From: Okamejei kenojei
Taxonomy: Eukaryota
Assembly: GCA_035221665.1 (NCBI GenBank)
Contig: CM069136.1
Location: 47,926,001 to 47,990,000 of the forward strand
Length of the DNA stretch: 64,000 nt
Direction of reading: 5' to 3'
The notes under the pieces were generated by a model, which saw only the letters and a list, made by a program, of their open reading frames with translations, did no database searches and was not told the origin of the DNA. Below, one piece after another: positions 1 through 64,000 of this stretch. Positions within the stretch are counted from its first letter, which is position 1. Each line of letters begins with the position of its first letter. The translations under genes and the position numbers were made by a program.

Positions 1-667
1 CTCTGAGGCAGAGAATTCCACACTCGCCACTCGCTGTGAGAAAAAGTGTTTCCTTGTCTCAGTTCTAAATGGCTTACTCCTTATTCTTAAACTGTGGCCC
101 CTGGTTCCGGACTCCCCCAACATCGGGAACACGTTTCCTGCCTCTAGTCCAAACCCTTAACAGTCTTATATGTTTCAATGAGATTCCCTCTCATCCTTCT
201 GAACTCCAGAGTGTACAAGCCCAGCTGCTCCATTCTCTCAGCATATGACAGTCCTGCCATCCCGGGAATTAACCTTGTAAACCTACGCTGCACTCCCTCA
301 ATAGCAAGAATGTCCTTCCTCAAATTAGGGGACCAAAACTGCACACAATACACCAGGTGTGGCCTCACTTGGGCTCTGTACAACTGCAGAAGGTCCTCTT
401 TGCTATATTCGATTCCTCTTGTTATAAAGGCCAACATGCCATTCGCTTTCTCACTGCCTGCTGTACCTGCATGCTTACTTTCATAGACTGATGTACAAGG
501 ACCCCCAGATCCCGGTGTACTTCCCCTTTTCGCAACTTGACGCCATTTAGATAGTAATCTGCCTTCCTGTTTTTGCTACCAAAGTGGATAACCTCACATT
601 TATCCGCATTAAACTTCATCTGCCATGCATCTGCCCACTCCCCCAACCTGTCCAAGTCACCCTGCAC
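1..667 (-). mobile_element. CR1-type LINE, ORF2 C-terminal fragment
   Basis: ORFs contain LQGDLDRLGEWADAWQMKFNADKCEVIHFG and LYRAQVRPHLVYCVQFWSP, typical of CR1 ORF2 downstream of the RT domain. Confidence 0.9.
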
Positions 668-671
668 CCTG

Positions 672-1320
672 CGAGCAGAGGGATCTGGGAGTGCAGGTAC
701 ATAGTTCCTTGAAAGTTGTGTCAGAAGTAGATAAGGTGGTCAAGAAGGCTGTCAGTACATAGCTTAATCAGTCATGGTATGGAGCACAGAAGTTGGGATG
801 TTATGTTGATGTTACTGAGGCTGCATTTGGAGTGATTTTGTTCAGTTTTGGTAACCCTGCCACAAGAAGGATGTTAAGCTGGAAATAGTCCAGAGAAGAT
901 TTAGAAGGATGTTGGCAGGACTTCAGGTCTTGAGCTATATATAGCAAGAGGCTTGGCAGGCTCGGATTGCATTCCTTGGAGCGCAGGTGCTGAGGGGTGA
1001 TCTTATAGAGGTATATAGATTCATGAGGGGAATAGATAGATGCATTTTACCCAGAGTAGGACAATCAAGAACCAGAGGAAATAGATTTAAGATGAGGGTG
1101 GGAAGATTTAGTAGGAACCTGAGGGACAACTTTTTCACACAGAGTGAAGGGTATATGGAATGAGCTGCCAGAGGAGTGGTTGAGGCAGATACTATAACAA
1201 CATTTAAAAGACATTTGGACAGGTACATGGATCGGAAAGGTTGAGAGGGATATGGGACAAACATGGGCAGGTGGATCGAATGTTAATGTGGCAGCTTGGT
1301 TAGCATGGGTAAGTGACTCT
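672..1320 (+). mobile_element. Degraded CR1-type LINE 3' fragment, head-to-head with the previous one
   Basis: Contains GAGCAGAGGGATCTGGGAGTGCAGGTACATAGTTCC and GAGGGGTGATCTTATAGAGG, similar to the other CR1 3' ends in the window. Confidence 0.8.
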
Positions 1321-1462
1321 GAACTTTACATTTAACATCCGTAAAATCATGGTCCTCTGCCTATGAGTTTCTGCTGTACACCGTTAACCACCAAATGAAG
1401 ATCTGCAATAGGACCCTCGAAAACCTGGCAGAGTTCTGATAAATTGGCAGTTAACCTTTCTT

Positions 1463-1997
1463 GTTAAAGAAGGAACTGCAGATGCTGGAGAATCGAGGGT
1501 TACACAAAAGGCTGGAGAAACTCAGCGGGTGCAGCAGCATCTAAGGAACGAAGGAGATAGGCGACGTTTCGGGTCGAGACCCTTCTTCAGACTGGTCAGG
1601 GATCAGGGAAACGAGAGATATAGATGGTGATGTGGAAAGATAAAGAACAATGAATGAAAGATATGCAAAAAAGTATCGATGATAAAGGGAACAAGCCATT
1701 GTAAGCTGTTTGTAGTGTGAAAATGAGAAGCTAGTGCGACTAGGGTGGGGGAGAGAGAGAGGGAATGCCAGGGCCCGAGGGCTGAGGGAGAGGTGGGAAG
1801 AGGAGGAGACAGCAAGGGTTAACAGAATTGAGAAAATTCAATGTTCAAGGCCAGAGGATGCAGACTCCCCAAACGGAATATGAGGTGCTGTTCCTCCACC
1901 TTGCGGTGTTGCTCACTCTGGCCGTGGAGGAGGCCCAGGACCGAGAGTCTGCATCCTCTGGGCTTGAACATTGAACATTGAATTTTCTCAATTCTTA
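1463..1997 (-). mobile_element. Penelope-like element 3' fragment with hammerhead motif and internal inversion
   Basis: Minus-strand peptide EEQHLIFRLGSLHPLALNIEFSQF (end of the GIY-YIG domain). Hammerhead core on the minus strand at 1563-1590. Segments 1821-1866 and 1946-1997 are inverted copies of each other. Confidence 0.8.
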
Positions 1998-2026
1998 AAA
2001 CCAATCAGTGCCTTGTTTTAAGGTGA

Positions 2027-2194
2027 AGCAGTACAAATGCTGGAGTAACTCAACAGATTGAATCAGTTTGAAAAAGATTCCCTACCCAAAATGTCACCAT
2101 GTTCTGCAGAGATGCTGCCAAGCTGCTGATCTATTATAGCTCTTTGTGCCATTTTGTGTGTTAACCAGAATCTTTAGTTCTTTGTTTCTATCTG
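2027..2194 (+). mobile_element. Old Penelope-derived hairpin insert
   Basis: GCTGGAGTAACTC...GATGCTGCC...GTTCTTTGTTTCTA, flanked by a 12-bp direct repeat GTTTTAAGGTGA (2015-2026, 2195-2206). Confidence 0.65.
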
Positions 2195-2466
2195 GTTTTA
2201 AGGTGATAATGATGTGTAAAATCTGACTCGCGTTAAGGTTTATGGAATGTAACCCTTACATAAGTCCGGGAGTGTCTGTAATCGGCCTGCAATGGTTGCT
2301 TGAATTACTGCTATTTTACAACAGAACAATTTCAATTAAAAGACCTTTATGATTTAAGGAAATTTTTCACCTAGTGTTCACAAAATAAACCTACTTCAAA
2401 AATAGGGAATAATGATGCTGGATTATTCAAATGGAAATGTTTCTATCGTGATTTGTTATTTCACAG

Positions 2467-2585
2467 CCGTCCAAAACCAAAGCCTGCATTGGAGAAAGTA
2501 CAAAAGCTTGCAAATTCTCTGCCAGAATCATGGGACTGGAGGAATGTAGATGGAGTCAATTATGTTAGTCCAGTTCGTAATCAAG
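2467..2585 (+). CDS. CTSC: Cathepsin C (dipeptidyl peptidase I) internal coding exon, equivalent to human exon 5
   Basis: Acceptor ttcacAG, donor GTAAG. Translates RPKPKPALEKVQKLANSLPESWDWRNVDGVNYVSPVRNQ(G): end of propeptide, start of the papain-fold heavy chain and the oxyanion Gln. 119 bp; phase fits the next exon. Confidence 0.95.
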
Positions 2586-2629
2586 GTAAGTCTGGCTGTG
2601 TTTTGAAACAAATAATTTAAAGTAGGATT

Positions 2630-2800
2630 TTCAAGCCTCCTATAGAATTTTGCTGTGATGTTTAGATTTTCTGCACAGGGTAATATCAACATATGAAAAA
2701 TATGTTGATATTACCCCGTGCATAAAATCTAACCATCATAGCAAAATTCTATAGGAGGCTTGAAGGGCCATATGGCCTACTCCAGTACCTATTGTCTATT
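2630..2800. repeat. 65-bp-arm inverted repeat followed by a CR1 3' tail
   Basis: 2630-2694 and 2700-2764 are near-perfect reverse complements around a GAAAA loop. They are followed by GGGCCATATGGCCTACTCC...CCTATTGTCTATTG. Confidence 0.9.
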
Positions 2801-2859
2801 GAAAAGGGTGAGGGGGAAGTGTTTTTTTGGCACCTTTAGTAAAAATGCTATTGCTGAAA

Positions 2860-3260
2860 TTATTTAGGACTCTGAGACCACACCTTGAGTCCTGTGAATA
2901 GATCTTGTCTTCTAATCTAAGGAAGCATAGCTGTGATGGAGGGAATGCATCAAAAATAGCAGATTGTTTCTTGAAAAAGGGGGATTATGTAATGGTTGTC
3001 TTATTAAGCAGATCTGCCAAAAATCATTCAGAAGAATAAAATATGATCTCAGTGAAACATATTAAATTCTTATTAAGTTTGACAGGTTAGAGGCAGGGAG
3101 TGATGTTTCACTGACTGGGATGTCTAGATCTAGGGGTAACAGTCTTAAAATATGAGTGTGACCATAAGAGTGCCATGAGAACCCGATTCTTCACCCAAAG
3201 GTGATTCGATCTTTTGAATTCTCTACAAAGAGCTGTGGAGGCTCAATCACTGAGCTTGAT
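2860..3260 (+). mobile_element. Highly degraded CR1 fragment
   Basis: Contains GTGAGACCACACCT-like and TCTTCTAATCTAAGGAAG motifs, and TTTGAATTCTCTAC...GCTGTGGAGGC. Confidence 0.6.
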
Positions 3261-4964
3261 TGAAAATTTTTTGAAGGTTAACAAAATCAAGCATGCAAGA
3301 ATGATCAGCCATGCTTGCCATACTTCCATTGTGAAAACATTTTGTCAATAAATCAAAATCTTTGTGCAAATACAGTCCTTGTGCCCAAAAATTAATGTTC
3401 TGAGCTTCCAGTGGACATACCAATCTACATAAAATCTGCCCCAACATCTGTTTCTGATTTGGATATATCTGAAATGCACCCTTTCCTTCTGCAGGTAACA
3501 TTAGAATGTAAAAACATTGGCCAACTATTGCAAAACAGTATTGGTAAAGATCAATGAAAGTATATGTTAGTGAGACTTACTAACATAGGCATTCATAGAA
3601 GATAGATGATGAGGCGAACTTAGCTGAATTATTTTGACTGTGGGACATGTATGAAATAAAAGGTCCTCTCTGTAGGCAAGAGATAATGCTCCATAAATGT
3701 TATCGTTTTGGCATCTAGCTTGCATTCGATCCAAGTTCTTGTCACTGCTTTGTCCCATGTCGTTGGTGACCCCTGCCACAACCAATGTCTGTGGAGAAAT
3801 GGACAAAATGTCATTTTGGTCACACTCCTTCAGGGACAATAAGGTTCAGGCATGCCTTTTCGGCCTTCCATCATCCTGTGCCATCCTGTAGGCTCACATC
3901 TGTTTGTTAACCTTATATTCTCTACTGAGTGGAATTGACATATATTTTCAGCTTATTCCATTGGCAAAGTGATCACTTCCTGAGTGCTGCTCATCTATTT
4001 TGAGGGTATACAGGGCTCTAAATTAGCGGTTGCCCGGGTGCAATGACCACAGAAAGTGAGCCATCCTCATTTTGCCCGGCTTGGCACACAAATACTGGTT
4101 TATACGGTAGATGCAAAAAAACTGATAACTCCGCCTCTCTGGCGAATAAGAATGACATTTCGTGTCGGCGGCGGCTGTATTCCTCTATATCTTTGATTGC
4201 GGGGCTACCCTCTGCTTGCTATCTCTCGCACGCCGTCTGAAGCAGCTTCCACCCTAGGGGAGGTGGGGGGCGGCGGCAACAGGGACGGCCCAGCCGATGT
4301 TGTCCGCTGACCTTCCACCCATCCTTCCCCCCCCTGTGCTCCCCTCCCATCCATCACACTGGTCCCCCAATTCATTGGAATGGTAATCAAATGTGTTTTA
4401 ATTCCCAATGTTATTATTTGTTTTGACACCTTTAAACATATTACCAAAAGAACATTTGCTGCAGTTATGTCCTTTGGCCATCTCTTGTCAGTTAGTGTAA
4501 TGTTTAACCTGTCAGATGGGTGTAGTCGGTTTTAACAGCTATTATCATAAAATTCCTTTAGAAATTTCCTTGCAACCTCTATATTTTGTTATTGATAAAT
4601 TATGTGGGAAGCCAGAGTGTTTCTGTGCCAATAGCAATAACGACCCATGCTATGGCCATGTCATGGTAATTTTCGGTCCTTCACAGGAAGCATGCTTGCA
4701 TCAATCTGTAGTGTGTATGGTTAAGCATATATGTTACCATGGTCCAGGATTTATTGACACAGGTTGATCATATGCTGAATAATCCAACCACATTTTTGTT
4801 TGGAAGTGGAAAGAACTAATAGAAATTGCATTAATTGCAATGTGTAAAAAGAGTTGAGATATTGTATTATAATTTTGCTGCATGTCTTTGTGATATATAT
4901 CAGGTCTTGATTGGTGAATATGTTTAGTTTGTGAGTTATTTGAAACAGAAATAATATGTGAATG

Positions 4965-5181
4965 TAAACAAAAGTGCTGGAGAAACTCAGCGGATGCAGC
5001 AGCATCTATGGAGCGCAGAAAATAGGCAACGTTTCGGGCCAAATCCCTTCTTCAGACTGATGGGTTTCGGCCTGAAACGTTGCCTATTTCCTTTGCTCCA
5101 TAGATGCTGCTGCATCCGCTGAGTTTCTCCAGTACTTTTGTCTACCTTCGATTTTCCAGCATCTGCAGTTCCTTCTTGAAC
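4965..5181 (+). mobile_element. Penelope-derived palindromic insert with hammerhead motif
   Basis: Perfect 14-bp TSD ATAATATGTGAATG (4951-4964, 5182-5195). Inverted arms of about 70 bp and 3' tail CAGCATCTGCAGTTCCTTCTT. Confidence 0.85.
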
Positions 5182-5322
5182 ATAATATGTGAATGCTTCA
5201 TTGATCATAATTCCGACTGGTAACTACGCACTTCGTCCGAGCACATTATCGCACGCGTCATGCAAACCGTCTTCAAAGACCATCTAAACTGTCATTTGGC
5301 AACCTAAAAACCTGTCAAGGTT

Positions 5323-5539
5323 TACACAAAAAGCTGGAGAAACTCAGCGGGTGCAGCAGCATCTAAGGAGCGAAGGAGATAGGCGACGTTTCGGGTCGAG
5401 ACTTCAGTCTGAAGAAGGGTCTCGACCCGAAACGTCGCCTATCTCCTTCGCTCCTTAGATGCTGCTGCACCCGCTGAGTTTCTCCAGCTTTTTGTGTAAC
5501 CCTCGATTCTCCAGCATCTGCAGTTTCTTCGTTAACAAG
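5323..5539 (+). mobile_element. Penelope-derived palindromic insert with hammerhead motif
   Basis: TSD CTGTCAAGGTT (5312-5322, 5540-5550). Perfect inverted arms of about 80 bp. Confidence 0.88.
5409..5436 (+). ncRNA. Minimal type I hammerhead ribozyme core (Penelope type)
   Basis: CUGAAGA-A-GGGU(CUCG)ACCC-GAAA-CGUC: CUGANGA and GAAA boxes, 4-bp stem II, palindromic ACGU stem III and a GUC cleavage triplet. Stem I looks weak, so activity is unproven. Confidence 0.7.
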
Positions 5540-6246
5540 CTGTCAAGGTTGCCCGGCTGGCAACAGGGAAAAAAAGTTAAGCGAGTGCCCTGGTATACAA
5601 CTTATGTGGCACCAATATAAAAATAAATAGCTGTATTATTTAATTGGTTTCTTGGTGTTTAAAACAAAGTGGCAATTGCATTAAAGCTGTGCACCAAACC
5701 CTAGCTGCTAATAGTTATGGACATTTTACAGACCTCCCAACTATCCCGCTTTTGGCATATTCCCGCTTTTTAGTTCCCTTCCCGCCATCCCGATTTACCC
5801 TAATTATCCCGCTAAATTCTTCCTCCCGTGGTGAACGCCGGCGCCATGTGTCCCCGGTTTGCCGGCCCGCGCGATCAGCGGCACTTTGCCGGGCCCTAGT
5901 GGCCCCGTGTGCGCAGCAGAGATGCCAACTGGTACGGATTTCCCGTAATTTCTACGGAAAATTGGCCAATTACGGGCGGTACGATTTTCATATCGTAAAT
6001 CCCGGATTTTGCCGATTTTAAGTTAGCACATACTTGTGTGTGTTTGGGAGTGTGTGAGTGTGTGTGTGAGTGCCAGTGATGGAAATGGGGGGGGTACGCA
6101 GAGGGACGACGTTCTCCTACGTTCCAGTTTCCAGTTTCCATCCTGTGCATGAATTCCCAGCTTTATCCTGCGCTACTTAATCTGACCAATCGGACAGATC
6201 ACGGGCTCAGAGGCTCCCACGCGCTGAAGAGGTTTTCTCCTCGCTG

Positions 6247-6454
6247 GGTACACAAAAAGCTGGAGAAACTCAGCGGGTGCCGCAGCATCTAAGGAGCGAA
6301 GGAGATAGGCGACGTTTCGGGTTTCAGTCTGAAGAAGGGTCTCGACCCGAAACGTCGCCTATCTCCTTCGCTCCTTAGACGCTGCTGCACCCGCTGAGTT
6401 TCTCCAGCTTTTTGTGTACCCTCGATTAGCATCTGCAGTTCCTTCTTTAAAATA
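6247..6454 (+). mobile_element. Penelope-derived palindromic insert with hammerhead motif
   Basis: 14-bp TSD TTTTCTCCTCG(C/T)TG (6233-6246, 6455-6468), with inverted arms. Confidence 0.85.
6329..6356 (+). ncRNA. Minimal hammerhead ribozyme core
   Basis: CTGAAGAAGGGTCTCGACCCGAAACGTC, identical to 5409-5436. Confidence 0.7.
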
Positions 6455-7129
6455 TTTTCTCCTCGTTGCCCGTGCAGCTGCGCCCCTCCCCATCGCACTC
6501 AGCTGCGGGTTTCCAGATGTCAGAGGCCGCTTCTGTCTCTCTCCGCATTTTGCAGCCCACTCACTCGCCCGGCTCCCATCCAACCCCCTCTTCTCACCTC
6601 CTCCCCCTCCCTCTCCTCCCTCCCTTCCTCTCTCCCCCTCTACCCGTCACAGGGGACGACCTTCTCTCCGAGGAGGCACGATCGTCTGTCTCCCCCCGAC
6701 TCTGTCACGCTGGTGGGTGCGCTAAGCGATCGGCTGGCATCACGTCCTCAATATTCTTTAATAACGTATCTTTGCTGCAGGCTGATATTCTTTCCGATTT
6801 AAATCGTTTTCGATTTTTTGTTTTCCTATTTTACGCATTATTTGGTGGCAATCTGTCTCTAAGGGGGTTGCGTTCCAATCACCGACCAGCTACCCAATCA
6901 ATAAATCGGTCTCCTCCTGCCCAATCAGCCGCCGTCTCCAAGGGCATTGTGTCCAATCACATAATGCGCTGGTCACTTGGCAGCCAATCAGACAGTCTCC
7001 TAGGGGCCTTTTGATCAATCACCGACCTGCTTCCCTCACTAAAGCAGACGATGGCTGCAGCCAACACACACACACAGACAGAGACAGAGTCCCCCCCCCC
7101 CCCCTCCTTCCCAACCTCAGCTTCACGGA

Positions 7130-7225
7130 GGGTACACAAAAAGCTGGAGAAACTCAGCGGGTGCAGCAGCATCTAAGGAGCGAAGGAGATAGGCGGACGT
7201 TTTGGGGGCAGTTCCTTCTTTAAAA
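7130..7225 (+). mobile_element. Internally deleted Penelope-derived insert
   Basis: Perfect 14-bp TSD CTCAGCTTCACGGA (7116-7129, 7226-7239). The inverted arm is joined directly to the tail GCAGTTCCTTCTT. Confidence 0.8.
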
Positions 7226-8260
7226 CTCAGCTTCACGGACCCAGAGTACCCTTAGTTCCTAAACCCATTTCCATCACTGGAGTGTGTGTGTGAGTGTGTC
7301 TGTGTGTGTGTGAGTGTGTGTGTGATAAAACATATCAAGACATTATTGATAATGAACTCGTTATCAGTCTTTCAATAGAGCATTTTCAATGAGTTAATAC
7401 ATGTTTATGTAATACCAACTAATGAACATACAGGTATGTTAATGTTAACATTATGCGCTATCGCTTGCCTGTGGGAGCCGCGCTTGCCATCATGCAGAAA
7501 AAATTGCTTTGCGCAAAAAAATTACTGATTTTGTCTCCAAATTACTGATTTTTAGCCTTATGATTACTGATTTGTGCTCTGGAAGGTTGGCATCTCTGGC
7601 GCAGTGGGTGAGGGTTGCCGGGCCCCAGTGGAACGCGCGTGCGCAGTGGGGAGGGGTTGCAGTGGCCGCGCGTGCGCAGTGGGGGAGGGTTGCCGGGCCT
7701 GGCGCCATTTCGAGCCACGCCACGCCCGGCCCAGAGCCCGGGCGGCGCCGGGCCCGCGCGATCAGCGGCACTTTCTTGCCGCCAGCCGGCCGCTCGCGGC
7801 AGCCCCATCACCGGGCCTCCCCCCCACCCCCACCCAGTGCGCAGGCGCAGACCCGCCGGCAACCTGGCCAAGTGCGCATGTGCCGCTCCCCGCCCGCCGG
7901 CAGCCCGCTGATCTGCACCAGTGCGCAGGCGCATAGCCGCCGGCAACAACCCCAAGTGAGAGAAAATGAAGGTGAGTCTAGTGCCAAGTTTATCAAAGTT
8001 TAACAAAGAATTATAAATGTTTCAGCATACATGTACCTTTTTCACATTTTGGCATTTAAAATACTTCTTCACAATTTAGAATTTGTGACATGGGACCCGA
8101 ATAGGGCGCCGCGACATATTATGAATTTTCATTTAAAAATATGAATTTTGAGGGGAAATATTATGAATTTTGACAATCAAATGTTGGGAGGTCTGATTTT
8201 ATCTAGCAACCCAATTGCAGCTTTTCAATTATAATACACGTGGATTGGTTCTTGAGATTT

Positions 8261-8409
8261 NNNNNNNNNNNNNNNNNNNNNNNNNNNNNNNNNNNNNNNN
8301 NNNNNNNNNNNNNNNNNNNNNNNNNNNNNNNNNNNNNNNNNNNNNNNNNNNNNNNNNNNNNNNNNNNNNNNNNNNNNNNNNNNNNNNNNNNNNNNNNNNN
8401 NNNNNNNNN
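8261..8409. other. Assembly gap (N run)
   Basis: 149 N. Confidence 1.
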
Positions 8410-9217
8410 TATTCTCTCGTGATGCTGGGCAATGGCAGTGAGCCGCAGCTCCCAGTCTGTCACGCGATCACGAGTGTCAACAACCGGTGAGATGCCGCGT
8501 TGCTTGCTGGATGCCGCCACCGATAAGATGCGCTTGGTGACGGCTGGCCGACCGACGCCTTCTTGGGCAGCTGCACTGGCTGGGGCTCCGACTGAGCCGG
8601 TTGTTGTTGTTGTTGCCGCCGCCTCTTCTTCACCATTGCTCCCTTATCCGGTGCTGGGCCAGCCTGAGGCATGGTGGTGCCGCTTCCACCACCTCCTCGT
8701 CCCTCTGCATCCCCGCCTCCCCATCCGCTGGAGTCGCCGGGAAATTCCAGCGTCTGGCTCGAGTGGAGCGAAGAGCCCCAGCAGCGTTTTTATGCGACGG
8801 AGGCGGACGAGGAAAAGAAACATTCATTTTCTAGTGCTAGCGCTGTCAAAGTGACACGAATGGTGTGGGGAGCAGGTGGGGCTGTTGCTCCATAACATGA
8901 TGTGCAGTGAATGCGGCTTTGTTTACCCAGAGGCCAACTTCAGAGCCTGCGATGCCTCGGTTGCTACAGGGCAATGGGATCAATTTAATTAGGGAAAGAT
9001 TTATGGCAGTAATGCAACGAGTCACGCTGCTCAAGAACCCAACATGAAGGGCTCTTTCCAGGTTTAGGCTTCCTCATCCAACAGCCGTTTTTATGAGGCG
9101 GAGGCAGACGAAGAAGAGTAAAGAGCCCTTCATGTCCGGTTCTTTAGCAGCCTAACTCTTTGCGATTTACAATGGGTTTATTGGAACGTAACCCCATCGT
9201 AAGTTGAGGAGTTACTG
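8410..9217. mobile_element. Right part of a probable Tc1/mariner-pogo (Tigger-like) non-autonomous element
   Basis: Ends GGAACGTAACCCCATCGTAAGTTGAGGAGTTACTG followed by TA. CpG-rich interior with an internal repeat (about 8784-8812 vs 9086-9114). The left end was not found and may lie in the gap. Confidence 0.45.
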
Positions 9218-10891
9218 TATTGAATTCAAATAGTTAAAACCAGAAATTCAGGCAATCTGCTGCTTAAGTGTATGCAATCTAGTATTGTGCATATTAGCTT
9301 TGAGTCCCCAAACTGCCCAGGATCAATTAGAATTTAAAGTGTTTACATTTTGGATAGTTTGAATATAGAACAAATTACATAAAAATTCACACTTCATGTT
9401 TTGGGAATACGAATGTGAATGAGCCTACATCACAAAATTACCTTCAGTTTAGTCCAATTGGCACAAGCCAGCTTGTCTGTATTCAGCAAAGGTGATTAGT
9501 GCAGGAAATACAATATTCTCATCGGTACAGTACGAATTTATTAGTATCCAATGAATTATTAAACACGTTATGATCCTTGATGGTAGTGACCTTTGATTTA
9601 CTTCCAATTTTTATTATAAAGCCTTCTGAGGAGAGATGTTTGGATTATTTTATGTTGGACAAGACCACTGACTGGCACTTACTTGTGTGGCATGAATGTT
9701 CCTTGCCACTTACTGAGTCTTAGTCTGCCTCAATCCTGGCAGCGATGGCTTAATTATCTGCTGAGCTGCAAATATAATTAAACTCTGCTACGACATCAAG
9801 TGCAAGAACTTTTCTGAAACTTTTATTGTGGAATGTTTTAGTGCCTAGGTAAAAATAATGCTTACGGTAGCTTTTTTAAAAGTCAGCCTGTTATGTTTTT
9901 AATTTTATGAATATACATCCTGATAATTTAAACCAATGATGAAACTAGTGCATGTAAATTGGAATTTTCTTTCAAATTTTAAATCTAATGAATGGAAAAT
10001 TATACACAAATCACGGTTTTATCTTGTGTATGCCATTTTGCATATTTAAAAGTAATAAACCACATTCGTTTTGTTTGTAATGTGTAGTTATTAGGAGCAT
10101 TAGTAATGTTCGTTTTCTGAAATGATTACAAAGCTAAAAAGATTCACCTTTTTGGGTGGTTTTCATATGTATCCGTGTTTAATGAGCAAAACTTGTGAAG
10201 TGATTTAAAAGTATTTGCAGAATATCAATTACCATACACTTTTGAAATGGGTACATTTATGTTCCCATAAATATACCCATTAAGGACCTGGATTTTTCTT
10301 TCTATAATGAATGCAATAAATCAATGTTTCGAGATTTAATAACTGGGATTGACATTGTAACGTAATTACCCTGTGAAACAAATAATATTTTGAAACAATG
10401 TACATTAATGCAAGGTACCAATTCTGTTCGCAGCAATTGAATAGACTGTTACAAATATGCTACTTGCAGAAATAAGATGAAATCACTTGAACTGCATGCA
10501 TTTAAAGTATTTTAAAAATCATTTGTATTCTTGGGAAATACTAAACTTAGTTACATGAGGTCCAAATAAGGTTTAAAATCACACTCTGGACCATACTTAT
10601 CAGTAGTGCCAGGATTTTGCCATAAACACCATGTGCCTTTTCTTGACTTATTTGATGATTTCCCCAGGATAATGCCTTTTTCATGATCGAGTGCCTAAAT
10701 CAGCCTTTTTTTGCTGTTTTGCTAAAAGGTTGTGCTATTTTCTCTAGTTGAACCATGATTACAATGAAGCTTTCTATGTTAACACGGTAATATTAATGTT
10801 ATTATTAATGTGTTAACATAGTATAACGCACAAGAAAACTTCCACCACCGGAAGCCGGGGGTGCCACCTTCAAATATACTTATGATTAGAA

Positions 10892-11175
10892 TGTTTAAGA
10901 AAGAACTGCAGATGCTGGAAAAATCGAAGGTAGACAGAAAATGCTGGAGAAACACAGCAGGTGAGGCAGCATCTATGGAGAAAAGGAATAGGCGATGTTT
11001 CGGGCCTAGACCCTTCAGACTGATGTTGGGAGGTGGGGGGTGGGAAAAAGAAAGGAAGGAGTGGAGACAGTAGGACTAGAAAGAGAGCTGGGAAGGGGAG
11101 GAGGGATAAGTCCAGGGCTATCTAAAATTAGATAAGTCAATGTTGATACCACTGGGATGTAGACTACCCAAGCAA
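10892..11175 (-). mobile_element. Penelope 3' fragment nested in the hAT element
   Basis: AGAAAGAACTGCAGATGCTGG...GATGTTTCGGGCCTAGACCCTTCAGAC, with a degenerate hammerhead on the minus strand. Confidence 0.75.
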
Positions 11176-12240
11176 ATTACCCAAGCTTGTCTCCTCACTA
11201 CATTTACTGCTGGCTCCAGTCACAAATCCGAGTTTTCAAATGATCTGTGCAAGGCATTCATTGATGCTGGTATTCCACTGTGGAAATTGGAAAGCAAATT
11301 TCTCAGAAGTTTGTTTAGAGAAATACACAGAGGAACATATACCAAATGAGTCATCATCACGGAAAAATTATGTTGACAGCAACTTCACATTGTGGTGCAG
11401 AAAATTAAAGATGAAGTTGCATGCAACAAAATATGGATCTCAATAGACGAGACAACTGGAGGGAGATATGTTGCCAACGTGGTCATCGGTACACTGGAGG
11501 CAGGTCAATCATCAAAGGAGCATTTGTTGACATCAGAAGTATTGGAGAAGTCAAACAGCTCAACTATTGCTCAGTTGTTTACATCTTCACTTGCTGTACT
11601 TTGGTCAGAAGGTATAAAACGCAAGATCTTTTGTTTGTGACTTAAAATTTAGACTAGGTGGGATACATGGCTCTTTGCTGTACTCCACCATGCTGCAAAT
11701 TTTGAAAAGATAAAATAAATTGTCAACTGTTTTGAAGAAGAAGAAGAAGAAGAAGAATCTGCTGCAGTCAGGATCGTCAGTGAAACCATGCAGAAAAAGT
11801 CTCTCCACCGTGATCTTGTGTTTATTGCTTCCAATTTTGCAAACTTCCCACAAGCTATCACTTCCCTCGAGAAACATGGCAAAACATTAGTGAATAACTT
11901 GCAACTTTTCAACAAAGTAACTGACGATATTCGTAAAGTTCCTGGTAATGCAGGTAAAGACATGCAAGGAAAATGTGAGAGACTGATTTTAACTAACAAA
12001 GATCTTGCAGAAATACAAAACATAGCTAAAATTCTCAAAGGTAGTTGTAATGCACAAGATATCGACATGAATATAGAGTCTGTAGCTTGTTTCGGGTATG
12101 CACCAGTGACCTCAGCTGAGGTAGAAATACGTTTTTCACAATTGAAGCATATTCTGTCTGATAGACGGAATAGTTTAACACCAGATAATTTGAAATAAAT
12201 GTTAGTAATTATGTGCAACCAGGCAACTTTGGTCATTTAA
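11176..12240 (+). pseudogene. Disrupted hAT transposase coding region
   Basis: The DETT first catalytic Asp motif and the C-terminal PVTSAEVE.RFS dimerisation-region motif are spread over several frames with stops. Confidence 0.8.
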
Positions 12241-12863
12241 TGTAGTATACCTTTATTGTATCATTTTAAACCATATTTTGGTGGTGGAAATAAATGGCTT
12301 TTTATGGCTTTTTATGTCTTTGTCAATAAATGCCTTTTTTGTGCCTTTTTTGGTGATTTTATTATGCCTTTTTGCCTGCCTATTTCAGTGTTTTTTAGTG
12401 CCTAAACATCCTGGCTCTACTTATTAGTTATTAAACTATACCAATAAAGAGTTTTTTTTACAATAAAGATGTTTTTTTTTTAAATTAAATTAAATTTCTG
12501 CTCTTATCATGGCGCACTGCTCAATGGTTGCAGGTTTGTTTAACGCTATATCCTGCTTAGGAGCAGCACTTTGATGTCAGCTGCCCAGCAGGTTGAAGCT
12601 GTTATAGCTGTTGAACATTAGGAATCTGCCTGATTTGTCAGCAGACATTGGAAAAATGAAGTTCTTAGAGCTAAGTGTTAGATGTAGTATTTGGAGTTTT
12701 TCCCAACATTAATATATAGTATGTCACCTTGCCATCGTCTGCATATTCTGGCATTATTTGAATGAATCTACGCAGATGGCTTGCTGTTTGACATTATGCC
12801 ATTTGTGTGGGTGGATTGACCCATGACTGCCCTCTGTTGATTCACAGCTTGTTTCTACTGATG

Positions 12864-13056
12864 ATAGACAAAGAGCTGGCGTAACTCAGCGGGTCAGGCA
12901 ACATCTCTGGAGAAAAAGGATGGGTGAAGTTTCAGTTTGGGACCCGATTCGGAGGTCCCCGTCCCGAAATATCACCCTTTTTTTCCCAGAGATACTGCCT
13001 GACACTTTGTGTCTACCTTTGATATAAACCAGCATCTGTAGTTCTTTGTTTCTACA
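12864..13056 (+). mobile_element. Penelope-derived hairpin insert (older subfamily)
   Basis: GCTGGCGTAACTCAGCGGGTCAGGC...CCCGAAATATCACC...CAGCATCTGTAGTTC. Flanks TTGTTTC(T/C)ACTG at 12849-12860 and 13057-13068. Confidence 0.7.
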
Positions 13057-13559
13057 TTGTTTCCACTGGTGGCTAGGACATGTTGTAGAGTCAGAAGGCA
13101 CAGACATGAGCCCTTTGGCCCACCATCCATGCCAGCTTTCTATCCTAATTCAATCTTCCTTCATTAGGCACGAGTCCTACAATGCTTTGCCTATTCAAGT
13201 GTAATTGCCTCTTGAACGTTGTACCTATCTCTGCCACAATCTATCCTCTATACGTGCCTCTCACTCTTTACGTTGCCTAATAGGTTAACTTCCAGGTAAA
13301 CAATTCCAACCTATTCAATCTCCTTTATAATTCTATTCCAGGAAATATACTAATGAATCTCTTCTGCACCCTCTCCTGTATAATTGCATCATTCATATAC
13401 TGTGGCTACCAGAGATTGCAGCCCAACCAGTGGCAATTGGGCAGAGGAAGGAGTGAATTCAGATTACTTGTATAATTGTCTTTGAATTTGCTTGTTACCT
13501 AGTTCCACAGGTTCATTATTGATCAGTGGTGTTATTTTTAACTATTAAAACAATATCAC

Positions 13560-14005
13560 AAGGATGATCCCAGGAATGAGTGGGTTAACATGTGATGAGC
13601 GTTTGACGGCACTGGGCCGGTACTTGTTGGAGTTTAGAAGAATGAGGGAGGACATCATTGAAATGTACAGGATAGTGAAAGGCTTGGATAGAGTGGATGT
13701 GGAGAGGATGTTTTCATTAATGGGAGAGTCTAGGACTAGTCATAGCCAATGTTCCTTTAGGAAGGAGATGAGGAGGAATTTCTTTTGTCAGAGGGTGGTG
13801 GTGAATTATTTGCCACAGAAGACTGTGGAGGCCATGTCAATGAATATTTTTAACGCACAGATAGATAGATAGATAGATACATTCTCGGTTGGTACTGGTG
13901 TCGGGTGTTATGGGGAGAAGGCATGAGAATGGGGTTAGGAGAGAGAGAGATAGATCAGCCATGATTGAATGGCGTAGTAGACTTGGCCTAATTCTGCTCC
14001 TATCA
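13560..14005 (+). mobile_element. CR1 3' fragment
   Basis: ORF MIPGMSGLTCDERL...LEFRRMR...RNFFCQRVV, plus the 3' UTR motif GATCAGCCATGATTGAATGGCG. Confidence 0.85.
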
Positions 14006-14404
14006 TGAAGTTATATCCTTCGGGATGAAAGGTGGGACAACCCTTTCAGTATTTTTCTTATACTTCTTCCATCACTTTTGACCTTCATGATAACTCCAGA
14101 ATTATAGCAGTTCCCAATAACATTTGTTTTCTATTGATTACTGCCTACAGTTGTGAGTGTCATGAGGTAATGAACATGCCGGAGTGGAAGGCTTTGGCAC
14201 ACTTCCCTGAAAATCTACTTTGTGTTCATCTTGCAAGCATTAAAATAAAGAATTGGAGATGGGTTTTGGCTTTGGCCAGAGACAATTATTCCCTCTTGTT
14301 GCTAAACATCATTGCTCTAGATTGTGTATTTTCTTGGATTCAAAAATATTGTATTTTTGTTACAAACCAAATTTTACCTAGAAGTTACTTACCTGTATTA
14401 TCTA

Positions 14405-14711
14405 GGGGCAGCACGGTGGCTCAACAGTAGACTTGCTGTCTTACAGCGCCAGAGACCCAGGTTCGATCCCGAGTACAGGTGCTGTCTGTATGGAGTTTGT
14501 ACGTTCTCCCTGTGACCGCATGGGTTTTCTTTAGATGCTTAAGTTTCATTCCACATTCCAAAGACATTCAGGTTTGTAGGTTAATTGACTTTGGTAAAAA
14601 AAAATTGTAAATTGTCCACGGTATGTAGGATAGTACTAGTGTATGGGGATCACTTGTCGGTGCGGACTTGGTGGACTCTAGGGCCTGTTTCCACACTGTA
14701 TCTCTAAACTA
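14405..14711 (+). mobile_element. tRNA-derived SINE (HE1/V-SINE-like)
   Basis: tRNA-like head with A box TGGCTCAACAG and B box GGTTCGATCC, core GGAGTTTGTACGTTCTCCC, and CR1-like tail GGGCCTGTTTCCACACTGTATCTCTAAAC. Confidence 0.85.
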
Positions 14712-15172
14712 TGCAATGTGCATGCCTTTTTGTATAAGGCATTTCAATGTTTTGTATTTGGAATGTCTTTGTTAAATTATCTTGACTGGCCATACTCTTG
14801 CTGCTGCTGCTGCATGCCTCATCCATGCCAACAGTCTTTCACAAATCCACATTTAATTAGGTTGTCTGCAGCTCCTCCAGCTGCTGTCATGTGCGATATA
14901 GGGGACATTCCTCTCTTTTGAAAGGTGTTATCTAGATGGCAGCTGCTAGGATAATGAATTCATAGTATCTTGAAGCAATGAGGATATTTTCCTCTGTGTC
15001 CCCTGCTGTATATAAAGGTTTAAAATAAAGGTTCCAGACTTGGCAAATGGGAAGTGGTCTTTCACATTTGAAAAAAAAAATTAAAGTTGCATTTTTAAAA
15101 ATAAAAAATGTTTAATGTATTTTTATTTGTGTTCACTGTTCTGTCTGACCTTGCCTCTTTCCATTACTCCAG

Positions 15173-15304
15173 GCTCATGTGGGAGTTGCTATTCTTTTTC
15201 TTCTATGGGGATGCTCGAAGCTCGCATTCGTATTCTGACAAGCAACACGCAAACTCCAATCCTCAGCCCTCAGCAGATAGTATCCTGCAGCAATTATTCA
15301 CAAG
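15173..15304 (+). CDS. CTSC: Cathepsin C coding exon containing the catalytic Cys
   Basis: Polypyrimidine tract plus AG at 15171-15172, donor GTATT. 132 bp encoding (G)[43 protein letters not shown](G). Catalytic Cys codon at 15187-15189. Confidence 0.96.
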
Positions 15305-15865
15305 GTATTGTCTAATGCAGCGGCTCTTGTGGTCACATTTTTAGATTATGATTTTGCAAAACATTTTCAAGTAGCTGTTTTTGTACTGCAAAGCATGAAT
15401 TAATATTTTTTCATCATCTATGGTATTTTTTAAGTGTGGAAATTAGTCCCACTAGTGTTATATCATTTTGGCAACGCCTGGCGTGCGCTTCACAGCAAAA
15501 TTGATTGCTTTAATCAAAATCTGAATGCATGATAATCATGTTCAATATTGTTATGTTAGCAGGCATCATAGTGACACAGCAAAAATTTATTTCCAATGCT
15601 ATTGTGGGATGGCATGAAAAGCTATAACATTCCTGAGTAGTCCAACATTTTAAGAGATAAAACATAGTGTTGTAAATACTTAGCAGGTCTGGTATGGAAA
15701 GGGAAACATTGATAGGTTAGGCTCATGACATTTTATCGACTTTTGGATTTCAAAAGTTGACTTTTGCAGATAATGTAATTGATTTTAGAATTCATCCCAA
15801 AGACAATTTTTTGTCTTTGGGACAAATAAACACCTTTGTGATAGAAAAAATATCTCCACAATGAC

Positions 15866-16915
15866 TAGTTATGTTACAAAACTTACCTTTAGCGGTGCTG
15901 CAGTTCTGTCACTGTGTGCGCGACTTTGGAGCCTTTTGGGGGGAGGGGGGGTTAAAATGCGGTTTTCCCTTGCCATCCGGAATTATATTTTCTCGGAGTG
16001 CGAGCTTTTTTCTGGAGATTCGTTCTGAATGCCGGTAAGTAAAATTTTTTTTTTTAATCGCCCGACTATTTCAGCGCTGCAGTAAAATAAAAATTAGCTC
16101 CTAATGCCGTGAACACTGACAACAGGGACGGATTTTACGTAGGGGACAGGTAAATGAAAGCTGTTTATTTTTTCATATAAACTTACTTGTTTAGATGACC
16201 TTAATCAACATTTCATGTTGTGAAACGGTGATTTATTCCCCATATGAACCGGCAGTATTTTTCCTGCCGATATTGGATTTAAATTCACCGCAACCGCAAC
16301 CGCAACGTTCCAATCCATCGCGTTCCAGAAAATCCCACTCGCAAGCTGATTTAAATGGCCATTAATTTACGGGCATTAAACACTAAATTCCTTCAATTTG
16401 GCCTATAAATTAATGACAATTAGATTTAAAAATCATGTTATATTGTGAATTCTTGTGTGAATGTTATTTGGACACTTAGGCTTTTAAAAAAAATGTTAAT
16501 ATTTTCTTAAGAAATGGATAGATGTTTAGATCTAGTAATTGAATTTTGTAATTAGCTACAATTGGGTAACTAACTAATTATATGCTTTAATTTCGGGTCA
16601 TCCAAGCAAGATTGTTTCATATTTGTTTCAGAATGCTTCAATCTATAATAACTGAAAATTTCTTTCAATTCTCTTAATTTTTAAGAAAGTTATGGACTTT
16701 TTTGACTGTCCTCGATCACAACTTTTGTGTTAAGTCAATGGAAAACCAATAGGGAACAAAATGCTAATTTCCGAGTATGAAAATGGCCATAACATTTTTA
16801 ATATTGAAGATATGAAAATGAATTAGGTGTCAAATTAAACTTTTTATGCTTTCTCTGATGAGATAGATTGCAGATTTTATTTTTTACAAAATCTTAAAAT
16901 TTTGTTACATTGCTA
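15866..16915. mobile_element. Non-autonomous TIR DNA transposon with 7-bp TSD
   Basis: Left TAGTTATGTTACAAAA; right reverse complement TAGCAATGTAACAAAA. CAATGAC on both flanks (15859-15865, 16916-16922). Confidence 0.7.
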
Positions 16916-16989
16916 CAATGACATTGGTCAAATGAGCTTTTGTGCACATTGGATAAATGTCATAACTTTCAATATAATAATTTAGCTGA

Positions 16990-18440
16990 ATAAAACACAA
17001 AGTGTTGGAGGAACCCAGCAGGTCAGGCAGCATCTGTGGACACAATGGACTGGCTGATTGGAGTAGGTGGTTGAAAGGTGGAGGCAGGTCAAAGCCTGCC
17101 AATTGATATGTGAATATAAGAGAGAGGTGAGTTTGATTGCCAGATGGGTGGAATAAGTGATAACAGCAAGAGATGAGGAGATAAAAGGGCGTCAGATGGA
17201 GGGAGGGAGGGAGGGAGGGGGAGGGGGAGTTTAGTGTATGAAGAAGGGGAAAGGAGCCATGTGCCTGAGGGATGGGAGAAATTTGTGCCAACTGATGTGA
17301 AGGGTTGGGCACGAGAAAGAAACGGGGTTGGGATAGGTGAGGTGTTGCTTAAAATTGGAGAAATCAATGATCATTAGGTTGTCAGTGACCCAAACAGAAT
17401 ATGAGGTATTGTTCCTCCAGTTTACATGTGGCCTCACTCTGGTAATGGTAATACTAAAGATCTGAATGGGTATGGGGAAGCAACCAGTACAATCAACAGA
17501 CTTGACGGACAGAGTGCAAGTGTTTGGCGGAACGATTGTCTTATGCTTGGTCTCCTCGATATAAAGGATTCTTAGAATAAAGGGAGGTCATTTAAGACTG
17601 AGGTGAGAAACCTTTTCACCCAGAGATTTGTGAATTTATGGAATTCCCTGCCACAGAGTGCAGTGGAGGCCAAGTCATTGGATGGATTTAAGAGAGAGTT
17701 AGATAGAGCTCTAGGGGCTAATGGAGTCAAGGGATATGGGGAGAAGGCAGGCACGGGTTATTGATAGGGGGCGATCAGCCATGATTACAATGCATGGCAG
17801 TGCTGGATCGAAGGACCGAATGGCCTCCTCCTGCACCCATTTTCTATGTTTCTAAAGGATATCACACAAGGAGCACCAAATACAATAGATGTGGTGGGAT
17901 CATGATGAAGGTGGCAGAAATGTTGGAGAATGATGTGTTAGATGGCAGGCTGAGGGGGTGAAAGGTGAGGGCTAAAGGAACTCTATGCTTGCTATATTTG
18001 GGCGCAAGAAGAGTGAGTGGAGAACTGCGGGACACCGGCGACTTGATTAGGGGTTCATCCATCACAGCAGTGAGAAAACCATGTTTGCTGAAGAAGGTAA
18101 ACATCTCGGATGTCCTAGAGTAGAAAGCCTCATCTTGGGAGCAGATGTAGGAAAGAAAAAGAAAATTAAAGCAAAGGATGGTCTTCTTGCGAGAGGAAGA
18201 GTGGGAAGAAGTTTTGGTCATAGTAACTGGGAATCAGTGTGTCTGGAGTAAAAATGAGGACATAGTCTTTCCTCAGTGGTGGAGATAAAGATTGTGAAAG
18301 GGGAGGAGAGGTTTCAGAGATAACCAATTGAAATTGAGACCAGGGTGAAAGATAGTAGTAAAGGTGAAAACAACAAATTCAGCACGTGGGGCAGGAGGCA
18401 GACCCAATGCAGTCATTAATATAGTGGATAAAGAGTTGGG
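16990..18440 (-). mobile_element. Degraded Penelope-like element interrupted by a CR1 3' end (about 17570-17852, + strand)
   Basis: Minus peptides SQDEAFYSRTSEMFTFFSKHGF and KHRVPLALTFHP match those of the Penelope at 61892-63840. The CR1 tail is CCATTTTCTATGTTTCTA. Confidence 0.75.
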
Positions 18441-18774
18441 GAATGATCAAGTCAAGTCAAGAGTTTATTGTCATGTGTCCCAGATAGGACAATGAAATTC
18501 TTGCTTGCTGCAGCACAACAGAATATTGTAAGCTGAAATACAGAACAGGTCAGTTCAATATACACATAAATAAGCAGATAAACTGCTTACAATATTGATG
18601 CTCCAGTACATTTGGAACGTTCAACGTAACCAGCAGAAAGACAATCATAGCTGGTGTCATGCGATTACCATGGCTACATCTTTGACAAATAAACACCTTT
18701 GTGAGAGGAGTCCCTGTACACCTCCACACCCCACCAGAAAAGCCACCATGCCCTCTGGTTCTTCCTTGAGCAGA

Positions 18775-19585
18775 GAATCAATCAGTTCCCTAGTTGCTAA
18801 CCATTTTAACACTCCTTCTCATTTCCATACTTTCTGCCTTAAGCCTCCTCCATTGCCTAAGTGAGGTTACATGCAAACTGGAGGCATAGCAGCTCATCTT
18901 CTGCTTGGGTAGTTTACCGCCCAAAGATATGAACATTTATTTCTCCAGTTTCAAGTAATACCCCGTCTGCTCCCCATCTCTCATGCCCCTCCCAGTCACT
19001 CAGCTCCTTTCCTTCCTTTCTACACTCATCTCTCATCCCTGAGTTCCCCATTTCCCCTTTATTCACCTGTCCCCTTCCACCAAAATCTCTCCCTCCATCT
19101 TTACATTTTACTTGTCCTCTGGTCTACTTACCGGACTCCTTTTAATCTGCTTTTCTTCTTTCTTGCGTATGACGTGCACACCTAAAGTTGTGGGACAACT
19201 TGTTCTACTTTTGATCTTATTTGATTGCGCACGCTAGGTTGATTGCATTAGTTGAAACAGGGCAGACCATGTGAAGATTGCAATCTCCCACCCCATATGC
19301 TTTTCATCTTTGGCCTTTGTAACTTACTCCAGCCATCTTCCATTCAAATGCATCCCTCACCTGTATCCACCTTGCAATTGCCAGACTTTGTCCTGTCTCC
19401 CCCCACTTCTCATTACTGGCTCCCCCCCTTCCAATCAGTTTGAAGAAGTACACAACTGTCCATTCTCGCCACAGATGCTGCCTGACCTGAGTTCCTCCAG
19501 CACGTTGTGTTTTTTCTCAATGTAATGAGTGGACTCGTACACAATCTACACTCAAGATCCCAACATCTGTAGTTTCTTGTGTCTC
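18775..19585 (+). mobile_element. Penelope-like 3' fragment
   Basis: VANHFN..SH motif and CTCATCTTCTGCTTGGGTAG. Ends GATGCTGCCTGACCTG...CATCTGTAGTTTCTT. Confidence 0.7.
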
Positions 19586-19751
19586 TATGTTTGGCTGAGT
19601 TTACTTCTGAAATGGTATTGATCTGGCAGGTTACTAATGAAATTTGTGCATTTTGCATCATCACTTGAATGCAGGAGGGGGCAGTGGGTTTTTATTTCAC
19701 CCATATTTACAATGTATGACCTGTTAACGTGTGTTTTTAAATGTCATACAG

Positions 19752-20254
19752 GATGTTTGGGAGGATTTCCATATTTGATTGCCGGGAAGTATGCCCAAGA
19801 TTTTGGTGTGGTTGAAGAAGATTGCTTTCCTTACACAGGAAGAGATGATCCTTGCATCATGAAGAGCTCTTGCTACCGCTACTACACTCCTCAGTATTAT
19901 TATGTTGGTGGGTTTTATGGTGCTTGCAACGAAGCAGCAATGAAAGTGGAGCTGGTTAAAAATGGCCCTGTATCCGTTGCTTTTGAAGTTTACAATGACT
20001 TTATGAATTATCACGGAGGAATCTATCACTATACAGGGTTGGGTGATCGGTTCAACCCCTTTGAGCTTACTAATCATGCAGTGTTGCTTGTGGGCTATGG
20101 CAGGGACCCACAAACAAAGGAAAAATATTGGATTGTTAAGAACAGCTGGGGTAGTAATTGGGGAGAATATGGTTACTTCCGCATCCGTCGTGGCACCGAT
20201 GAATGTGCAATTGAAAGCATAGCTGTCGCAGCTATCCCAATACCAAAACTTTAG
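19752..20254 (+). CDS. CTSC: Cathepsin C last coding exon
   Basis: Acceptor tacAG. Encodes [19 protein letters not shown]...[16 protein letters not shown]...KNSWG...[21 protein letters not shown], including the catalytic His and Asn. Stop TAG at 20252-20254. Confidence 0.97.
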
Positions 20255-20257
20255 AGG

Positions 20258-20263
20258 AATAAA
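20258..20263 (+). terminator. Candidate polyadenylation signal AATAAA just after the CTSC stop
   Basis: The sequence reads TAG-agg-AATAAA. An alternative ATTAAA is at 20736-20741. Usage is unknown. Confidence 0.35.
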
Positions 20264-21294
20264 CACGTTTGCTAAAAGCCAAATTGCAAAAACAGCTATG
20301 ATATTTGATTTTTCATTTCCGATGAAAATTATCTGAATCTTAAATTGAAAAAGCTTTGGCTTTCAAAAATGTTCCATTTTGCTCACTCATCCTTATGTCA
20401 AGGTTAGATGTTATTGTTGATAAAATGCTTTGAATCAACAACTTTGTTTTTGAATCTGTGCAATGATTTAGCTTTATGGAATTCAGTATCATGTTATAAT
20501 GAATAGCATGTTATCCAAATTACTTTTAAACTTTCTTAACATGGCAGTACACTAAAGGTTGGATATAGGCCTTCAAATGATATTTGTATTCCAAAATGTT
20601 TTTTTTCCATAATCTGTGAATTGAGACACAATTGTTAAAACATTTTGTACTTGTATAAGTACAAGTTGTTTAATCAATGCAGTATATGTTGAAAATAATG
20701 TAAATTATCATTTACATGCATGTTATCACCTTAAAATTAAATGAGCTGAAAATCGCTAATTGTGGAACAAATTATAATATTCAAAATTGTAAAATATTAT
20801 TGCCTTAAATCATTGATCCAAATTTCCTCTCCTGGCTTTTAATGGGATGGATTTAGTATGGATGCATCTGCATTTACCAATGCCACTTTTTATAAAGGAC
20901 TCTTATAGTTTTTTAAATCAATTTTGAAGCCTGTATTAGGCTTTTTAAAATATAGCATGGGAATGGTAATATGACGTTTTTTGAAGTTACTTATGATGTT
21001 ATACCTTGCTGGACAAGAGTCTGAATGTATACATATAAAGACTTAATATCCCATGTATGTACTTTATTTTTGCTATTTGTTGTCATCAATGATGCTTGAA
21101 TATTTTGCCAAAGGTTTCTTATTAAAATCTGATCATTACCCAGTGATAAAGCATTGTGTTCATTGACAAGTCTTCTGACCTTGTTGAGGTAATTGAAGTG
21201 ATTGTTCCTTGTTGCTGCTTTACTGACTCTGTCATTTGAGCAGGAAGTCTCTTCCAGGAATGAGCAGTTTAAAGCCAGAATCTGTTTTGTTTTA

Positions 21295-21575
21295 AAAAGG
21301 GACGCGCAGTGCTGGAGAAACTCAGCGGGTAAGGCAGCATCTCTGGAGAGCATGGATAGGTGACACTTTGGGTCGGAACCTTTCTTCACCTGGGGTTAGG
21401 AGAGATAGATGATTGAATGGCAGAGTGGTCTTGATGGGCCACATGGCCTAATTCTGCTCCTATCATTTATGATCTTCACCTATCCATGTTTTCCAGCGAT
21501 GCTACCTGACCAGCTGAGTTACTCCAGCACTTTGTCCTGTTTCGTAAACCAGCATCTGCAATTCCTTGTTTTACA
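21295..21575 (+). mobile_element. Penelope-derived hairpin with a short CR1 3' tail inserted at its apex
   Basis: Inverted arms GCTGGAGAAACTCAGCGGG / GCTGAGTTACTCCAGC surround GATTGAATGGCAGAGTGG...GGCCTAATTCTGCTCC. Confidence 0.7.
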
Positions 21576-22704
21576 TTATCCCATTTGTTATGTTTAATTC
21601 ATTGTGCAATTAATAAGAGCTGCAGATATGTCTGTTAGTGTCTGTGGTTGCAGTTTGTGGAAGGACTGTTGTGCTTTCTGCGAAAGCTTGTCAAATGTGT
21701 TTGTGCACTAGGTAATGGGAGCTGCAAAAAAAAAACTTTGTTAGACTGATCCATGTGAGCTTCCTTCATGTACTATCTATTGGTTTTAATTAATCATCAA
21801 CTTTGCATTTAACACAATTGACAACTTTAATTCAATTTCACAACCATTTGTTTTCTCTTCATTGAACATTTTAACTTTTTTAGATGTCATTTATTCACTT
21901 GTAAATTCAACCATATTTCAGGATGGGCTGTCAAAATACTGTGAAGAGCCAGCAGATGTCAGTGCACTTATTTGCTACAGGTTAAAGACTGGAGTAAAAT
22001 TTCAATTTAAGCCATTCGCAATTCCTTCAACTTTTTAGAAGCTTTCTCATTCCATTACTGGTAAGATTGTTGTGACACCATAGCAGCGTAGTACAGAAAT
22101 GTTGTACTGAGGTCGGCTGAAGGGCATGAAGGAAATGTGATGAATTAGACTGCATATGTTAGTAAGCACATGAAAATTATTACATTCAACCAACAGATCG
22201 TGGATTCCAATATTTTCCTGGATTTTAATTCCCTGTTCATCTTCCGCTGATCGATTCTGTTTCTTGCCATCTCACCCAATGTTCTGCTCCTGCTTCTTTT
22301 CAAACAATGCTATAGTGTTACAATCCCTGTCCCCTCTGATCCTTCATGAAGAAGCCTCGGATTTATTTACTTTGTTTCCCAACCTAATGGATTCTGAGCC
22401 AAGAATGATGTTAAACCAGGCACTCTCCACTCTGTGTGAACAAAAACCTGGCCTGCACATCTCCTTTAAACTTTTTCCACCTCTCACTGTAAAGCTACGC
22501 CCTCTAGTATTTGACTTTTTTCCTTTTAGCTGGGTGCCTTCACTGAAGACTGCCTGCTTCTTCCAGAATTCCAACCACCTTCCCTTGCCCACCACTGCCC
22601 AATTTCTGGCTTCCCTCTAGATCTTTTCATTGCCATTTGATGATGCATGGTTTAGACATGGTGGGTTGAAGGACATGTTCTTGTACTGAAGAACATGTTC
22701 TTGG

Positions 22705-22945
22705 ACCAATGAGTCCGCACCAACCAGCAATCTTTGTACACCAGTACTCTCCTATGCACTTCTTACCAAAACTAATTAACCTACAAACCTGTACGTCTTT
22801 GGGGTGTGGGAGAAACAGAGGTTCACAGGGTCACACAGGTCACAGGAAGAACATACAAACTCCGTAAGCTAGCACCTGTAGTCGAGATCGATCCCGGGTC
22901 TGGCGCTGCATGGCAGCGACTACTGCTGTGCCACCGTGCTGCCCC
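22705..22945 (-). mobile_element. HE1/V-SINE-like SINE
   Basis: Reverse complement of the 14405 element, ending GCCACCGTGCTGCCCC. Confidence 0.8.
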
Positions 22946-24472
22946 GATTATGGTGCGATTTCAGCCACCTGATCTGTGGCTGAAATCCTTTGATGGATTG
23001 AAGATGTGTGTTCATTAGGCCTTTACTGCAAACATTGCTGGGCTAGGTTTAGTATTTATGCAAAAGTTGAAAGGCATAAGGATAGAGTTATGACGAGGAA
23101 AGGATAGGGAACAAAAGAGCAGTGCCGTGTCCAATCCGTAAGCTCCAGCTCAAGTTGGATTGTATGTTGAGGGACGTGCGTGATAGGAGGATCAGCCATA
23201 AACACATTCATGTGCATCAGTGCCTCAGCCCCACTGCTACACTCAAACCATATTATGTTGCAGTTGATGCTGCATGGACTCCTGCAGTCTATTTGTGTTG
23301 CAATGTCCCACATCCATCAGTAAGATTAAGAATCAGAATTTGATTTACAGGTTCTAGTTGGGAAATTAATGGGCCAAGATTCCAGGAGTACGTTCCTGTA
23401 TTTTTCACACTGACAGATCAGACTCCAGGTTCTCACCTCAAAATAAAATAGGATTTCTGATATTTGGCATTTCTTCAATAGATTCTCATGTTATCACAGA
23501 TGAGGAAAGTAATTCAGAGTCTCTTAGTTTATGCTTACCCAAAGAGAGCAAATATTCTCAATAATAAAAGTGAATATGTTACATCCCCCTTAGAATCTTT
23601 CTTCCTTTTTGGAATGAAATGATCCTGCATCTTCCGGATTATGCCCAGAAATTCCTGCCATCATTGTTCCACCATCATTCCTGCTAGGATCCCTTTCCAG
23701 TCTACTTTGGCCAGCTCCTCTCATGCCTTCATAGTCCCTTTTGTTCAACTGCATCACTGACCAGGTTTCTCCTGGATCTGCTGTAAATGCAGCCTTATCT
23801 GTTTCTTCCTCCTAAATCACCTGTGGTATTCAGATCAGGTTAACATTGGTTAACCTCAACAATATGGAAATAGTCTGAATTTTGATGAAAAGGCAAATTG
23901 AAAAGATCATTTTGGACCTCGAGTCCTCGTGCATCACAGGGTGGCACACGTTTTGTTATTTATAAAATTGTCACCCAATTCAACAGCAATCTGCCATCCT
24001 TACTAACATAAAGTTATCCAAATATTGATTGTGTGTCATTAAAGCTAGCTAGTTTGATCTAAACAAGCAAAAATATTATGAAAATATTGAATTCTTTGAT
24101 AAATATAATCTCCATAAACATTAATTGCTGCGGGATTTTCCTGCTGGATTTGATATTAGAGTATGACTGTGAATCAGTGATGCAGTCAATTCTTGCAGCT
24201 GCCTAAAAGACTTACTTCCACCACAAAGATGTTTGTAATTGCCTTAAATCCTGACGAATGATTTAAAACGTGACCTATTATTTCTCCTTTCTTCTTGCGT
24301 ATGCATTCAGATGTGTGCACATTAAACCTGCAAATATTCAGAAGGAAAGTATAAATGCTGTGCATTAAAGCAGCACTTAATTTTGTCAAACTGAATGATT
24401 CAGTCAACAGGATCCTTTGGGTGAGGAATTCTGCACATATAATGACTGTTTATATTCTATCTGAAAGTATAA

Positions 24473-25078
24473 TGGGCCTGTCCCTCTTAGGCGATTTTTT
24501 TCGGGTGACTGTCAAGTCGAGTGGGACACAGACACAGAGACACCTTCCTTCCTTCACCAGCCCATAATGCAGGTGGAGGGTGCGATGTTTGTGTAAAATT
24601 CACACGGTGTAAAGCCAATGTGATACAGACACACATTGTGATGAACAGGAAGGGTGGCGCTGTGTTCGACGGTGAAAGCACAGTGTACGGGAAGGGTCAT
24701 GTAAGTCCTTTAAGAGAGGGGGGAGAAGGAGTGGAGACAACTTTTAAGAAGCCAGAAATACACGGCTGTGAAGCTTGGCAGACATTATGTTATCCTTGGT
24801 TCTGAAAACTACTGCTTACGTTTTTTTTTCCCAATGAGCCAATAAAATTCACTGGTCAGCACCGGCTACAACCTACGAGAACCTTCGACCTCCTGGCGAC
24901 CCGACTACAGCACGAGAATTCTCGCTACTCTCCATGGCGACCATGATGAAGCCGCGACTAGTTCCCAGAATGCGGGGAGTCTTCACGACCATGAAGGCGA
25001 CTCCCCGGCAACATGTGGCGACCACGTTGCCACCGCATAGTCTCCTGCAGTCGCCTAAAATGTCACCTAAGTGGCCCA
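24473..25078. mobile_element. PIF/Harbinger-type MITE
   Basis: Left TGGGCCTGTCCCTCTTAGGCGA; right TCACCTAAGTGGCCCA (partly deleted). TAA on both flanks (24470-24472, 25079-25081). Confidence 0.7.
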
Positions 25079-25534
25079 TAACACATAGAATTTGGGAAGG
25101 ATAAGGAAATTCAATCACTCTATAGCAGATGTTCTGGAACAGCAGAAGAGGCAGCTTTTTATTGTGTGGCTTGTGTAGTGTTAGGTGGCTTTTATTTTGC
25201 AGTAAAATAAAAGTAACATTGTAATGCAAGATCTGATCTTCCTGCAGAACCCTGAGCTGCAGGATCGCTCAGGTTTTCTGTCTAGCATTTTGAAAGTGGA
25301 ATAAAAAGATAATGCAACGCTGAGCCATATTTAAAAGTTAAACTCAGATCTATTTTTTTAAACTATTAAATCAAATGCTCTTACTCGTGGTCCAAAACAT
25401 TTCACGTTTTGGCAGCTCAGAATAAGGTTTTCAGTTTTGTACTTTGCTACTGGAACTGTTAATTGTTTCTGTGACCTTTAGAGCCTGAGATACTGAATTT
25501 ACAATCTCTTGTTCGAAAACTTCGATGCTATGAG

Positions 25535-26407
25535 AATGCAGGTTGACTTGGACAGGTTGGGGGAGTGGGCGGAAGCATAGCAGATGACGTTTAATGTTGA
25601 GAAATGTGAGGTTATCCATTTTGGTAGCAAAAACAGGAAGGCAGATTACTATCTAAATGGCATCAAGTTGTGAAAAGGGGAAGTACAACGAGATCTGGGG
25701 GTCCTTGTTCATCAGTCTATGAAAGTAAGCATGCAGGTACAGCAGGCAGTGAAGAAAGCGAATGGCATGTTGGCCTTTATAACAAGAGGAGTCGAGTATA
25801 GGAGCAAATAGGACGTTCTGCAGTTGTACAGAGCCCTAGTGAGACCACATCTGGAGTATTGTGTGCAAGTTTTGTCCCCTAATTTGAGGAATGACATTCT
25901 TGCCATTGAGGGAGTGCAGCATAAGTTTACAAGGTTAATTCACGGGATGGCTGGACTGTCATATGCTGAGAGAATGAAGCAGCTGGGCTTGTACACTCTG
26001 GAGTTTAGAAAGATGAGAGGGGACCTTGTTGAAACATATTAGATTGTTAAGGGTTTGGACACGCTGGAGGCAGGAAACATGTTCCCGATGTTGGGGGAGT
26101 CCAGAACCAGGGGCCACAGTTTAAGAATAAGGGGTAAGCCATTTAGACGGAGACAGGGAAACACTTTTTCTCACAGAGAGTTGTGAGTGTGTGAATTCTC
26201 TGCCTTAGAGGGCGGTGGAGGCAGGTCACTGGATGCTTGCAAGAGAGAGCTGGATAGGGCTCTTAACGATTGTGGAGTCAGGGGATATGGGGAAAAGGTA
26301 GGAACGGGGTACTGATTGGGGATGATCAGCCACGATCATATTGAATGGCGTTGCTGGCTCGAAGGGCTGAATGGCCTACTCCTGCACCTATTGTCTATTG
26401 TCTATTG
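25535..26407 (+). mobile_element. 5'-truncated CR1 LINE
   Basis: YRALVRPHLEYCVQ peptide and a (CTATTGT)n tail. Same subfamily as 1-667. Confidence 0.9.
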
Positions 26408-27344
26408 GTGACAGTAGCAATATACAAAATCCTCAGTATTCATAAAGAAATCAGGTCAAGTTACTCTGCTGCACCAATTGAATAAATGTATTGGTATTTG
26501 GAAAAACTAAGGAATATAAATAGATCCAGCCTCATAATTACATTGACATTAATTTATCTGCTATTTCACTATAATTACATGATAAGCGATAGTCATAGTA
26601 CAACTGTCTTCATATATGTGGAATGCGAACTCACTATTGATGTATTTTGCCATAGCATAATGTTGAAGCCATAATTCAAATGATTATCTTGATATATCTT
26701 TTGGGTTTTGTTTTTTGCTCATTAATTATACTATTATTAAGTTAGCCAAACCCAGGCTATGTTAATAAATTGTAAAATGTGACGCTGCTGTAATTTTCAT
26801 AATACTGTCCTTATAACAAAAATGATGACGTTGCAATAAATAATCTAACATGAAACTGCCATGGTTTTTACAATTATCCAGATCCCTTCCTCTCAGTATA
26901 TGGTAGCACTACTTGCAGCGTCAATACCATTTGCAAGTGAGGCAATGGGAGAATGGAGCAAAAATGGCATATTGCATCAGACCTGCCTGTTGGATGAAAA
27001 ATGGAGGGATCAGATGTAATCTGGATTCACAGAATACTGATCTTTACCCTCTATTGAAAGTGTAGAAATAATACACTGGTGGCGTCTCTCACTAACTCCT
27101 TAATTAACATTGGTGCTTCCCAAATCTTTTGATTTAATTGTAAGAGCTGTCTTATTTCCTGTATTTAATAGTAATGTGGAACGAAACCTTGCTCCACTAG
27201 ATGTATATTATGAGACATGGTAATTCCAATGTCAGTTCAACATCTCCCAACTCTTTGTCGTTGACGACCAGTTTCTATTACATTCCTGCCCACTAATCCT
27301 TTCCAATATCCTGTCACAATGTGCAATTCAAATTATTTTTGGAG

Positions 27345-27550
27345 CAAAATTAGGCCATTTGGCTAAGTAAGTCTGCTCCACCATTTGACCATGGCTGCTC
27401 TATCCCTCCCTCCTAACCCCATCATCCCACCTTCTCTCCATAACTTCTGACACCGTACTAATTAAGAATCTAGCTATCTCTGCCTTAAAAATATCCACTG
27501 ACTGCCTTCACAGCCTCTGTGGCAAAGAATTCCACAGATTCTCCACCTGA
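27345..27550 (-). mobile_element. CR1 3' end
   Basis: Reverse complement of the CR1 3' UTR (GGCCATTTGGC...CCATGGCTG...GAATTCCACAGATTC). Confidence 0.7.
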
Positions 27551-28121
27551 GTAAAAAGGGTATTAAGGGATTACAGTTATTAACGTATGAGTTAAATTTG
27601 GATTGATCAGAGAAAGAATATGAGTTGATTAGAAACATTGACGTTGTAAAAGGTGTTTTTTTTTTCGGACAGGACCATGGAAGGAAACTGTGTGGGCGTG
27701 AAAAACCATGGAAAAGAAATGACCATGGGTACAATTTCTATTGGATTGCAACCAGCTTTCTACAGGAGACAATGCAAGAAGTTGAAAGGTTTTTGGTTAC
27801 TATAAATTACAAGTTCTGAAGTTGGGGCACTAATTGGGATTGGGGTTAGTTGGGACAGTATCAGTATTTGAATAACTGGCGAGGAAATTAATCATATCTT
27901 TGTCATCATCTCTCAGGAACAATTCTTAAGGATTTAAATTGCCGATCTATATTTAGTGGCATCGAACTAAATTAGGAAAGTACAGCCATTAATTAACTAC
28001 GCTGCAATTTTAAGTGTCTACTTTCTGAGAAGATAATATTCTCGTAGAACTGACTGAGAAGCAATGGAGGCAAAAATATTAATTCAGATATGACATTTCT
28101 ACAAAGCTGCCCCATTCTCTA

Positions 28122-28305
28122 CTACGTGGAGGGAATGGACAGGCGAAGTTTTGGATCGTTCCCTTCTTCGGACTCATCAGTCCGAGGAGGGGTCCCGACC
28201 CGAAACATCGCTTGTCCATTCCCTCCACATATGCTGCCTGACCCACTGAGTTAATCCAGCATTTCGTGTTTTGTTCAGGATTCAAGCATCTCCAGTTCCT
28301 CGTGC
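28122..28305 (+). mobile_element. Degenerate Penelope hairpin about 440 bp upstream of the RAB38 ATG
   Basis: AGTCCGAGGAGGGGTCCCGACCCGAAACATCGC (mutated hammerhead) with partial inverted arms. Confidence 0.7.
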
Positions 28306-28379
28306 CTCCCATCTCTGTTACACTCACTCTTATGTCTCCACCTCATTATTCTACTCACTGTGGTCGAGTTTAAAGTCTG

Positions 28380-28740
28380 ACTGAATAAGTCTCACGCATT
28401 GGGCCGTAGGTGAAAGAAAGTAAACTTTTGTTGGGTGAAAGAAAGTAAACTTGAAAGGTCAACGTGATTGAGGGAAAACTACTGAACTACAATCAAAGTA
28501 TCCCCAGCCACCAGAGAGTTGACCTACCACCACATTCTCAGCATAGCAGCACGTCGGGATGATGAGGCCAGGACGGTCCGTGGCGTGAGAATGACTTGTG
28601 GGGTTGTGCTTATATTCACGCTAGCAGAGCAAATCCCGCTGTAAGCCTGGGCGAGGGTCCCTGTGATTTACAGTCGCGGCTGCTGGTTTCACTTGAAGAG
28701 CTGTGCACGGCGGGTTTTGTATGACCCTGCAGTTTCGAAA
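28380..28740 (+). promoter_or_regulatory. Probable RAB38 proximal promoter / 5' UTR
   Basis: Non-repetitive, CpG-enriched stretch directly upstream of the ATG. It contains a 19-bp direct repeat GGTGAAAGAAAGTAAACTT (28409-28427, 28434-28452). The TSS cannot be determined from sequence. Confidence 0.45.
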
Positions 28741-28942
28741 ATGCAGAGAAGTCAGACTGAGCATCTCTATAAAATTTTAGTCGTCGGCGACCTGGGAGTA
28801 GGAAAGACCAGTATCATAAAACGTTACGTACATCAAAACTTTTCCCAACATTATCGAGCTACCATAGGCGTGGATTTCGCTCTCAAAGTTATCCACTGGG
28901 ATTCGGACACTGTGGTTCGGCTGCAGTTATGGGATATCGCCG
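28741..28942 (+). CDS. RAB38: Ras-related protein Rab-38, coding exon 1
   Basis: MQRSQTEHLYKILVVGDLGVGKTSIIKRYVHQNFSQHYRATIGVDFALKV...LQLWDIAG. Contains the P-loop and the WDIAG motif of the Rab32/38/29 group. 202 bp, donor GTAAG, downstream of CTSC as in human. Confidence 0.95.
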
Positions 28943-29644
28943 GTAAGATTTGTTTCTATACACACAATTTTTAAAGTTAAAAGTAGTAAAAGTAAAAATT
29001 AAGCAAAATGTTGCACAATGCAAAATGCAATATGGCATCTATTAAGAATTTTATTACGCTTATATAAATTAGAATGGTGCTTTTATGCAGTTTTATTTTG
29101 TTTTATCGACAGCGATTTATGCCATACTGTTGCTTTATAAACTACCAGTCGTTACAATTCGGACATTTAGTATTTTGTTACAAGTCATTTTATGTCTTTG
29201 TTCGGAAATGAACTCGCTGTCGTGTTCATCGCTCTGCGTTAGAGAAAAGTACAGTAGATGCACGTTCCCACCGGATAGTTCATGTTGAAAATAATAAAAG
29301 ATGTTCAGGAATAATAATTTCATTGTGAATTTATGATTCGGCGAACGAGCCACTGTGAACGCATCTAGTGAAACTAAAGGCATGTGATCTTTCTGTTGGT
29401 CGAAGTTTGGGAATTATGCCAAATTTAAATTCCAACGTCTCTGAAAGGTCCTGTGACTATGCGACTTGAATTTCTCAAATTATCTTTGGTGACATGTTCT
29501 ATCGTGTCATGCATATACTTTTATTATTGCTGTTAGTTATCAAACATGAAAGGGAGTAGTTACCCCGCTCAGGAATGTTATATATGAATCATGTGTCTCT
29601 CCATCGTACGATCTGTTTCTCGAATCCGGCTTTCATAATTAATG

Positions 29645-29890
29645 TTTAGTTGATTAGTTTGGAGATACAGCATGGAGACAGGCCCTTCGGCCCACCGAGT
29701 ACACCGACAACATAGAAACCCGTTCACACGAGTTATTATGTTGTCCCACTTTCTCAACCACACCCAAGACACAAGAGGCAAATTAACCTACAACCCCGCA
29801 CGTCTTTGGGTTGTTGGAGGAAACCGGTGCACCCGGAGAAACCCACGCAGTCAGAGGGAGAACGTTCAAACACCACACGGACAGCACCCA
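29645..29890 (-). mobile_element. HE1/V-SINE-like SINE, truncated
   Basis: GGAGACAGGCCCTTCGGCCC...GGAAACCGGTGCACCCGGAGAAACCCAC. Confidence 0.75.
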
Positions 29891-32800
29891 ATAATTTGTT
29901 TCCATTTTAGCTACGTGCACATCACAAAAAGGAATAAAAAAATAACTGTATTCAGTTTGCTTAATTGCCCTTAATGCCATAGGTTTCTATCTAATGAACA
30001 AGGTTTTTGAGGAAGCCGCTGATTGGTGGGAAGTGGACTAGGGTAAGCAGCTGATTGGTGGGAAGTGGACTAGGGTAAGCAGCTGATTGGCAGTCAGATT
30101 CCAGCAGTTTGTTGTGTACTTTGTATTGTGTTGATATTGTATCCTGTGTAAGGGGGGAGTATGAAGGTCAGGGCAGTGTACTGTTGTGGATGTCAGATGT
30201 GGGAGGTCAGGGAATCTGATAGCCCTCCAGACGTCCACATCTGCGCCAGGTGTGTCGAGATGGGGCTCCTAAAGGACTGTGTTAGGAATCTGGAGCAGCA
30301 GCTCGATGACCTCCGTCTGATCAGGGAGAGTGAGGAGGTCATAGAGAGGAGCTACAGGGAGGTAGTCACTCCCAGACCTCAGGAGGCAGACAAGTGGGTC
30401 ACGGTTAGGAAGGGCAAGGGGCAGAGGCAGGGGCTAGAGAGTACCCCTGTGACCGTACACCTGGAAAATAGGTACTCGGGTTTGAGTACGATTGGAGGGG
30501 ACAGCCTACCTGGGGGCAGCAACAGCGGTCGGGTCTCCGGCACAGAGACCGGCCCTGATGCTCAGAAGGGTAGCAAAAAGAGGAGGGCAATTGTAATAGG
30601 GGACTCTATAGTTAGGGGGTCGGATGGGCGATTCTGTGGACGCAGCGGGGAGACCCGGATGGTCGTTTGCCTCCCTGGTGCCAGGGTCTCGCATGTGTTG
30701 GAATGTGTCCAAAAGATTCTGAAAAAGGAGGGCGTGGAGCCTGATGTTGTGGTACACATAGGTACCAATGACATAGGCAGAAAAAGAGACGAGGTCCTGA
30801 AGGGAGAATTTAGGGAGTTGGGGGGGAAAGTTAAGGAGAAGGACCAAAAGGGTAACAATTTCAGGATTACTGCCTGTGCCGCGTGACAGTGAGAGTAGGA
30901 ATGGAATGAGGTGGAGGATAAATGCGTGGCTGAGGGACTGGTGCAGTGGGCATGGATTCAAGTTTATTGATCACTGGGACCTCTTTTGGGGAGGGCATGA
31001 TCTGTACAAAAAGGACGGGTTGCACTTGAACCCAAGGGGGACCAATATCCTGGCAGGGAGATTTGCAAAGGCTACTGGGGAGACTTTAAACTAGAAAGGC
31101 TGGGGGGAGGGACTCGGGTAGAGGGGGTTAGGGGACAGTGTGTGGGGCAACAGGCAGAGAAGGGAAGCACTCGGACCCAAAATGTAGGCGAGCAAGAGGA
31201 AAAAGATAATAGACAGAGAATAAGGGATGGTGGGTTTCTAAAATGTGTATATTTTTATGCTAGGAGCATTGTAAGAAACGTGGAGGAACTTAGAGCCTGG
31301 ATTGACACCTGGAAATATGATGTTGTGGCAATCAGTGAAACATGGTTGCAGGAGGGCTGTGATTGGAAACTAAATATTCCAGGATTTCGTTGCTTCAGGT
31401 GTGATAGAATTGGAGGGACCAGAGGTGGAGGTGTTGCATTGCTTGTCAGAGAAGATATTACAGCAGTGCTTTGGCAGGATAGATTAGAGGGCTCGTCTAG
31501 GGAGGCTATTTGGGTGGAACTGAGAAATGGGAATGGTGTAGCAACACTTTTAGGGGTGTATTATAGACCGCCAAATGGGGAGCGAGAATTGGAAGAGCAA
31601 ATATGCAAGAAGATAGCAGATATTAGTATTAAGCACAAGGTAGTGATTGTGGGAGATTTCAATTTTCCAAAAATAGACTGGGAAACACATTCTGTAAATG
31701 GGCTGGATGGTTTGGAGTTTGTAAAATGTGTGAAGGATAATTTTTTGCAGCAGTACATATAGGTATCGACCAGAGAAGGGGCAGTGCTGGACCTCCTGTT
31801 AGGAAATGAGGCAGGTCAGGTGACGGAGGTATGCGTTGGTGAGCACTTCAGGACCAGTGATCACAATACCATTAGTTTCAATATAATTATGGAGAGAGTC
31901 AGAACTGGACCTAGGGTGGAGATTTTTGATTGGAGAAAGGCTAACTTTGAAGGAATGCGTAAGGATTTAAAAGGAGTGAATTGGGACACTTTGTTTTATG
32001 GGAAGGATGTAGAAGAGAAATTGAGGACATTTAAAGGGGAAATTGTAAGAGTACAGAATCTTTATGTCCCTGTTAGGTTGAAAGGAAATAATAAAAATTG
32101 GAAAGAGCCATGGTTTTCAAGGGAAATTGGACACTTGTTTTGAAAAAAGACAGATATCTACAATAATTATAGGAGGCATGGAGTAAATGAGGTGGTAGAG
32201 GAGTATAAAGAATTTAAAAGGAATCTTAAGAAAGAAATTAGGAAGGCTAAAAGAAGATATGAGGTTGCTTTGACAAGAAAGGTGAAAGTAAATCCAAAGG
32301 GTTTCTGCAGCTATATTAATAGCAAAAGGATAACAAGGAATAAAATTGGACCATTAAAGAGCCAGAATGGACAGCTATCTGCAGAGCCAAAAGAGATGGG
32401 GGAGATATTCAACAATTTATTTTCTTCGGTATTCACCAAGGAGAAGGATATTGAACTCTGTGAGGTAAAGGAAAAAAAGTAGAGTAGCTATGGAAACTAT
32501 GAGATTCAAAGAGGAGGAAGTACTGACACTTTTGAAAAATATAAAAGTGGATAAGTCTCCAGGTCCTGACAGGATATTCCCTAGGACATTGAGGGAAGTT
32601 AGTGTTGAAATAGCAGGAGCTATGACAGAAATATTTCAAATGTCATTAGAAACGGGAATAGTGCCGGAGGATTGGCGTACTGCGCATGTTGTTCCATTGT
32701 TTAAAAAGGGTTCAAAGAATAAACCTAGCAATTATAGACCTGTTAGTTTGACGTCAGTGGTGGGCAAATTAATGGAAAGGATACAGAGATTATATATATA

Positions 32801-33979
32801 AGCATCTGGATAAACAGGGTCTGATCAGGAACAGTCAACATGGATTTGTGCCTGGAAGTCATGTTTGACAAACCTTCTTGAATTTTGTGAAGCGGTTACT
32901 AGGGAAATTGATGAGGGTAAAGCAGTGGATGTTGTCTATATGGATTTCAGTAAGGCCTTTGACAAGGTTCCCCATGGAAGGTTGGTTAAGAATGTTCAAT
33001 CTTTGGGTGTTAATGGCAGAGTAGCAAGATGGTTTCAACAGTGGCTGAATGGGAGATGTCAGAGAGTAATGGTGGATGGCTGTTTGTCAGGTTGGAAGCC
33101 GGTGACCAGTGGGGTACCTCAGGGATCTGTGTTGGGTCCACTGTTGTTTGTCATGTACATCAATGATCTGGATGATGGGGTGGAAAATTGGATAAGTAAG
33201 TATGCAGATGATACTAAGATAGGTGGTGTTGTGGATAATGAAGTAGATTTTCAAAGTCTACAGAGAGATTTGGGCCATTTGGAAAAGTGGGCTGAAAGAT
33301 GGCAGATGGAGTTTAATGCTGTTAAGTGTGAAGTGCTACATCTTGGCAGGACAAATCAAAATAGGACGTACATGGTAAATGGTAGGGAATTGAGGAATGC
33401 TGTGGAACAGAGAGATCTAGGAATAACTGTGCATAGTTCCCTGAAGGTGGAATCGCATGTAGATAGGGTGGTAAAGAAAGCTTTTGGTGTGCTGGCCTTT
33501 ATAAATCAGAGCATTGAATATAGGAGTAGGGAAGTAATGTTAAAATTGTACAAGGCATTGGTAAGACCAATTCTGGAGTATGGTGTACAATTTTGGGCGC
33601 CTAATTATAGGAAGGATGTCAACAAAATAGAGAGAGTACAGAGGAGATTTACTAGAATGTTGCCTGGGTTCCAGCAACTATGTTACAGAGAAAGGTTGAA
33701 CAAGTTAGGTCTTTAGTCTTTGGAGCGCGGAAGGTTAAGGGGGGACTTGATTGAGGTCTTTAAAATGATGAAAGGGATAGACAGAGTTGACGTGGATAAG
33801 CTTTTCCCATTGAGGGTAGGAAAGATTCAAACAAGAGGCATGACACGAGAATTAAGGGACAGAAGTTTAGGGGTAACGTGAGGGGGAACTTCTTTACTCA
33901 GAGGGTGGTGGCTGTGTGGAATGAGCTTCCAGCAGAAGTGGTGGAGCCAGGATCGATTTTAACATTTAAAAGTAAAGTG

Positions 33980-35967
33980 AATAAATTAAATAAGAACATT
34001 TTATTTTGGAAAACTCTATCCATCTCAATGCTAGGTAAAATTAATATAATAAAAATGATTTTTCTTCCACAATCTTTTCCAATTGATTCCGATATATCTT
34101 CCTAAAAATTTCTTTAGGAAGGTGGACTCTTTAGTTACCAACTTTATCTGGGATTATAAGAGCCATAGAATAAATAAAAAACATTTATGTAAATCAAAAC
34201 TATATTGGTCTCGCACTACCAAACTTTATGTTTTATTACTGGGCAGTTAATATTAAAAATATGAATTTTTGGTTAGTAGAGACAGATAAACAACCACTTT
34301 GGTTAAAAATGGAAAAAGAAGATTGTTCGCCTTTTGAAATTAGTTCGATAATATTTGCTAATATTAATCTAGGTAAGAAAACCTATAGCGAAAACCCTAT
34401 AATAGAAAGTGGAATACGTATCTGGAAACAAATAAAGAAAACATTAAAATTGGAATGTATACCACTAGCCCTTACCATTGTAAATAATGTTACATTTAAA
34501 CCCTCAATGATGGATAAAGGGTTTTTACAATGGAAAAATAAGGGAATTTATAAGACGGGAGATCTCTACAGGGAAAATTCTTTCCTTTCATTTCAAGAAT
34601 TACAACAAATTTATGGATTACATTCAAAAGATTATTTTAGATACCTACAAATTATTGACTATGTAAAAGCCAACACACAGGAAATTAGAAATAGAAAGAC
34701 AGAAATTTTAGATGAATGTCTAAATAAACATCCGAACACAGAACAATTGATATCATATATTTATAATATTCTATTGGAAAATGATGTCCCATTGATAGAA
34801 ATATATAGATAAACATGGGAAAACGAATTAGGTCAAATTATTAGACCAGAAGTATGGGATGAAAGTTTACAACATATACACCACTGTTCGTTAAATGCTA
34901 GACACTCTCTTATACAATTTAAAATATTACATAGACTACATTACACAAAATCCAAACTACAAAGAGGGCATGACATGAGAATTAAGGGACAGAGGTTTCG
35001 GGGTAACGTGAGGGGGAACTTCTTTACTCAGAGGGTGGTGGCTGTGTGGAATCAGCTTCCAGCAGAAGTGGTGGAGGCAGGATCGATTTTAACATTTAAG
35101 AGTAAAGTGGATAGGTATATGGACGTGAAGGGAATGGAGGGGTATGGTCTGAGTGCAGGTAGATGGGACTAGGGGAAAACAAATGGTCGGCACGGACTGG
35201 AAGGGCCGAGAGGGCCTGTTTCCGTGCTGTAATTGTTATATGGTTATATGGTTATATGGTTACATAACATTTTTTCAAATGTCTCTGCCAAATGTGATAA
35301 ATGTCAGCACTTAGAAACTAACTTGACACACTCATTTACAAATTGTGTAAAAATTACAAAATTTTGGATAGAAATATTTAGGATAATTTCGAATGTTGTT
35401 AATATGAATCTGACTCCTGACTCAAAGTTAATAATACTGGGAATACTGGAAACAGATCAATTAATAACAATGAATCAAAGAATTTTTATTGATTATAGTT
35501 TAATAATTGGGAAAAAAACTAATATTAAAATTCTGGAAAGGTCCTACATCCCCCACAATCAAAATGTGGATTACAGGAATGTCGGAGACACTCCATCTGG
35601 AAAGATTGAGGCTTGTCCTAATGGACAGGTTGGATCTTTTCAGAGGAATATGGTCTCCATACATTGAATATCTAAAGGGTCAAAATGGCTCGGTGCGAGA
35701 GCCTGACTGAAACCTGAATAATGGAATAGATGAAGAAATACGTAGAACAAATCATGGATATATCTCCAACGACAGATAACTTTTTAATACTCCATTCACT
35801 TCTTTATTTTTGATTTCTTATCTCTATATTATTTTTCTCTATCTTTTCTTATAAAAAAAAAGTATAGAAATATAAATGTCTTAAATGTTAATATTAATAA
35901 TATTATGAATGTATGTAAGAAGTATTTTCTATTAATATGTATTTACAATTAATAAAAATATTAATCT
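33980..35967 (+). mobile_element. 5'-truncated L1-clade LINE inserted in the CR1
   Basis: Peptides SMLGKINIIKM, FYYWA, QFKILHRLH, CDKC...NLTH (L1 ORF2 C-terminus). A-rich end. TSD AAAAGTAAAGTG (33968-33979, 35968-35979) at a TTT/AAAA site. Confidence 0.85.
34961..35261 (+). mobile_element. CR1 3' end nested in the L1
   Basis: Near-identical to 33833-33979 plus 35980-36114, with a (GTTATATG)3 tail. Confidence 0.88.
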
Positions 35968-36503
35968 AAAAGTAAAGTGGATAGGTATATGGATGGGAAG
36001 GGAATGGAGGGGTATGGTCTGAGTGCAGGTAGATGGGACTAGGGGAAAACAAATGGTCGGCACCGACTGGAAGGGCAGAGAGGGCCAGTTTCCGTGCTGT
36101 AATTGTTATATGGTTAAATGGTTCTTGCTTGACCTTTGTAAAATTCATGCATAACACAGATGATTGGGTTTGTAATTGTGGCATCATCAAATAATTCTTT
36201 GATCTAACGACGTGGAATCTTTTATGCTCGATGTATTATTTGAAATATATAGTTCAGTAGTTATGTTTTTGTCACATGTACCCAGATACAGCGAAATGCT
36301 TTGTTTTGCATACAATTCAGTAGAATCATACCACGCCTAAACACAATCATACATAAGTAAAATAATGCAACAATAGTAGTTGAAATAAATAGTAGATTTC
36401 TTCACACAAATAATGCTACGATTCTGGCACTATCTTGTAGCTTCCAAGTATGAAGCTTTTCAAAAAGTCTTATTTTGGCCTTAAAGCCCAATTAACTATA
36501 GTT

Positions 36504-36812
36504 TTTAGTTTTAGAGATGCAGGCGGAAACAGGCTCTTCGGCCAACTGAGTCCGGCCCGACCAGCGATCCCCGCACATTAACACTATCCTACACACACTA
36601 AGGACAATTTACACTTATACCAAGCCAATTAACTTACAAACCTGTACATCTTTGAAGTGTGAGAGGGAAACCAAAGTTCTCAGAGAAAACTCATGCTCTC
36701 ACGAGGATAACGTACAAACTCTGTACAGACAGCACTCGGAGTCGAGATCGAACCCGGTCTCTGGCGCTGCAAACGATGTAAGGCAGCAACTCTACCACTG
36801 TGCCACCATGCC
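36504..36812 (-). mobile_element. HE1/V-SINE-like SINE
   Basis: GATCGAACCCGGTCTCTGGCGCTG...GCAACTCTACCACTGTGCCACCATG (reverse tRNA-like head). Confidence 0.82.
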
Positions 36813-37975
36813 GGCTGCACTGAATGTTTTGAGTCAAGACTCTTCTTCAGTCTGTACACTCCCTCCACACATGCTGTCTGAACCAGAGAACCCCTCCAGC
36901 ACTTTGTATTTTAGGAATTTAACCCAAATTTCCCCTGTAAAACTGTTCCTCAACCCATTTAAGCAGCTGCATCTCTGTTACCTGCCTCTTGCCAATCAAA
37001 ATAGTTTGCACTCTTGACCAAATTAAAATGTTAAAAACAATGGAATCTCCAACAGTGTAGAACCAGCTCAGAGCTGCAATGCTAATCCTTTTTAGTCGCC
37101 ATGCTAACTAAGCTACATTTGTGCTTTCTAATTCCCTCCTGTCCTTTCCAGAAGCTTGCTGTTAACATTTGCATGGATTTATTTTCTGAATCAACTTGTT
37201 ATTATATATGTCCATATCAGCAAAACTGCCAAACTCCCTCTACTTTTTTCTCATTACTTCTCATGCCAAGAATATTATGAACCCTAAGCCCTATCTCTGA
37301 TCATGCCATATTATCATAATCCTATGTGGCAGGCAGTGTGAGCATGCATCTTACTTACCTTATTAATCACATTATAGACATCCACATATTTGCTATTTAA
37401 TATACCCTTTGTCACTATCAGTACAAGCTACAAGTGAAGTGGTCCCTATCACTGTAGTCTACTGTAGTCAGAAGCATAATGTTGCTCCTTCATCTCTTGT
37501 TTTGTAGTGATCGTGGAGTTGGATGCTATCTCAGCACATAACATACTTTGTAAGTTCCATTTTGAAAGCAGACAACCTGGGAAAACATCACATTGATGCA
37601 GGAGATCCAATGTACTGGACCTCTCCACTTTGTCCTTGTTATCTTTTTTATCTTTGCTCTTTTTGATCCAACATCATGATTCTGATCCTTCTTGGGCTTT
37701 TGAAACCAATGAATGTGGAACGTCCACATTTTGTGCAAGTCTAGATTATCCCACTTGCAATAATAGTATTGTCCCAAGGAACATTTAATTGATTTGAGCT
37801 GTGCATTTATCAATTTGTCTTTTGGTGTTTTATACACAATTTGTGAAACACATGAATCAAAGTTTACGGAGATGTCATAAGCATGCTTATGGCATTGAAA
37901 ATAGGACAATATTGCTGGATGTGAGTTCTGACATAAATCCGAGCTGATTTGTTTAAACTGGATGTGAGTTCTCGT

Positions 37976-38170
37976 CAAAAAAAGAGACATAGTGATGGAG
38001 TAACTCGGTCTGGCAGCATGTCTGGAGAACATGGGTCGGTGTTGTTTCACCTTGGAGCCCATGACCCTTCTGAATCTATATTCCCCAGAGAGGCTGCCTG
38101 ACCTACTGAGTTACTCCAGTACTTGGTCTTATTTTGTAAACCAACATCTGAAGTTCCTTGTTTCTACATT
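37976..38170 (+). mobile_element. Penelope-derived hairpin insert
   Basis: GGAGTAACTCGG / GAGTTACTCC arms and a CATCTGAAGTTCCTTG tail. GAGTTCTC on both flanks (37966-37973, 38173-38180). Confidence 0.65.
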
Positions 38171-38195
38171 CAGAGTTCTCATTTCTTATTTTATA

Positions 38196-38530
38196 TCAAG
38201 ATTCAAGAGTCAAGAGTGTTTTATCGTCATATGTCCCGGACGGGACAATTAAATTCTTACTTGCTGCAACACAACAGAATATGTGAATATGTAAATATTG
38301 TAGATAACGGGGGAAAAAAAAAGTTCAATAAATAACAAATATAGTGGAAATAACAAAAAATAATATAGTCTTTTGCAGTTCAGAGCTCATAGCTTATTCA
38401 TTGTGTTTAATAGCCTGATGGCTGTGGGGAAGCAGCTGTTCCTGAACCTGGACGTTACAGTCTTCAGGCTCCTGTACCTTCTTCCTGATGGCAGTGGTGA
38501 GATAATTGTGTGGCCAGGATGGTGTGGGTA
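38196..38530 (-). mobile_element. Probable Rex1/Babar LINE 3' end
   Basis: (CAAGAGT)n tail and GGGAAGCAGCTGTTCCTGAAC...CTCCTGTACCTTCTTCCTGATGG. Similar tails occur at 18448-18590 and about 41660-41795. Confidence 0.55.
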
Positions 38531-38989
38531 TCCGACCCACCTCTACCTGAAAACACAATAACTTTAAACATGTTATCCTCATGAATCCATACTAGATAAT
38601 CACCCTGATCTGCATATAGGTAGACCAAACGGAATGTTTTTGCTGACCTCAATCTGATGTGGCCAGGTATGCTGGCTTCATCGTGGAATATATTTGTAAC
38701 ATGGTACATAACAGGTAAATGTTTAGCATCCAAGTTCCTTGTTGTTTTCCAGTATTTCTCTCCTTTCAACTGTAATTTTATAATTGAATTCTCTTAACCG
38801 TGTAGTATTAATTTATAGTGGCACAATTATGTAGCCTTTAGTCGTCAGGTATTTAGTTAAACAGCAGGAACTGGTTAAGTGTAGTCAGATGATTTGTGTT
38901 GTTACTTGAGAATGCATAACTTTGGGCCTAGTTAAAAGTACAGCACGATTATACCACAATGTCCTCAGGTGCTATCATAAGGACACAAG

Positions 38990-39315
38990 TGAAAGGAGCA
39001 GAATGAGACCATTTGGCCCATAAAGTCTGCTCCACCATTCAATCATGGTTGATCTATCTCTCCTAACCCCATTCTCCTGCATTCTCCCCATAACCCCATG
39101 ACACCCGTACTAATCAAGAATCTATCTCTGCCTTAAAAATATCCACTGACTTGGCCTTCACAGCCTTCTGTGGCAAACAGATTCACCACTCTCTGACTAA
39201 AGAAATTCCTCCTAATCTTCACAAAGAAATCCTTTAATTCTGAGGCTATGAGCTCTGGTGGTAGACTCTCCCACTAGTGGAAAAATCCTCTCCACATCCA
39301 CTCTATCCAAGCCTA
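38990..39315 (-). mobile_element. CR1 3' end
   Basis: Reverse CR1 3' UTR and ORF2 tail. Confidence 0.75.
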
Positions 39316-40009
39316 TGTACACTGTGTGGACGTTGGTCAATAAGAGACTGAAGTGAATGTTAAAGTGATGGTGACAGAGTTAAGTTGATTAAAGAAAAGA
39401 AAGATGGGCATGGTTTGTGCAGATGTAGAATGTGGGACCCATTGCAAACACATCTTCAGCATGTATCTGCAATGCGAGCAACTGTGGATCAGAAATGATG
39501 AGATGGGGAATGAAATTCAGACATTGCATTACATCAGAGGGGGGAGGGGGGGGGGGGGGGGGGGGGGGGAGATTCACGCACATTCCAAAGGCAATTACAC
39601 TCCTTAGGTTATGTAGTACAGGTCTTATTATCAAGAAGATCAGGAAAATCTAACGACAAATGAGGGGCATGGATATCCAGAAGGTTACATTGCAGCAACT
39701 TCAGGAATTGCACTTATCCAGTGCTTACAAAGTTATTGGTGTGGATGAGAATAGACATTGCAGCGTCGATGAGTGAATTAACCAAAGTACCATGGTACAG
39801 GAAGCCATTCAAGGTATGACATTGATGTGAACCTAGCAGCAAAGGGAATGGTATAATTAAGAAGGTAGATACTGCTCTTTGCAGTGTCGAATGTGAGTTG
39901 CAAAGACTCATGTCTGCTCGGCACCATCTCTTTTGGGCTGGAGATTAACTTGGAACAGTAGTGGCAAGATTGAATTTATTTGTTCCACATGGGAACCATG
40001 GCATAGATC

Positions 40010-40494
40010 CAGGGGCGGAAATCCTGCGGGGGGGGGGGGGGCATGGGGGACTCGTCCCCCCCTAATTTGAGAGGGGGGGACGATTCCTCCCCCCCCCCCC
40101 CCCCATGTTTTGTAATCCGGACTTTATCAGCCGCTTTCTAAGGGCTGAATCGACCCATTCGCAAGGCCTTTCAGCACCCAGCGTGGCTTAAAATCAAACT
40201 GCTGCATCGAGGCGATCGAGGCTCCCGATGTTGAAGCCCCCGCCGGCCGATGAAAGACCCCGTGAACGGGCCGATTCAAGCCCCATGATCCGGGGCGGAC
40301 GAAGCTGCTGTTGCTGCAGTTTGGAGTCGGTCACCAACCAGGTCAGCTCCCGATGTTACCGTCGACAGGGCCCAAGGCCGATGCCTCGCGCGTGTGCACA
40401 TGGGTGTGCGTGCGCATGTGTGTGTGCACATGCGCTCGTGGGGCTGCCAAGAAATTGTGTCCCCTGCATGTTTTGATAGCGATTTCCATGCCTG
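40010..40494. mobile_element. hAT-type MITE
   Basis: Left CAGGGGCGGAAATC; right reverse complement CAGGCATGGAAATC. 8-bp TSD CATA(G/A)ATC (40002-40009, 40495-40502). Confidence 0.78.
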
Positions 40495-40748
40495 CATAAA
40501 TCCAAACGGTTCAAAGGTATTTTATTGCCACGTGTATCAATTAAGGTACAGTGAAACTCGATTTACCGTACAGTCATACTAAAAATGGCAACAAGACACA
40601 CAACTACATAAAAGTTAACATTCCTCACTGTGATGGAAGGATAAAAAGGGAAATTCTGCTGAAGGAATACAAGCAATCAAGATCCAAATATTTAAAAAAT
40701 AACCACAAAGGTGATAATCTCTCAATTACTGCCAGAGGCACCACCTGA

Positions 40749-41210
40749 AAATTGGTGCTGGGTAAATCAGATTAGGGAATTTAGTGTGTGGTTTCAAGTT
40801 TGGTGTGGGAAAAATTTATTGCAGTTCAAGGGCCACTAACAGCAGTCCTAGGGAAAGGGAGTGTTATTCCTTTGATTTGCCTTCATGTGAATCAAGCAAG
40901 AGTCATCGTAAAAATGAATAATTAAGACTACCGTATATATATGTTAAAGACTATAGTCTATTTTACAAAACAGTAGAGGATGATTTTTGGTAAGGAGAAA
41001 TTTTGTAAATTCTAGAGAAAAAGATATAGCCACTATACAAGGCAGGAAAATGTATTGTCCACATTTTCCTGCCATGTTTAAAATCAAAGGGATAACAACC
41101 CCTTTCCCTAGTACTGCTGTTGGTGGCCCATGAACTGCAATCAATTTCTTCCACACCAAACTTCCAACCACACATTAAGTTTCCTGATCTGACTTACCCC
41201 GCACCAATTT
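40749..41210. repeat. Diverged inverted repeat with ~130-bp arms (MITE-like)
   Basis: 40749-40878 is the diverged reverse complement of 41081-41210, separated by an AT-rich spacer. Confidence 0.8.
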
Positions 41211-41224
41211 GTATTAGAGGGGAT

Positions 41225-41635
41225 TACCTACAAGGAGAGATTGGACAAACTTGGATTATTTTCACTAGAATGCCAGAGATTGAGAAGAGGCCCGATCGAA
41301 GTATATAAAATTGTGACAGGCTTAGATTGGTAGACAGTCAGAACCTTATTCCAAGGTTTAATTATCAAAGATGAGAGGTCAAAGTTAAAAGGAGATGTGT
41401 GGGACAAATGTATTACACAGAGGGTGGTGAATGCCTGAAACATGTCAGAGGTGGTGAAAGAGATACGATCAAGTCATTTAAGAGGCTTTTAGATAGGCAC
41501 ATGGATATGCAGGAAATGAATGGATACGGATCATGTGCTGGCAGATGAGATTAGTTTATCTTGGTATCATGTCTGTCATGGACACTGAGTTGAAGGACCT
41601 GTTCCTGTGCTGTACTTTGTAATGTTCAATGTTCT
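41225..41635 (+). mobile_element. Degraded CR1 3' fragment
   Basis: CAGAGGGTGGTGAATGCCTG...GGACCTGTTCCTGTGCTGTAC with a (ATGTTC) tail. Confidence 0.7.
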
Positions 41636-41835
41636 TCACATGTGCATATGTGTGTATAGGTATATTTTCACGCACTGAATTTTTTTCTCTCATTTATTAT
41701 ATTGGTTACAGTGAACTTTGTTTTCATATTCTCTTGTGCTGCTGCAAGTAAGAATTTCATTGTTTTACCTGGGACATATGACAATAAAACACTTGCCATT
41801 TGACCTATGTTAATTAACCTCTCCTTTAAAATGGA

Positions 41836-43676
41836 CTAGACTAAGTGCAGACCCATTGAGTCTGCTCCCCCAAAGTAATATTCCACCACTCACCCGTTCC
41901 GCCAACGCGACCCGTTCCCCCAAAGCAATATTCCACCACTCATGCATAGCCCCCAACTGCGCAGGTGCAGCTCCCCCTCCTCTTCACCATCCCTCTTCTT
42001 TCCCCACACCTCCTCCTCTCCCCCAATCCCTCGCCTCTCCTTTCCCCTACCCTCAGTCACTCTCTACCTCCCTCCCAGGCACATGCCGTGATTAATTACT
42101 CAGGGTAGGCAGTCGGTCGGCTTTAAAAAAAAACTTAAACCGCGCATGCGCAGATTGTTCTCTCTGTAAAAATAAAAAATAAAAATATAGACAGTAACAA
42201 TTCAATTTGCCCAAGGCTTCCAAGTCTCCTTTATTCTGAATTACTGAATGGGCGGGGGTGAAGGGTGATGGCAGGTGGAGATGGTGGGAAAAACGGGAGT
42301 ACAGGGAAAAGCTGAATCAGTTGTCATCTTATTGAATGACAACACTTGTTCAATGGACCAATTGGGGGGATAGTTCCTTTCACAGCATGTGGAGAGTCTG
42401 TGCCAGGGGTAAAGTTGCGGGGGAGGGCAGGAGTGTTGAGAAGGAGGGGGTCGGGGATAATCCCGCGCCTCAATGCAGTGGCTACGTGCAAGGAGCATCT
42501 CAAGTGGGTTACTGGCATGATCCAGATCCCCTCCTTCACAACGCTTCTACCATCCCCGTAACTTTACCCCGGGCCAGACTCCCCAAACGCTGTGAAAGGA
42601 ACTCTCTCTCTCCCCCCCCCCCCCCCCCCCCCCCCCCCATCCCAGTAAATGTGGTATGTAAAAACACATTATCAGTACATGAACTCCATTCTTCTCTCTT
42701 TGTTTCCTAAGATACTCTTCAGATAATGGCAAACTATATTTGAAAAACCCGCCAAGAAACCAGCACTGCACATGCGCAGTACGCTGCTGTGCCTGCGCAG
42801 TACAGAAAAAGCAGAATTTCTGCTGCCTTCAGCCCAGCTTGTCATTGACGGCTTGAAGCAGCGCCAACGGCACGTGGGTTGCACAGACCTTCACATGTTG
42901 CAAGTGCTGAGGATGAAAGGCACGGAAAATTATGCCTACCTAAGAGATCGATCTCTTGGATAGGCATAATTCTCCCATGCCTTTACTATTTATATTTAGT
43001 AATTACCATTTTATAATTTTGGTCAGGGTAGGCAGTGCCTACCTTGCCTACCCTGATGGCATGTGCCTGCTCCCTCCATAACTCCTCTCCCCTCCCTACC
43101 TCCCTCCTATCCCTCTATCTCCCATCTCCCCCACTCCTCGCCTCCCCCTATCCCCCCACTATGCCTCCTCACCCCCCCAATGTCCTCCTCTCCCTCTATT
43201 CCCCACTCCCTACATCTCCCACTCCCCCCCCCCCCTCCCTTTATTCCCCCTCCTCCCCCACCCGACATGAGACAGGAAAAAAATGAAAAAAGAAGAGATA
43301 GATATCACTGTGGATTTGGAAATTCGGTAAGGCCCCACCTCCATCTCGAGGCCTCACCGTCGCCGTGAGGCCCCACCACCGCCACGATGCCCCACCGCCG
43401 CCACGGCTCCATTGCGTGGCGGCAACTGACAGGAGAGGAGACCAATCTGCGCATGCAAGTTTTTTAACGATTTTTTAACGATTTTTAAACCTTAATAATT
43501 TTTTTAATATATCATCGGTCGGAACAAAACCTATTGCCCTTGTAGCACAGAAGAATGGTGAGTAAGGTGGCAAAAAACCATTTCACTATCGCGTACCCTT
43601 TTTGGCAAATAGAAAAAGCGTAAAACTGGAAGAGAATCAAGATCAGAGTTTTAGTTATGCATAGATAGATAGATAG
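41836..43676 (-). mobile_element. Non-autonomous Helitron-like element
   Basis: The minus-strand 3' end has a GC hairpin (GCAGAC...GTCTGC, 41847-41865), then ACTTAGTCTAG followed by T. The minus-strand 5' end reads TCTATCTATCTATGCATAACTAAAAC. No TSD. Confidence 0.68.
42076..43069. mobile_element. hAT MITE nested in the Helitron
   Basis: Perfect 12-bp TIR CAGGCACATGCC and perfect 8-bp TSD CTCCCTCC (42068-42075, 43070-43077). Internal inverted repeat at about 42372-42417 / 42560-42603. Confidence 0.85.
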
Positions 43677-45000
43677 CTGGCTCTCTGCTAGCTTTGCCAA
43701 CAATGGCTAATTTACAGCAGGGAGCCAGACGCCAAACATATCTAGCCCCTCAGTTGAGATTGTCATCAGATATACCATCATTGTATCCAACTAGCAGTTC
43801 AATATGGAGCCATTGACTAGCTGTCAGCACTAATCTAGTCCATTGTCATTACATGCAGCATTATTTACGAATGCAGTCGGCATGTATGGACATAACGTAA
43901 AAGAAAAACAATGAGTCAACGATGGTCGAAATATAATTGAATGGATTGATTCAACCTTTCATTTCAATGTCAATAAGTGTAATATGTTGTATTCATGTAG
44001 TGCCATGAGCTTAGTTAAATTTCCAGAGTTTCACTATCAAACAAGATACAATGCCAAGGCTTATAGGAAAGGGAATAAAACTGTGGATGCAAGAAATCTG
44101 AAATAAAAACTGAATATGCAGGAACCATCAGGAGGTCAAGCATTGTGTATGACAGAGAAGCAGAGTTAGTGTCCCAGGTATAGCATTTATCAGAGATGGT
44201 TCTAATGAAGGATTTTGGATCCAGGACATTAACTCTCTTTCTCTTTTCATATATAGTGAATGCTCTTGGGGTTTTCAGTATTTATAAGGCAGTATTAAGG
44301 CAAGTGTCTAACAAGAACAGGGTAATGTGTGATTTTCTTTAAGTCTTGACGTCAGTATGGATGGAAGGAGCACTGAAGAAGGCTGGAGTTTGGAGGAACC
44401 CACAAATCTAGAAGTGATATTAGCAGCAGCAGGTGAGGTGAGGCAGCTCATAATTAATTAACGAGGCCTTCATGACAAACCTATCTGTGGTTTGTGGCTC
44501 ATTTTAGGGTTTAAAATAATGTCAAGGTTCTGAATAAGTTCTTGACAGTTTCTAGTAGGGCAATCTGGGTGGAACCTCATGCTCAAACGTGTGAGGTACT
44601 ATGGATAATGGCTTCAGACTTGCCAATGTTAGGAACATTTCTGTTCATCAAACACTGGGTGTTTGATGAGCATTCTTACAATTTAGAGATACCAAATGTT
44701 TGAGAGAGATGTTGTTGGATTAGAGCTGGGCATTGTCAGCCCACCTGAGACTGTGTACAGTGGTGCAATGCTACTTTGTTGTCACATGTACTGAGTTACA
44801 GCAAAATTCAATTTTGTGTACAGTTCAGTACTGGTATCCCAATATATAATCACTTAGATACATATTCAATAAGCATTTCAGATACTGTACAAGTGTATAG
44901 CAGTAGTACACTGAGTCAGTCTACAGAGTCACCAGATTTGGTGCCATTTTCAAGTCCCAGTTGTTGTAAATGCATGGTTCTTGACCTGACCATGAAGGGC

Positions 45001-45130
45001 NNNNNNNNNNNNNNNNNNNNNNNNNNNNNNNNNNNNNNNNNNNNNNNNNNNNNNNNNNNNNNNNNNNNNNNNNNNNNNNNNNNNNNNNNNNNNNNNNNNN
45101 NNNNNNNNNNNNNNNNNNNNNNNNNNNNNN
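45001..45130. other. Assembly gap (N run)
   Basis: 130 N. Confidence 1.
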
Positions 45131-45911
45131 TGTCTACCATACATGCAGCCAGGAATACTTGGATCAGTGTGTGTGGCCTGTCAATTTCTGATTGGCTTGG
45201 GCAATGGCTGGGGGAAGGGTTCAGTTAGTGTATTTGACTAGACAGTGATGCTGAATTTCATCTTGTTCACTTGGTGCTAAATCCACATCACCAGAGCAAA
45301 TCAAATCAAAATAGTTGACAATGTGATCGCTGAACGTTTAACATTGCGGCATTATCCTTCCAATCTCCAGTCCCAAAGCCATCCCTGAAAGTGCAGCTCC
45401 ATGTTCCAAGTCTTGCCGAGATGCGTGTGTAGTGTGCAGAGCCCTGGGAATATGTGGTATAAGCTGCACAGCTCTACAAAGTACATGGTGCATTCTTTGT
45501 TCAATCATGCTGAGTGTACAAAGAATTCATTCTTTTTTCTTATTTAATTTTCAGTCAGCTGCTACATCCACGAGTTTAAAATTTCAAACAGTGACAACAC
45601 TGTTGTCTAATATTCTGTCCTTGAGAATAACGTTTCAAGTTTTTCTTGTGGGGATTGGTGACTAGTTTGTGTTTTATGTTACCCGTCTTTTAATGATTTT
45701 GATTACATTCATGATTGGAAACAAAGGGGTTATTGATCACATGTGATGAAGTTGCTCAGCTGATAAAACCACTCTTTAGTCATGCAGCTCAAAGAGAATA
45801 GGAGCAACCAAGTTTATCGGTTGGAAATTAAGTAAATAATGAATGCTGATAATGTGTATTCATTCAAATGGATCATTAATTACCAATGACCAAACATCAG
45901 CAGATGAATGT

Positions 45912-46128
45912 GTTGGAAGGAAGTGCAGATGCTGGTTTACACCAAAGAAAGACAAAACAATGCTGGAGTAAATCTGCAGGTTAGGCAGCATCTCTGGAGA
46001 AAAGGAATAGGTGACATTTTGTGAGTCTCCGTCTGAGTCTGAAGAGGGTTCTTGACCCAAAACGTCACCTATTCCTTTTCTCCAGAGATGCTGTCCGACC
46101 CGCTGAGTTACTCCAGCATTTTGTGCTT
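45912..46128 (-). mobile_element. Penelope-derived palindromic insert
   Basis: 16-bp TSD ATCAGCAGATGAATGT (45896-45911, 46129-46144). Inverted arms, with a degenerate hammerhead CTGAAGAGGGTTCTTGACCCAAAACGTC. Confidence 0.85.
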
Positions 46129-46924
46129 ATCAGCAGATGAATGTTAGCTAAATATTGAAGTCAATTTGTGCCTTTGTTCATTAAGAAATATGCAGAATTT
46201 CAATTTAAATGTATGCATTTCTGCAGAAAAGTTGATGATATGGGAACCAGTCTACTCTGCTCATTATTCCCTTGCTGACCTTTTGAAACAGCTGTCAAGT
46301 TAGCTTGCCTGTTTTGTTTCTTGTGATTCAGCTATTTTTGTTTTAAAGTAAAAATAAATTTACAACAAAATCAGCTTTCGCACATAATCAGGCTTTCTGG
46401 GAGGAAGGGCTCGTGACGGGTGACTCTGCTTCAAGGTCCATGTGCATGGGCCATGTAAGCCATCTCAACTTTAATTCTCACAGAACCAAGGCTCTCTTGC
46501 TTTCTGAAGGTCTGCTTGAGTGTAAATGCATTTGTGAATTATGCAAATCAATTTGGTTGAAATGGTTTCAAAAGTGGCACATATTTTTCCTGGAACTGCA
46601 TTTATCTCTGTATATGAGCATCATAAAATGGTGGGTGAAGAATCAACATGATGATCCAAGCGCTCAGTACATATAGGTACTAAAATAGTCTAAAACGTCT
46701 TTGCACTGTGTTGTTGAACTAATATGCCTTATGTCTATATTGAAATATCAATAATCCCACATTTTGGCACGTTATATTTTAGCTGTTAACTTATTGGCAA
46801 TTTTCCTTTATCAGTCACCTTCATTCTTCTCACTTAATTTCTCATTAGCTTGCTATCATCTTCAAACTTGAACCATTTGCAATTTCATGAAAATAATTAA
46901 TACAGATTGTCCGTGGCACCAATT

Positions 46925-47595
46925 CTTGTGACATCTTGTACACTTTCCCCTGCAACTGCAGGAGATGTAACACCTGTCTCTACCCCCTCCCTTGCCTCCA
47001 TCCAGGGATCTCAGCAGTCCTTCCTGGTGAGACAGGTTCATGTGCACCTCCTCTCACCTCATCTACTGCATCCAGTGTGGCATCCTGTACATTGGCGAGA
47101 GCAAGTGTAGACCTGGTGACTGTTTTGCTGAACGCTTGTGCTTAGTCCGGAAAGGCCTCCTGGATCTCCCAGTTGATTAATTTGTATTTCCATTCCCACA
47201 CAGACCTTTCCGTTTTTGCGTTTTCTCCATTGCCAGAGTGAGTCCACATACAAACTGGAGGAACAGCACCTCATCTTCTAGTTCTCACCTCCACACCTCA
47301 CCCCAACTGCTACTCTCCTCCCTTTGGCTTCACAATCCACAACTCTTCAAACCTGTCTCACACCAATTGTTCTTCTCTCTGGCCTTAGTTCAATGGTCTG
47401 CCTGTCATAAAATCCCTCTCACCTACATTGATCTATTACCTGCCAAGCTTTGCCCTGCTTCTCCCCTTTTCCAGCTCTCTTCTCCCCCCCCCCACAATCA
47501 GACTGAAGAAGGGTCTCGACACAAAGGGTCACGTATCTATGTTCTCCAGAGATGCTGCCTGACCTATTGAGTTACTCCAGCTATTTGTGTCCTCT
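46925..47595 (+). mobile_element. Penelope-like 3' fragment (zinc-binding linker, GIY-YIG remnants, hammerhead region)
   Basis: TFPCNCRRCNTC peptide, TACATTGGCGAG (YIGE) and CTGAAGAAGGGTCTCGAC at about 47502. Confidence 0.75.
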
Positions 47596-48632
47596 TATGC
47601 CATCTTGCTGAATACAGCTTGGTAATCTGCAGACCCATTTACTTCTACTGTAACATACTATGGTAATGTGTAAGTATTAACTCAAGAAGAGGTAAAACGT
47701 CTCAGAATTACCTGTGTGGAAATCCAGTAGGCCTCAGCGGATCGAATGCAGGTGTTCAGCAACCATTTTGCTGAGTTTCTCGCCGATGTACAGGAGGTCA
47801 CATCAGGAACACCTGGGTGGAAACAAATTCTGTCATTGGTGTAGATACAATGTAGACACAGCAACTGGGAGAGAAGGCAGGAGACAGGGCGAGAGGAAGT
47901 GTAGTCAAGATAGCTGTGGAAATCTGTGGGCTTGTATTGTATATCTGTTACTAACCTATCTATTTGTGTGAGACAGAGAGATCCAGAGAGTGAAGAGTCA
48001 GAGATGGATCATGGTGGATTAGTTACGAGGTAATGCCATTTTGAAGGTTTGAGTGGTGAATAGCAGACTCATCCCAGTTGCCATTTGTTTCCCAATTATT
48101 TCATTAAATTAATGAGCACACATGTGTGTATTTTTTTAAAAAAAAATCAATTTTCAGTATGACTCTTATGCACAAGATTCCAGTTCTGAGTTCTGCAAAA
48201 GTGGCCACTTCTTTAAAGGTTTTTTTCAGAGCTAACGTGGCTTACCCAGTAGTTATTATATGGAGAATGGGAGTTTGGAGTCCACCATTATTTTTGCACT
48301 GCCTCTTTAATCATTAATTGCACTGACAATTGAAATATTTGACACGGATATTATATTCTGGGGAGCAATCCATTTTTACAAGCAAATTATAATTAATTTT
48401 GTGACTACTACCTTCAGTTCTTCTAAATTGCTAGGAGCATTTGTTCCAGCATTTTTCTAAATGAGATCCTCATTTATCAAAACAACAATACTGTTTAGAT
48501 ACTTCACATAAATTACCTTCTTCAATTTGTATTGCTTTTCAACTCCTCGAATAAATGCTGGTCCACAGTCGACAATTGAACTTCCTGTTTTGTATTTTTG
48601 AAAATGTCTTCACAGTAGAAAATATATACTTC

Positions 48633-49381
48633 AATGGTAGGGAACTGTGGAACAGAGGGATCTAGGAATAACTGTGCATAGTTCCCTGAAGGTGGAATCG
48701 CATGTAGATAGGGTGGTAAAGAAAGCCTTTGGTGTGCTGGCCTTTATAAATCAGAGCATTGAATATAAGAGTAGGGAAGTAATGTTAAAATTGTACAAGG
48801 CATTGGTAAGACCAATTCTGGAGTATGGTGTACAATTTTGGTCGCCTAGTTATAGGAAGGATGTCAACAAAATAGAGAGAGTACAGAGGAGATTTACTAG
48901 AATGTTGCCAGGGTTCCAGCAACTATGTTACAGAGAAAGGTTGAACAAGTTAGGTCTTTATTCTTTGGAGCGCAGAAGGTTAAGGGGGGACTTGATTGAG
49001 GTCTTTAAAATGATGAAAGGGATAGACAGAGTTGACGTGGATAAGCTTTTCCCATTGAGGGTAGGGAAGATTCAAACAAGAGGGCATGACATGAGAATTA
49101 AGGGACAGAAGTTTAGGGGTAACGTGAGGGGGAACTTCTTTACTCAGAGGGTGGTGGCTGTGTGAATGAGCTTCCAGCAGAGGTGGTGGAGGCAGGATCG
49201 ATTTTAACATTTAAAAGTAAAGTGGATAGGTATATGGACGTGAAGGGAATGGAGGGGTATGGTCTAAGTGCAGGTAGATGGGACTAGGGGAAAACAAATG
49301 GTCGGCACGGACTGGAAGGGCCGAGAGGGCCTGTCTCCGTGCTGTAATTGTTATATGGTTATATGGTTATATGGTTATATG
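48633..49381 (+). mobile_element. 5'-truncated CR1, same subfamily as the 30-36 kb copy
   Basis: The 172-aa ORF is nearly identical to 33400-33930, with a (GTTATATG)n tail. Confidence 0.92.
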
Positions 49382-50554
49382 AAGCAAGGCCAAAAAAAAA
49401 GATTTTTATGCTTGATTTTTTTTTTTTACTATAATTACAATTGGGAAATAAAGACTGATTTTGGGAAATTCCACTGATTTTGGGAAATGGGAATGGGAAC
49501 CCAATTACGGCTAATACTTCTATTTGATTCGATATTTTATAAATCAATTAAAAAAATCTCAATTACCATATTTTGGTCACAGGAAAAACTTTTTTATTTC
49601 TGTCAACATTGTTATGTAAATGGTAGGAAAAGTGAAATGTTTCACTAACTGTGTTTCATTCACCCTTGAAAAACTGGAGCACAAATCTGAGAATTTTCCT
49701 TTCCATTCCCCAAACCCTCCATCACCACCCTGGTATTACAGGAGATGGTGCCAATCACTTATGTTTGGTTCATAAGTTATAGTAGCAGTAGTAGGCCACT
49801 CGGCCCATCATGTCCACTCCACCATCCAATCATGGCTGATCTTTCTTTCCATCTCAACTCAATTCTCTTGCCTTCTCCGCATAACCCCTGACACCCGTAC
49901 TGATTACGTAAATGGTTCATGCATATGTACAAGTAATACAAAGCAACTATAAATGTGAAATAGCTGCTGGAAGTATTATGGAAGACCTTGGAAGTTATTT
50001 TGTGGTATTCATTGCTCACTGGTCAGCACATTAAATTAAAAAAAAAATGGGGTTAAGTTAAAATATTAATTTCAGTTATCCCAATCAAATGAGAGTTAAT
50101 GAACCATTAGGTATGGATAAAAATGCAGCTATTTGTGAATGAGTTGATTTAATGTAGCTGCCCATAACTTGTCGTTTTGGCAAATGATTAAGTTGGTTCT
50201 ATAAAAAGGAATCATGTGATGACAGCAAAGATCTTGGACTGAGATTATTCAGCTCGTGGTCTCATGCTTCGAGAGCTGGTGATGGTGCAAATTAACTTTA
50301 GCCTCCCTGACTAGCTTGACCCACTGAACTTTGCCCACCATTGTAACATTTCCCCACCAGGTGCCATCTCCCTGGCCCCAAACTCATCTTTGGAATACGT
50401 AGACATGGACACCAATACGAGACCCCCATTCAGAAGATAGACAAAAAAGCTAGATTAAAGCAGTGGGTCAGACAGCATCTCTGCAGAAAACGATAGGTGA
50501 TGTTTTGGGTCAAGACTCTTCTTCAGATTAATTCATTGATTATATCTCCACCTT

Positions 50555-51030
50555 CAAAATCATAATCCCATCCAAATTCAACTCCAAACTCAGGGACCTA
50601 TGAATCAGCATCCTCCTTTCCCACTGGATCCTTGACTTTCAGTTCCATACACCACAGTCAGTTATCAACTTAAGGAAATGTGGTGGAGTACATGCCCCAA
50701 AGTGGAAATGGTTGAAGGCATACCAACAACCTGCCATGGACCAAACAAATTGAGGCAACAGTCAAAAAAGCATACCAACAACTCTACTTTCTCAGGAGAC
50801 TTGGGAAATTCAGCAAGCCTCCAGACATTCTTACAAATTTCGACAGGTGCGGTGCACCTTAGAAAGCATACTGTCTGGTTGTATCTCTGTCCAAAAGCAC
50901 AAAAAACTGCACAGAGTTATGGATGTAGCCTTGTCTATCACAGACCAGACTCCCCACCATTAGCACATTGACTGCACTACACGCTGCCTCGGGAAATGAG
51001 GCAGCATAATCAAGGGCCTTTCCCACTCAT
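50555..51030 (+). mobile_element. Degraded Rex1/Babar-like LINE fragment
   Basis: TCCAAACTCAGGGACC...CACTGGATCCTTGACTT and CTCTACTTTCTCAGGAGACTTGGGAAATTC. A related 3' part is at about 52880-53260. Confidence 0.5.
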
Positions 51031-51435
51031 GCCCTTTGGCCCAACTTGCCCACACCGACCAACTAGTCCCACCCGCCAGCATTTGGCCCATATCCCTCTA
51101 AACCTGTCCTATCCATATACCTGTCGAACTGGTTCTTAAATGTTGGCATAGTCCCAGCCTCAACTACTTTCTCTGGCAGCTTGTTCCATACATCCACCAC
51201 ACTTGGAGTGAAAAAGTTACCACTCAGATATTAATGTTTTTTTTTTTAATTGCCATCCTCTCTGCTGCCCCTGCTGGTGGGAGGGGGCGGAACTATAAAC
51301 CCCGGAAGTGGTGTGCCTCACTCAGTCTCTGCAAGATGGAGGAAGCCAGAGAGTCACGTCTCTCTGAGCTCTGAATAACACTGAACACATGTCTACTCAA
51401 CTGTGAGTGCCCTTAATGTGTTTGAAAATGAAAAT

Positions 51436-51945
51436 ATGGTTGGTTTCAAGTAAAAAGGCACTGCATGCAAATGGTTGTTTGGGGGGTTTGGGTTGAAGTA
51501 AAAAGGCATTGCATGCAAATGGTGGTTTGGGTTGAAGTAAAAAGGCACTGCATGCAAATGGGTTGTTTGGGGGGTTTGGGTTGAAGTAAAAAGGCACTGC
51601 ATGCAAATAGTTGTTTGGGGGGTTTGGGTTGAAGTAAAAAGGCACTGCACGCAAATGGTTGTTTGATGGGGTTTGGGTTGAAGTAAAAAGGCACTGCATG
51701 CAAATGGTTGTTTGAGGGGTTTAGGTTGAAGTAAAAAGGCACTACATGCAAATAGTTGTTTGGGGGGTTTGGGTTGAAGTAAAAAGGCACTGCATGCAAA
51801 TGGTTGTTTGATGGGGTTTGGGTTGACGTAAAAAGGCACTGCATGCAAATGGTTGTTTGGGGGGTTTGGGTTGAAGTGAAAAGGCACTGCAAAGGGTTGC
51901 TTGGGGGTTTTGGGTTGAAGTGAAAAGGCACTGCAGATGGTTGTT
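51436..51945. repeat. Minisatellite, ~48-bp unit, about 10-11 copies
   Basis: Unit GTTGAAGTAAAAAGGCACTGCATGCAAATGGTTGTTTGGGGGGTTTGG. Confidence 0.95.
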
Positions 51946-52263
51946 TGTCCAAACTTGACAACTTCCTTGTTGCACTATATTGATTTTAGATAAAACGCTA
52001 CCACTTACGGGTGTGATTTTTGGCCATCTCAGTGTTATTAGTGTTTAAAAAATGTTGAGAATCTCTCTCCTGTCAATCACGCCATGAAGGCCACACCTTT
52101 CCGGTGGGAGGGTGAGGGATTATAAAACCGGGAAGTGTGGGTGTGGCTCAGTCTCTACATGATGGGGGAGGGAGAGGTCACGATTGTCTGAGCTGTGAAT
52201 CAACTGCACACTGAATGTCTACTGAACTGTGAGTGTGGTGTTTTGCGTGGTTTTATGATGGTT

Positions 52264-52570
52264 TCACCCTGCTTGAAATAGTATGAAACTGCATTTCAAT
52301 GTGGTGGCCTTGCACCTTGCATGAAATGGTATGAAACTGCATTTGAATGTGGTGGCCTTGCACCCTCCTTGAAATGGTATGAAACTGCACTTGTATTTGG
52401 TGGCCTTGCACCCTGCTTGAAGTGGTAGGAAACTGAACCTGAATTTGGTGGCCTTGCACCCTGCTTGAAGTGGTATGAAACTGCACTTGAATTTTGTGGC
52501 CTTGCACCCTGCTCGAAGAGGTAGGAAAATGGATTTGAATTTGGTGGCCTTGCACCCTGCTTGAAATGGA
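52264..52570. repeat. Minisatellite, 48-bp unit, about 6 copies
   Basis: Unit CACCCTGCTTGAAATGGTATGAAACTGCATTTGAATGTGGTGGCCTTG. Confidence 0.95.
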
Positions 52571-54154
52571 ATTTCAATGAATAGCCATGAGTCATCTGCC
52601 AGCCCACCAGCTGTGAGTGAGCTGCCAGCACATCAGGCTTGAGGGACTGAGCTGCAACCCCAAGAATCCATTTGGCCCACAATGTCCATACTAGCCCTCT
52701 GGAGACCAGTAGTCCCTGCAGCCAACAACACCCATATCAGCGCTCCAGAAACCCCCCCCCCCCTCACTGTCCACCAATATTGGAATTGGTGAAAAGGTGG
52801 AATATTGCGTCGGGGGACCAGCCCTCCCATGTGAACATGGGTCCCAACGGGTCCCACTTAGTCTAGTATACCTCTATAAGCACCCCTCGTCCAGGTCATT
52901 CCTTCTTCTCCTTGCTCCCATTGGGCAGAAAATACAGCCGCTTGACACCGCATACCATCAGACTCAGGAACAGCTTCTTTCCCTCTATTATCAGACCTCT
53001 GAAGGATCCTTCCCTAATCTAGGGCACAGGTCTGATTCTCCGTTCTATCTCACTGTGGACATTGGATTTTTTCTCTGGAACTGTTACGCTACAATGCTGA
53101 GAAGTATGTTCTACATTCTGGTATCTTTCTCTTCACTCTGCCTTTTGAACTTGTTTTTGGCTTGATTATATTCATGTGTAGTATTATCTAATTTGATTGG
53201 ATAGCATGCAAACAAAGGCTTTTCACTGTGCCTCGGTACACGTGACGGTAATAAGCCTAAATCTATAGAGTTCAGCATTGCAGTGATTTTGCAGAGAATT
53301 GGTGTGAAACCACCATGGTGCCTAATTCTTTCACATTGTCCACCTAAATGTTCTGCTTTGTAGAACTAACCCAGTGTGCACAAATGCCTTTCTTCTCTGA
53401 TCTCCTACAAGGTCGAGATGCAAATCGTGAAGAGAGGAATTGTGGAGACGTTCGGGAGAAAGGATGAGAAATTGATGAGGGTAGGGGTATTGGAATGAGA
53501 TCTGGAGAGTTAGGGGACAGGAGACTGAAGAGGAAATATTTACTGTTGATAATTGAAATTGAAATTAGGGACAGAATCGCTGAGGTGAAGAAAGATGTGT
53601 GGAGAAAAGATTGAGGAGTTTGCTATGGGGAAAGTTGGTGTGATTGGGCTGGGGGAAGATGATGGAGGGGATTGAGATAATCAAGTAGTAATCTATTGAA
53701 TTACCATAGCTGCTCCAGGAATTATTATTCTCTCCTTAATGGAAAAGCTTATCCTTTCAAGTATCCTTTCATGCAAGGAATTAGGTTTCCTTCATGCCAC
53801 ACTGCAAGTGATGCTGCTTGCATACTTGTAAGTAGATGTGCTGTTCATCTTCAAATTGTTTTGATGCTTACGTTGGCAATTTTATTTTTCCTTTTACATT
53901 CTACTCAAACTTATTTGTCGATCGGCGATGGAAAAGTTGCTAAATGTCAACACTATTTGAAATGCAATTTGTTATTTAAAACCTTATATTAGTAAAAAGT
54001 GCTTTAATGTATTTAATAGCAGTAACGGAGCAGTTTTTTTTTAATAACAAATGGGCTTTAAAACAATAATAAGCAATTTGATCTTATCAATCCACTGTAT
54101 GTAAATAAAGCAACTATGAACTTTTTTTGGAAGAAAAGCTATTTTTATTAATTT

Positions 54155-54380
54155 ACTCCATGTGGAGTTTGCATATTCTCCCCGTGACCCCATGTGTTTC
54201 CTCCAGGTGCTCTAGTTTCCTTGCACATCCCAAAGATGTGTGAGTTTGTAATTGGCCTTTGTACATTGTGCCTAGTGTGTAGCGAGTGGATGCGAAAATG
54301 GGATAACATAGAAGTAGTGTGAACAGGTGATCAATGGTCAGCATATGGACTGAAGGACCTGTTTGCATGCCCTATCTTTC
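54155..54380 (+). mobile_element. 5'-truncated V-SINE-like SINE
   Basis: GTGGAGTTTGCATATTCTCCCCGTGACC...GAAGGACCTGTTT. Confidence 0.72.
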
Positions 54381-54499
54381 ATTTGGTTCCATCAATCAAA
54401 TGTTCAAAGGACATTATATGATCATTATGCCTAAAACATAAGGGAAACTAAAACTAGAGGAACCCTGATGTAAGCAACCCAGTAGTATGAATATTAATT

Positions 54500-54795
54500 T
54501 CAAGTAACTCTTGCATTCCTTCTCTCTGTTCCTCCCCACATTAGTTGTCCTGCTAGTTATCAACTCCTCCACAGCCAACAATGGACCATTGTGGGCTCCG
54601 TGGCCATCAGTGCCAGTTCTGATTTGTTCTGTACCTTTTCATACCTCTCGTTTCCCCCTCACTCTTACTCTCAGTCTAAAGATGGGTATTGACCTGAAAT
54701 GTCACCTACTCCTTTTCTCTAGCGAGGCTGCCTAACCAGGAGTTTCTCCAGAATTTTGTGTCATCTTTGATGTAAACCAGCATCTGCAGTTTTTT
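54500..54795 (+). mobile_element. Penelope 3' end (degenerate hammerhead)
   Basis: CAGTCTAAAGATGGGTATTGACCTGAAATGTCACC...CAGCATCTGCAGTT. Confidence 0.7.
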
Positions 54796-56265
54796 GCTAC
54801 ACATAATATTAATGATGTTGTTATTTGTATGTTGTTATGTCTGTGTGGTCCATCTTCCCAGTAAATACTACACCTGCATATTGGAATCAATGTTGGTGTG
54901 TTCGTCATGTCTATCTCTCGCCATCCATATTTCTACTCTCACTTTCTTACTATATCCCAGGAGAATATTTTACGCTTTTATGTCTCTTGTTCATTTTCTT
55001 TCACAGTTCTTTTTGCCCTCCTTTTTTTCACTCCTTATTTCTTCATTATCTTTCTAGTTATGCTCTCCTTTACAATTGTCTGTTCTCTGACTCGTTTTTG
55101 TACCTATAATGTCTCATTAGTAGCTTGTTCTTTTCTCTGGTAGAACACAATTCCGCTGGGTCTTATTTACACTATTTTGAATGTTTTCCATTGCCACCCT
55201 ATATCATTGTTTGTCAATAATGCTGTTCATTTTATTATTTTCAATTTATGTTCTCCATTCCATTACCTGAGTTATTGGTATATTCATATTTATTCAATTA
55301 TTTTTAAATTTATTATATCATCATCATTAATGGCTATTTTCCATTTGATTTCTTTCTGCAGAATTGGAACTCATGATATATGCAGATTGGAACTCATGAT
55401 ATATGTATTTTTATTTTTATTTCTGTTTATTTTTTACCGCACACTGAATGGACACTGGTTGAGCAACGTTTTTTCATTTACTCTGGGTATGTAAGTACTC
55501 AGGAAAAATGATAATAAAGATATACAATACAATAGAATTAAATTCAATAACAAATCTTCTGTTACTGCGCTTCCTAATAATTATTTCCGAATTTTTACAT
55601 GTGACACGGGAAAAAAATGCTTAACTTGGTCAGAGCACCTCTGCCGTGCAATTTTTTATGTGCACTTCTAGGATATATTATAATTCTGCAGAGTATTTTA
55701 TGATGCTCCATCTCTTATAAGGTGTAAAACAGGAGTATGTCAGATTATAAACGACAAGGGAAAATTCTCTATTCAGAAAATGCATTTATTTCACCTTTAT
55801 GTCCTTAGCATGTTCAAAAGCACAACCATAGAAATATTTTTGAAGCAGATTCAATGGTGAGTTCTAAGAACTAGTGTAGCACACCAAGGTTTGTAAAGTT
55901 ATCTTGTTTCACTAACCTGCTATAATATCAGTATTGAGGAGTAAATAAGGGGCAGACCAACCACGAAGAACTGCCCTGCTGTTTCTTTGTAATAATTCCA
56001 TGAGATCTACATTCACAGAGAACAGTATTGATTGTTTCAGTATCTTCCATATTAATAACATCTCTGACCATGCAACGCTCCCTCAGAACATTGAAACATC
56101 AGCTTGAGCTTAGACTCAATCTGGAAAATGAGACTTAACCTTATAACCAAATGTTTCAGGCATGTGCATTCTCTCCGAGCCTTACCTGATCTAAAATCTG
56201 TTTGAGATTGTGTGAGAATATCAGTTCATAAAAAACTAAAAACCTTGCGCCTCTTACTTCTGCAG

Positions 56266-56546
56266 GTCAAGAACGATTTGGGAACATGACAAGAGTATAT
56301 TACAGAGAAGCCATTGGAGCTTTCATAGTGTTTGATGTGACACGAGCCTCAACATTCGAAGCAGTGTCAAAATGGAAGGATGATTTAGACTCAAAACTGA
56401 CTCTCCCCAATGGCAAACCTGTCTCTGTTGTCTTGCTGGCAAACAAATGTGATCAAGAGGGTGAGTTCTTATCTGCCAATCCTGGAAAAATGGAACAGTT
56501 CTGCAAGGATCATGGATTTATCAGCTGCTTTGAAACTTCAGCAAAG
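56266..56546 (+). CDS. RAB38: Rab-38 coding exon 2 (exon 3 lies beyond the window)
   Basis: Acceptor cttctgcAG, donor GTAAA. 281 bp encoding (G)QERFGNMTRVYYREAIGAFIVFDVTR...LLANKCD...FETSAK. Phase matches exon 1. Confidence 0.95.
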
Positions 56547-56884
56547 GTAAAAAAAAGTAATTCTTAGTTTATCAATTGGTGATCACAACTGTTTAAGAAC
56601 ATGTTGATTGTAACAATTTGCACAGAAATGCAAAGGGTCTATCAAGATGGTGACTTTATAATACATTAAAGTTAGCCATGCTTAAGGTAAAATGTGTTAC
56701 CCTATTTGTCTCTAAATCTAAGTTTGTTGATGAAAGATGCAATATCAAGACTAGTAATTGCATCCTAACACGTACGTCTATTATGAAGCAGCCATATCTG
56801 ATACCTGACCCGAATGATGGGACTAGCTAAAGGAAAATTACAGGGGAGTGAGGATGGAGAGACTAGATTGGCAGAATTGAGGGA

Positions 56885-57225
56885 GCAATTCCCTCCCTTC
56901 TACCTCTCTCTTCTCCATGCCCCAACTGCATGTGCACCCATTTCACACTTTCCCCTTCCCCCTTGTACCCATCCATCTATATTCCTTCTCTTGGCTTCAC
57001 ATTTTGTGCCTCTCCTTATTTACCATCTCACTACTTTTTGTCTTTTCATCTCTGGTCTTTGTCCAACCATCGGCCATTCAAACCCCCCTCACCTACATCC
57101 ACCGCTCACTTGCCAGGCTTTGCCCCATCCAATTTCTCTTCGAGCTTTCTCCCCTCTACTACAATCATTATGAAGAAGGGTCCCAACTCGAAACATTGCC
57201 TATCCACCTTCTCCAGAGATGCTTC
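56885..57225 (+). mobile_element. Penelope 3' fragment
   Basis: Pyrimidine-rich UTR followed by TGAAGAAGGGTCCCAACTCGAAACATTGCC. Confidence 0.65.
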
Positions 57226-57574
57226 TGAGAAAATAATCCAAGTCCGTCCAAACTCTCCCTGTAGGTGAAATCCTATAATCCAGGCAGATTTCTGGAAAAT
57301 CTCCTCTGCAGCCTCTCCAAAGTCTCCACATCTTTCCTGTAATGAGGCCCCCAGAAATATACGCAATACTCCAAAAGTCATATGGAATGGCATCATGGCA
57401 TTCTGACTATTCTTTTGAATGCCACTAATAATGAAGGCAATCATACAATATGCCTTCTTTTCCACCCAATCTATTTGTGCTGGCACCTGTAGCGAGTTCA
57501 GAACTTGGACTCCAACATCCCTCTGGAATTAATGCTGTTAGGGGTCTTGCCATTAACTGTATTATGGTGGCAAG

Positions 57575-59435
57575 AACAGGAAGGCAGATTATTATCTGAA
57601 TGGTGTCAGATTAGGAAAAGGGGAAGTGCATCAAGACCTGGGTGTGCTTGTACATCAATCACTGAAAGTAAGCATGCAGGTACAGAGGGCAGTGAAAAAA
57701 TCTAATGGCATGTTGCCTTTCATTGCGAGAGGATTTGAGTTTAGGAGCAAGGAGGTCCTACTGCAGTTCTACAGGACCCTGGTGAGACCGCACCTGGAGT
57801 ACAGTGTGTAATTTTGGTCTCCTAATTTGAGGAAGAACATTGTTGCAATTGAGGGAGTACAGCGTAGATTCACCAGGTAACTTCCCGGGATGGCGGGACA
57901 GTACCCGGACGTGGCGCCGATGGATGGGAAGTGAAGCAAAGAAGTGGAAGCCAAATAACCAAATGGAAACAAAGCCGAAATGGCAAACAACCAAATGGAA
58001 ACTAAGCCGAAACGCCAACTAACCGAAAGGACGGTAAGCCTAAAAGCCAACTAACCGAAAGGCTGCGTCGCCTAAAAGCAAACTCATTGAATGGCTGCTC
58101 TGCCGAAATGCCACCTATCCGAAAGCACAACCCTCAGGACAGCTCCCTCTCTCCCACGGCCACGACTGCCCATCCGCCTCATCTCCCCCCGCACTGTGAT
58201 GGGCTGTGGGTTGGGTGGAGCAGAGGTGTGGGACAGGTTGGGCATTCCGCCCATGTAGAGTCACTTACCGCCATCGGACCCCCGCCCCCCGGCACCGTCA
58301 TGTCCGTTATTTTACTTTTCTGTTGAGCGGCATTCAGTTCGTTGGCTTGTAGGTGACGCCGCCTTTCGGGTAGGTGGTGTTTTGGTAGAGTGGCCATTCA
58401 GTTAGTTTGCATTTAAGCAGCCCACCCTTTTGGTTAGTTGGCGTTTCGGCTTCATTTCCATTTGGTTAGTTGGCGTTTCGGCTTAGTTTCCTTTTGGTTA
58501 TTTGGCGTTTCGGCTTTGTTTCCTTTTGGTTATTTGGCTTCCACCTTTTTGCTTCGGCTTCCCATCCATCGGCGCCACGTCCGCACACGGGCTGGGACTG
58601 AAATATGATGAAAGAACGGGTTGACTGGGCTTGTATTTACAGGAATTTAGAAGGATGAGAGGGGATCATAGCATCTTTGCAAGGGCCAGAAAGCGAGCGG
58701 GCAAGATCATCTCTGACCCCTCTCACCCTGGCCACAAACTCTTTGAATCACTTCCCTCCGGATTGTCAAAGCTGCCACAGCCAGATATAAAAACAGTTTT
58801 TATCCACGAGTAGTTGCTCTACTCAACAGCCAAAAATCTGTAGCGTCCCCTTGATCTGGGATTTTGTTGGTTCACATGCTAGATCAATGGTGTTTTATCA
58901 TTAATGTTTTACTATATTGATGTTTAGTGTTTTCTGAGTCATTCATAACTGTCACTGTATGTCATGTTGTCACTTGTGTGCAGAGCACCAAGGCAAATTC
59001 CTTGTATGTGAATACTTGGGCAATAAACGTACTTACTTATTTATATAAAATTCTTAAAGGATTGGAAAGGCTAGATGTAGGAAAAATGTTCCCGATGTTG
59101 GGTGAGTCCAGAACTAGGGGTTACAGTTTAAGAATAACGGGCAGGCCATTTAGGACTGAGATGAGGAAATTCACCTAGAGTGTTGTGAATCTGTGGAATT
59201 CTCTGCCACAGAAAGCAGTGGAGGCTAATTCACTGGATGTTTTCAAGAGAGAGTTAGATTTAGCTCTTAGGACTAAAGGAACCAAGGGATATAGGGAAAA
59301 GGCAGGAACAGGGTACTGATTTTTAATGATCAGCCATGATCATATTGAATGGTGGTGCTGGCTCCAAGGGCAAAATAGCTTATTCCTGCACCTATTTTTC
59401 TATTTTTCTATGTTTCTATGTTTTTATGTTTCTAT
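57575..59435 (+). mobile_element. CR1 3' fragment interrupted by a foldback MITE and a Rex1/Babar-like 3' end (about 58668-59040)
   Basis: DLGVLVHQSLKV...LVRPHLEY peptide. The CR1 resumes after each insert and ends in a (TTTCTATG)n tail. Confidence 0.8.
57900..58590. mobile_element. Foldback/MITE-type element with long TIRs and subterminal tandem repeats
   Basis: CGGACGTGGCGCCGATGGATGGGAAG at left and its reverse complement at 58560-58583. The arms are built of CCGAAA/CCAACTAACC repeats. A related terminus starts at 63841. Confidence 0.8.
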
Positions 59436-59454
59436 TCAGCCTCCCAAGTGCTCA

Positions 59455-61812
59455 CACTTGCTCTAGACTGGGTATTGAGTAATGAGGAAGGGTTAGCTAG
59501 CAGTCTTGTTGTACGTGGCCCCTTGGGCAAGAGTGACCATAATATGGTTGAGTTCTTCATTAGGATGGAGAGTGACATTGTTAATTCAGAATCAGGGGTT
59601 ATGAACTTAAATGAAGGTAACTTTGAGGGTATGAGACGTGAATTGGCCAAGATAGACTGGCAATTGATTCTTAAAGGGTTGACAGTGGATATGCAATGGA
59701 AGGCATTTAAAGGCCACATGGATGAACTACAACAATTGTTCATCCCAGTTTGGTAAAATAATAAATTAGGGAAGGTAGTGCATCCGTGGATAACAAGGGA
59801 AATCAGGGATAGTGTCAAAAACAAAAGATGAAGCATACAAATTAGCCAGAAAAAGCAGCCGACAAGAGGACTTGGAGAAATTCAGAGACCAGCAGAGGAC
59901 AAAGGGCTTAATTAGGAAAGGGAAAATAGATTATGAAAAGTGGCAGGGAGCATAAAAACTGACTGCAAAAGCTTTTATAGATATGTGAAGAGAAAAATAT
60001 TAGTTAAAACAAATGTAGGTCCCTTGCAGTCAGAAACAGGTGAATTGATCATGGGGAACAAGGATATGGCAGACCAATTGAATAACTACTTTGGTTCTGT
60101 ATTCACTAAGGAAGACATAAATAATCTGCTGAAAATAGCAGGGGACCGGGGGTCAAATGAAATGGAGGATCTGGGTGAAATCCAGGTTAGTCGGGAAGTG
60201 GTGTTAGGTAAATTGAATGAATTAAAGGCCGATAAATCCCCAGGGCCAGATAGGCTGCATCCCAGAGTGCTTAAGGAAGTAGCCCCAGAAATAGTGGCTG
60301 CATTAGTGATAATTTTTCAAAACTCTTTAGATTCTGGAGTAGTTCCTGAGGATTGGAGGGTAGCGAATGTAACCCCACTATTTTAAAACGGAGGGAGAGA
60401 GAAAATGGAGAATTACAGACCAGTTAGTCTAACATCGGTAGTGGGGAAAATGCTAGAGTCAGTTAATAAAAATGGGATAGCAGCACATTTGGAAAGTGGT
60501 GAAATCATTGGACAAAGTCAGCATGGATTTATGAAAGGTAAATCATGTCTCACAAATCTTATGGAATTTTTCGAGGATGTAACTACTAGAGTGGATAAGG
60601 GAGAACCAGTGGATGTGTTATATCTGGACTTTCAGAAGGCTTTCGACAAGGTCCCACATAAGAGATTAGTATGCAAACTTAAAGCACACGGTATTGAGGG
60701 TTCAATATTGATGTGGATAGAGAACTGGCTGGCAGACAGGAAGCAAAGTGTAGGAGTAAACGGGTCCTTTTCAGAATGGTAGGCAGTGACTAGTGGGGTA
60801 CCGCAAGGCTCAGTGCTGGGACCACAGCTATTTACAATATATATTAATGATTTGGACGAGGGAATTGAATGCAACATCTCCAAGTTTGCGGATGACACGA
60901 AGCTGGGGTGCAGTGTTAGCTGTGAGAAGGATACTAGGAGGCTGCAAGGTGACTTGGATAGGTTGGGTGGATGGGCAAATGTATGGCAGATGCAGTACAA
61001 TGTGGATAAATGTGAGGTTATCTACTTTGGTGGCAAGAACAGGAAAGTAGACTATTATCTGAATGACGGCCGATTAGGAAAAGGGGAGATGCAACGAGAC
61101 CTGGGTGTCATTGTACACCAGTCATTGAAAGTAGGCATGCAGGTGCAGCAGGCTGTGAAGAAAGCGAATGGTATGTTATCATTCATAGCAAAAGGATTTG
61201 AGTATAGGAGCAGGGAGGTTCTACTGCAGTTGTACAGGGCCTTGGTGAGACCACACCTGGAGTATTGCGTACAGTTTTGGTCTCCTAATCTGAGGAAGGA
61301 CATTCTTGCCATAGAGGAGGTTCACCAGACTGATTCCTGGGATGGTGGGACTTTCATATGAAGAAAGACTGGATAGACTCGGCTTGTACTCGCTGGAATT
61401 TCAAAGATTTAGAGGGGATCTTATAAAAACTTACAAAATTCTTAAGGGGTTGGACAGGCTAGATGCAAGAAGAATGTTCCTGATTTTGGGGAAGTCCAAA
61501 ACAATGGGTCATAGTTTAAGGATAAGGGGGAAATCTTTTAGAACCGAGATGAGAAAAAAAAAATTCACACAGAGTAGTGAATCTGTGGAATTCTCTGCCA
61601 CAGAAATTAGTTGAGGCCAGTTCATTGGCTATATTTAAGAGGGAGTTCGATGTGGCCCTTGTGGCTAAAGGGATCAGGGGGTATGGAGAGAAGGCAGGTA
61701 CGGGATACTGAGTTGGATGATCAGCCATGATCATATTGAATGGCGGTGCAGGCTCGAAGGGCCGAATGGCCTACTCCTGCACCTATTTTCTATGTTTCTA
61801 TGATTCTATGTT
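59455..61812 (+). mobile_element. 5'-truncated CR1 LINE (end of endonuclease, RT, 3' UTR)
   Basis: LGKSDHN, DKSPGPD, NYRPVSLTSV, LDFQKAFDKV, GVPQGSVLGP and FADD motifs, with stops, and a (TTCTATG)n tail. Confidence 0.92.
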
Positions 61813-62335
61813 TAAACTCCATCTGCCATTTCTACAGCTCGCCACCCATTTCTGCAGCAATGTGACTAAACAATGGGAATGATGTGTAGGAATGTGTAAG
61901 AAGGAACTGCAGATGCTGGTTTAAACCAAAGATAGACACAAAAAGCTGGAGTAACTCAGCGGGACAGGCAGCATCTCTGGAGAGAAGGAATGGGTGGTGT
62001 TTCAGGTCGAGACCCTTCTTCAGACTAGTTAGGGATAAGGGAAATGAAAGAAATAGATGGTGATGTGGAGCGATAAAGAACAATGAATGAAAGATCTGCA
62101 AAAAAGTAACGATGATAAAGGAAACAGGCCATTGCTAGCTGTTTGTAGGGTGAAAATGAGAAGCTATTGCAACTTGGGTGGGGGAGGGATAGAGAGAGAG
62201 GGAATGCTGGGGCTACCTGAAGTGAGAGAAATCAATATTCATGCCACTGGGCTGCAAGTTGCCCAAGCGAAATATGAGATGCTGTTCCTCCAATTTGCAT
62301 TTAGCCTCACTCTGACAATGGAGGAGACCTAGGAC

Positions 62336-62566
62336 TTCTCATTTTCACACCACAAACAGCTTACAATGGCTTGTTCCCTTTATCATCGATACTTTTTTGC
62401 ATATCTTTCATTCATGGTTCTTTATCTCTCCACATCACCGTCTATATATCTCGTTTCCCTGATCCCTGACCAGTCTGAAGAAGGGTCTCGACCCGAAACG
62501 TCGCCTATCTCCTTCGCTCCTTAGATGCTGCTGTACCCGCTGAGTTTCTCCAGCTTTTTGTGTAAT
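62336..62566 (+). mobile_element. Younger Penelope terminal fragment nested in opposite orientation
   Basis: Reverse complement of about 1500-1728. Flanked by CCTAGGAC (62328-62335, 62567-62574). Intact hammerhead core at 62475-62502. Confidence 0.82.
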
Positions 62567-62907
62567 CCTAGGACAGAAAGGTCTGTGTAGGAATTTGAAG
62601 GAGAATTAAAGTGTCCAGCTACCGAGAGATCAGGTAGGTTCAGGCGGGCTGAGCGATGGTGTTCCGTGAAACGATTGCCCAGTCTGCATTTGGTCTCGCC
62701 GATGTATAAGTCCACATATTGACCAATGGTTACAGTAGATGAGGTTGGAGGAGGTGCAAGTCAATCACTGCCTAACCCGAAAGGACTGTCGGGGTCCCTG
62801 GACAGAGTTGAGGGAGGAGTTATAGCGACAGGTGTTGCATTTTCTGCGGTTGCAGGGGAAGATACCTGGGAGAGGGTGGTTTGGGTGGGAAGGGATGAGT
62901 TAACCAG

Positions 62908-63261
62908 CAGGGGCGGAAAACACAGGGGGGCCAGAGGGGACACGTCCCCCCCCCCCATGTTTTGAGAGGTGGGGGACATCCCCCCCCCCCAAGACCTGTG
63001 CCTCATCCGCAGCCAGGATCGATCCCGGTCGGGTCTCCGGCGCTGTCCGTCCCCACCCGAGTGCCCCCCCCCCACGGGTGGCCAGAGAGGTCGGGAGTCA
63101 GGCGCGAGCTGTATCCCCAGGCCCACAGCCAGCGCAGTATCTTTATTTAGCGCTGGACTGAGCCTCCGAGGCCTCGCGCATGTGTGTGCGCATGCGCGCG
63201 CGGGCGCCAAAATATTGCGTCCCCCGTCCCCTCCGTGCTTTCATAGCGAGTTCCGCTCTTG
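62908..63261. mobile_element. hAT-type MITE related to 40010-40494
   Basis: Starts CAGGGGCGGAAA, has the same G/C-run subtermini and ends ATAGCGAGTTCCGCTCTTG. No clear TSD. Confidence 0.6.
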
Positions 63262-63840
63262 GAGTTGCAGAGGAAATGGTCTCTCTGGAAGGCGAAATGG
63301 GGTGCAGATGGGAAAATGTGGCTAGTGGTAGGATCCCGTTGGCGGTGACGGAAATTTCAGAGGATTATGTGTTGTATGCGACAGCTGATGGAGTGGAAGT
63401 TAGGGACTAGGGGAACTCTGTCTCCGTTGCTACTAGGGGAAGGCGGAGCAAGGGTGGTGTTGCGGGGTACAGAGGAGACACAAGTGAAGGCCTCATCTAC
63501 GATGGGAGAGGGGAACCCCCATTCCCAAAAGAATGAGGACATCTGGGATGTCCGAGTATGGAACACCTCATCTTGCGGCGTAGACGGAAGAATTTGAAGT
63601 AGGGGATAGAGTTTTTGCAGGAAGCATGGTGGGAAGATGTGTAGTCGAGATAGTTGTGGGAGTCAGTGGGTTTGTAATAGATGTCAGTCAATATTCTATT
63701 TCCTGTGATTGAGACTGTGAGATCAAGAAAGGGGAGGGAGGTGTCGGAGATAGTCCGTAAATTTGAGTGCAGGATGAAAATTGGTGGTGAGGTTAATGAA
63801 GTCCGCAGGTTTTGCATGCGTGCAGGAGGTAGCGCCGATG

Positions 63841-64000
63841 CCGTGTGCGGACGCGGTGCCGACAGACAAGAGGCTGAAGCAAAGAAGCCAAAGAACCGAA
63901 TAGAAACGAGGCCGAAATAGTATGAAGACGAAACGCCTACTAATCGAAAGGATGGGACGCCTAACTTGCTGCTTGGGTTCAGATTGCCCAGTCACCTATG
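63841..64000. mobile_element. Start of another foldback element related to 57900-58590
   Basis: CCGTGTGCGGACG is the reverse complement of 58578-58590. It is followed by GAAGCAAAGAAG and CCGAAA repeats. Confidence 0.65.

Follow-up and report, generated by a model that had tools for sequence, protein, structure and literature searches.

The short self-complementary inserts present in the window (the whole 64-kb stretch of DNA analyzed here) are probably paired 3'-end fragments of a Penelope-like element, made at the time of landing and ending at the hammerhead motif by virtue of the RNA start. The sequence of their arms is the 3' end (pseudo-LTR) of an element that encodes a reverse transcriptase (RT) and a GIY-YIG endonuclease, and the hairpin layout itself is a known, published kind of insertion. 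The clustering of the arm ends at the hammerhead, with a hard upstream edge, may be the new part. The object as such is ordinary, a very abundant Penelope-like family of a cartilaginous fish in a published insertion form. Its value is that of a test bed, as the hard edge of the arm ends at the 5' border of the ribozyme predicts a capped RNA start at that place. Both the origin of the tandem and inverted ends and the in vivo role of the hammerhead are stated to be open in PMC8557442 and PMC11167929.

Two-arm inserts and their parent element

About 20 copies of the arm sequence were found in the window (Table 1). A previous sequence-only reading had described four inserts bordered on each side by target site duplications (TSDs), at 4965, 5323, 6247, and 7130. 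All four are real and have exact TSDs of 11 to 14 bp, although the left boundary of the third one lies 3 nt further left, at 6244. The copy at 45912 with its 16-bp TSD was likewise recovered (45912-46128), and the additional copies listed at 2027, 12864, 21295, 28122, and 37976 are two-arm inserts, too. That reading overlooked about 10 further copies, some of them long and joined to coding sequence.

Table 1. Positions of the inserts, long copies, and parent element in the window (signed numbers are counted from the predicted cut site)
Feature	Position (strand)	Details
Two-arm insert, old	2027..2194	12-bp TSD
Two-arm insert	4965..5181	TSD 4951-4964 / 5182-5195 (14 bp, exact); tail-less arm 5061-4965 (minus), to -34/-35, intact hammerhead C3 5055, predicted cut after 5028; tail-bearing arm 5062-5181 (plus), from -20, without CUGA core
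Two-arm insert, youngest	5323..5539	TSD 5312-5322 / 5540-5550 (11 bp, exact); tail-less arm 5323-5402 (minus), to -18; TT; tail-bearing arm 5405-5539 (plus), from -32
Minimal type I hammerhead motif	5407..5438 (+)	Sequence descriptor; predicted cut after 5436
One-sided tail of the 5323 insert	5503..5539 (+)	About 37-40 nt past the beginning of the other arm
Two-arm insert	6244..6454	TSD 6233-6243 / 6455-6465 (11 bp, exact); tail-less arm 6247-6322, to -12; tail-bearing arm 6325-6454, from -32, with 9-nt tail deletion and hammerhead C3 6329, predicted cut after 6356
Insert of one arm and tail end	7130..7225	TSD 7116-7129 / 7226-7239 (14 bp, exact); tail-less arm 7130-7207 (minus), to about -11, plus last 18 nt of tail; without catalytic core
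Two-arm insert, old	12863..13056	Both arms end near -20
Two-arm insert, old	21295..21577	About 80 nt of unrelated repeat at apex
Two-arm insert, old	28122..28305	Arms to -31 and -35; left end eroded
Two-arm insert, very old	37974..38172	8-bp TSD candidate; apex poorly readable
Two-arm insert, older, opposite orientation	45912..46128	16-bp TSD; tail-less arm stops at A(-31), and the next base reads as G on the sense strand
Long two-arm insertion, old, 2.6 kb	16991..19586	Possible decayed 10-bp TSD (8 of 10); minus-strand tail-less arm extends to RT at 18444; plus-strand tail-bearing arm begins at 18708
Long tail-bearing copy, young subfamily	1460..1775 (-)	97% to 5323; 213 nt upstream of cut site; intact hammerhead C3 1590; candidate RNA start A(-31) at 1593; TATAT 29 nt upstream
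Single tail-less arm, young subfamily	62336..62566 (+)	From -168; 8-bp TSD; intact hammerhead C3 62475; candidate RNA start 62472
Decayed parent element	61893..64000 (-)	ORF, stop, 3' UTR, hammerhead remnant, tail; extends beyond the window
Parent RT, C-terminal region	63839-63270 (-)	
Parent CX4CX2C linker and GIY-YIG endonuclease	62890-62563 and 62329-62216 (-)	Linker from 62860

An exact TSD of 11 to 16 bp surrounds the whole unit in 6 of the 10 short two-arm inserts, and TSD lengths over the inserts range from 8 to 16 bp; the same search box yielded a TSD of at least 11 bp in 1 of 394 random position pairs. No clean TSD was found at 12864, 21295, and 28122, where the best repeats measured 10, 8, and 5 bp, respectively, and the first two of these overlap the element's own tail. 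The tail sequence is confined to one arm in all 10 inserts. Tail-less arms start approximately 62 to 70 nt downstream of the cut site and tail-bearing ones at approximately +100 to +103. The near identity of the arms that had been noted in the 5323 and 6247 copies holds (80 of 80 and 74 of 76 positions, respectively), and the arms of 4965 agree at 72 of 80. The young hairpins place 80-bp perfect double-stranded stems within a cathepsin C-like intron, where they would more likely be targets of RNA editing or silencing than signals for self-cutting.

Two origins had been offered for the inserts, recurrent 5'-truncated and inverted Penelope insertions or a ribozyme-bearing hairpin family in its own right. 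The former is supported, as the arms are the direct 3' end of a decayed RT and GIY-YIG ORF, and the head-to-head arms, one-sided tail, and TSD are the published form of a Penelope insertion. In the parent element, a single ORF encodes the RT followed by the C-terminal GIY-YIG domain, upstream of the terminal repeat, which is the architecture of EN+ Penelope-like elements. The RT piece matches RT/GIY-YIG proteins of a shark and a ray at 72 to 75% identity. Pfam recognizes RVT_1 and a weak GIY-YIG in these relatives, one of which (P0005) aligns along 63839-62216, covering the RT thumb, the linker, and the endonuclease, directly upstream of the arm sequence. The window pieces alone gave no Pfam family below an E value of 0.01. 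A full phmmer search with the endonuclease piece retrieved 98 proteins; a word search returned no match, and PDB returned nothing meaningful. Scanning DNA patterns against viral, metagenome, and prokaryote collections produced no match, and the three weak loci from a metagenome protein scan (38 to 42% over 36 to 60 residues) were left out of the analysis. No tRNA-derived head was detected in the window with ARAGORN.

The element is probably Neptune, since, among 31 vertebrates, no clade other than Neptune and Poseidon was found. The CX2-5CxxC motif in the RT-endonuclease linker, characteristic of Neptune and shared with Nematis (PMC8557442), is present here as CX4CX2C. The single arm at 62336 interrupts an older copy in its endonuclease region. 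The arms of the long insertion at 16991-19586, which are mutual nearest neighbors (83%), extend the layout of the short hairpins to kilobase arms.

Hammerhead motif and arm ends

The motif at 5407-5438 consists, in order, of a 2-bp stem I, CUGAAGA, an extra A, a 4-bp stem II with a tetraloop, GAAA, a palindromic CG, and UC; the earlier prediction of the 2-bp stem I and of the cut site agrees with this descriptor match. The minimal type I descriptor has five matches in the window (5409+, 6329+, 62475+, 5055-, and 1590-), compared with a mean of 0.02 in 100 Markov-shuffled windows. A fixed-spacing hammerhead pattern, which had the wrong spacing, was discarded (6 matches versus 6.4 by chance). 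The statement that most inserts carry the core at the apex did not hold, as the intact motif is found in only 3 of the 10 short two-arm inserts (5323, 6247, and 4965), in the last of them on the minus strand, in the tail-less arm. The 7130 copy is not a hairpin and lacks the CUGAAGA core. The suggested Rfam check matched no hammerhead family, either in the whole window at the gathering threshold or in 4900-7300 at E values up to 10, where the 17 matches were mostly generic miRNA hairpins below gathering; no such match would be expected for a motif without stem III.

In 16 copies, 85% of the stem I and II cells are paired, compared with 8 to 49% in slid controls, and this pairing is no better than in column shuffles (161 of 500). 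The predicted cost of the hammerhead fold is 39 (5323) and 31 (6247) kcal/mol inside the hairpins versus 5 to 8 in a single arm, and even there it is not the predicted minimum. Folding models thus predict that the hairpin stem would bury the hammerhead and block its folding. Cofolding of two cores gave no dimeric hammerhead, which says little for a 4-bp contact. A stem between tail and body (approximately +20 to +28 with +80 to +88) is predicted in 10 tail-bearing arms; compensatory change is nearly absent from it, and z-scores for single sequences range from -0.3 to -1.9.

Junctions were read by hand for 29 arms, all from the window. Nineteen of these arms stop within about -36 to +2 of the cut site, including 8 at -31 to -35, and none stop between -36 and -167. 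Under the most favorable exponential null, the concentration in -36 to +2, an interval picked after seeing the data, has a P value of about 9e-9; for the 11 arms in the strict motif span (-30 to +2), it is only about 1e-3. With nine arms of each type, the tail-less and the tail-bearing arms share a median stop of -20 despite lengths of 82 versus 120 nt; both types end at common element coordinates. A continuous distribution of apex junctions had been named as the mark of simple truncation; the junctions are indeed not identical, yet they are not continuous either, being clustered at the hammerhead with the hard upstream edge. Later deletions at the palindrome center could have shifted some junctions. 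In 4 of the 10 short copies (4965, 21295, 37976, and 45912), the tail-less arm carries upstream sequence that is absent from the tail arm, which excludes a single cDNA folding on itself for these copies and rules out single-strand fold-back as the general route. Cut RNA is similarly ruled out as the usual template, since most arms read through the cut site. Arms of 21295 and 37976 and the remnant 36815-36905 start near the cut site and are possible exceptions.

A candidate RNA start and the formation of hairpins

The hard edge can be tentatively explained by a capped transcript that would begin at the first hammerhead bases (A-31 to A-35), in which case the ~200-bp palindromes would be paired run-off cDNAs and a 93-nt joint seen in public contigs would be the pseudo-LTR seed; the chances of this specific version are put at slightly below even. 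In these contigs, joints leave the reference at 1593, which is A(-31), with a C added. Five of the 12 listed rows with letters between the joined parts start at 1593, all with C first and with four landing places. The joint from 1593 to 1501, seen in 19 contigs of run X1 and 4 of run X11, corresponds to a unit of 93 nt that spans A(-31) through the start of the tail-less arms; tandem joints of 37 to 39 nt are rare. Loose ends at 1592/1593 lead into mixed long flanks, each beginning with C. For comparison, a cap-derived extra G marks full-length L1 insertions (PMC11702581). A pyrimidine occupies -32 in all nine long copies, and YCA is found at -33 to -31 in eight. TATAT lies 29 nt upstream in both young long copies, as such a word does for only 2.3% of all A's, and counts as one observation because the two belong to one subfamily; it is absent from the other seven.

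The added base is clear in one window arm (45912) and ambiguous in another (28122). A single start site does not fit, since the C at -32 is templated in 5323 and 6247 and three older arms extend to -34/-35. The joints that bear the C are rare tandems of the same-strand type, found mostly in run X11, and an unseen subfamily with G at -32 could mimic them. No strand-change joint was present among the 15 listed of 113 joints. The drop in contig depth upstream of 1594 is confounded by subfamily-specific 3' UTRs.

In the proposed mechanism, both strands of one staggered cut would prime reverse transcription, afresh at each landing. A Penelope-like protein is reported to cut both target strands and to extend them, with reverse transcription starting at two internal RNA sites that bound the tail (PMC11167929). 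The starts used here would lie approximately 93 and 131 nt from the RNA 5' end (A-31 to A-35, an initiator-like word), so that the cDNAs would run off the template. Their ends would then be trimmed and joined via short self-complementary words that lie within the hammerhead or next to it. Uncut RNA would have served as template in most cases, given that the arms continue across the cut site. The hairpins themselves are probably dead ends, as burial of the ribozyme in the long stem is predicted. If the capped start is true, the vast number of copies in these genomes would preserve, as fossils, the RNA 5' end, twin priming, and the copying of uncut RNA, and one geometry would explain the inverted and tandem ends along with the 2-bp stem I.

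Among the alternatives, there is perhaps some chance, albeit a limited one, that reverse transcription begins, as usual, at the RNA 3' end and is halted by the folded or dimerized hammerhead, the cDNAs being annealed by palindromes (stem II, ACGU, and CAG-T-CTG). The arms that stop inside the motif fit this mechanism, as do the junctions of 4965, 5323, and 6247, which fall on GGG or CAG words, and the tandem joints that land at +3 to +8, just across stem I. However, the eight arms ending at -31 to -35 clear the whole motif, eight long arms pass it entirely, stem II has only 4 bp, and neither the single-arm fold nor the cofolding favors a structure at which to stall; the added C is also left unexplained. 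The YAG at -32 to -30 could instead be read as a splice acceptor, as in Drosophila virilis Penelope, where an intron ends at helix I (PMC4209133), so that the arm ends would reflect a processed RNA end or a spliced template. This seems improbable: the AG at -31/-30 does lie behind pyrimidine-rich DNA in 8 of 9 long copies, but the whole 3' UTR is pyrimidine rich, and three arms keep sequence upstream of the AG. The TTCAG at the apices of 5323 and 6247 agrees with the end of the ORF in the 61893 copy, but it can just as well be the mirror image of CTGAA. A donor-like GT is found at the ORF stop in 4 of the 7 ORF ends inspected, and splicing, too, does not account for the added C.

Slightly less plausible still is the origin of the hairpins as "solo" remnants of a full insertion (inverted pLTR, pLTR, ORF, and pLTR with tail) that lost its ORF by direct-repeat recombination, or of a long palindrome that was deleted back. 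Long palindromes are unstable, and a long two-arm copy is indeed present at 16991-19586. The three-repeat layout with TSD is published (PMC3846280). Nevertheless, the identical arms of 5323 leave little time for such losses, short two-arm forms outnumber long ones 10 to 1, 62336 is a direct truncated insertion with its own TSD, and random deletion is not expected to produce a hard edge at -35. The second of the two origins offered earlier, a nonautonomous element of hairpin form, akin to a SINE or a retrozyme, that would be transcribed and that the Penelope protein would copy as one unit, is very unlikely. Its appeal lies in the near-constant size of the inserts, most of which measure 168 to 217 bp, in their abundance (123,497 contigs in run X1 and 89,784 in run X11), and in the existence of other nonautonomous Penelope derivatives (bioRxiv 10.64898/2026.07.22.740005; PMC8557442). 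The 10 short two-arm copies, however, have 10 different apex junctions, and no column of the arm alignment separates left from right arms. The long copies 1460 and 62336 are 95 to 98% identical to the arms of 5323, 6247, and 7130; as the junctions vary and the arms resemble long copies no less closely than they resemble one another, a separate hairpin family is not supported. Several subfamilies are represented, each with matching long copies, the window copies are not tandem, unlike retrozymes, and the stem is predicted to bury the priming region as well as the ribozyme. In a weaker version of this reading, single arms that bear a promoter, such as 1460, could serve as nonautonomous RNA sources.

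Comparison with known systems

Paired 3'-end fragments of this kind resemble the insertion units of EN+ Penelope-like elements (Arkhipova et al. 2013, PMC3846280; Craig et al. 2021, PMC8557442) in the 5' truncation, the inverted truncated copy placed head to head, the 30- to 40-bp tail at one end, the TSD around the whole unit, and the small palindromes at the junctions. In contrast to those units, most of the copies described here consist of two terminal repeats without an ORF, about 200 bp in all, their arm ends cluster at the hammerhead, and about 20 copies share 64 kb. The motif itself is similar to the minimal hammerhead of metazoan Penelope-like elements (min-HHR; Cervera and De la Pena 2014, PMC4209133), a type I hammerhead with a palindromic dinucleotide for stem III, an extra base after position 9, and a G10.1-C11.1 pair; in Schistosoma, min-HHR pairs have been found on opposite strands 100 to 700 bp apart (PMC4209133). 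It differs in having a stem I of 2 bp (most min-HHRs have 4 to 5 bp there, that of D. virilis 2 bp) and a stem II of 4 bp, and in being predicted to be buried inside these hairpins.

The proposed priming has its closest parallel in the in vitro work on Anolis carolinensis Poseidon (Frangieh et al. 2024, PMC11167929), which reports two internal RT starts bounding the tail, cutting and extension of both target strands, and uncut RNA templates. Poseidon belongs to another clade, whereas the element studied here has the CX2-5CxxC linker, and the parts of that work drawn on here neither map the RNA start nor account for the ends of inverted arms. Finally, non-LTR retrozymes (bioRxiv 10.64898/2026.07.22.740005; PMC6765202) are likewise short, noncoding, and derived from Penelope terminal repeats with a type I hammerhead, but they form direct tandem repeats with a hammerhead in each unit, whereas the window copies are single or inverted.

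The inserts and their parent element

The four inserts singled out by the sequence-only reading do carry exact target-site duplications (TSDs) of their own, and the 16-bp TSD that it gave for the insert at 45912 was confirmed. In the identical search box, 11 bp or more was reached by 1 of 394 random position pairs. The insert placed at 6247 is real, its true start being 6244; that at 7130 is a single arm with 18 nt of tail. In this stretch of vertebrate DNA, the four lie within an intron of a cathepsin C-like gene, given its exons at about 2500, 15170, and 19622-20254; Rab-like exons follow at 28645 and 56232, both sets reading along the plus strand of the window, and we take the gene pair to be CTSC and RAB38.

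Features in the window, with TSDs where found
Feature	Coordinates	TSD	Remarks
Hairpin insert	4965-5181	14 bp	
Hairpin insert	5323-5539	11 bp	
Hairpin insert	6244-6454	11 bp	
Single arm	7130-7225	14 bp	
Insert	from 2027	12 bp	
Insert	from 45912	16 bp	
Apex of the 45912 insert	46010-46040		6-7 nt arm-end word repeated twice, suggestive of priming slippage where the template ends
Young single arm	62336-62566	8 bp	inserted into endonuclease region of the decayed copy at 61893
Young copy	1460-1775		213 nt retained upstream of cut site
Sequence beyond this copy	1776-2002		at 1775, change to endonuclease end of another subfamily
Inverted piece beyond this switch	1945-2002		short, without terminal repeat
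Kilobase two-arm insertion	16991-19586	doubtful (8 of 10 positions match)	RT and endonuclease remnants on arms; most of hammerhead gone from both through separate deletions (near 17050 and 19450)
DNA-transposon-like element, by its termini	5917-7598	6 bp (5911-5916 / 7599-7604)	13-bp terminal inverted repeats; encloses 6244 and 7130 inserts; several CCAAT words at 6880-7030
Repeat in the 21295 hairpin apex	21395-21475		about 80 nt
Remnant	11719-12198		weak hAT dimerisation domain match (E 8e-4)
Short-repeat array	57933-58555		long imperfect inverted arms; related piece at 63850-63965

Arm sequence was found by BLAST at about 20 places in the window. At 61893 it makes up the immediate 3' end of a decayed minus-strand ORF, whose RT piece has 9 database relatives (66-75% identity), some with RVT_1 or GIY-YIG domains. 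The element's protein has relatives in a shark and a ray, so the host is probably a cartilaginous fish, and the alignment of one of these proteins, P0005, spans 63839-63270, 62890-62563, and 62329-62216 of the ORF. The linker carries CX4CX2C, a type of motif described as a mark of Neptune and Nematis (PMC8557442); Neptune is the probable clade. Within the hairpins, counted from the predicted hammerhead cut site, one arm starts at about +62 to +70, its partner at about +100 to +103. An ATG in the arm at about +22 opens a frame (5458-5536) that continues through the tail in the 1460, 4965, and 5323 copies; by analogy with other Penelope-like elements, the element's ORF may begin here.

The inserts had been viewed either as recurrent 5'-truncated or inverted Penelope insertions or as a ribozyme-bearing family in its own right. 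The latter view is not supported: apex junctions differ in all ten short two-arm copies, no alignment column over +1 to +62 sets the seven tail-less arms apart from the seven tail-bearing ones (the best split reaches a majority of only 3-5 of 7), and the long copies at 1460 and 62336 match the arms of 5323, 6247, and 7130 at 95-98% identity. With arms that are the 3' end of the decayed ORF and an insertion form as published, it is close to certain that these are Penelope-like insertions. In 4 of the 10 copies, upstream bases are present on the tail-less arm and absent from the tail arm, and folding back of a single cDNA was rejected on this ground, unless later deletions intervened. Two cDNAs, one primed on each target strand, would give a hairpin, and such twin priming is its likely origin. 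This fits Poseidon of Anolis, for which excerpts of PMC11167929 describe cutting and extension of both strands in vitro, two internal RNA start sites that bound the tail, and uncut RNA as the template. The arms of the 16991-19586 insertion are mutual nearest neighbours (83% identity).

A minimal type I hammerhead descriptor found 5 motifs in the 64 kb, versus 0.02 per shuffled window, placing the cut after 5436 and giving stem I 2 bp, as predicted earlier. The core, described for most inserts, is intact in just three of the ten short two-arm inserts, and an Rfam search of the window sequence gave no hammerhead match. Over 16 copies, pairing in stems I and II (85% of cells) was far higher than in slid controls (8-49%) but did not surpass column shuffles (161 of 500). 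Adopting the hammerhead fold would cost 39 and 31 kcal/mol in the 5323 and 6247 hairpins, compared with 5-8 kcal/mol in a single arm, so that both copies are predicted to be unable to cut host pre-mRNA.

Where the arms stop and rejoin

The 5'-most element base was read by hand in 29 arms, from 11 insertions with two arms and 7 with one, excluding the 36815 remnant and the 3'-broken copy at 57049; the copies at 2027, 12864, and 37976 are old, which leaves their readings uncertain. Nineteen stops fall in -36 to +2, eight of them at -31 to -35; none lies between -36 and -167, eight are at -168 or beyond, and two are downstream. Under the most favourable of exponential length models, this clustering has p of about 9e-9 (the interval having been picked post hoc), 2e-6 without the three old copies, and 1e-3 in the strict motif span of -30 to +2. 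The junctions differ, with no single family junction, yet they are not spread continuously, as simple truncation would predict, but cluster at the hammerhead. The median stop is -20 in both arm types, whose starts are 38 nt apart, so the stop tracks sequence and not length.

Contigs from public sequence runs were aligned to 1440-1790 (123,497 records in X1, possibly the run from which the window derives, 89,784 in X11, 7,644 in X13, and 0 in X21). Same-strand joints depart at 1593, which is A(-31). Among 12 listed joints with letters between their sides (399 more are unlisted), at least five, all from X11, start at 1593, with C first in each and landings at 1555, 1556, 1557, and 1560; at least four further listed ones with a leading C start at 1588 or 1592. 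The joint from 1593 to 1501 (19 contigs in X1 and 4 in X11) delimits a unit of 93 nt that runs from A(-31) to where the tail-less arm starts. The six loose ends listed for X11 include 1592 and 1593, with long mixed flanks beginning with C. No strand-change joint appeared among the 15 listed of 113 joints. Direct tandems of 37-39 nt, limited to the hammerhead core (1556-1594), also occur rarely among the contigs and might seed minimal retrozyme arrays. Another tandem, of 103 nt, lies in the 3' UTR (1705 to 1603, 15 contigs in X1).

A possible capped RNA start at the arm apex

Position -32 is C or T in 9 of 9 long window copies, so a G there is untemplated in those copies. The context of A(-31) was read against the initiator and TATA consensus: 8 of 9 long copies place it within YCA, and in the young subfamily a TATAT word precedes it by 29 nt. 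A cap-derived extra G is described as marking full-length L1 insertions (PMC11702581). Published studies place the start of Penelope transcription in D. virilis at an internal promoter within the pseudo-LTR (PMC2377424) and report TATA plus initiator in the Adineta pLTR (PMC3846280). Together with the joints at A(-31), these features favour cDNAs that would run off the template at the capped 5' end of the RNA, their ends then being trimmed and joined at short palindromic words. We put this explanation of the apex at slightly below an even chance. Against it, the A(-31) joints are rare tandems distinct from the hairpins, strand-change joints are absent from the 15 listed, and the extra base is clear in only one window copy, 45912. 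Moreover, C(-32) is kept in 5323 and 6247 and three older arms extend to -34/-35, so the capped-start reading requires more than one start. The G could instead be supplied by a subfamily outside those observed, and YAG near -31 might serve as an acceptor for splicing, as happens in D. virilis. A depth drop upstream of 1594 was discounted as support, because 3' UTRs are unrelated between subfamilies.

Neighbouring repeats and known systems

Four of the five window copies of the youngest subfamily lie inside 6 kb (1460-7225), three of them inside 2 kb, which suggests either local target preference or open chromatin. The 5917-7598 element is presumably hAT-like. The repeat at the 21295 apex, which we take to resemble a CR1-type LINE 3' end, suggests either a template switch or a later insertion.

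Published work already covers the element class, the ribozyme motif, and the insertion form. The inverted junction as a marker of RNA start was not found in the literature searched; repeat databases may already carry a name for the family, and the retrozyme preprint, in the part available, covers tandem forms only (10.64898/2026.07.22.740005). The window hairpins share with the Penelope-like class, as described in parts of PMC3846280, PMC8557442, and PMC8969392, the one-sided tail, head-to-head inversion, TSD, and small junction palindromes. The window motif matches the minimal hammerhead of Cervera and De la Pena (PMC4209133) in its extra base after position 9, its G10.1-C11.1 pair, and its palindromic 15.2-16.2.

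Follow-up and report, generated by a model that had tools for sequence, protein, structure and literature searches.

The repeat block at 51276-52866, which lies within intron 1 of the RAB38 gene of Okamejei kenojei, is best explained, on balance, as a fossil non-autonomous Helitron. It appears to consist of two related subfamily left halves on one right end, each carrying what would be its parent's own promoter, first exon and splice donor. The block had been described in an initial annotation as a Helitron-like element with two cassettes, each made of a promoter, a mini-exon and a donor. Two homologous motif sets are present in the sequence, but rather than two cassettes they probably represent related left halves that share a single right end.

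The window (the whole 64,000-nucleotide stretch of DNA that was analysed) is vertebrate DNA and contains many pieces of CR1-type LINEs. RAB38 is encoded on its plus strand. Coding exon 1 (28741..28942) runs from the P-loop to WDIAG and ends in a phase 1 donor, and exon 2 (56266..56546) is 91% identical to zebra shark RAB38 and contains an internal Met at 56286. The candidate donors of modules 1 and 2 lie 4.9 kb and 4.0 kb, respectively, from the start of exon 2 at 56266, in agreement with the earlier placement of the modules 4-5 kb upstream of the exon 2 acceptor. RAB38 exon 1 is preceded on the same strand, at a distance of about 8.5 kb (window 19680-28942), by a last exon (near 19680-20251) that we take, from its type of sequence, to be cathepsin C-like, a neighbourhood that presumably corresponds to the mammalian arrangement. 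In zebra shark, the annotated RAB38 isoform X2 (P0002) has an alternative N-terminus that joins exon 2 in phase 1; this N-terminus has no resemblance to either module.

Several other repeats accompany the block. A near-complete CR1 LINE in the sense orientation occupies 30013-34000 in RAB38 intron 1, and its 5′ region includes a 32-nt tandem repeat present 2.4 times. CR1 3′ pieces at 33400-36135 and 48645-49381, located 15.2 kb apart and carrying GTTATATG tails, share 97-98% identity; they would belong to a young subfamily or stem from a local duplication of recent date. In RAB38 intron 2, a MITE-like element (57907-58584) is found inside a CR1 fragment; its long inverted arms (57933-58125 and 58363-58555) are 84% complementary and consist of 32-nt tandem units, and its core is GC-rich. 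Another inverted-repeat element at 40749-41210, with arms of 130 nt that are 87% complementary and spaced by 202 nt, lies near a CpG-rich stretch (40001-40500). Finally, a 159-aa open frame at 11652-12236 gives a weak match to the hAT dimerisation domain (E 8e-4, below Pfam's cut-off) and is likely a hAT transposase relic.

Module 1 (51276..51409) and module 2 (52103..52235) are both oriented on the plus strand. Module 1 comprises a putative promoter, a putative exon and a candidate donor at 51402/51403, and module 2 comprises candidate promoter motifs, a putative exon and a candidate donor at 52228/52229. Both putative exons measure 79 nt from the A of the Inr to the donor. All the motifs previously listed for the two modules are found at their reported positions. 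In module 1, the GC box GGGGCGG at 51284 is followed by TATAAA at 51294, the ETS motif CCGGAAGT at 51302, the Inr-like TCAGT at 51322 with its A at 51324 (+30 from the TATA), the YY1-like CAAGATGG at 51332, ATGTCTACT at 51389 and the donor-like GTGAGT at 51403. Module 2 has TATAAA at 52121, the ETS motif GGAAGT at 52131, TCAGT at 52148 with its A at 52150 (+29), ATGTCTACT at 52215 and GTGAGT at 52229; in this copy, neither the GC box (5/7 matches to module 1) nor CAAGATGG (7/8 matches) is intact. Overall, the modules are 78% identical across 137 columns (E 8e-22).

A composite pattern in which TATA, GGAAG and an Inr placed at 28-32 nt precede a donor of the form GTRAGT, designed after the motifs had been seen, has two matches on the plus strand of the window and none on the minus strand. 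Simulated order-2 Markov sequence totalling 6.0 Mb contains the loose form a single time, which corresponds to 0.011 per 64-kb strand, and does not contain the strict form. The combination of TATA, ETS, Inr and donor is far beyond chance for a pattern chosen post hoc, and its two matches count as one event because the modules are homologous. The candidate donors are unremarkable, with 6/9 matches to U1 that are equalled by 171 of the 1600 GT sites in RAB38 intron 1. A third GTGAGT is found at 52613, within a stretch (52570-52640) that weakly resembles the end of the mini-exon and is possibly an old internal duplication.

On both sides, the block is bordered by a CR1-type LINE fragment on the minus strand. 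The left host flank (51063..51227) aligns with the window's CR1 at 1274-1119 (77%, 159 nt), and the host CR1 resumes at 52867..52888 (89.7%, 29 columns, window 1019-992, E 8e-4), so that the match stops at reference position 1119 on the left and continues near 1016 on the right. Next to the left flank is an unassigned T-rich linker (51228..51275), which resembles the sequence upstream of module 2 only weakly (a similarity matched by 45 of 2000 shuffles). At this linker, ~100 nt of host CR1 and the repeat's left end are missing and would have been removed by a deletion. Module 1 is followed on the plus strand by minisatellite 1 (51440..51947), a 48-nt unit repeated 10.5 times, and then by the unique 5′ part of the second repeat (51948..52102), for which no terminal TC is established. 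Module 2 is followed by minisatellite 2 (52265..52569, plus strand), which has a different 48-nt unit in 6.4 copies. The two units agree at 22 of 48 positions (1988 of 20000 shuffles as good), and their best 28-nt window is equalled by 4 of 300 shuffles.

The block terminates in a Helitron-type right end (52838..52866, plus strand). Here a 19-nt hairpin at 52838-52856, with an 8-bp stem and one mismatch, precedes CTAG at 52863-52866, providing a 3′ CTRR with a short hairpin before it. The base after CTAG is a T, exactly where CR1 resumes, and the reference CR1 has an A before that T, as would be expected of an insertion at an A/T site. The left junction of the insertion is deleted, and the exact right junction is inferred because TCTA (52862-52865) also fits the reference CR1 copy. 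The hairpin is not the minimum-energy fold, folding of the 81-nt end region is no stronger than that of shuffled sequence (z -0.81), and the pattern of hairpin, CTAG and T has one other occurrence on the two strands of the window. Neither half shows a 5′ TC end in this copy, where both left ends look truncated, and the family's loose ends, limited to 30 letters, stop short of a terminus. Terminal inverted repeats are absent from the 25 longest of the 215 inverted pairs in the window, in a copy that is missing its left end. Protein searches found neither an autonomous element nor a link to a Rep-helicase, and four scans of microbial DNA collections, which carry no weight for a vertebrate repeat, gave 0 loci; P0122 and P0123 are unrelated repetitive proteins. 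A small RNA (snoRNA or snRNA) was also considered and rejected, with 0 Rfam matches at the gathering score in the window. The description of the block as Helitron-like is supported by its right end, with the hairpin, CTAG and T at an A/T site of the CR1 fragment, and by its high copy number, but the searches recovered no 5′ TC end or autonomous partner. The block is likely a rolling-circle (Helitron) transposon.

Module 2 belongs to a dispersed multicopy family. Contigs from 4 of 24 sequencing runs were placed, at 80% likeness, on 51936-52290, a region of 355 bases that covers module 2 and part of the sequence upstream. DNA run X2, of which ~92% was covered, supplies 6,438 of these contigs, and the other three runs supply 357, 100 and 37; three organisms are represented overall. 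Contig depth is no measure of copy number, but thousands of distinct contigs nevertheless indicate an abundant family. Depth per bin follows the DNA run (Spearman 0.70-0.89), and contig depth cannot rank the parts of the region. A further copy lies on an unrelated 4.8-kb contig, whose predicted protein P0121 runs collinear with 52048-52735 across the module, the donor and the array. Relative to the family, this copy carries an internal deletion at 52029/52031, supported by loose ends behind 52029 in runs X16 and X2 and before 52031-52034 in all four runs. Judging from the loose ends, the family sequence lost at 52029-52034 includes an AATAAA ~90 nt upstream of the TATA. It may be speculated that loss of this sense poly(A) signal made the intronic copy better tolerated.

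The letters of the family bring the two modules closer to each other. A C at 52130, found in 88% of the depth, restores CCGGAAGT in module 2, and a G at 52157 (99.5%) together with an A at 52160 (59%) restores CAAGATGG. Within 40 of the 83 variant rows, at least 8 of the 23 substitutions between the modules correspond to letters present in at least 15% of the module 2 family depth. Since family letters pull module 2 toward module 1, both appear to descend from one sequence. The family also has indels at 52183-52184 and 52206, donor-less variants in which 52181-52183 are joined straight to the second array, and variants that skip the promoter.

The proposal that the motifs were kept while their flanks diverged holds between the two modules but not for the ETS core among family copies. 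In the observed letters, 36 of 40 motif columns are kept compared with 71 of 97 elsewhere (block-permutation p ~0.02, post hoc and for one pair). With module 2 represented by family-majority letters, the counts are 39 of 40 and 74 of 97 (p ~0.002, again post hoc and for one pair). The effect survives the removal of both end motifs and suggests selection on the motifs while the subfamilies diverged. In 28% of the DNA depth of the module 2 family, the ETS core has its first G, which belongs to a CpG, replaced by A and is thereby lost. Two CpGs outside the motifs are changed at a similar level (26% and 22%) and three other CpG positions at only 1-5%, so CpG decay is not uniform. Loss of the ETS site, together with the variants lacking a donor or a promoter, would fit passive decay after insertion.

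The first ATG of module 1 is at 51336, inside CAAGATGG, in a strong context with A at -3 and G at +4; its counterparts in module 2 are at 52159/52162. ATGTCTACT is not the first ATG in either mini-exon. Read from 51336 or from 52159/52162, the frame reaches the donor in phase 1, the phase of RAB38 intron 1, and an in-frame TGA closes it at 51372-74 in module 1, after 12 codons, and at 52189-91 in module 2, after 10 codons from 52159. The initial annotation correctly considered the ATGTCTACT start, which is in phase 2, to be out of frame with RAB38 exon 2, but overlooked the phase 1 ATG upstream. Its conclusion that the products would be non-productive or truncated stands nonetheless, with that upstream ATG stopped by TGA in both mini-exons. 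Because the first ATG meets a TGA and ATGTCTACT is out of frame, a transcript spliced to exon 2 would contain a short upstream frame. Decay or a restart at Met 56286 with loss of the P-loop would be expected to follow. Any product would be a peptide of 10-12 codons or a RAB38 that begins at Met 56286 and has no P-loop, and RAB38 initiated at either putative module would likely yield no working protein. A conserved coding role of the modules is rejected on account of the stops in both, the family indels and the lack of protein relatives; a search with the module 1 frame, which is a weak test, returned 0 of 13 candidates at E<=10.

If the block carries the promoter of its own transposon, the autonomous parents would have used a TATA/ETS/Inr/YY1 promoter that starts a transcript ~200 nt from the left end. 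The resulting ~80-nt exon would have been spliced across the minisatellite to a Rep-helicase gene, and the cassette is on the strand that such a gene would use. A need for Rep-helicase expression is proposed as the reason why TATA, ETS, Inr and donor were kept in two subfamilies that are ~20% diverged. In non-autonomous derivatives, the gene would have been lost and the cassette would have spread passively. The two halves could have been fused when one element, having lost its terminator, ended instead at the right terminus of a copy next to it, through end bypass or adjacent insertion; alternatively, two elements may have been joined by a deletion. Once inserted, copies would likely be eroded by way of CpG methylation. 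The copy in RAB38 intron 1 could splice its cassette to exon 2, with a first ATG that would meet the TGA of the mini-exon. As no autonomous element or Rep-helicase was found, the argument for such a promoter is drawn solely from position, orientation and conservation. The idea that Helraiser circles need a promoter has no support in the available portion of PMC5876387.

The main rival to this reading concerns the origin of the cassette. The same Helitron may instead have captured the promoter, coding first exon and intron start of a host gene, as HelibatN3 did with NUBPL, and become amplified since promoter-bearing elements spread better; this is possible, but we consider it less likely. It would account for the GC box, the ETS site and the YY1 site that overlaps a strong-context ATG 12 nt past the start. 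Such features are typical of housekeeping genes. The phase 1 distance from ATG to donor in both modules also speaks for capture, although two modules would agree in phase by chance about 1 time in 9, and the indels at 52183-52184 and 52206 and the in-frame stops leave no kept reading frame. There is precedent in bats, whose Helitrons have captured the promoters of 15 genes and in which such elements are present at higher copy numbers (PMC4224331), but the frame of module 1 gave no protein relative in the weak search described above. It is quite doubtful that the repeat represents another kind of dispersed element, such as the decayed 5′ region of a retroelement or a derivative of a cut-and-paste transposon, with a CTAG borrowed from the CR1 flank. 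The match of TCTA to the reference CR1 and the missing 5′ TC end and transposase link would allow it, but the hairpin is at the distance expected from CTAG, exactly where CR1 resumes at an A/T site, neither inverted ends nor a poly(A) tail are visible, and the module has no match to the 5′ region of the window's CR1. It is barely credible that one ancestral sequence contained these motifs by chance and was later duplicated. The motifs were chosen post hoc and represent a single independent event, and a 64-kb strand is expected to contain 9.8 cases of TATA with a loose Inr, a common combination. Against this, ~0.01 or fewer occurrences of the full set are expected on such a strand, and motif columns are conserved better than others.

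Two further readings concern the present activity of the cassette. It is improbable that this copy now works as an alternative RAB38 promoter and produces transcripts that join the mini-exon to exon 2. Module 1 has all its motifs intact and in the sense direction, an acceptor of compatible phase lies 4.9 kb away, and HelibatN3 does act in this way in HeLa cells (PMC4778049). On the other side are the stops in both mini-exons and donors of ordinary strength. Mini-exon words precede QERF in 0 of the 120 RAB38/RAB32-like proteins listed (61-195 aa) out of 288 found. Of 46 transcripts predicted in bats, only 3 truly have their start in a Helitron insertion (PMC4778049). Contigs from runs X16 (probably DNA), X17 and X18 (both guessed to be RNA) bear on this question for the module 2 region (51936-52290). 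The start site of module 2 is bridged, with at least 31 letters on each side, by 2 of the 8 contigs listed for X17 and 2 of the 8 listed for X18; that is, they would represent read-through or DNA. The donor is bridged with 31 letters on each side by one of the 24 contigs listed for the three runs, which comes from X16, and two X18 contigs continue past it into family-like unspliced sequence. There is no loose end at 52228 among 24 of the 308 loose-end rows. A broader and also unlikely reading, if somewhat less so, holds that cartilaginous fishes harbour an undescribed Helitron family through which a selected TATA/ETS/Inr/YY1 promoter, together with a phase 1 first exon and donor, has been dispersed in thousands of copies. 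These copies would form a genome-wide exon trap with alternative starts for many host genes, RAB38 included, and selection on the non-autonomous elements themselves would maintain the function of the promoter. If true, this would be a fish counterpart of the bat HelibatN3.

Whether its promoter was its own or captured, the proposed Helitron relic has parallels among described elements, compared here with the available portions of the cited reports. HelibatN3 brings with it the promoter of NUBPL along with six codons and a donor, and it acts as an exon trap in cells (PMC4778049); the relic may work, or may once have worked, along the same lines. Like HelibatN3 and other promoter-capturing Helitrons of vesper bats, the present element is non-autonomous and combines, here at the level of motifs, a promoter, a short first exon with an ATG and a donor in the orientation of the element. 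High copy number is also shared, as is the potential of intronic copies to trap downstream exons (PMC4778049, PMC4224331). It differs in that the donor gene of HelibatN3 is known to be NUBPL and its exon trapping has been demonstrated, whereas motifs alone are seen here. The present cassette is also doubled, with a 48-nt minisatellite after each copy, and it is found in a cartilaginous fish. With canonical Helitrons (HLE1) the block shares the 3′ hairpin and CTRR, and it may share the A/T insertion and the lack of inverted ends, but this copy shows no 5′ TC and no Rep-helicase partner was found for it (PMC11417382). In Helraiser, the palindrome measures 19 bp and lies 11 nt from the CTAG end, with an A/T target (PMC4778049); the hairpin seen here measures 19 nt and stops 10 nt from the end.

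Composite Helitrons and double left ends have also been described (PMC4224331, PMC11417382, PMC4778049). HelibatN539 (PMC4224331) and HelenXT233, which has LTS1 and LTS2 (PMC11417382), likewise join two related 5′ parts to one 3′ end; HelenXT233 differs as an autonomous member of HLE2 (PMC11417382). The composite described here may have moved as a unit or have been assembled at this locus. Tandem arrays fill much of the non-autonomous Heli2Xen element of Xenopus as well, which has a 166-bp unit and belongs to the Helitron2 group, in contrast to the 48-nt units found here (PMC12001565). No description of this family was found in the accessible literature, including PMC9605692 and the searchable supplements of PMC10115646; Repbase or Dfam may hold it.

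The modules are likely a real transposon relic and a further case of the promoter-carrying Helitrons known from bats. The relic points to an abundant Helitron-like family of cartilaginous fishes, equipped with a compact textbook core promoter and a donor and comprising natural variants that differ in the presence of the ETS site or the donor. Such a family would serve as a test set for whether rolling-circle transposons have seeded alternative promoters outside bats, and for whether a promoter helps non-autonomous Helitrons to spread.
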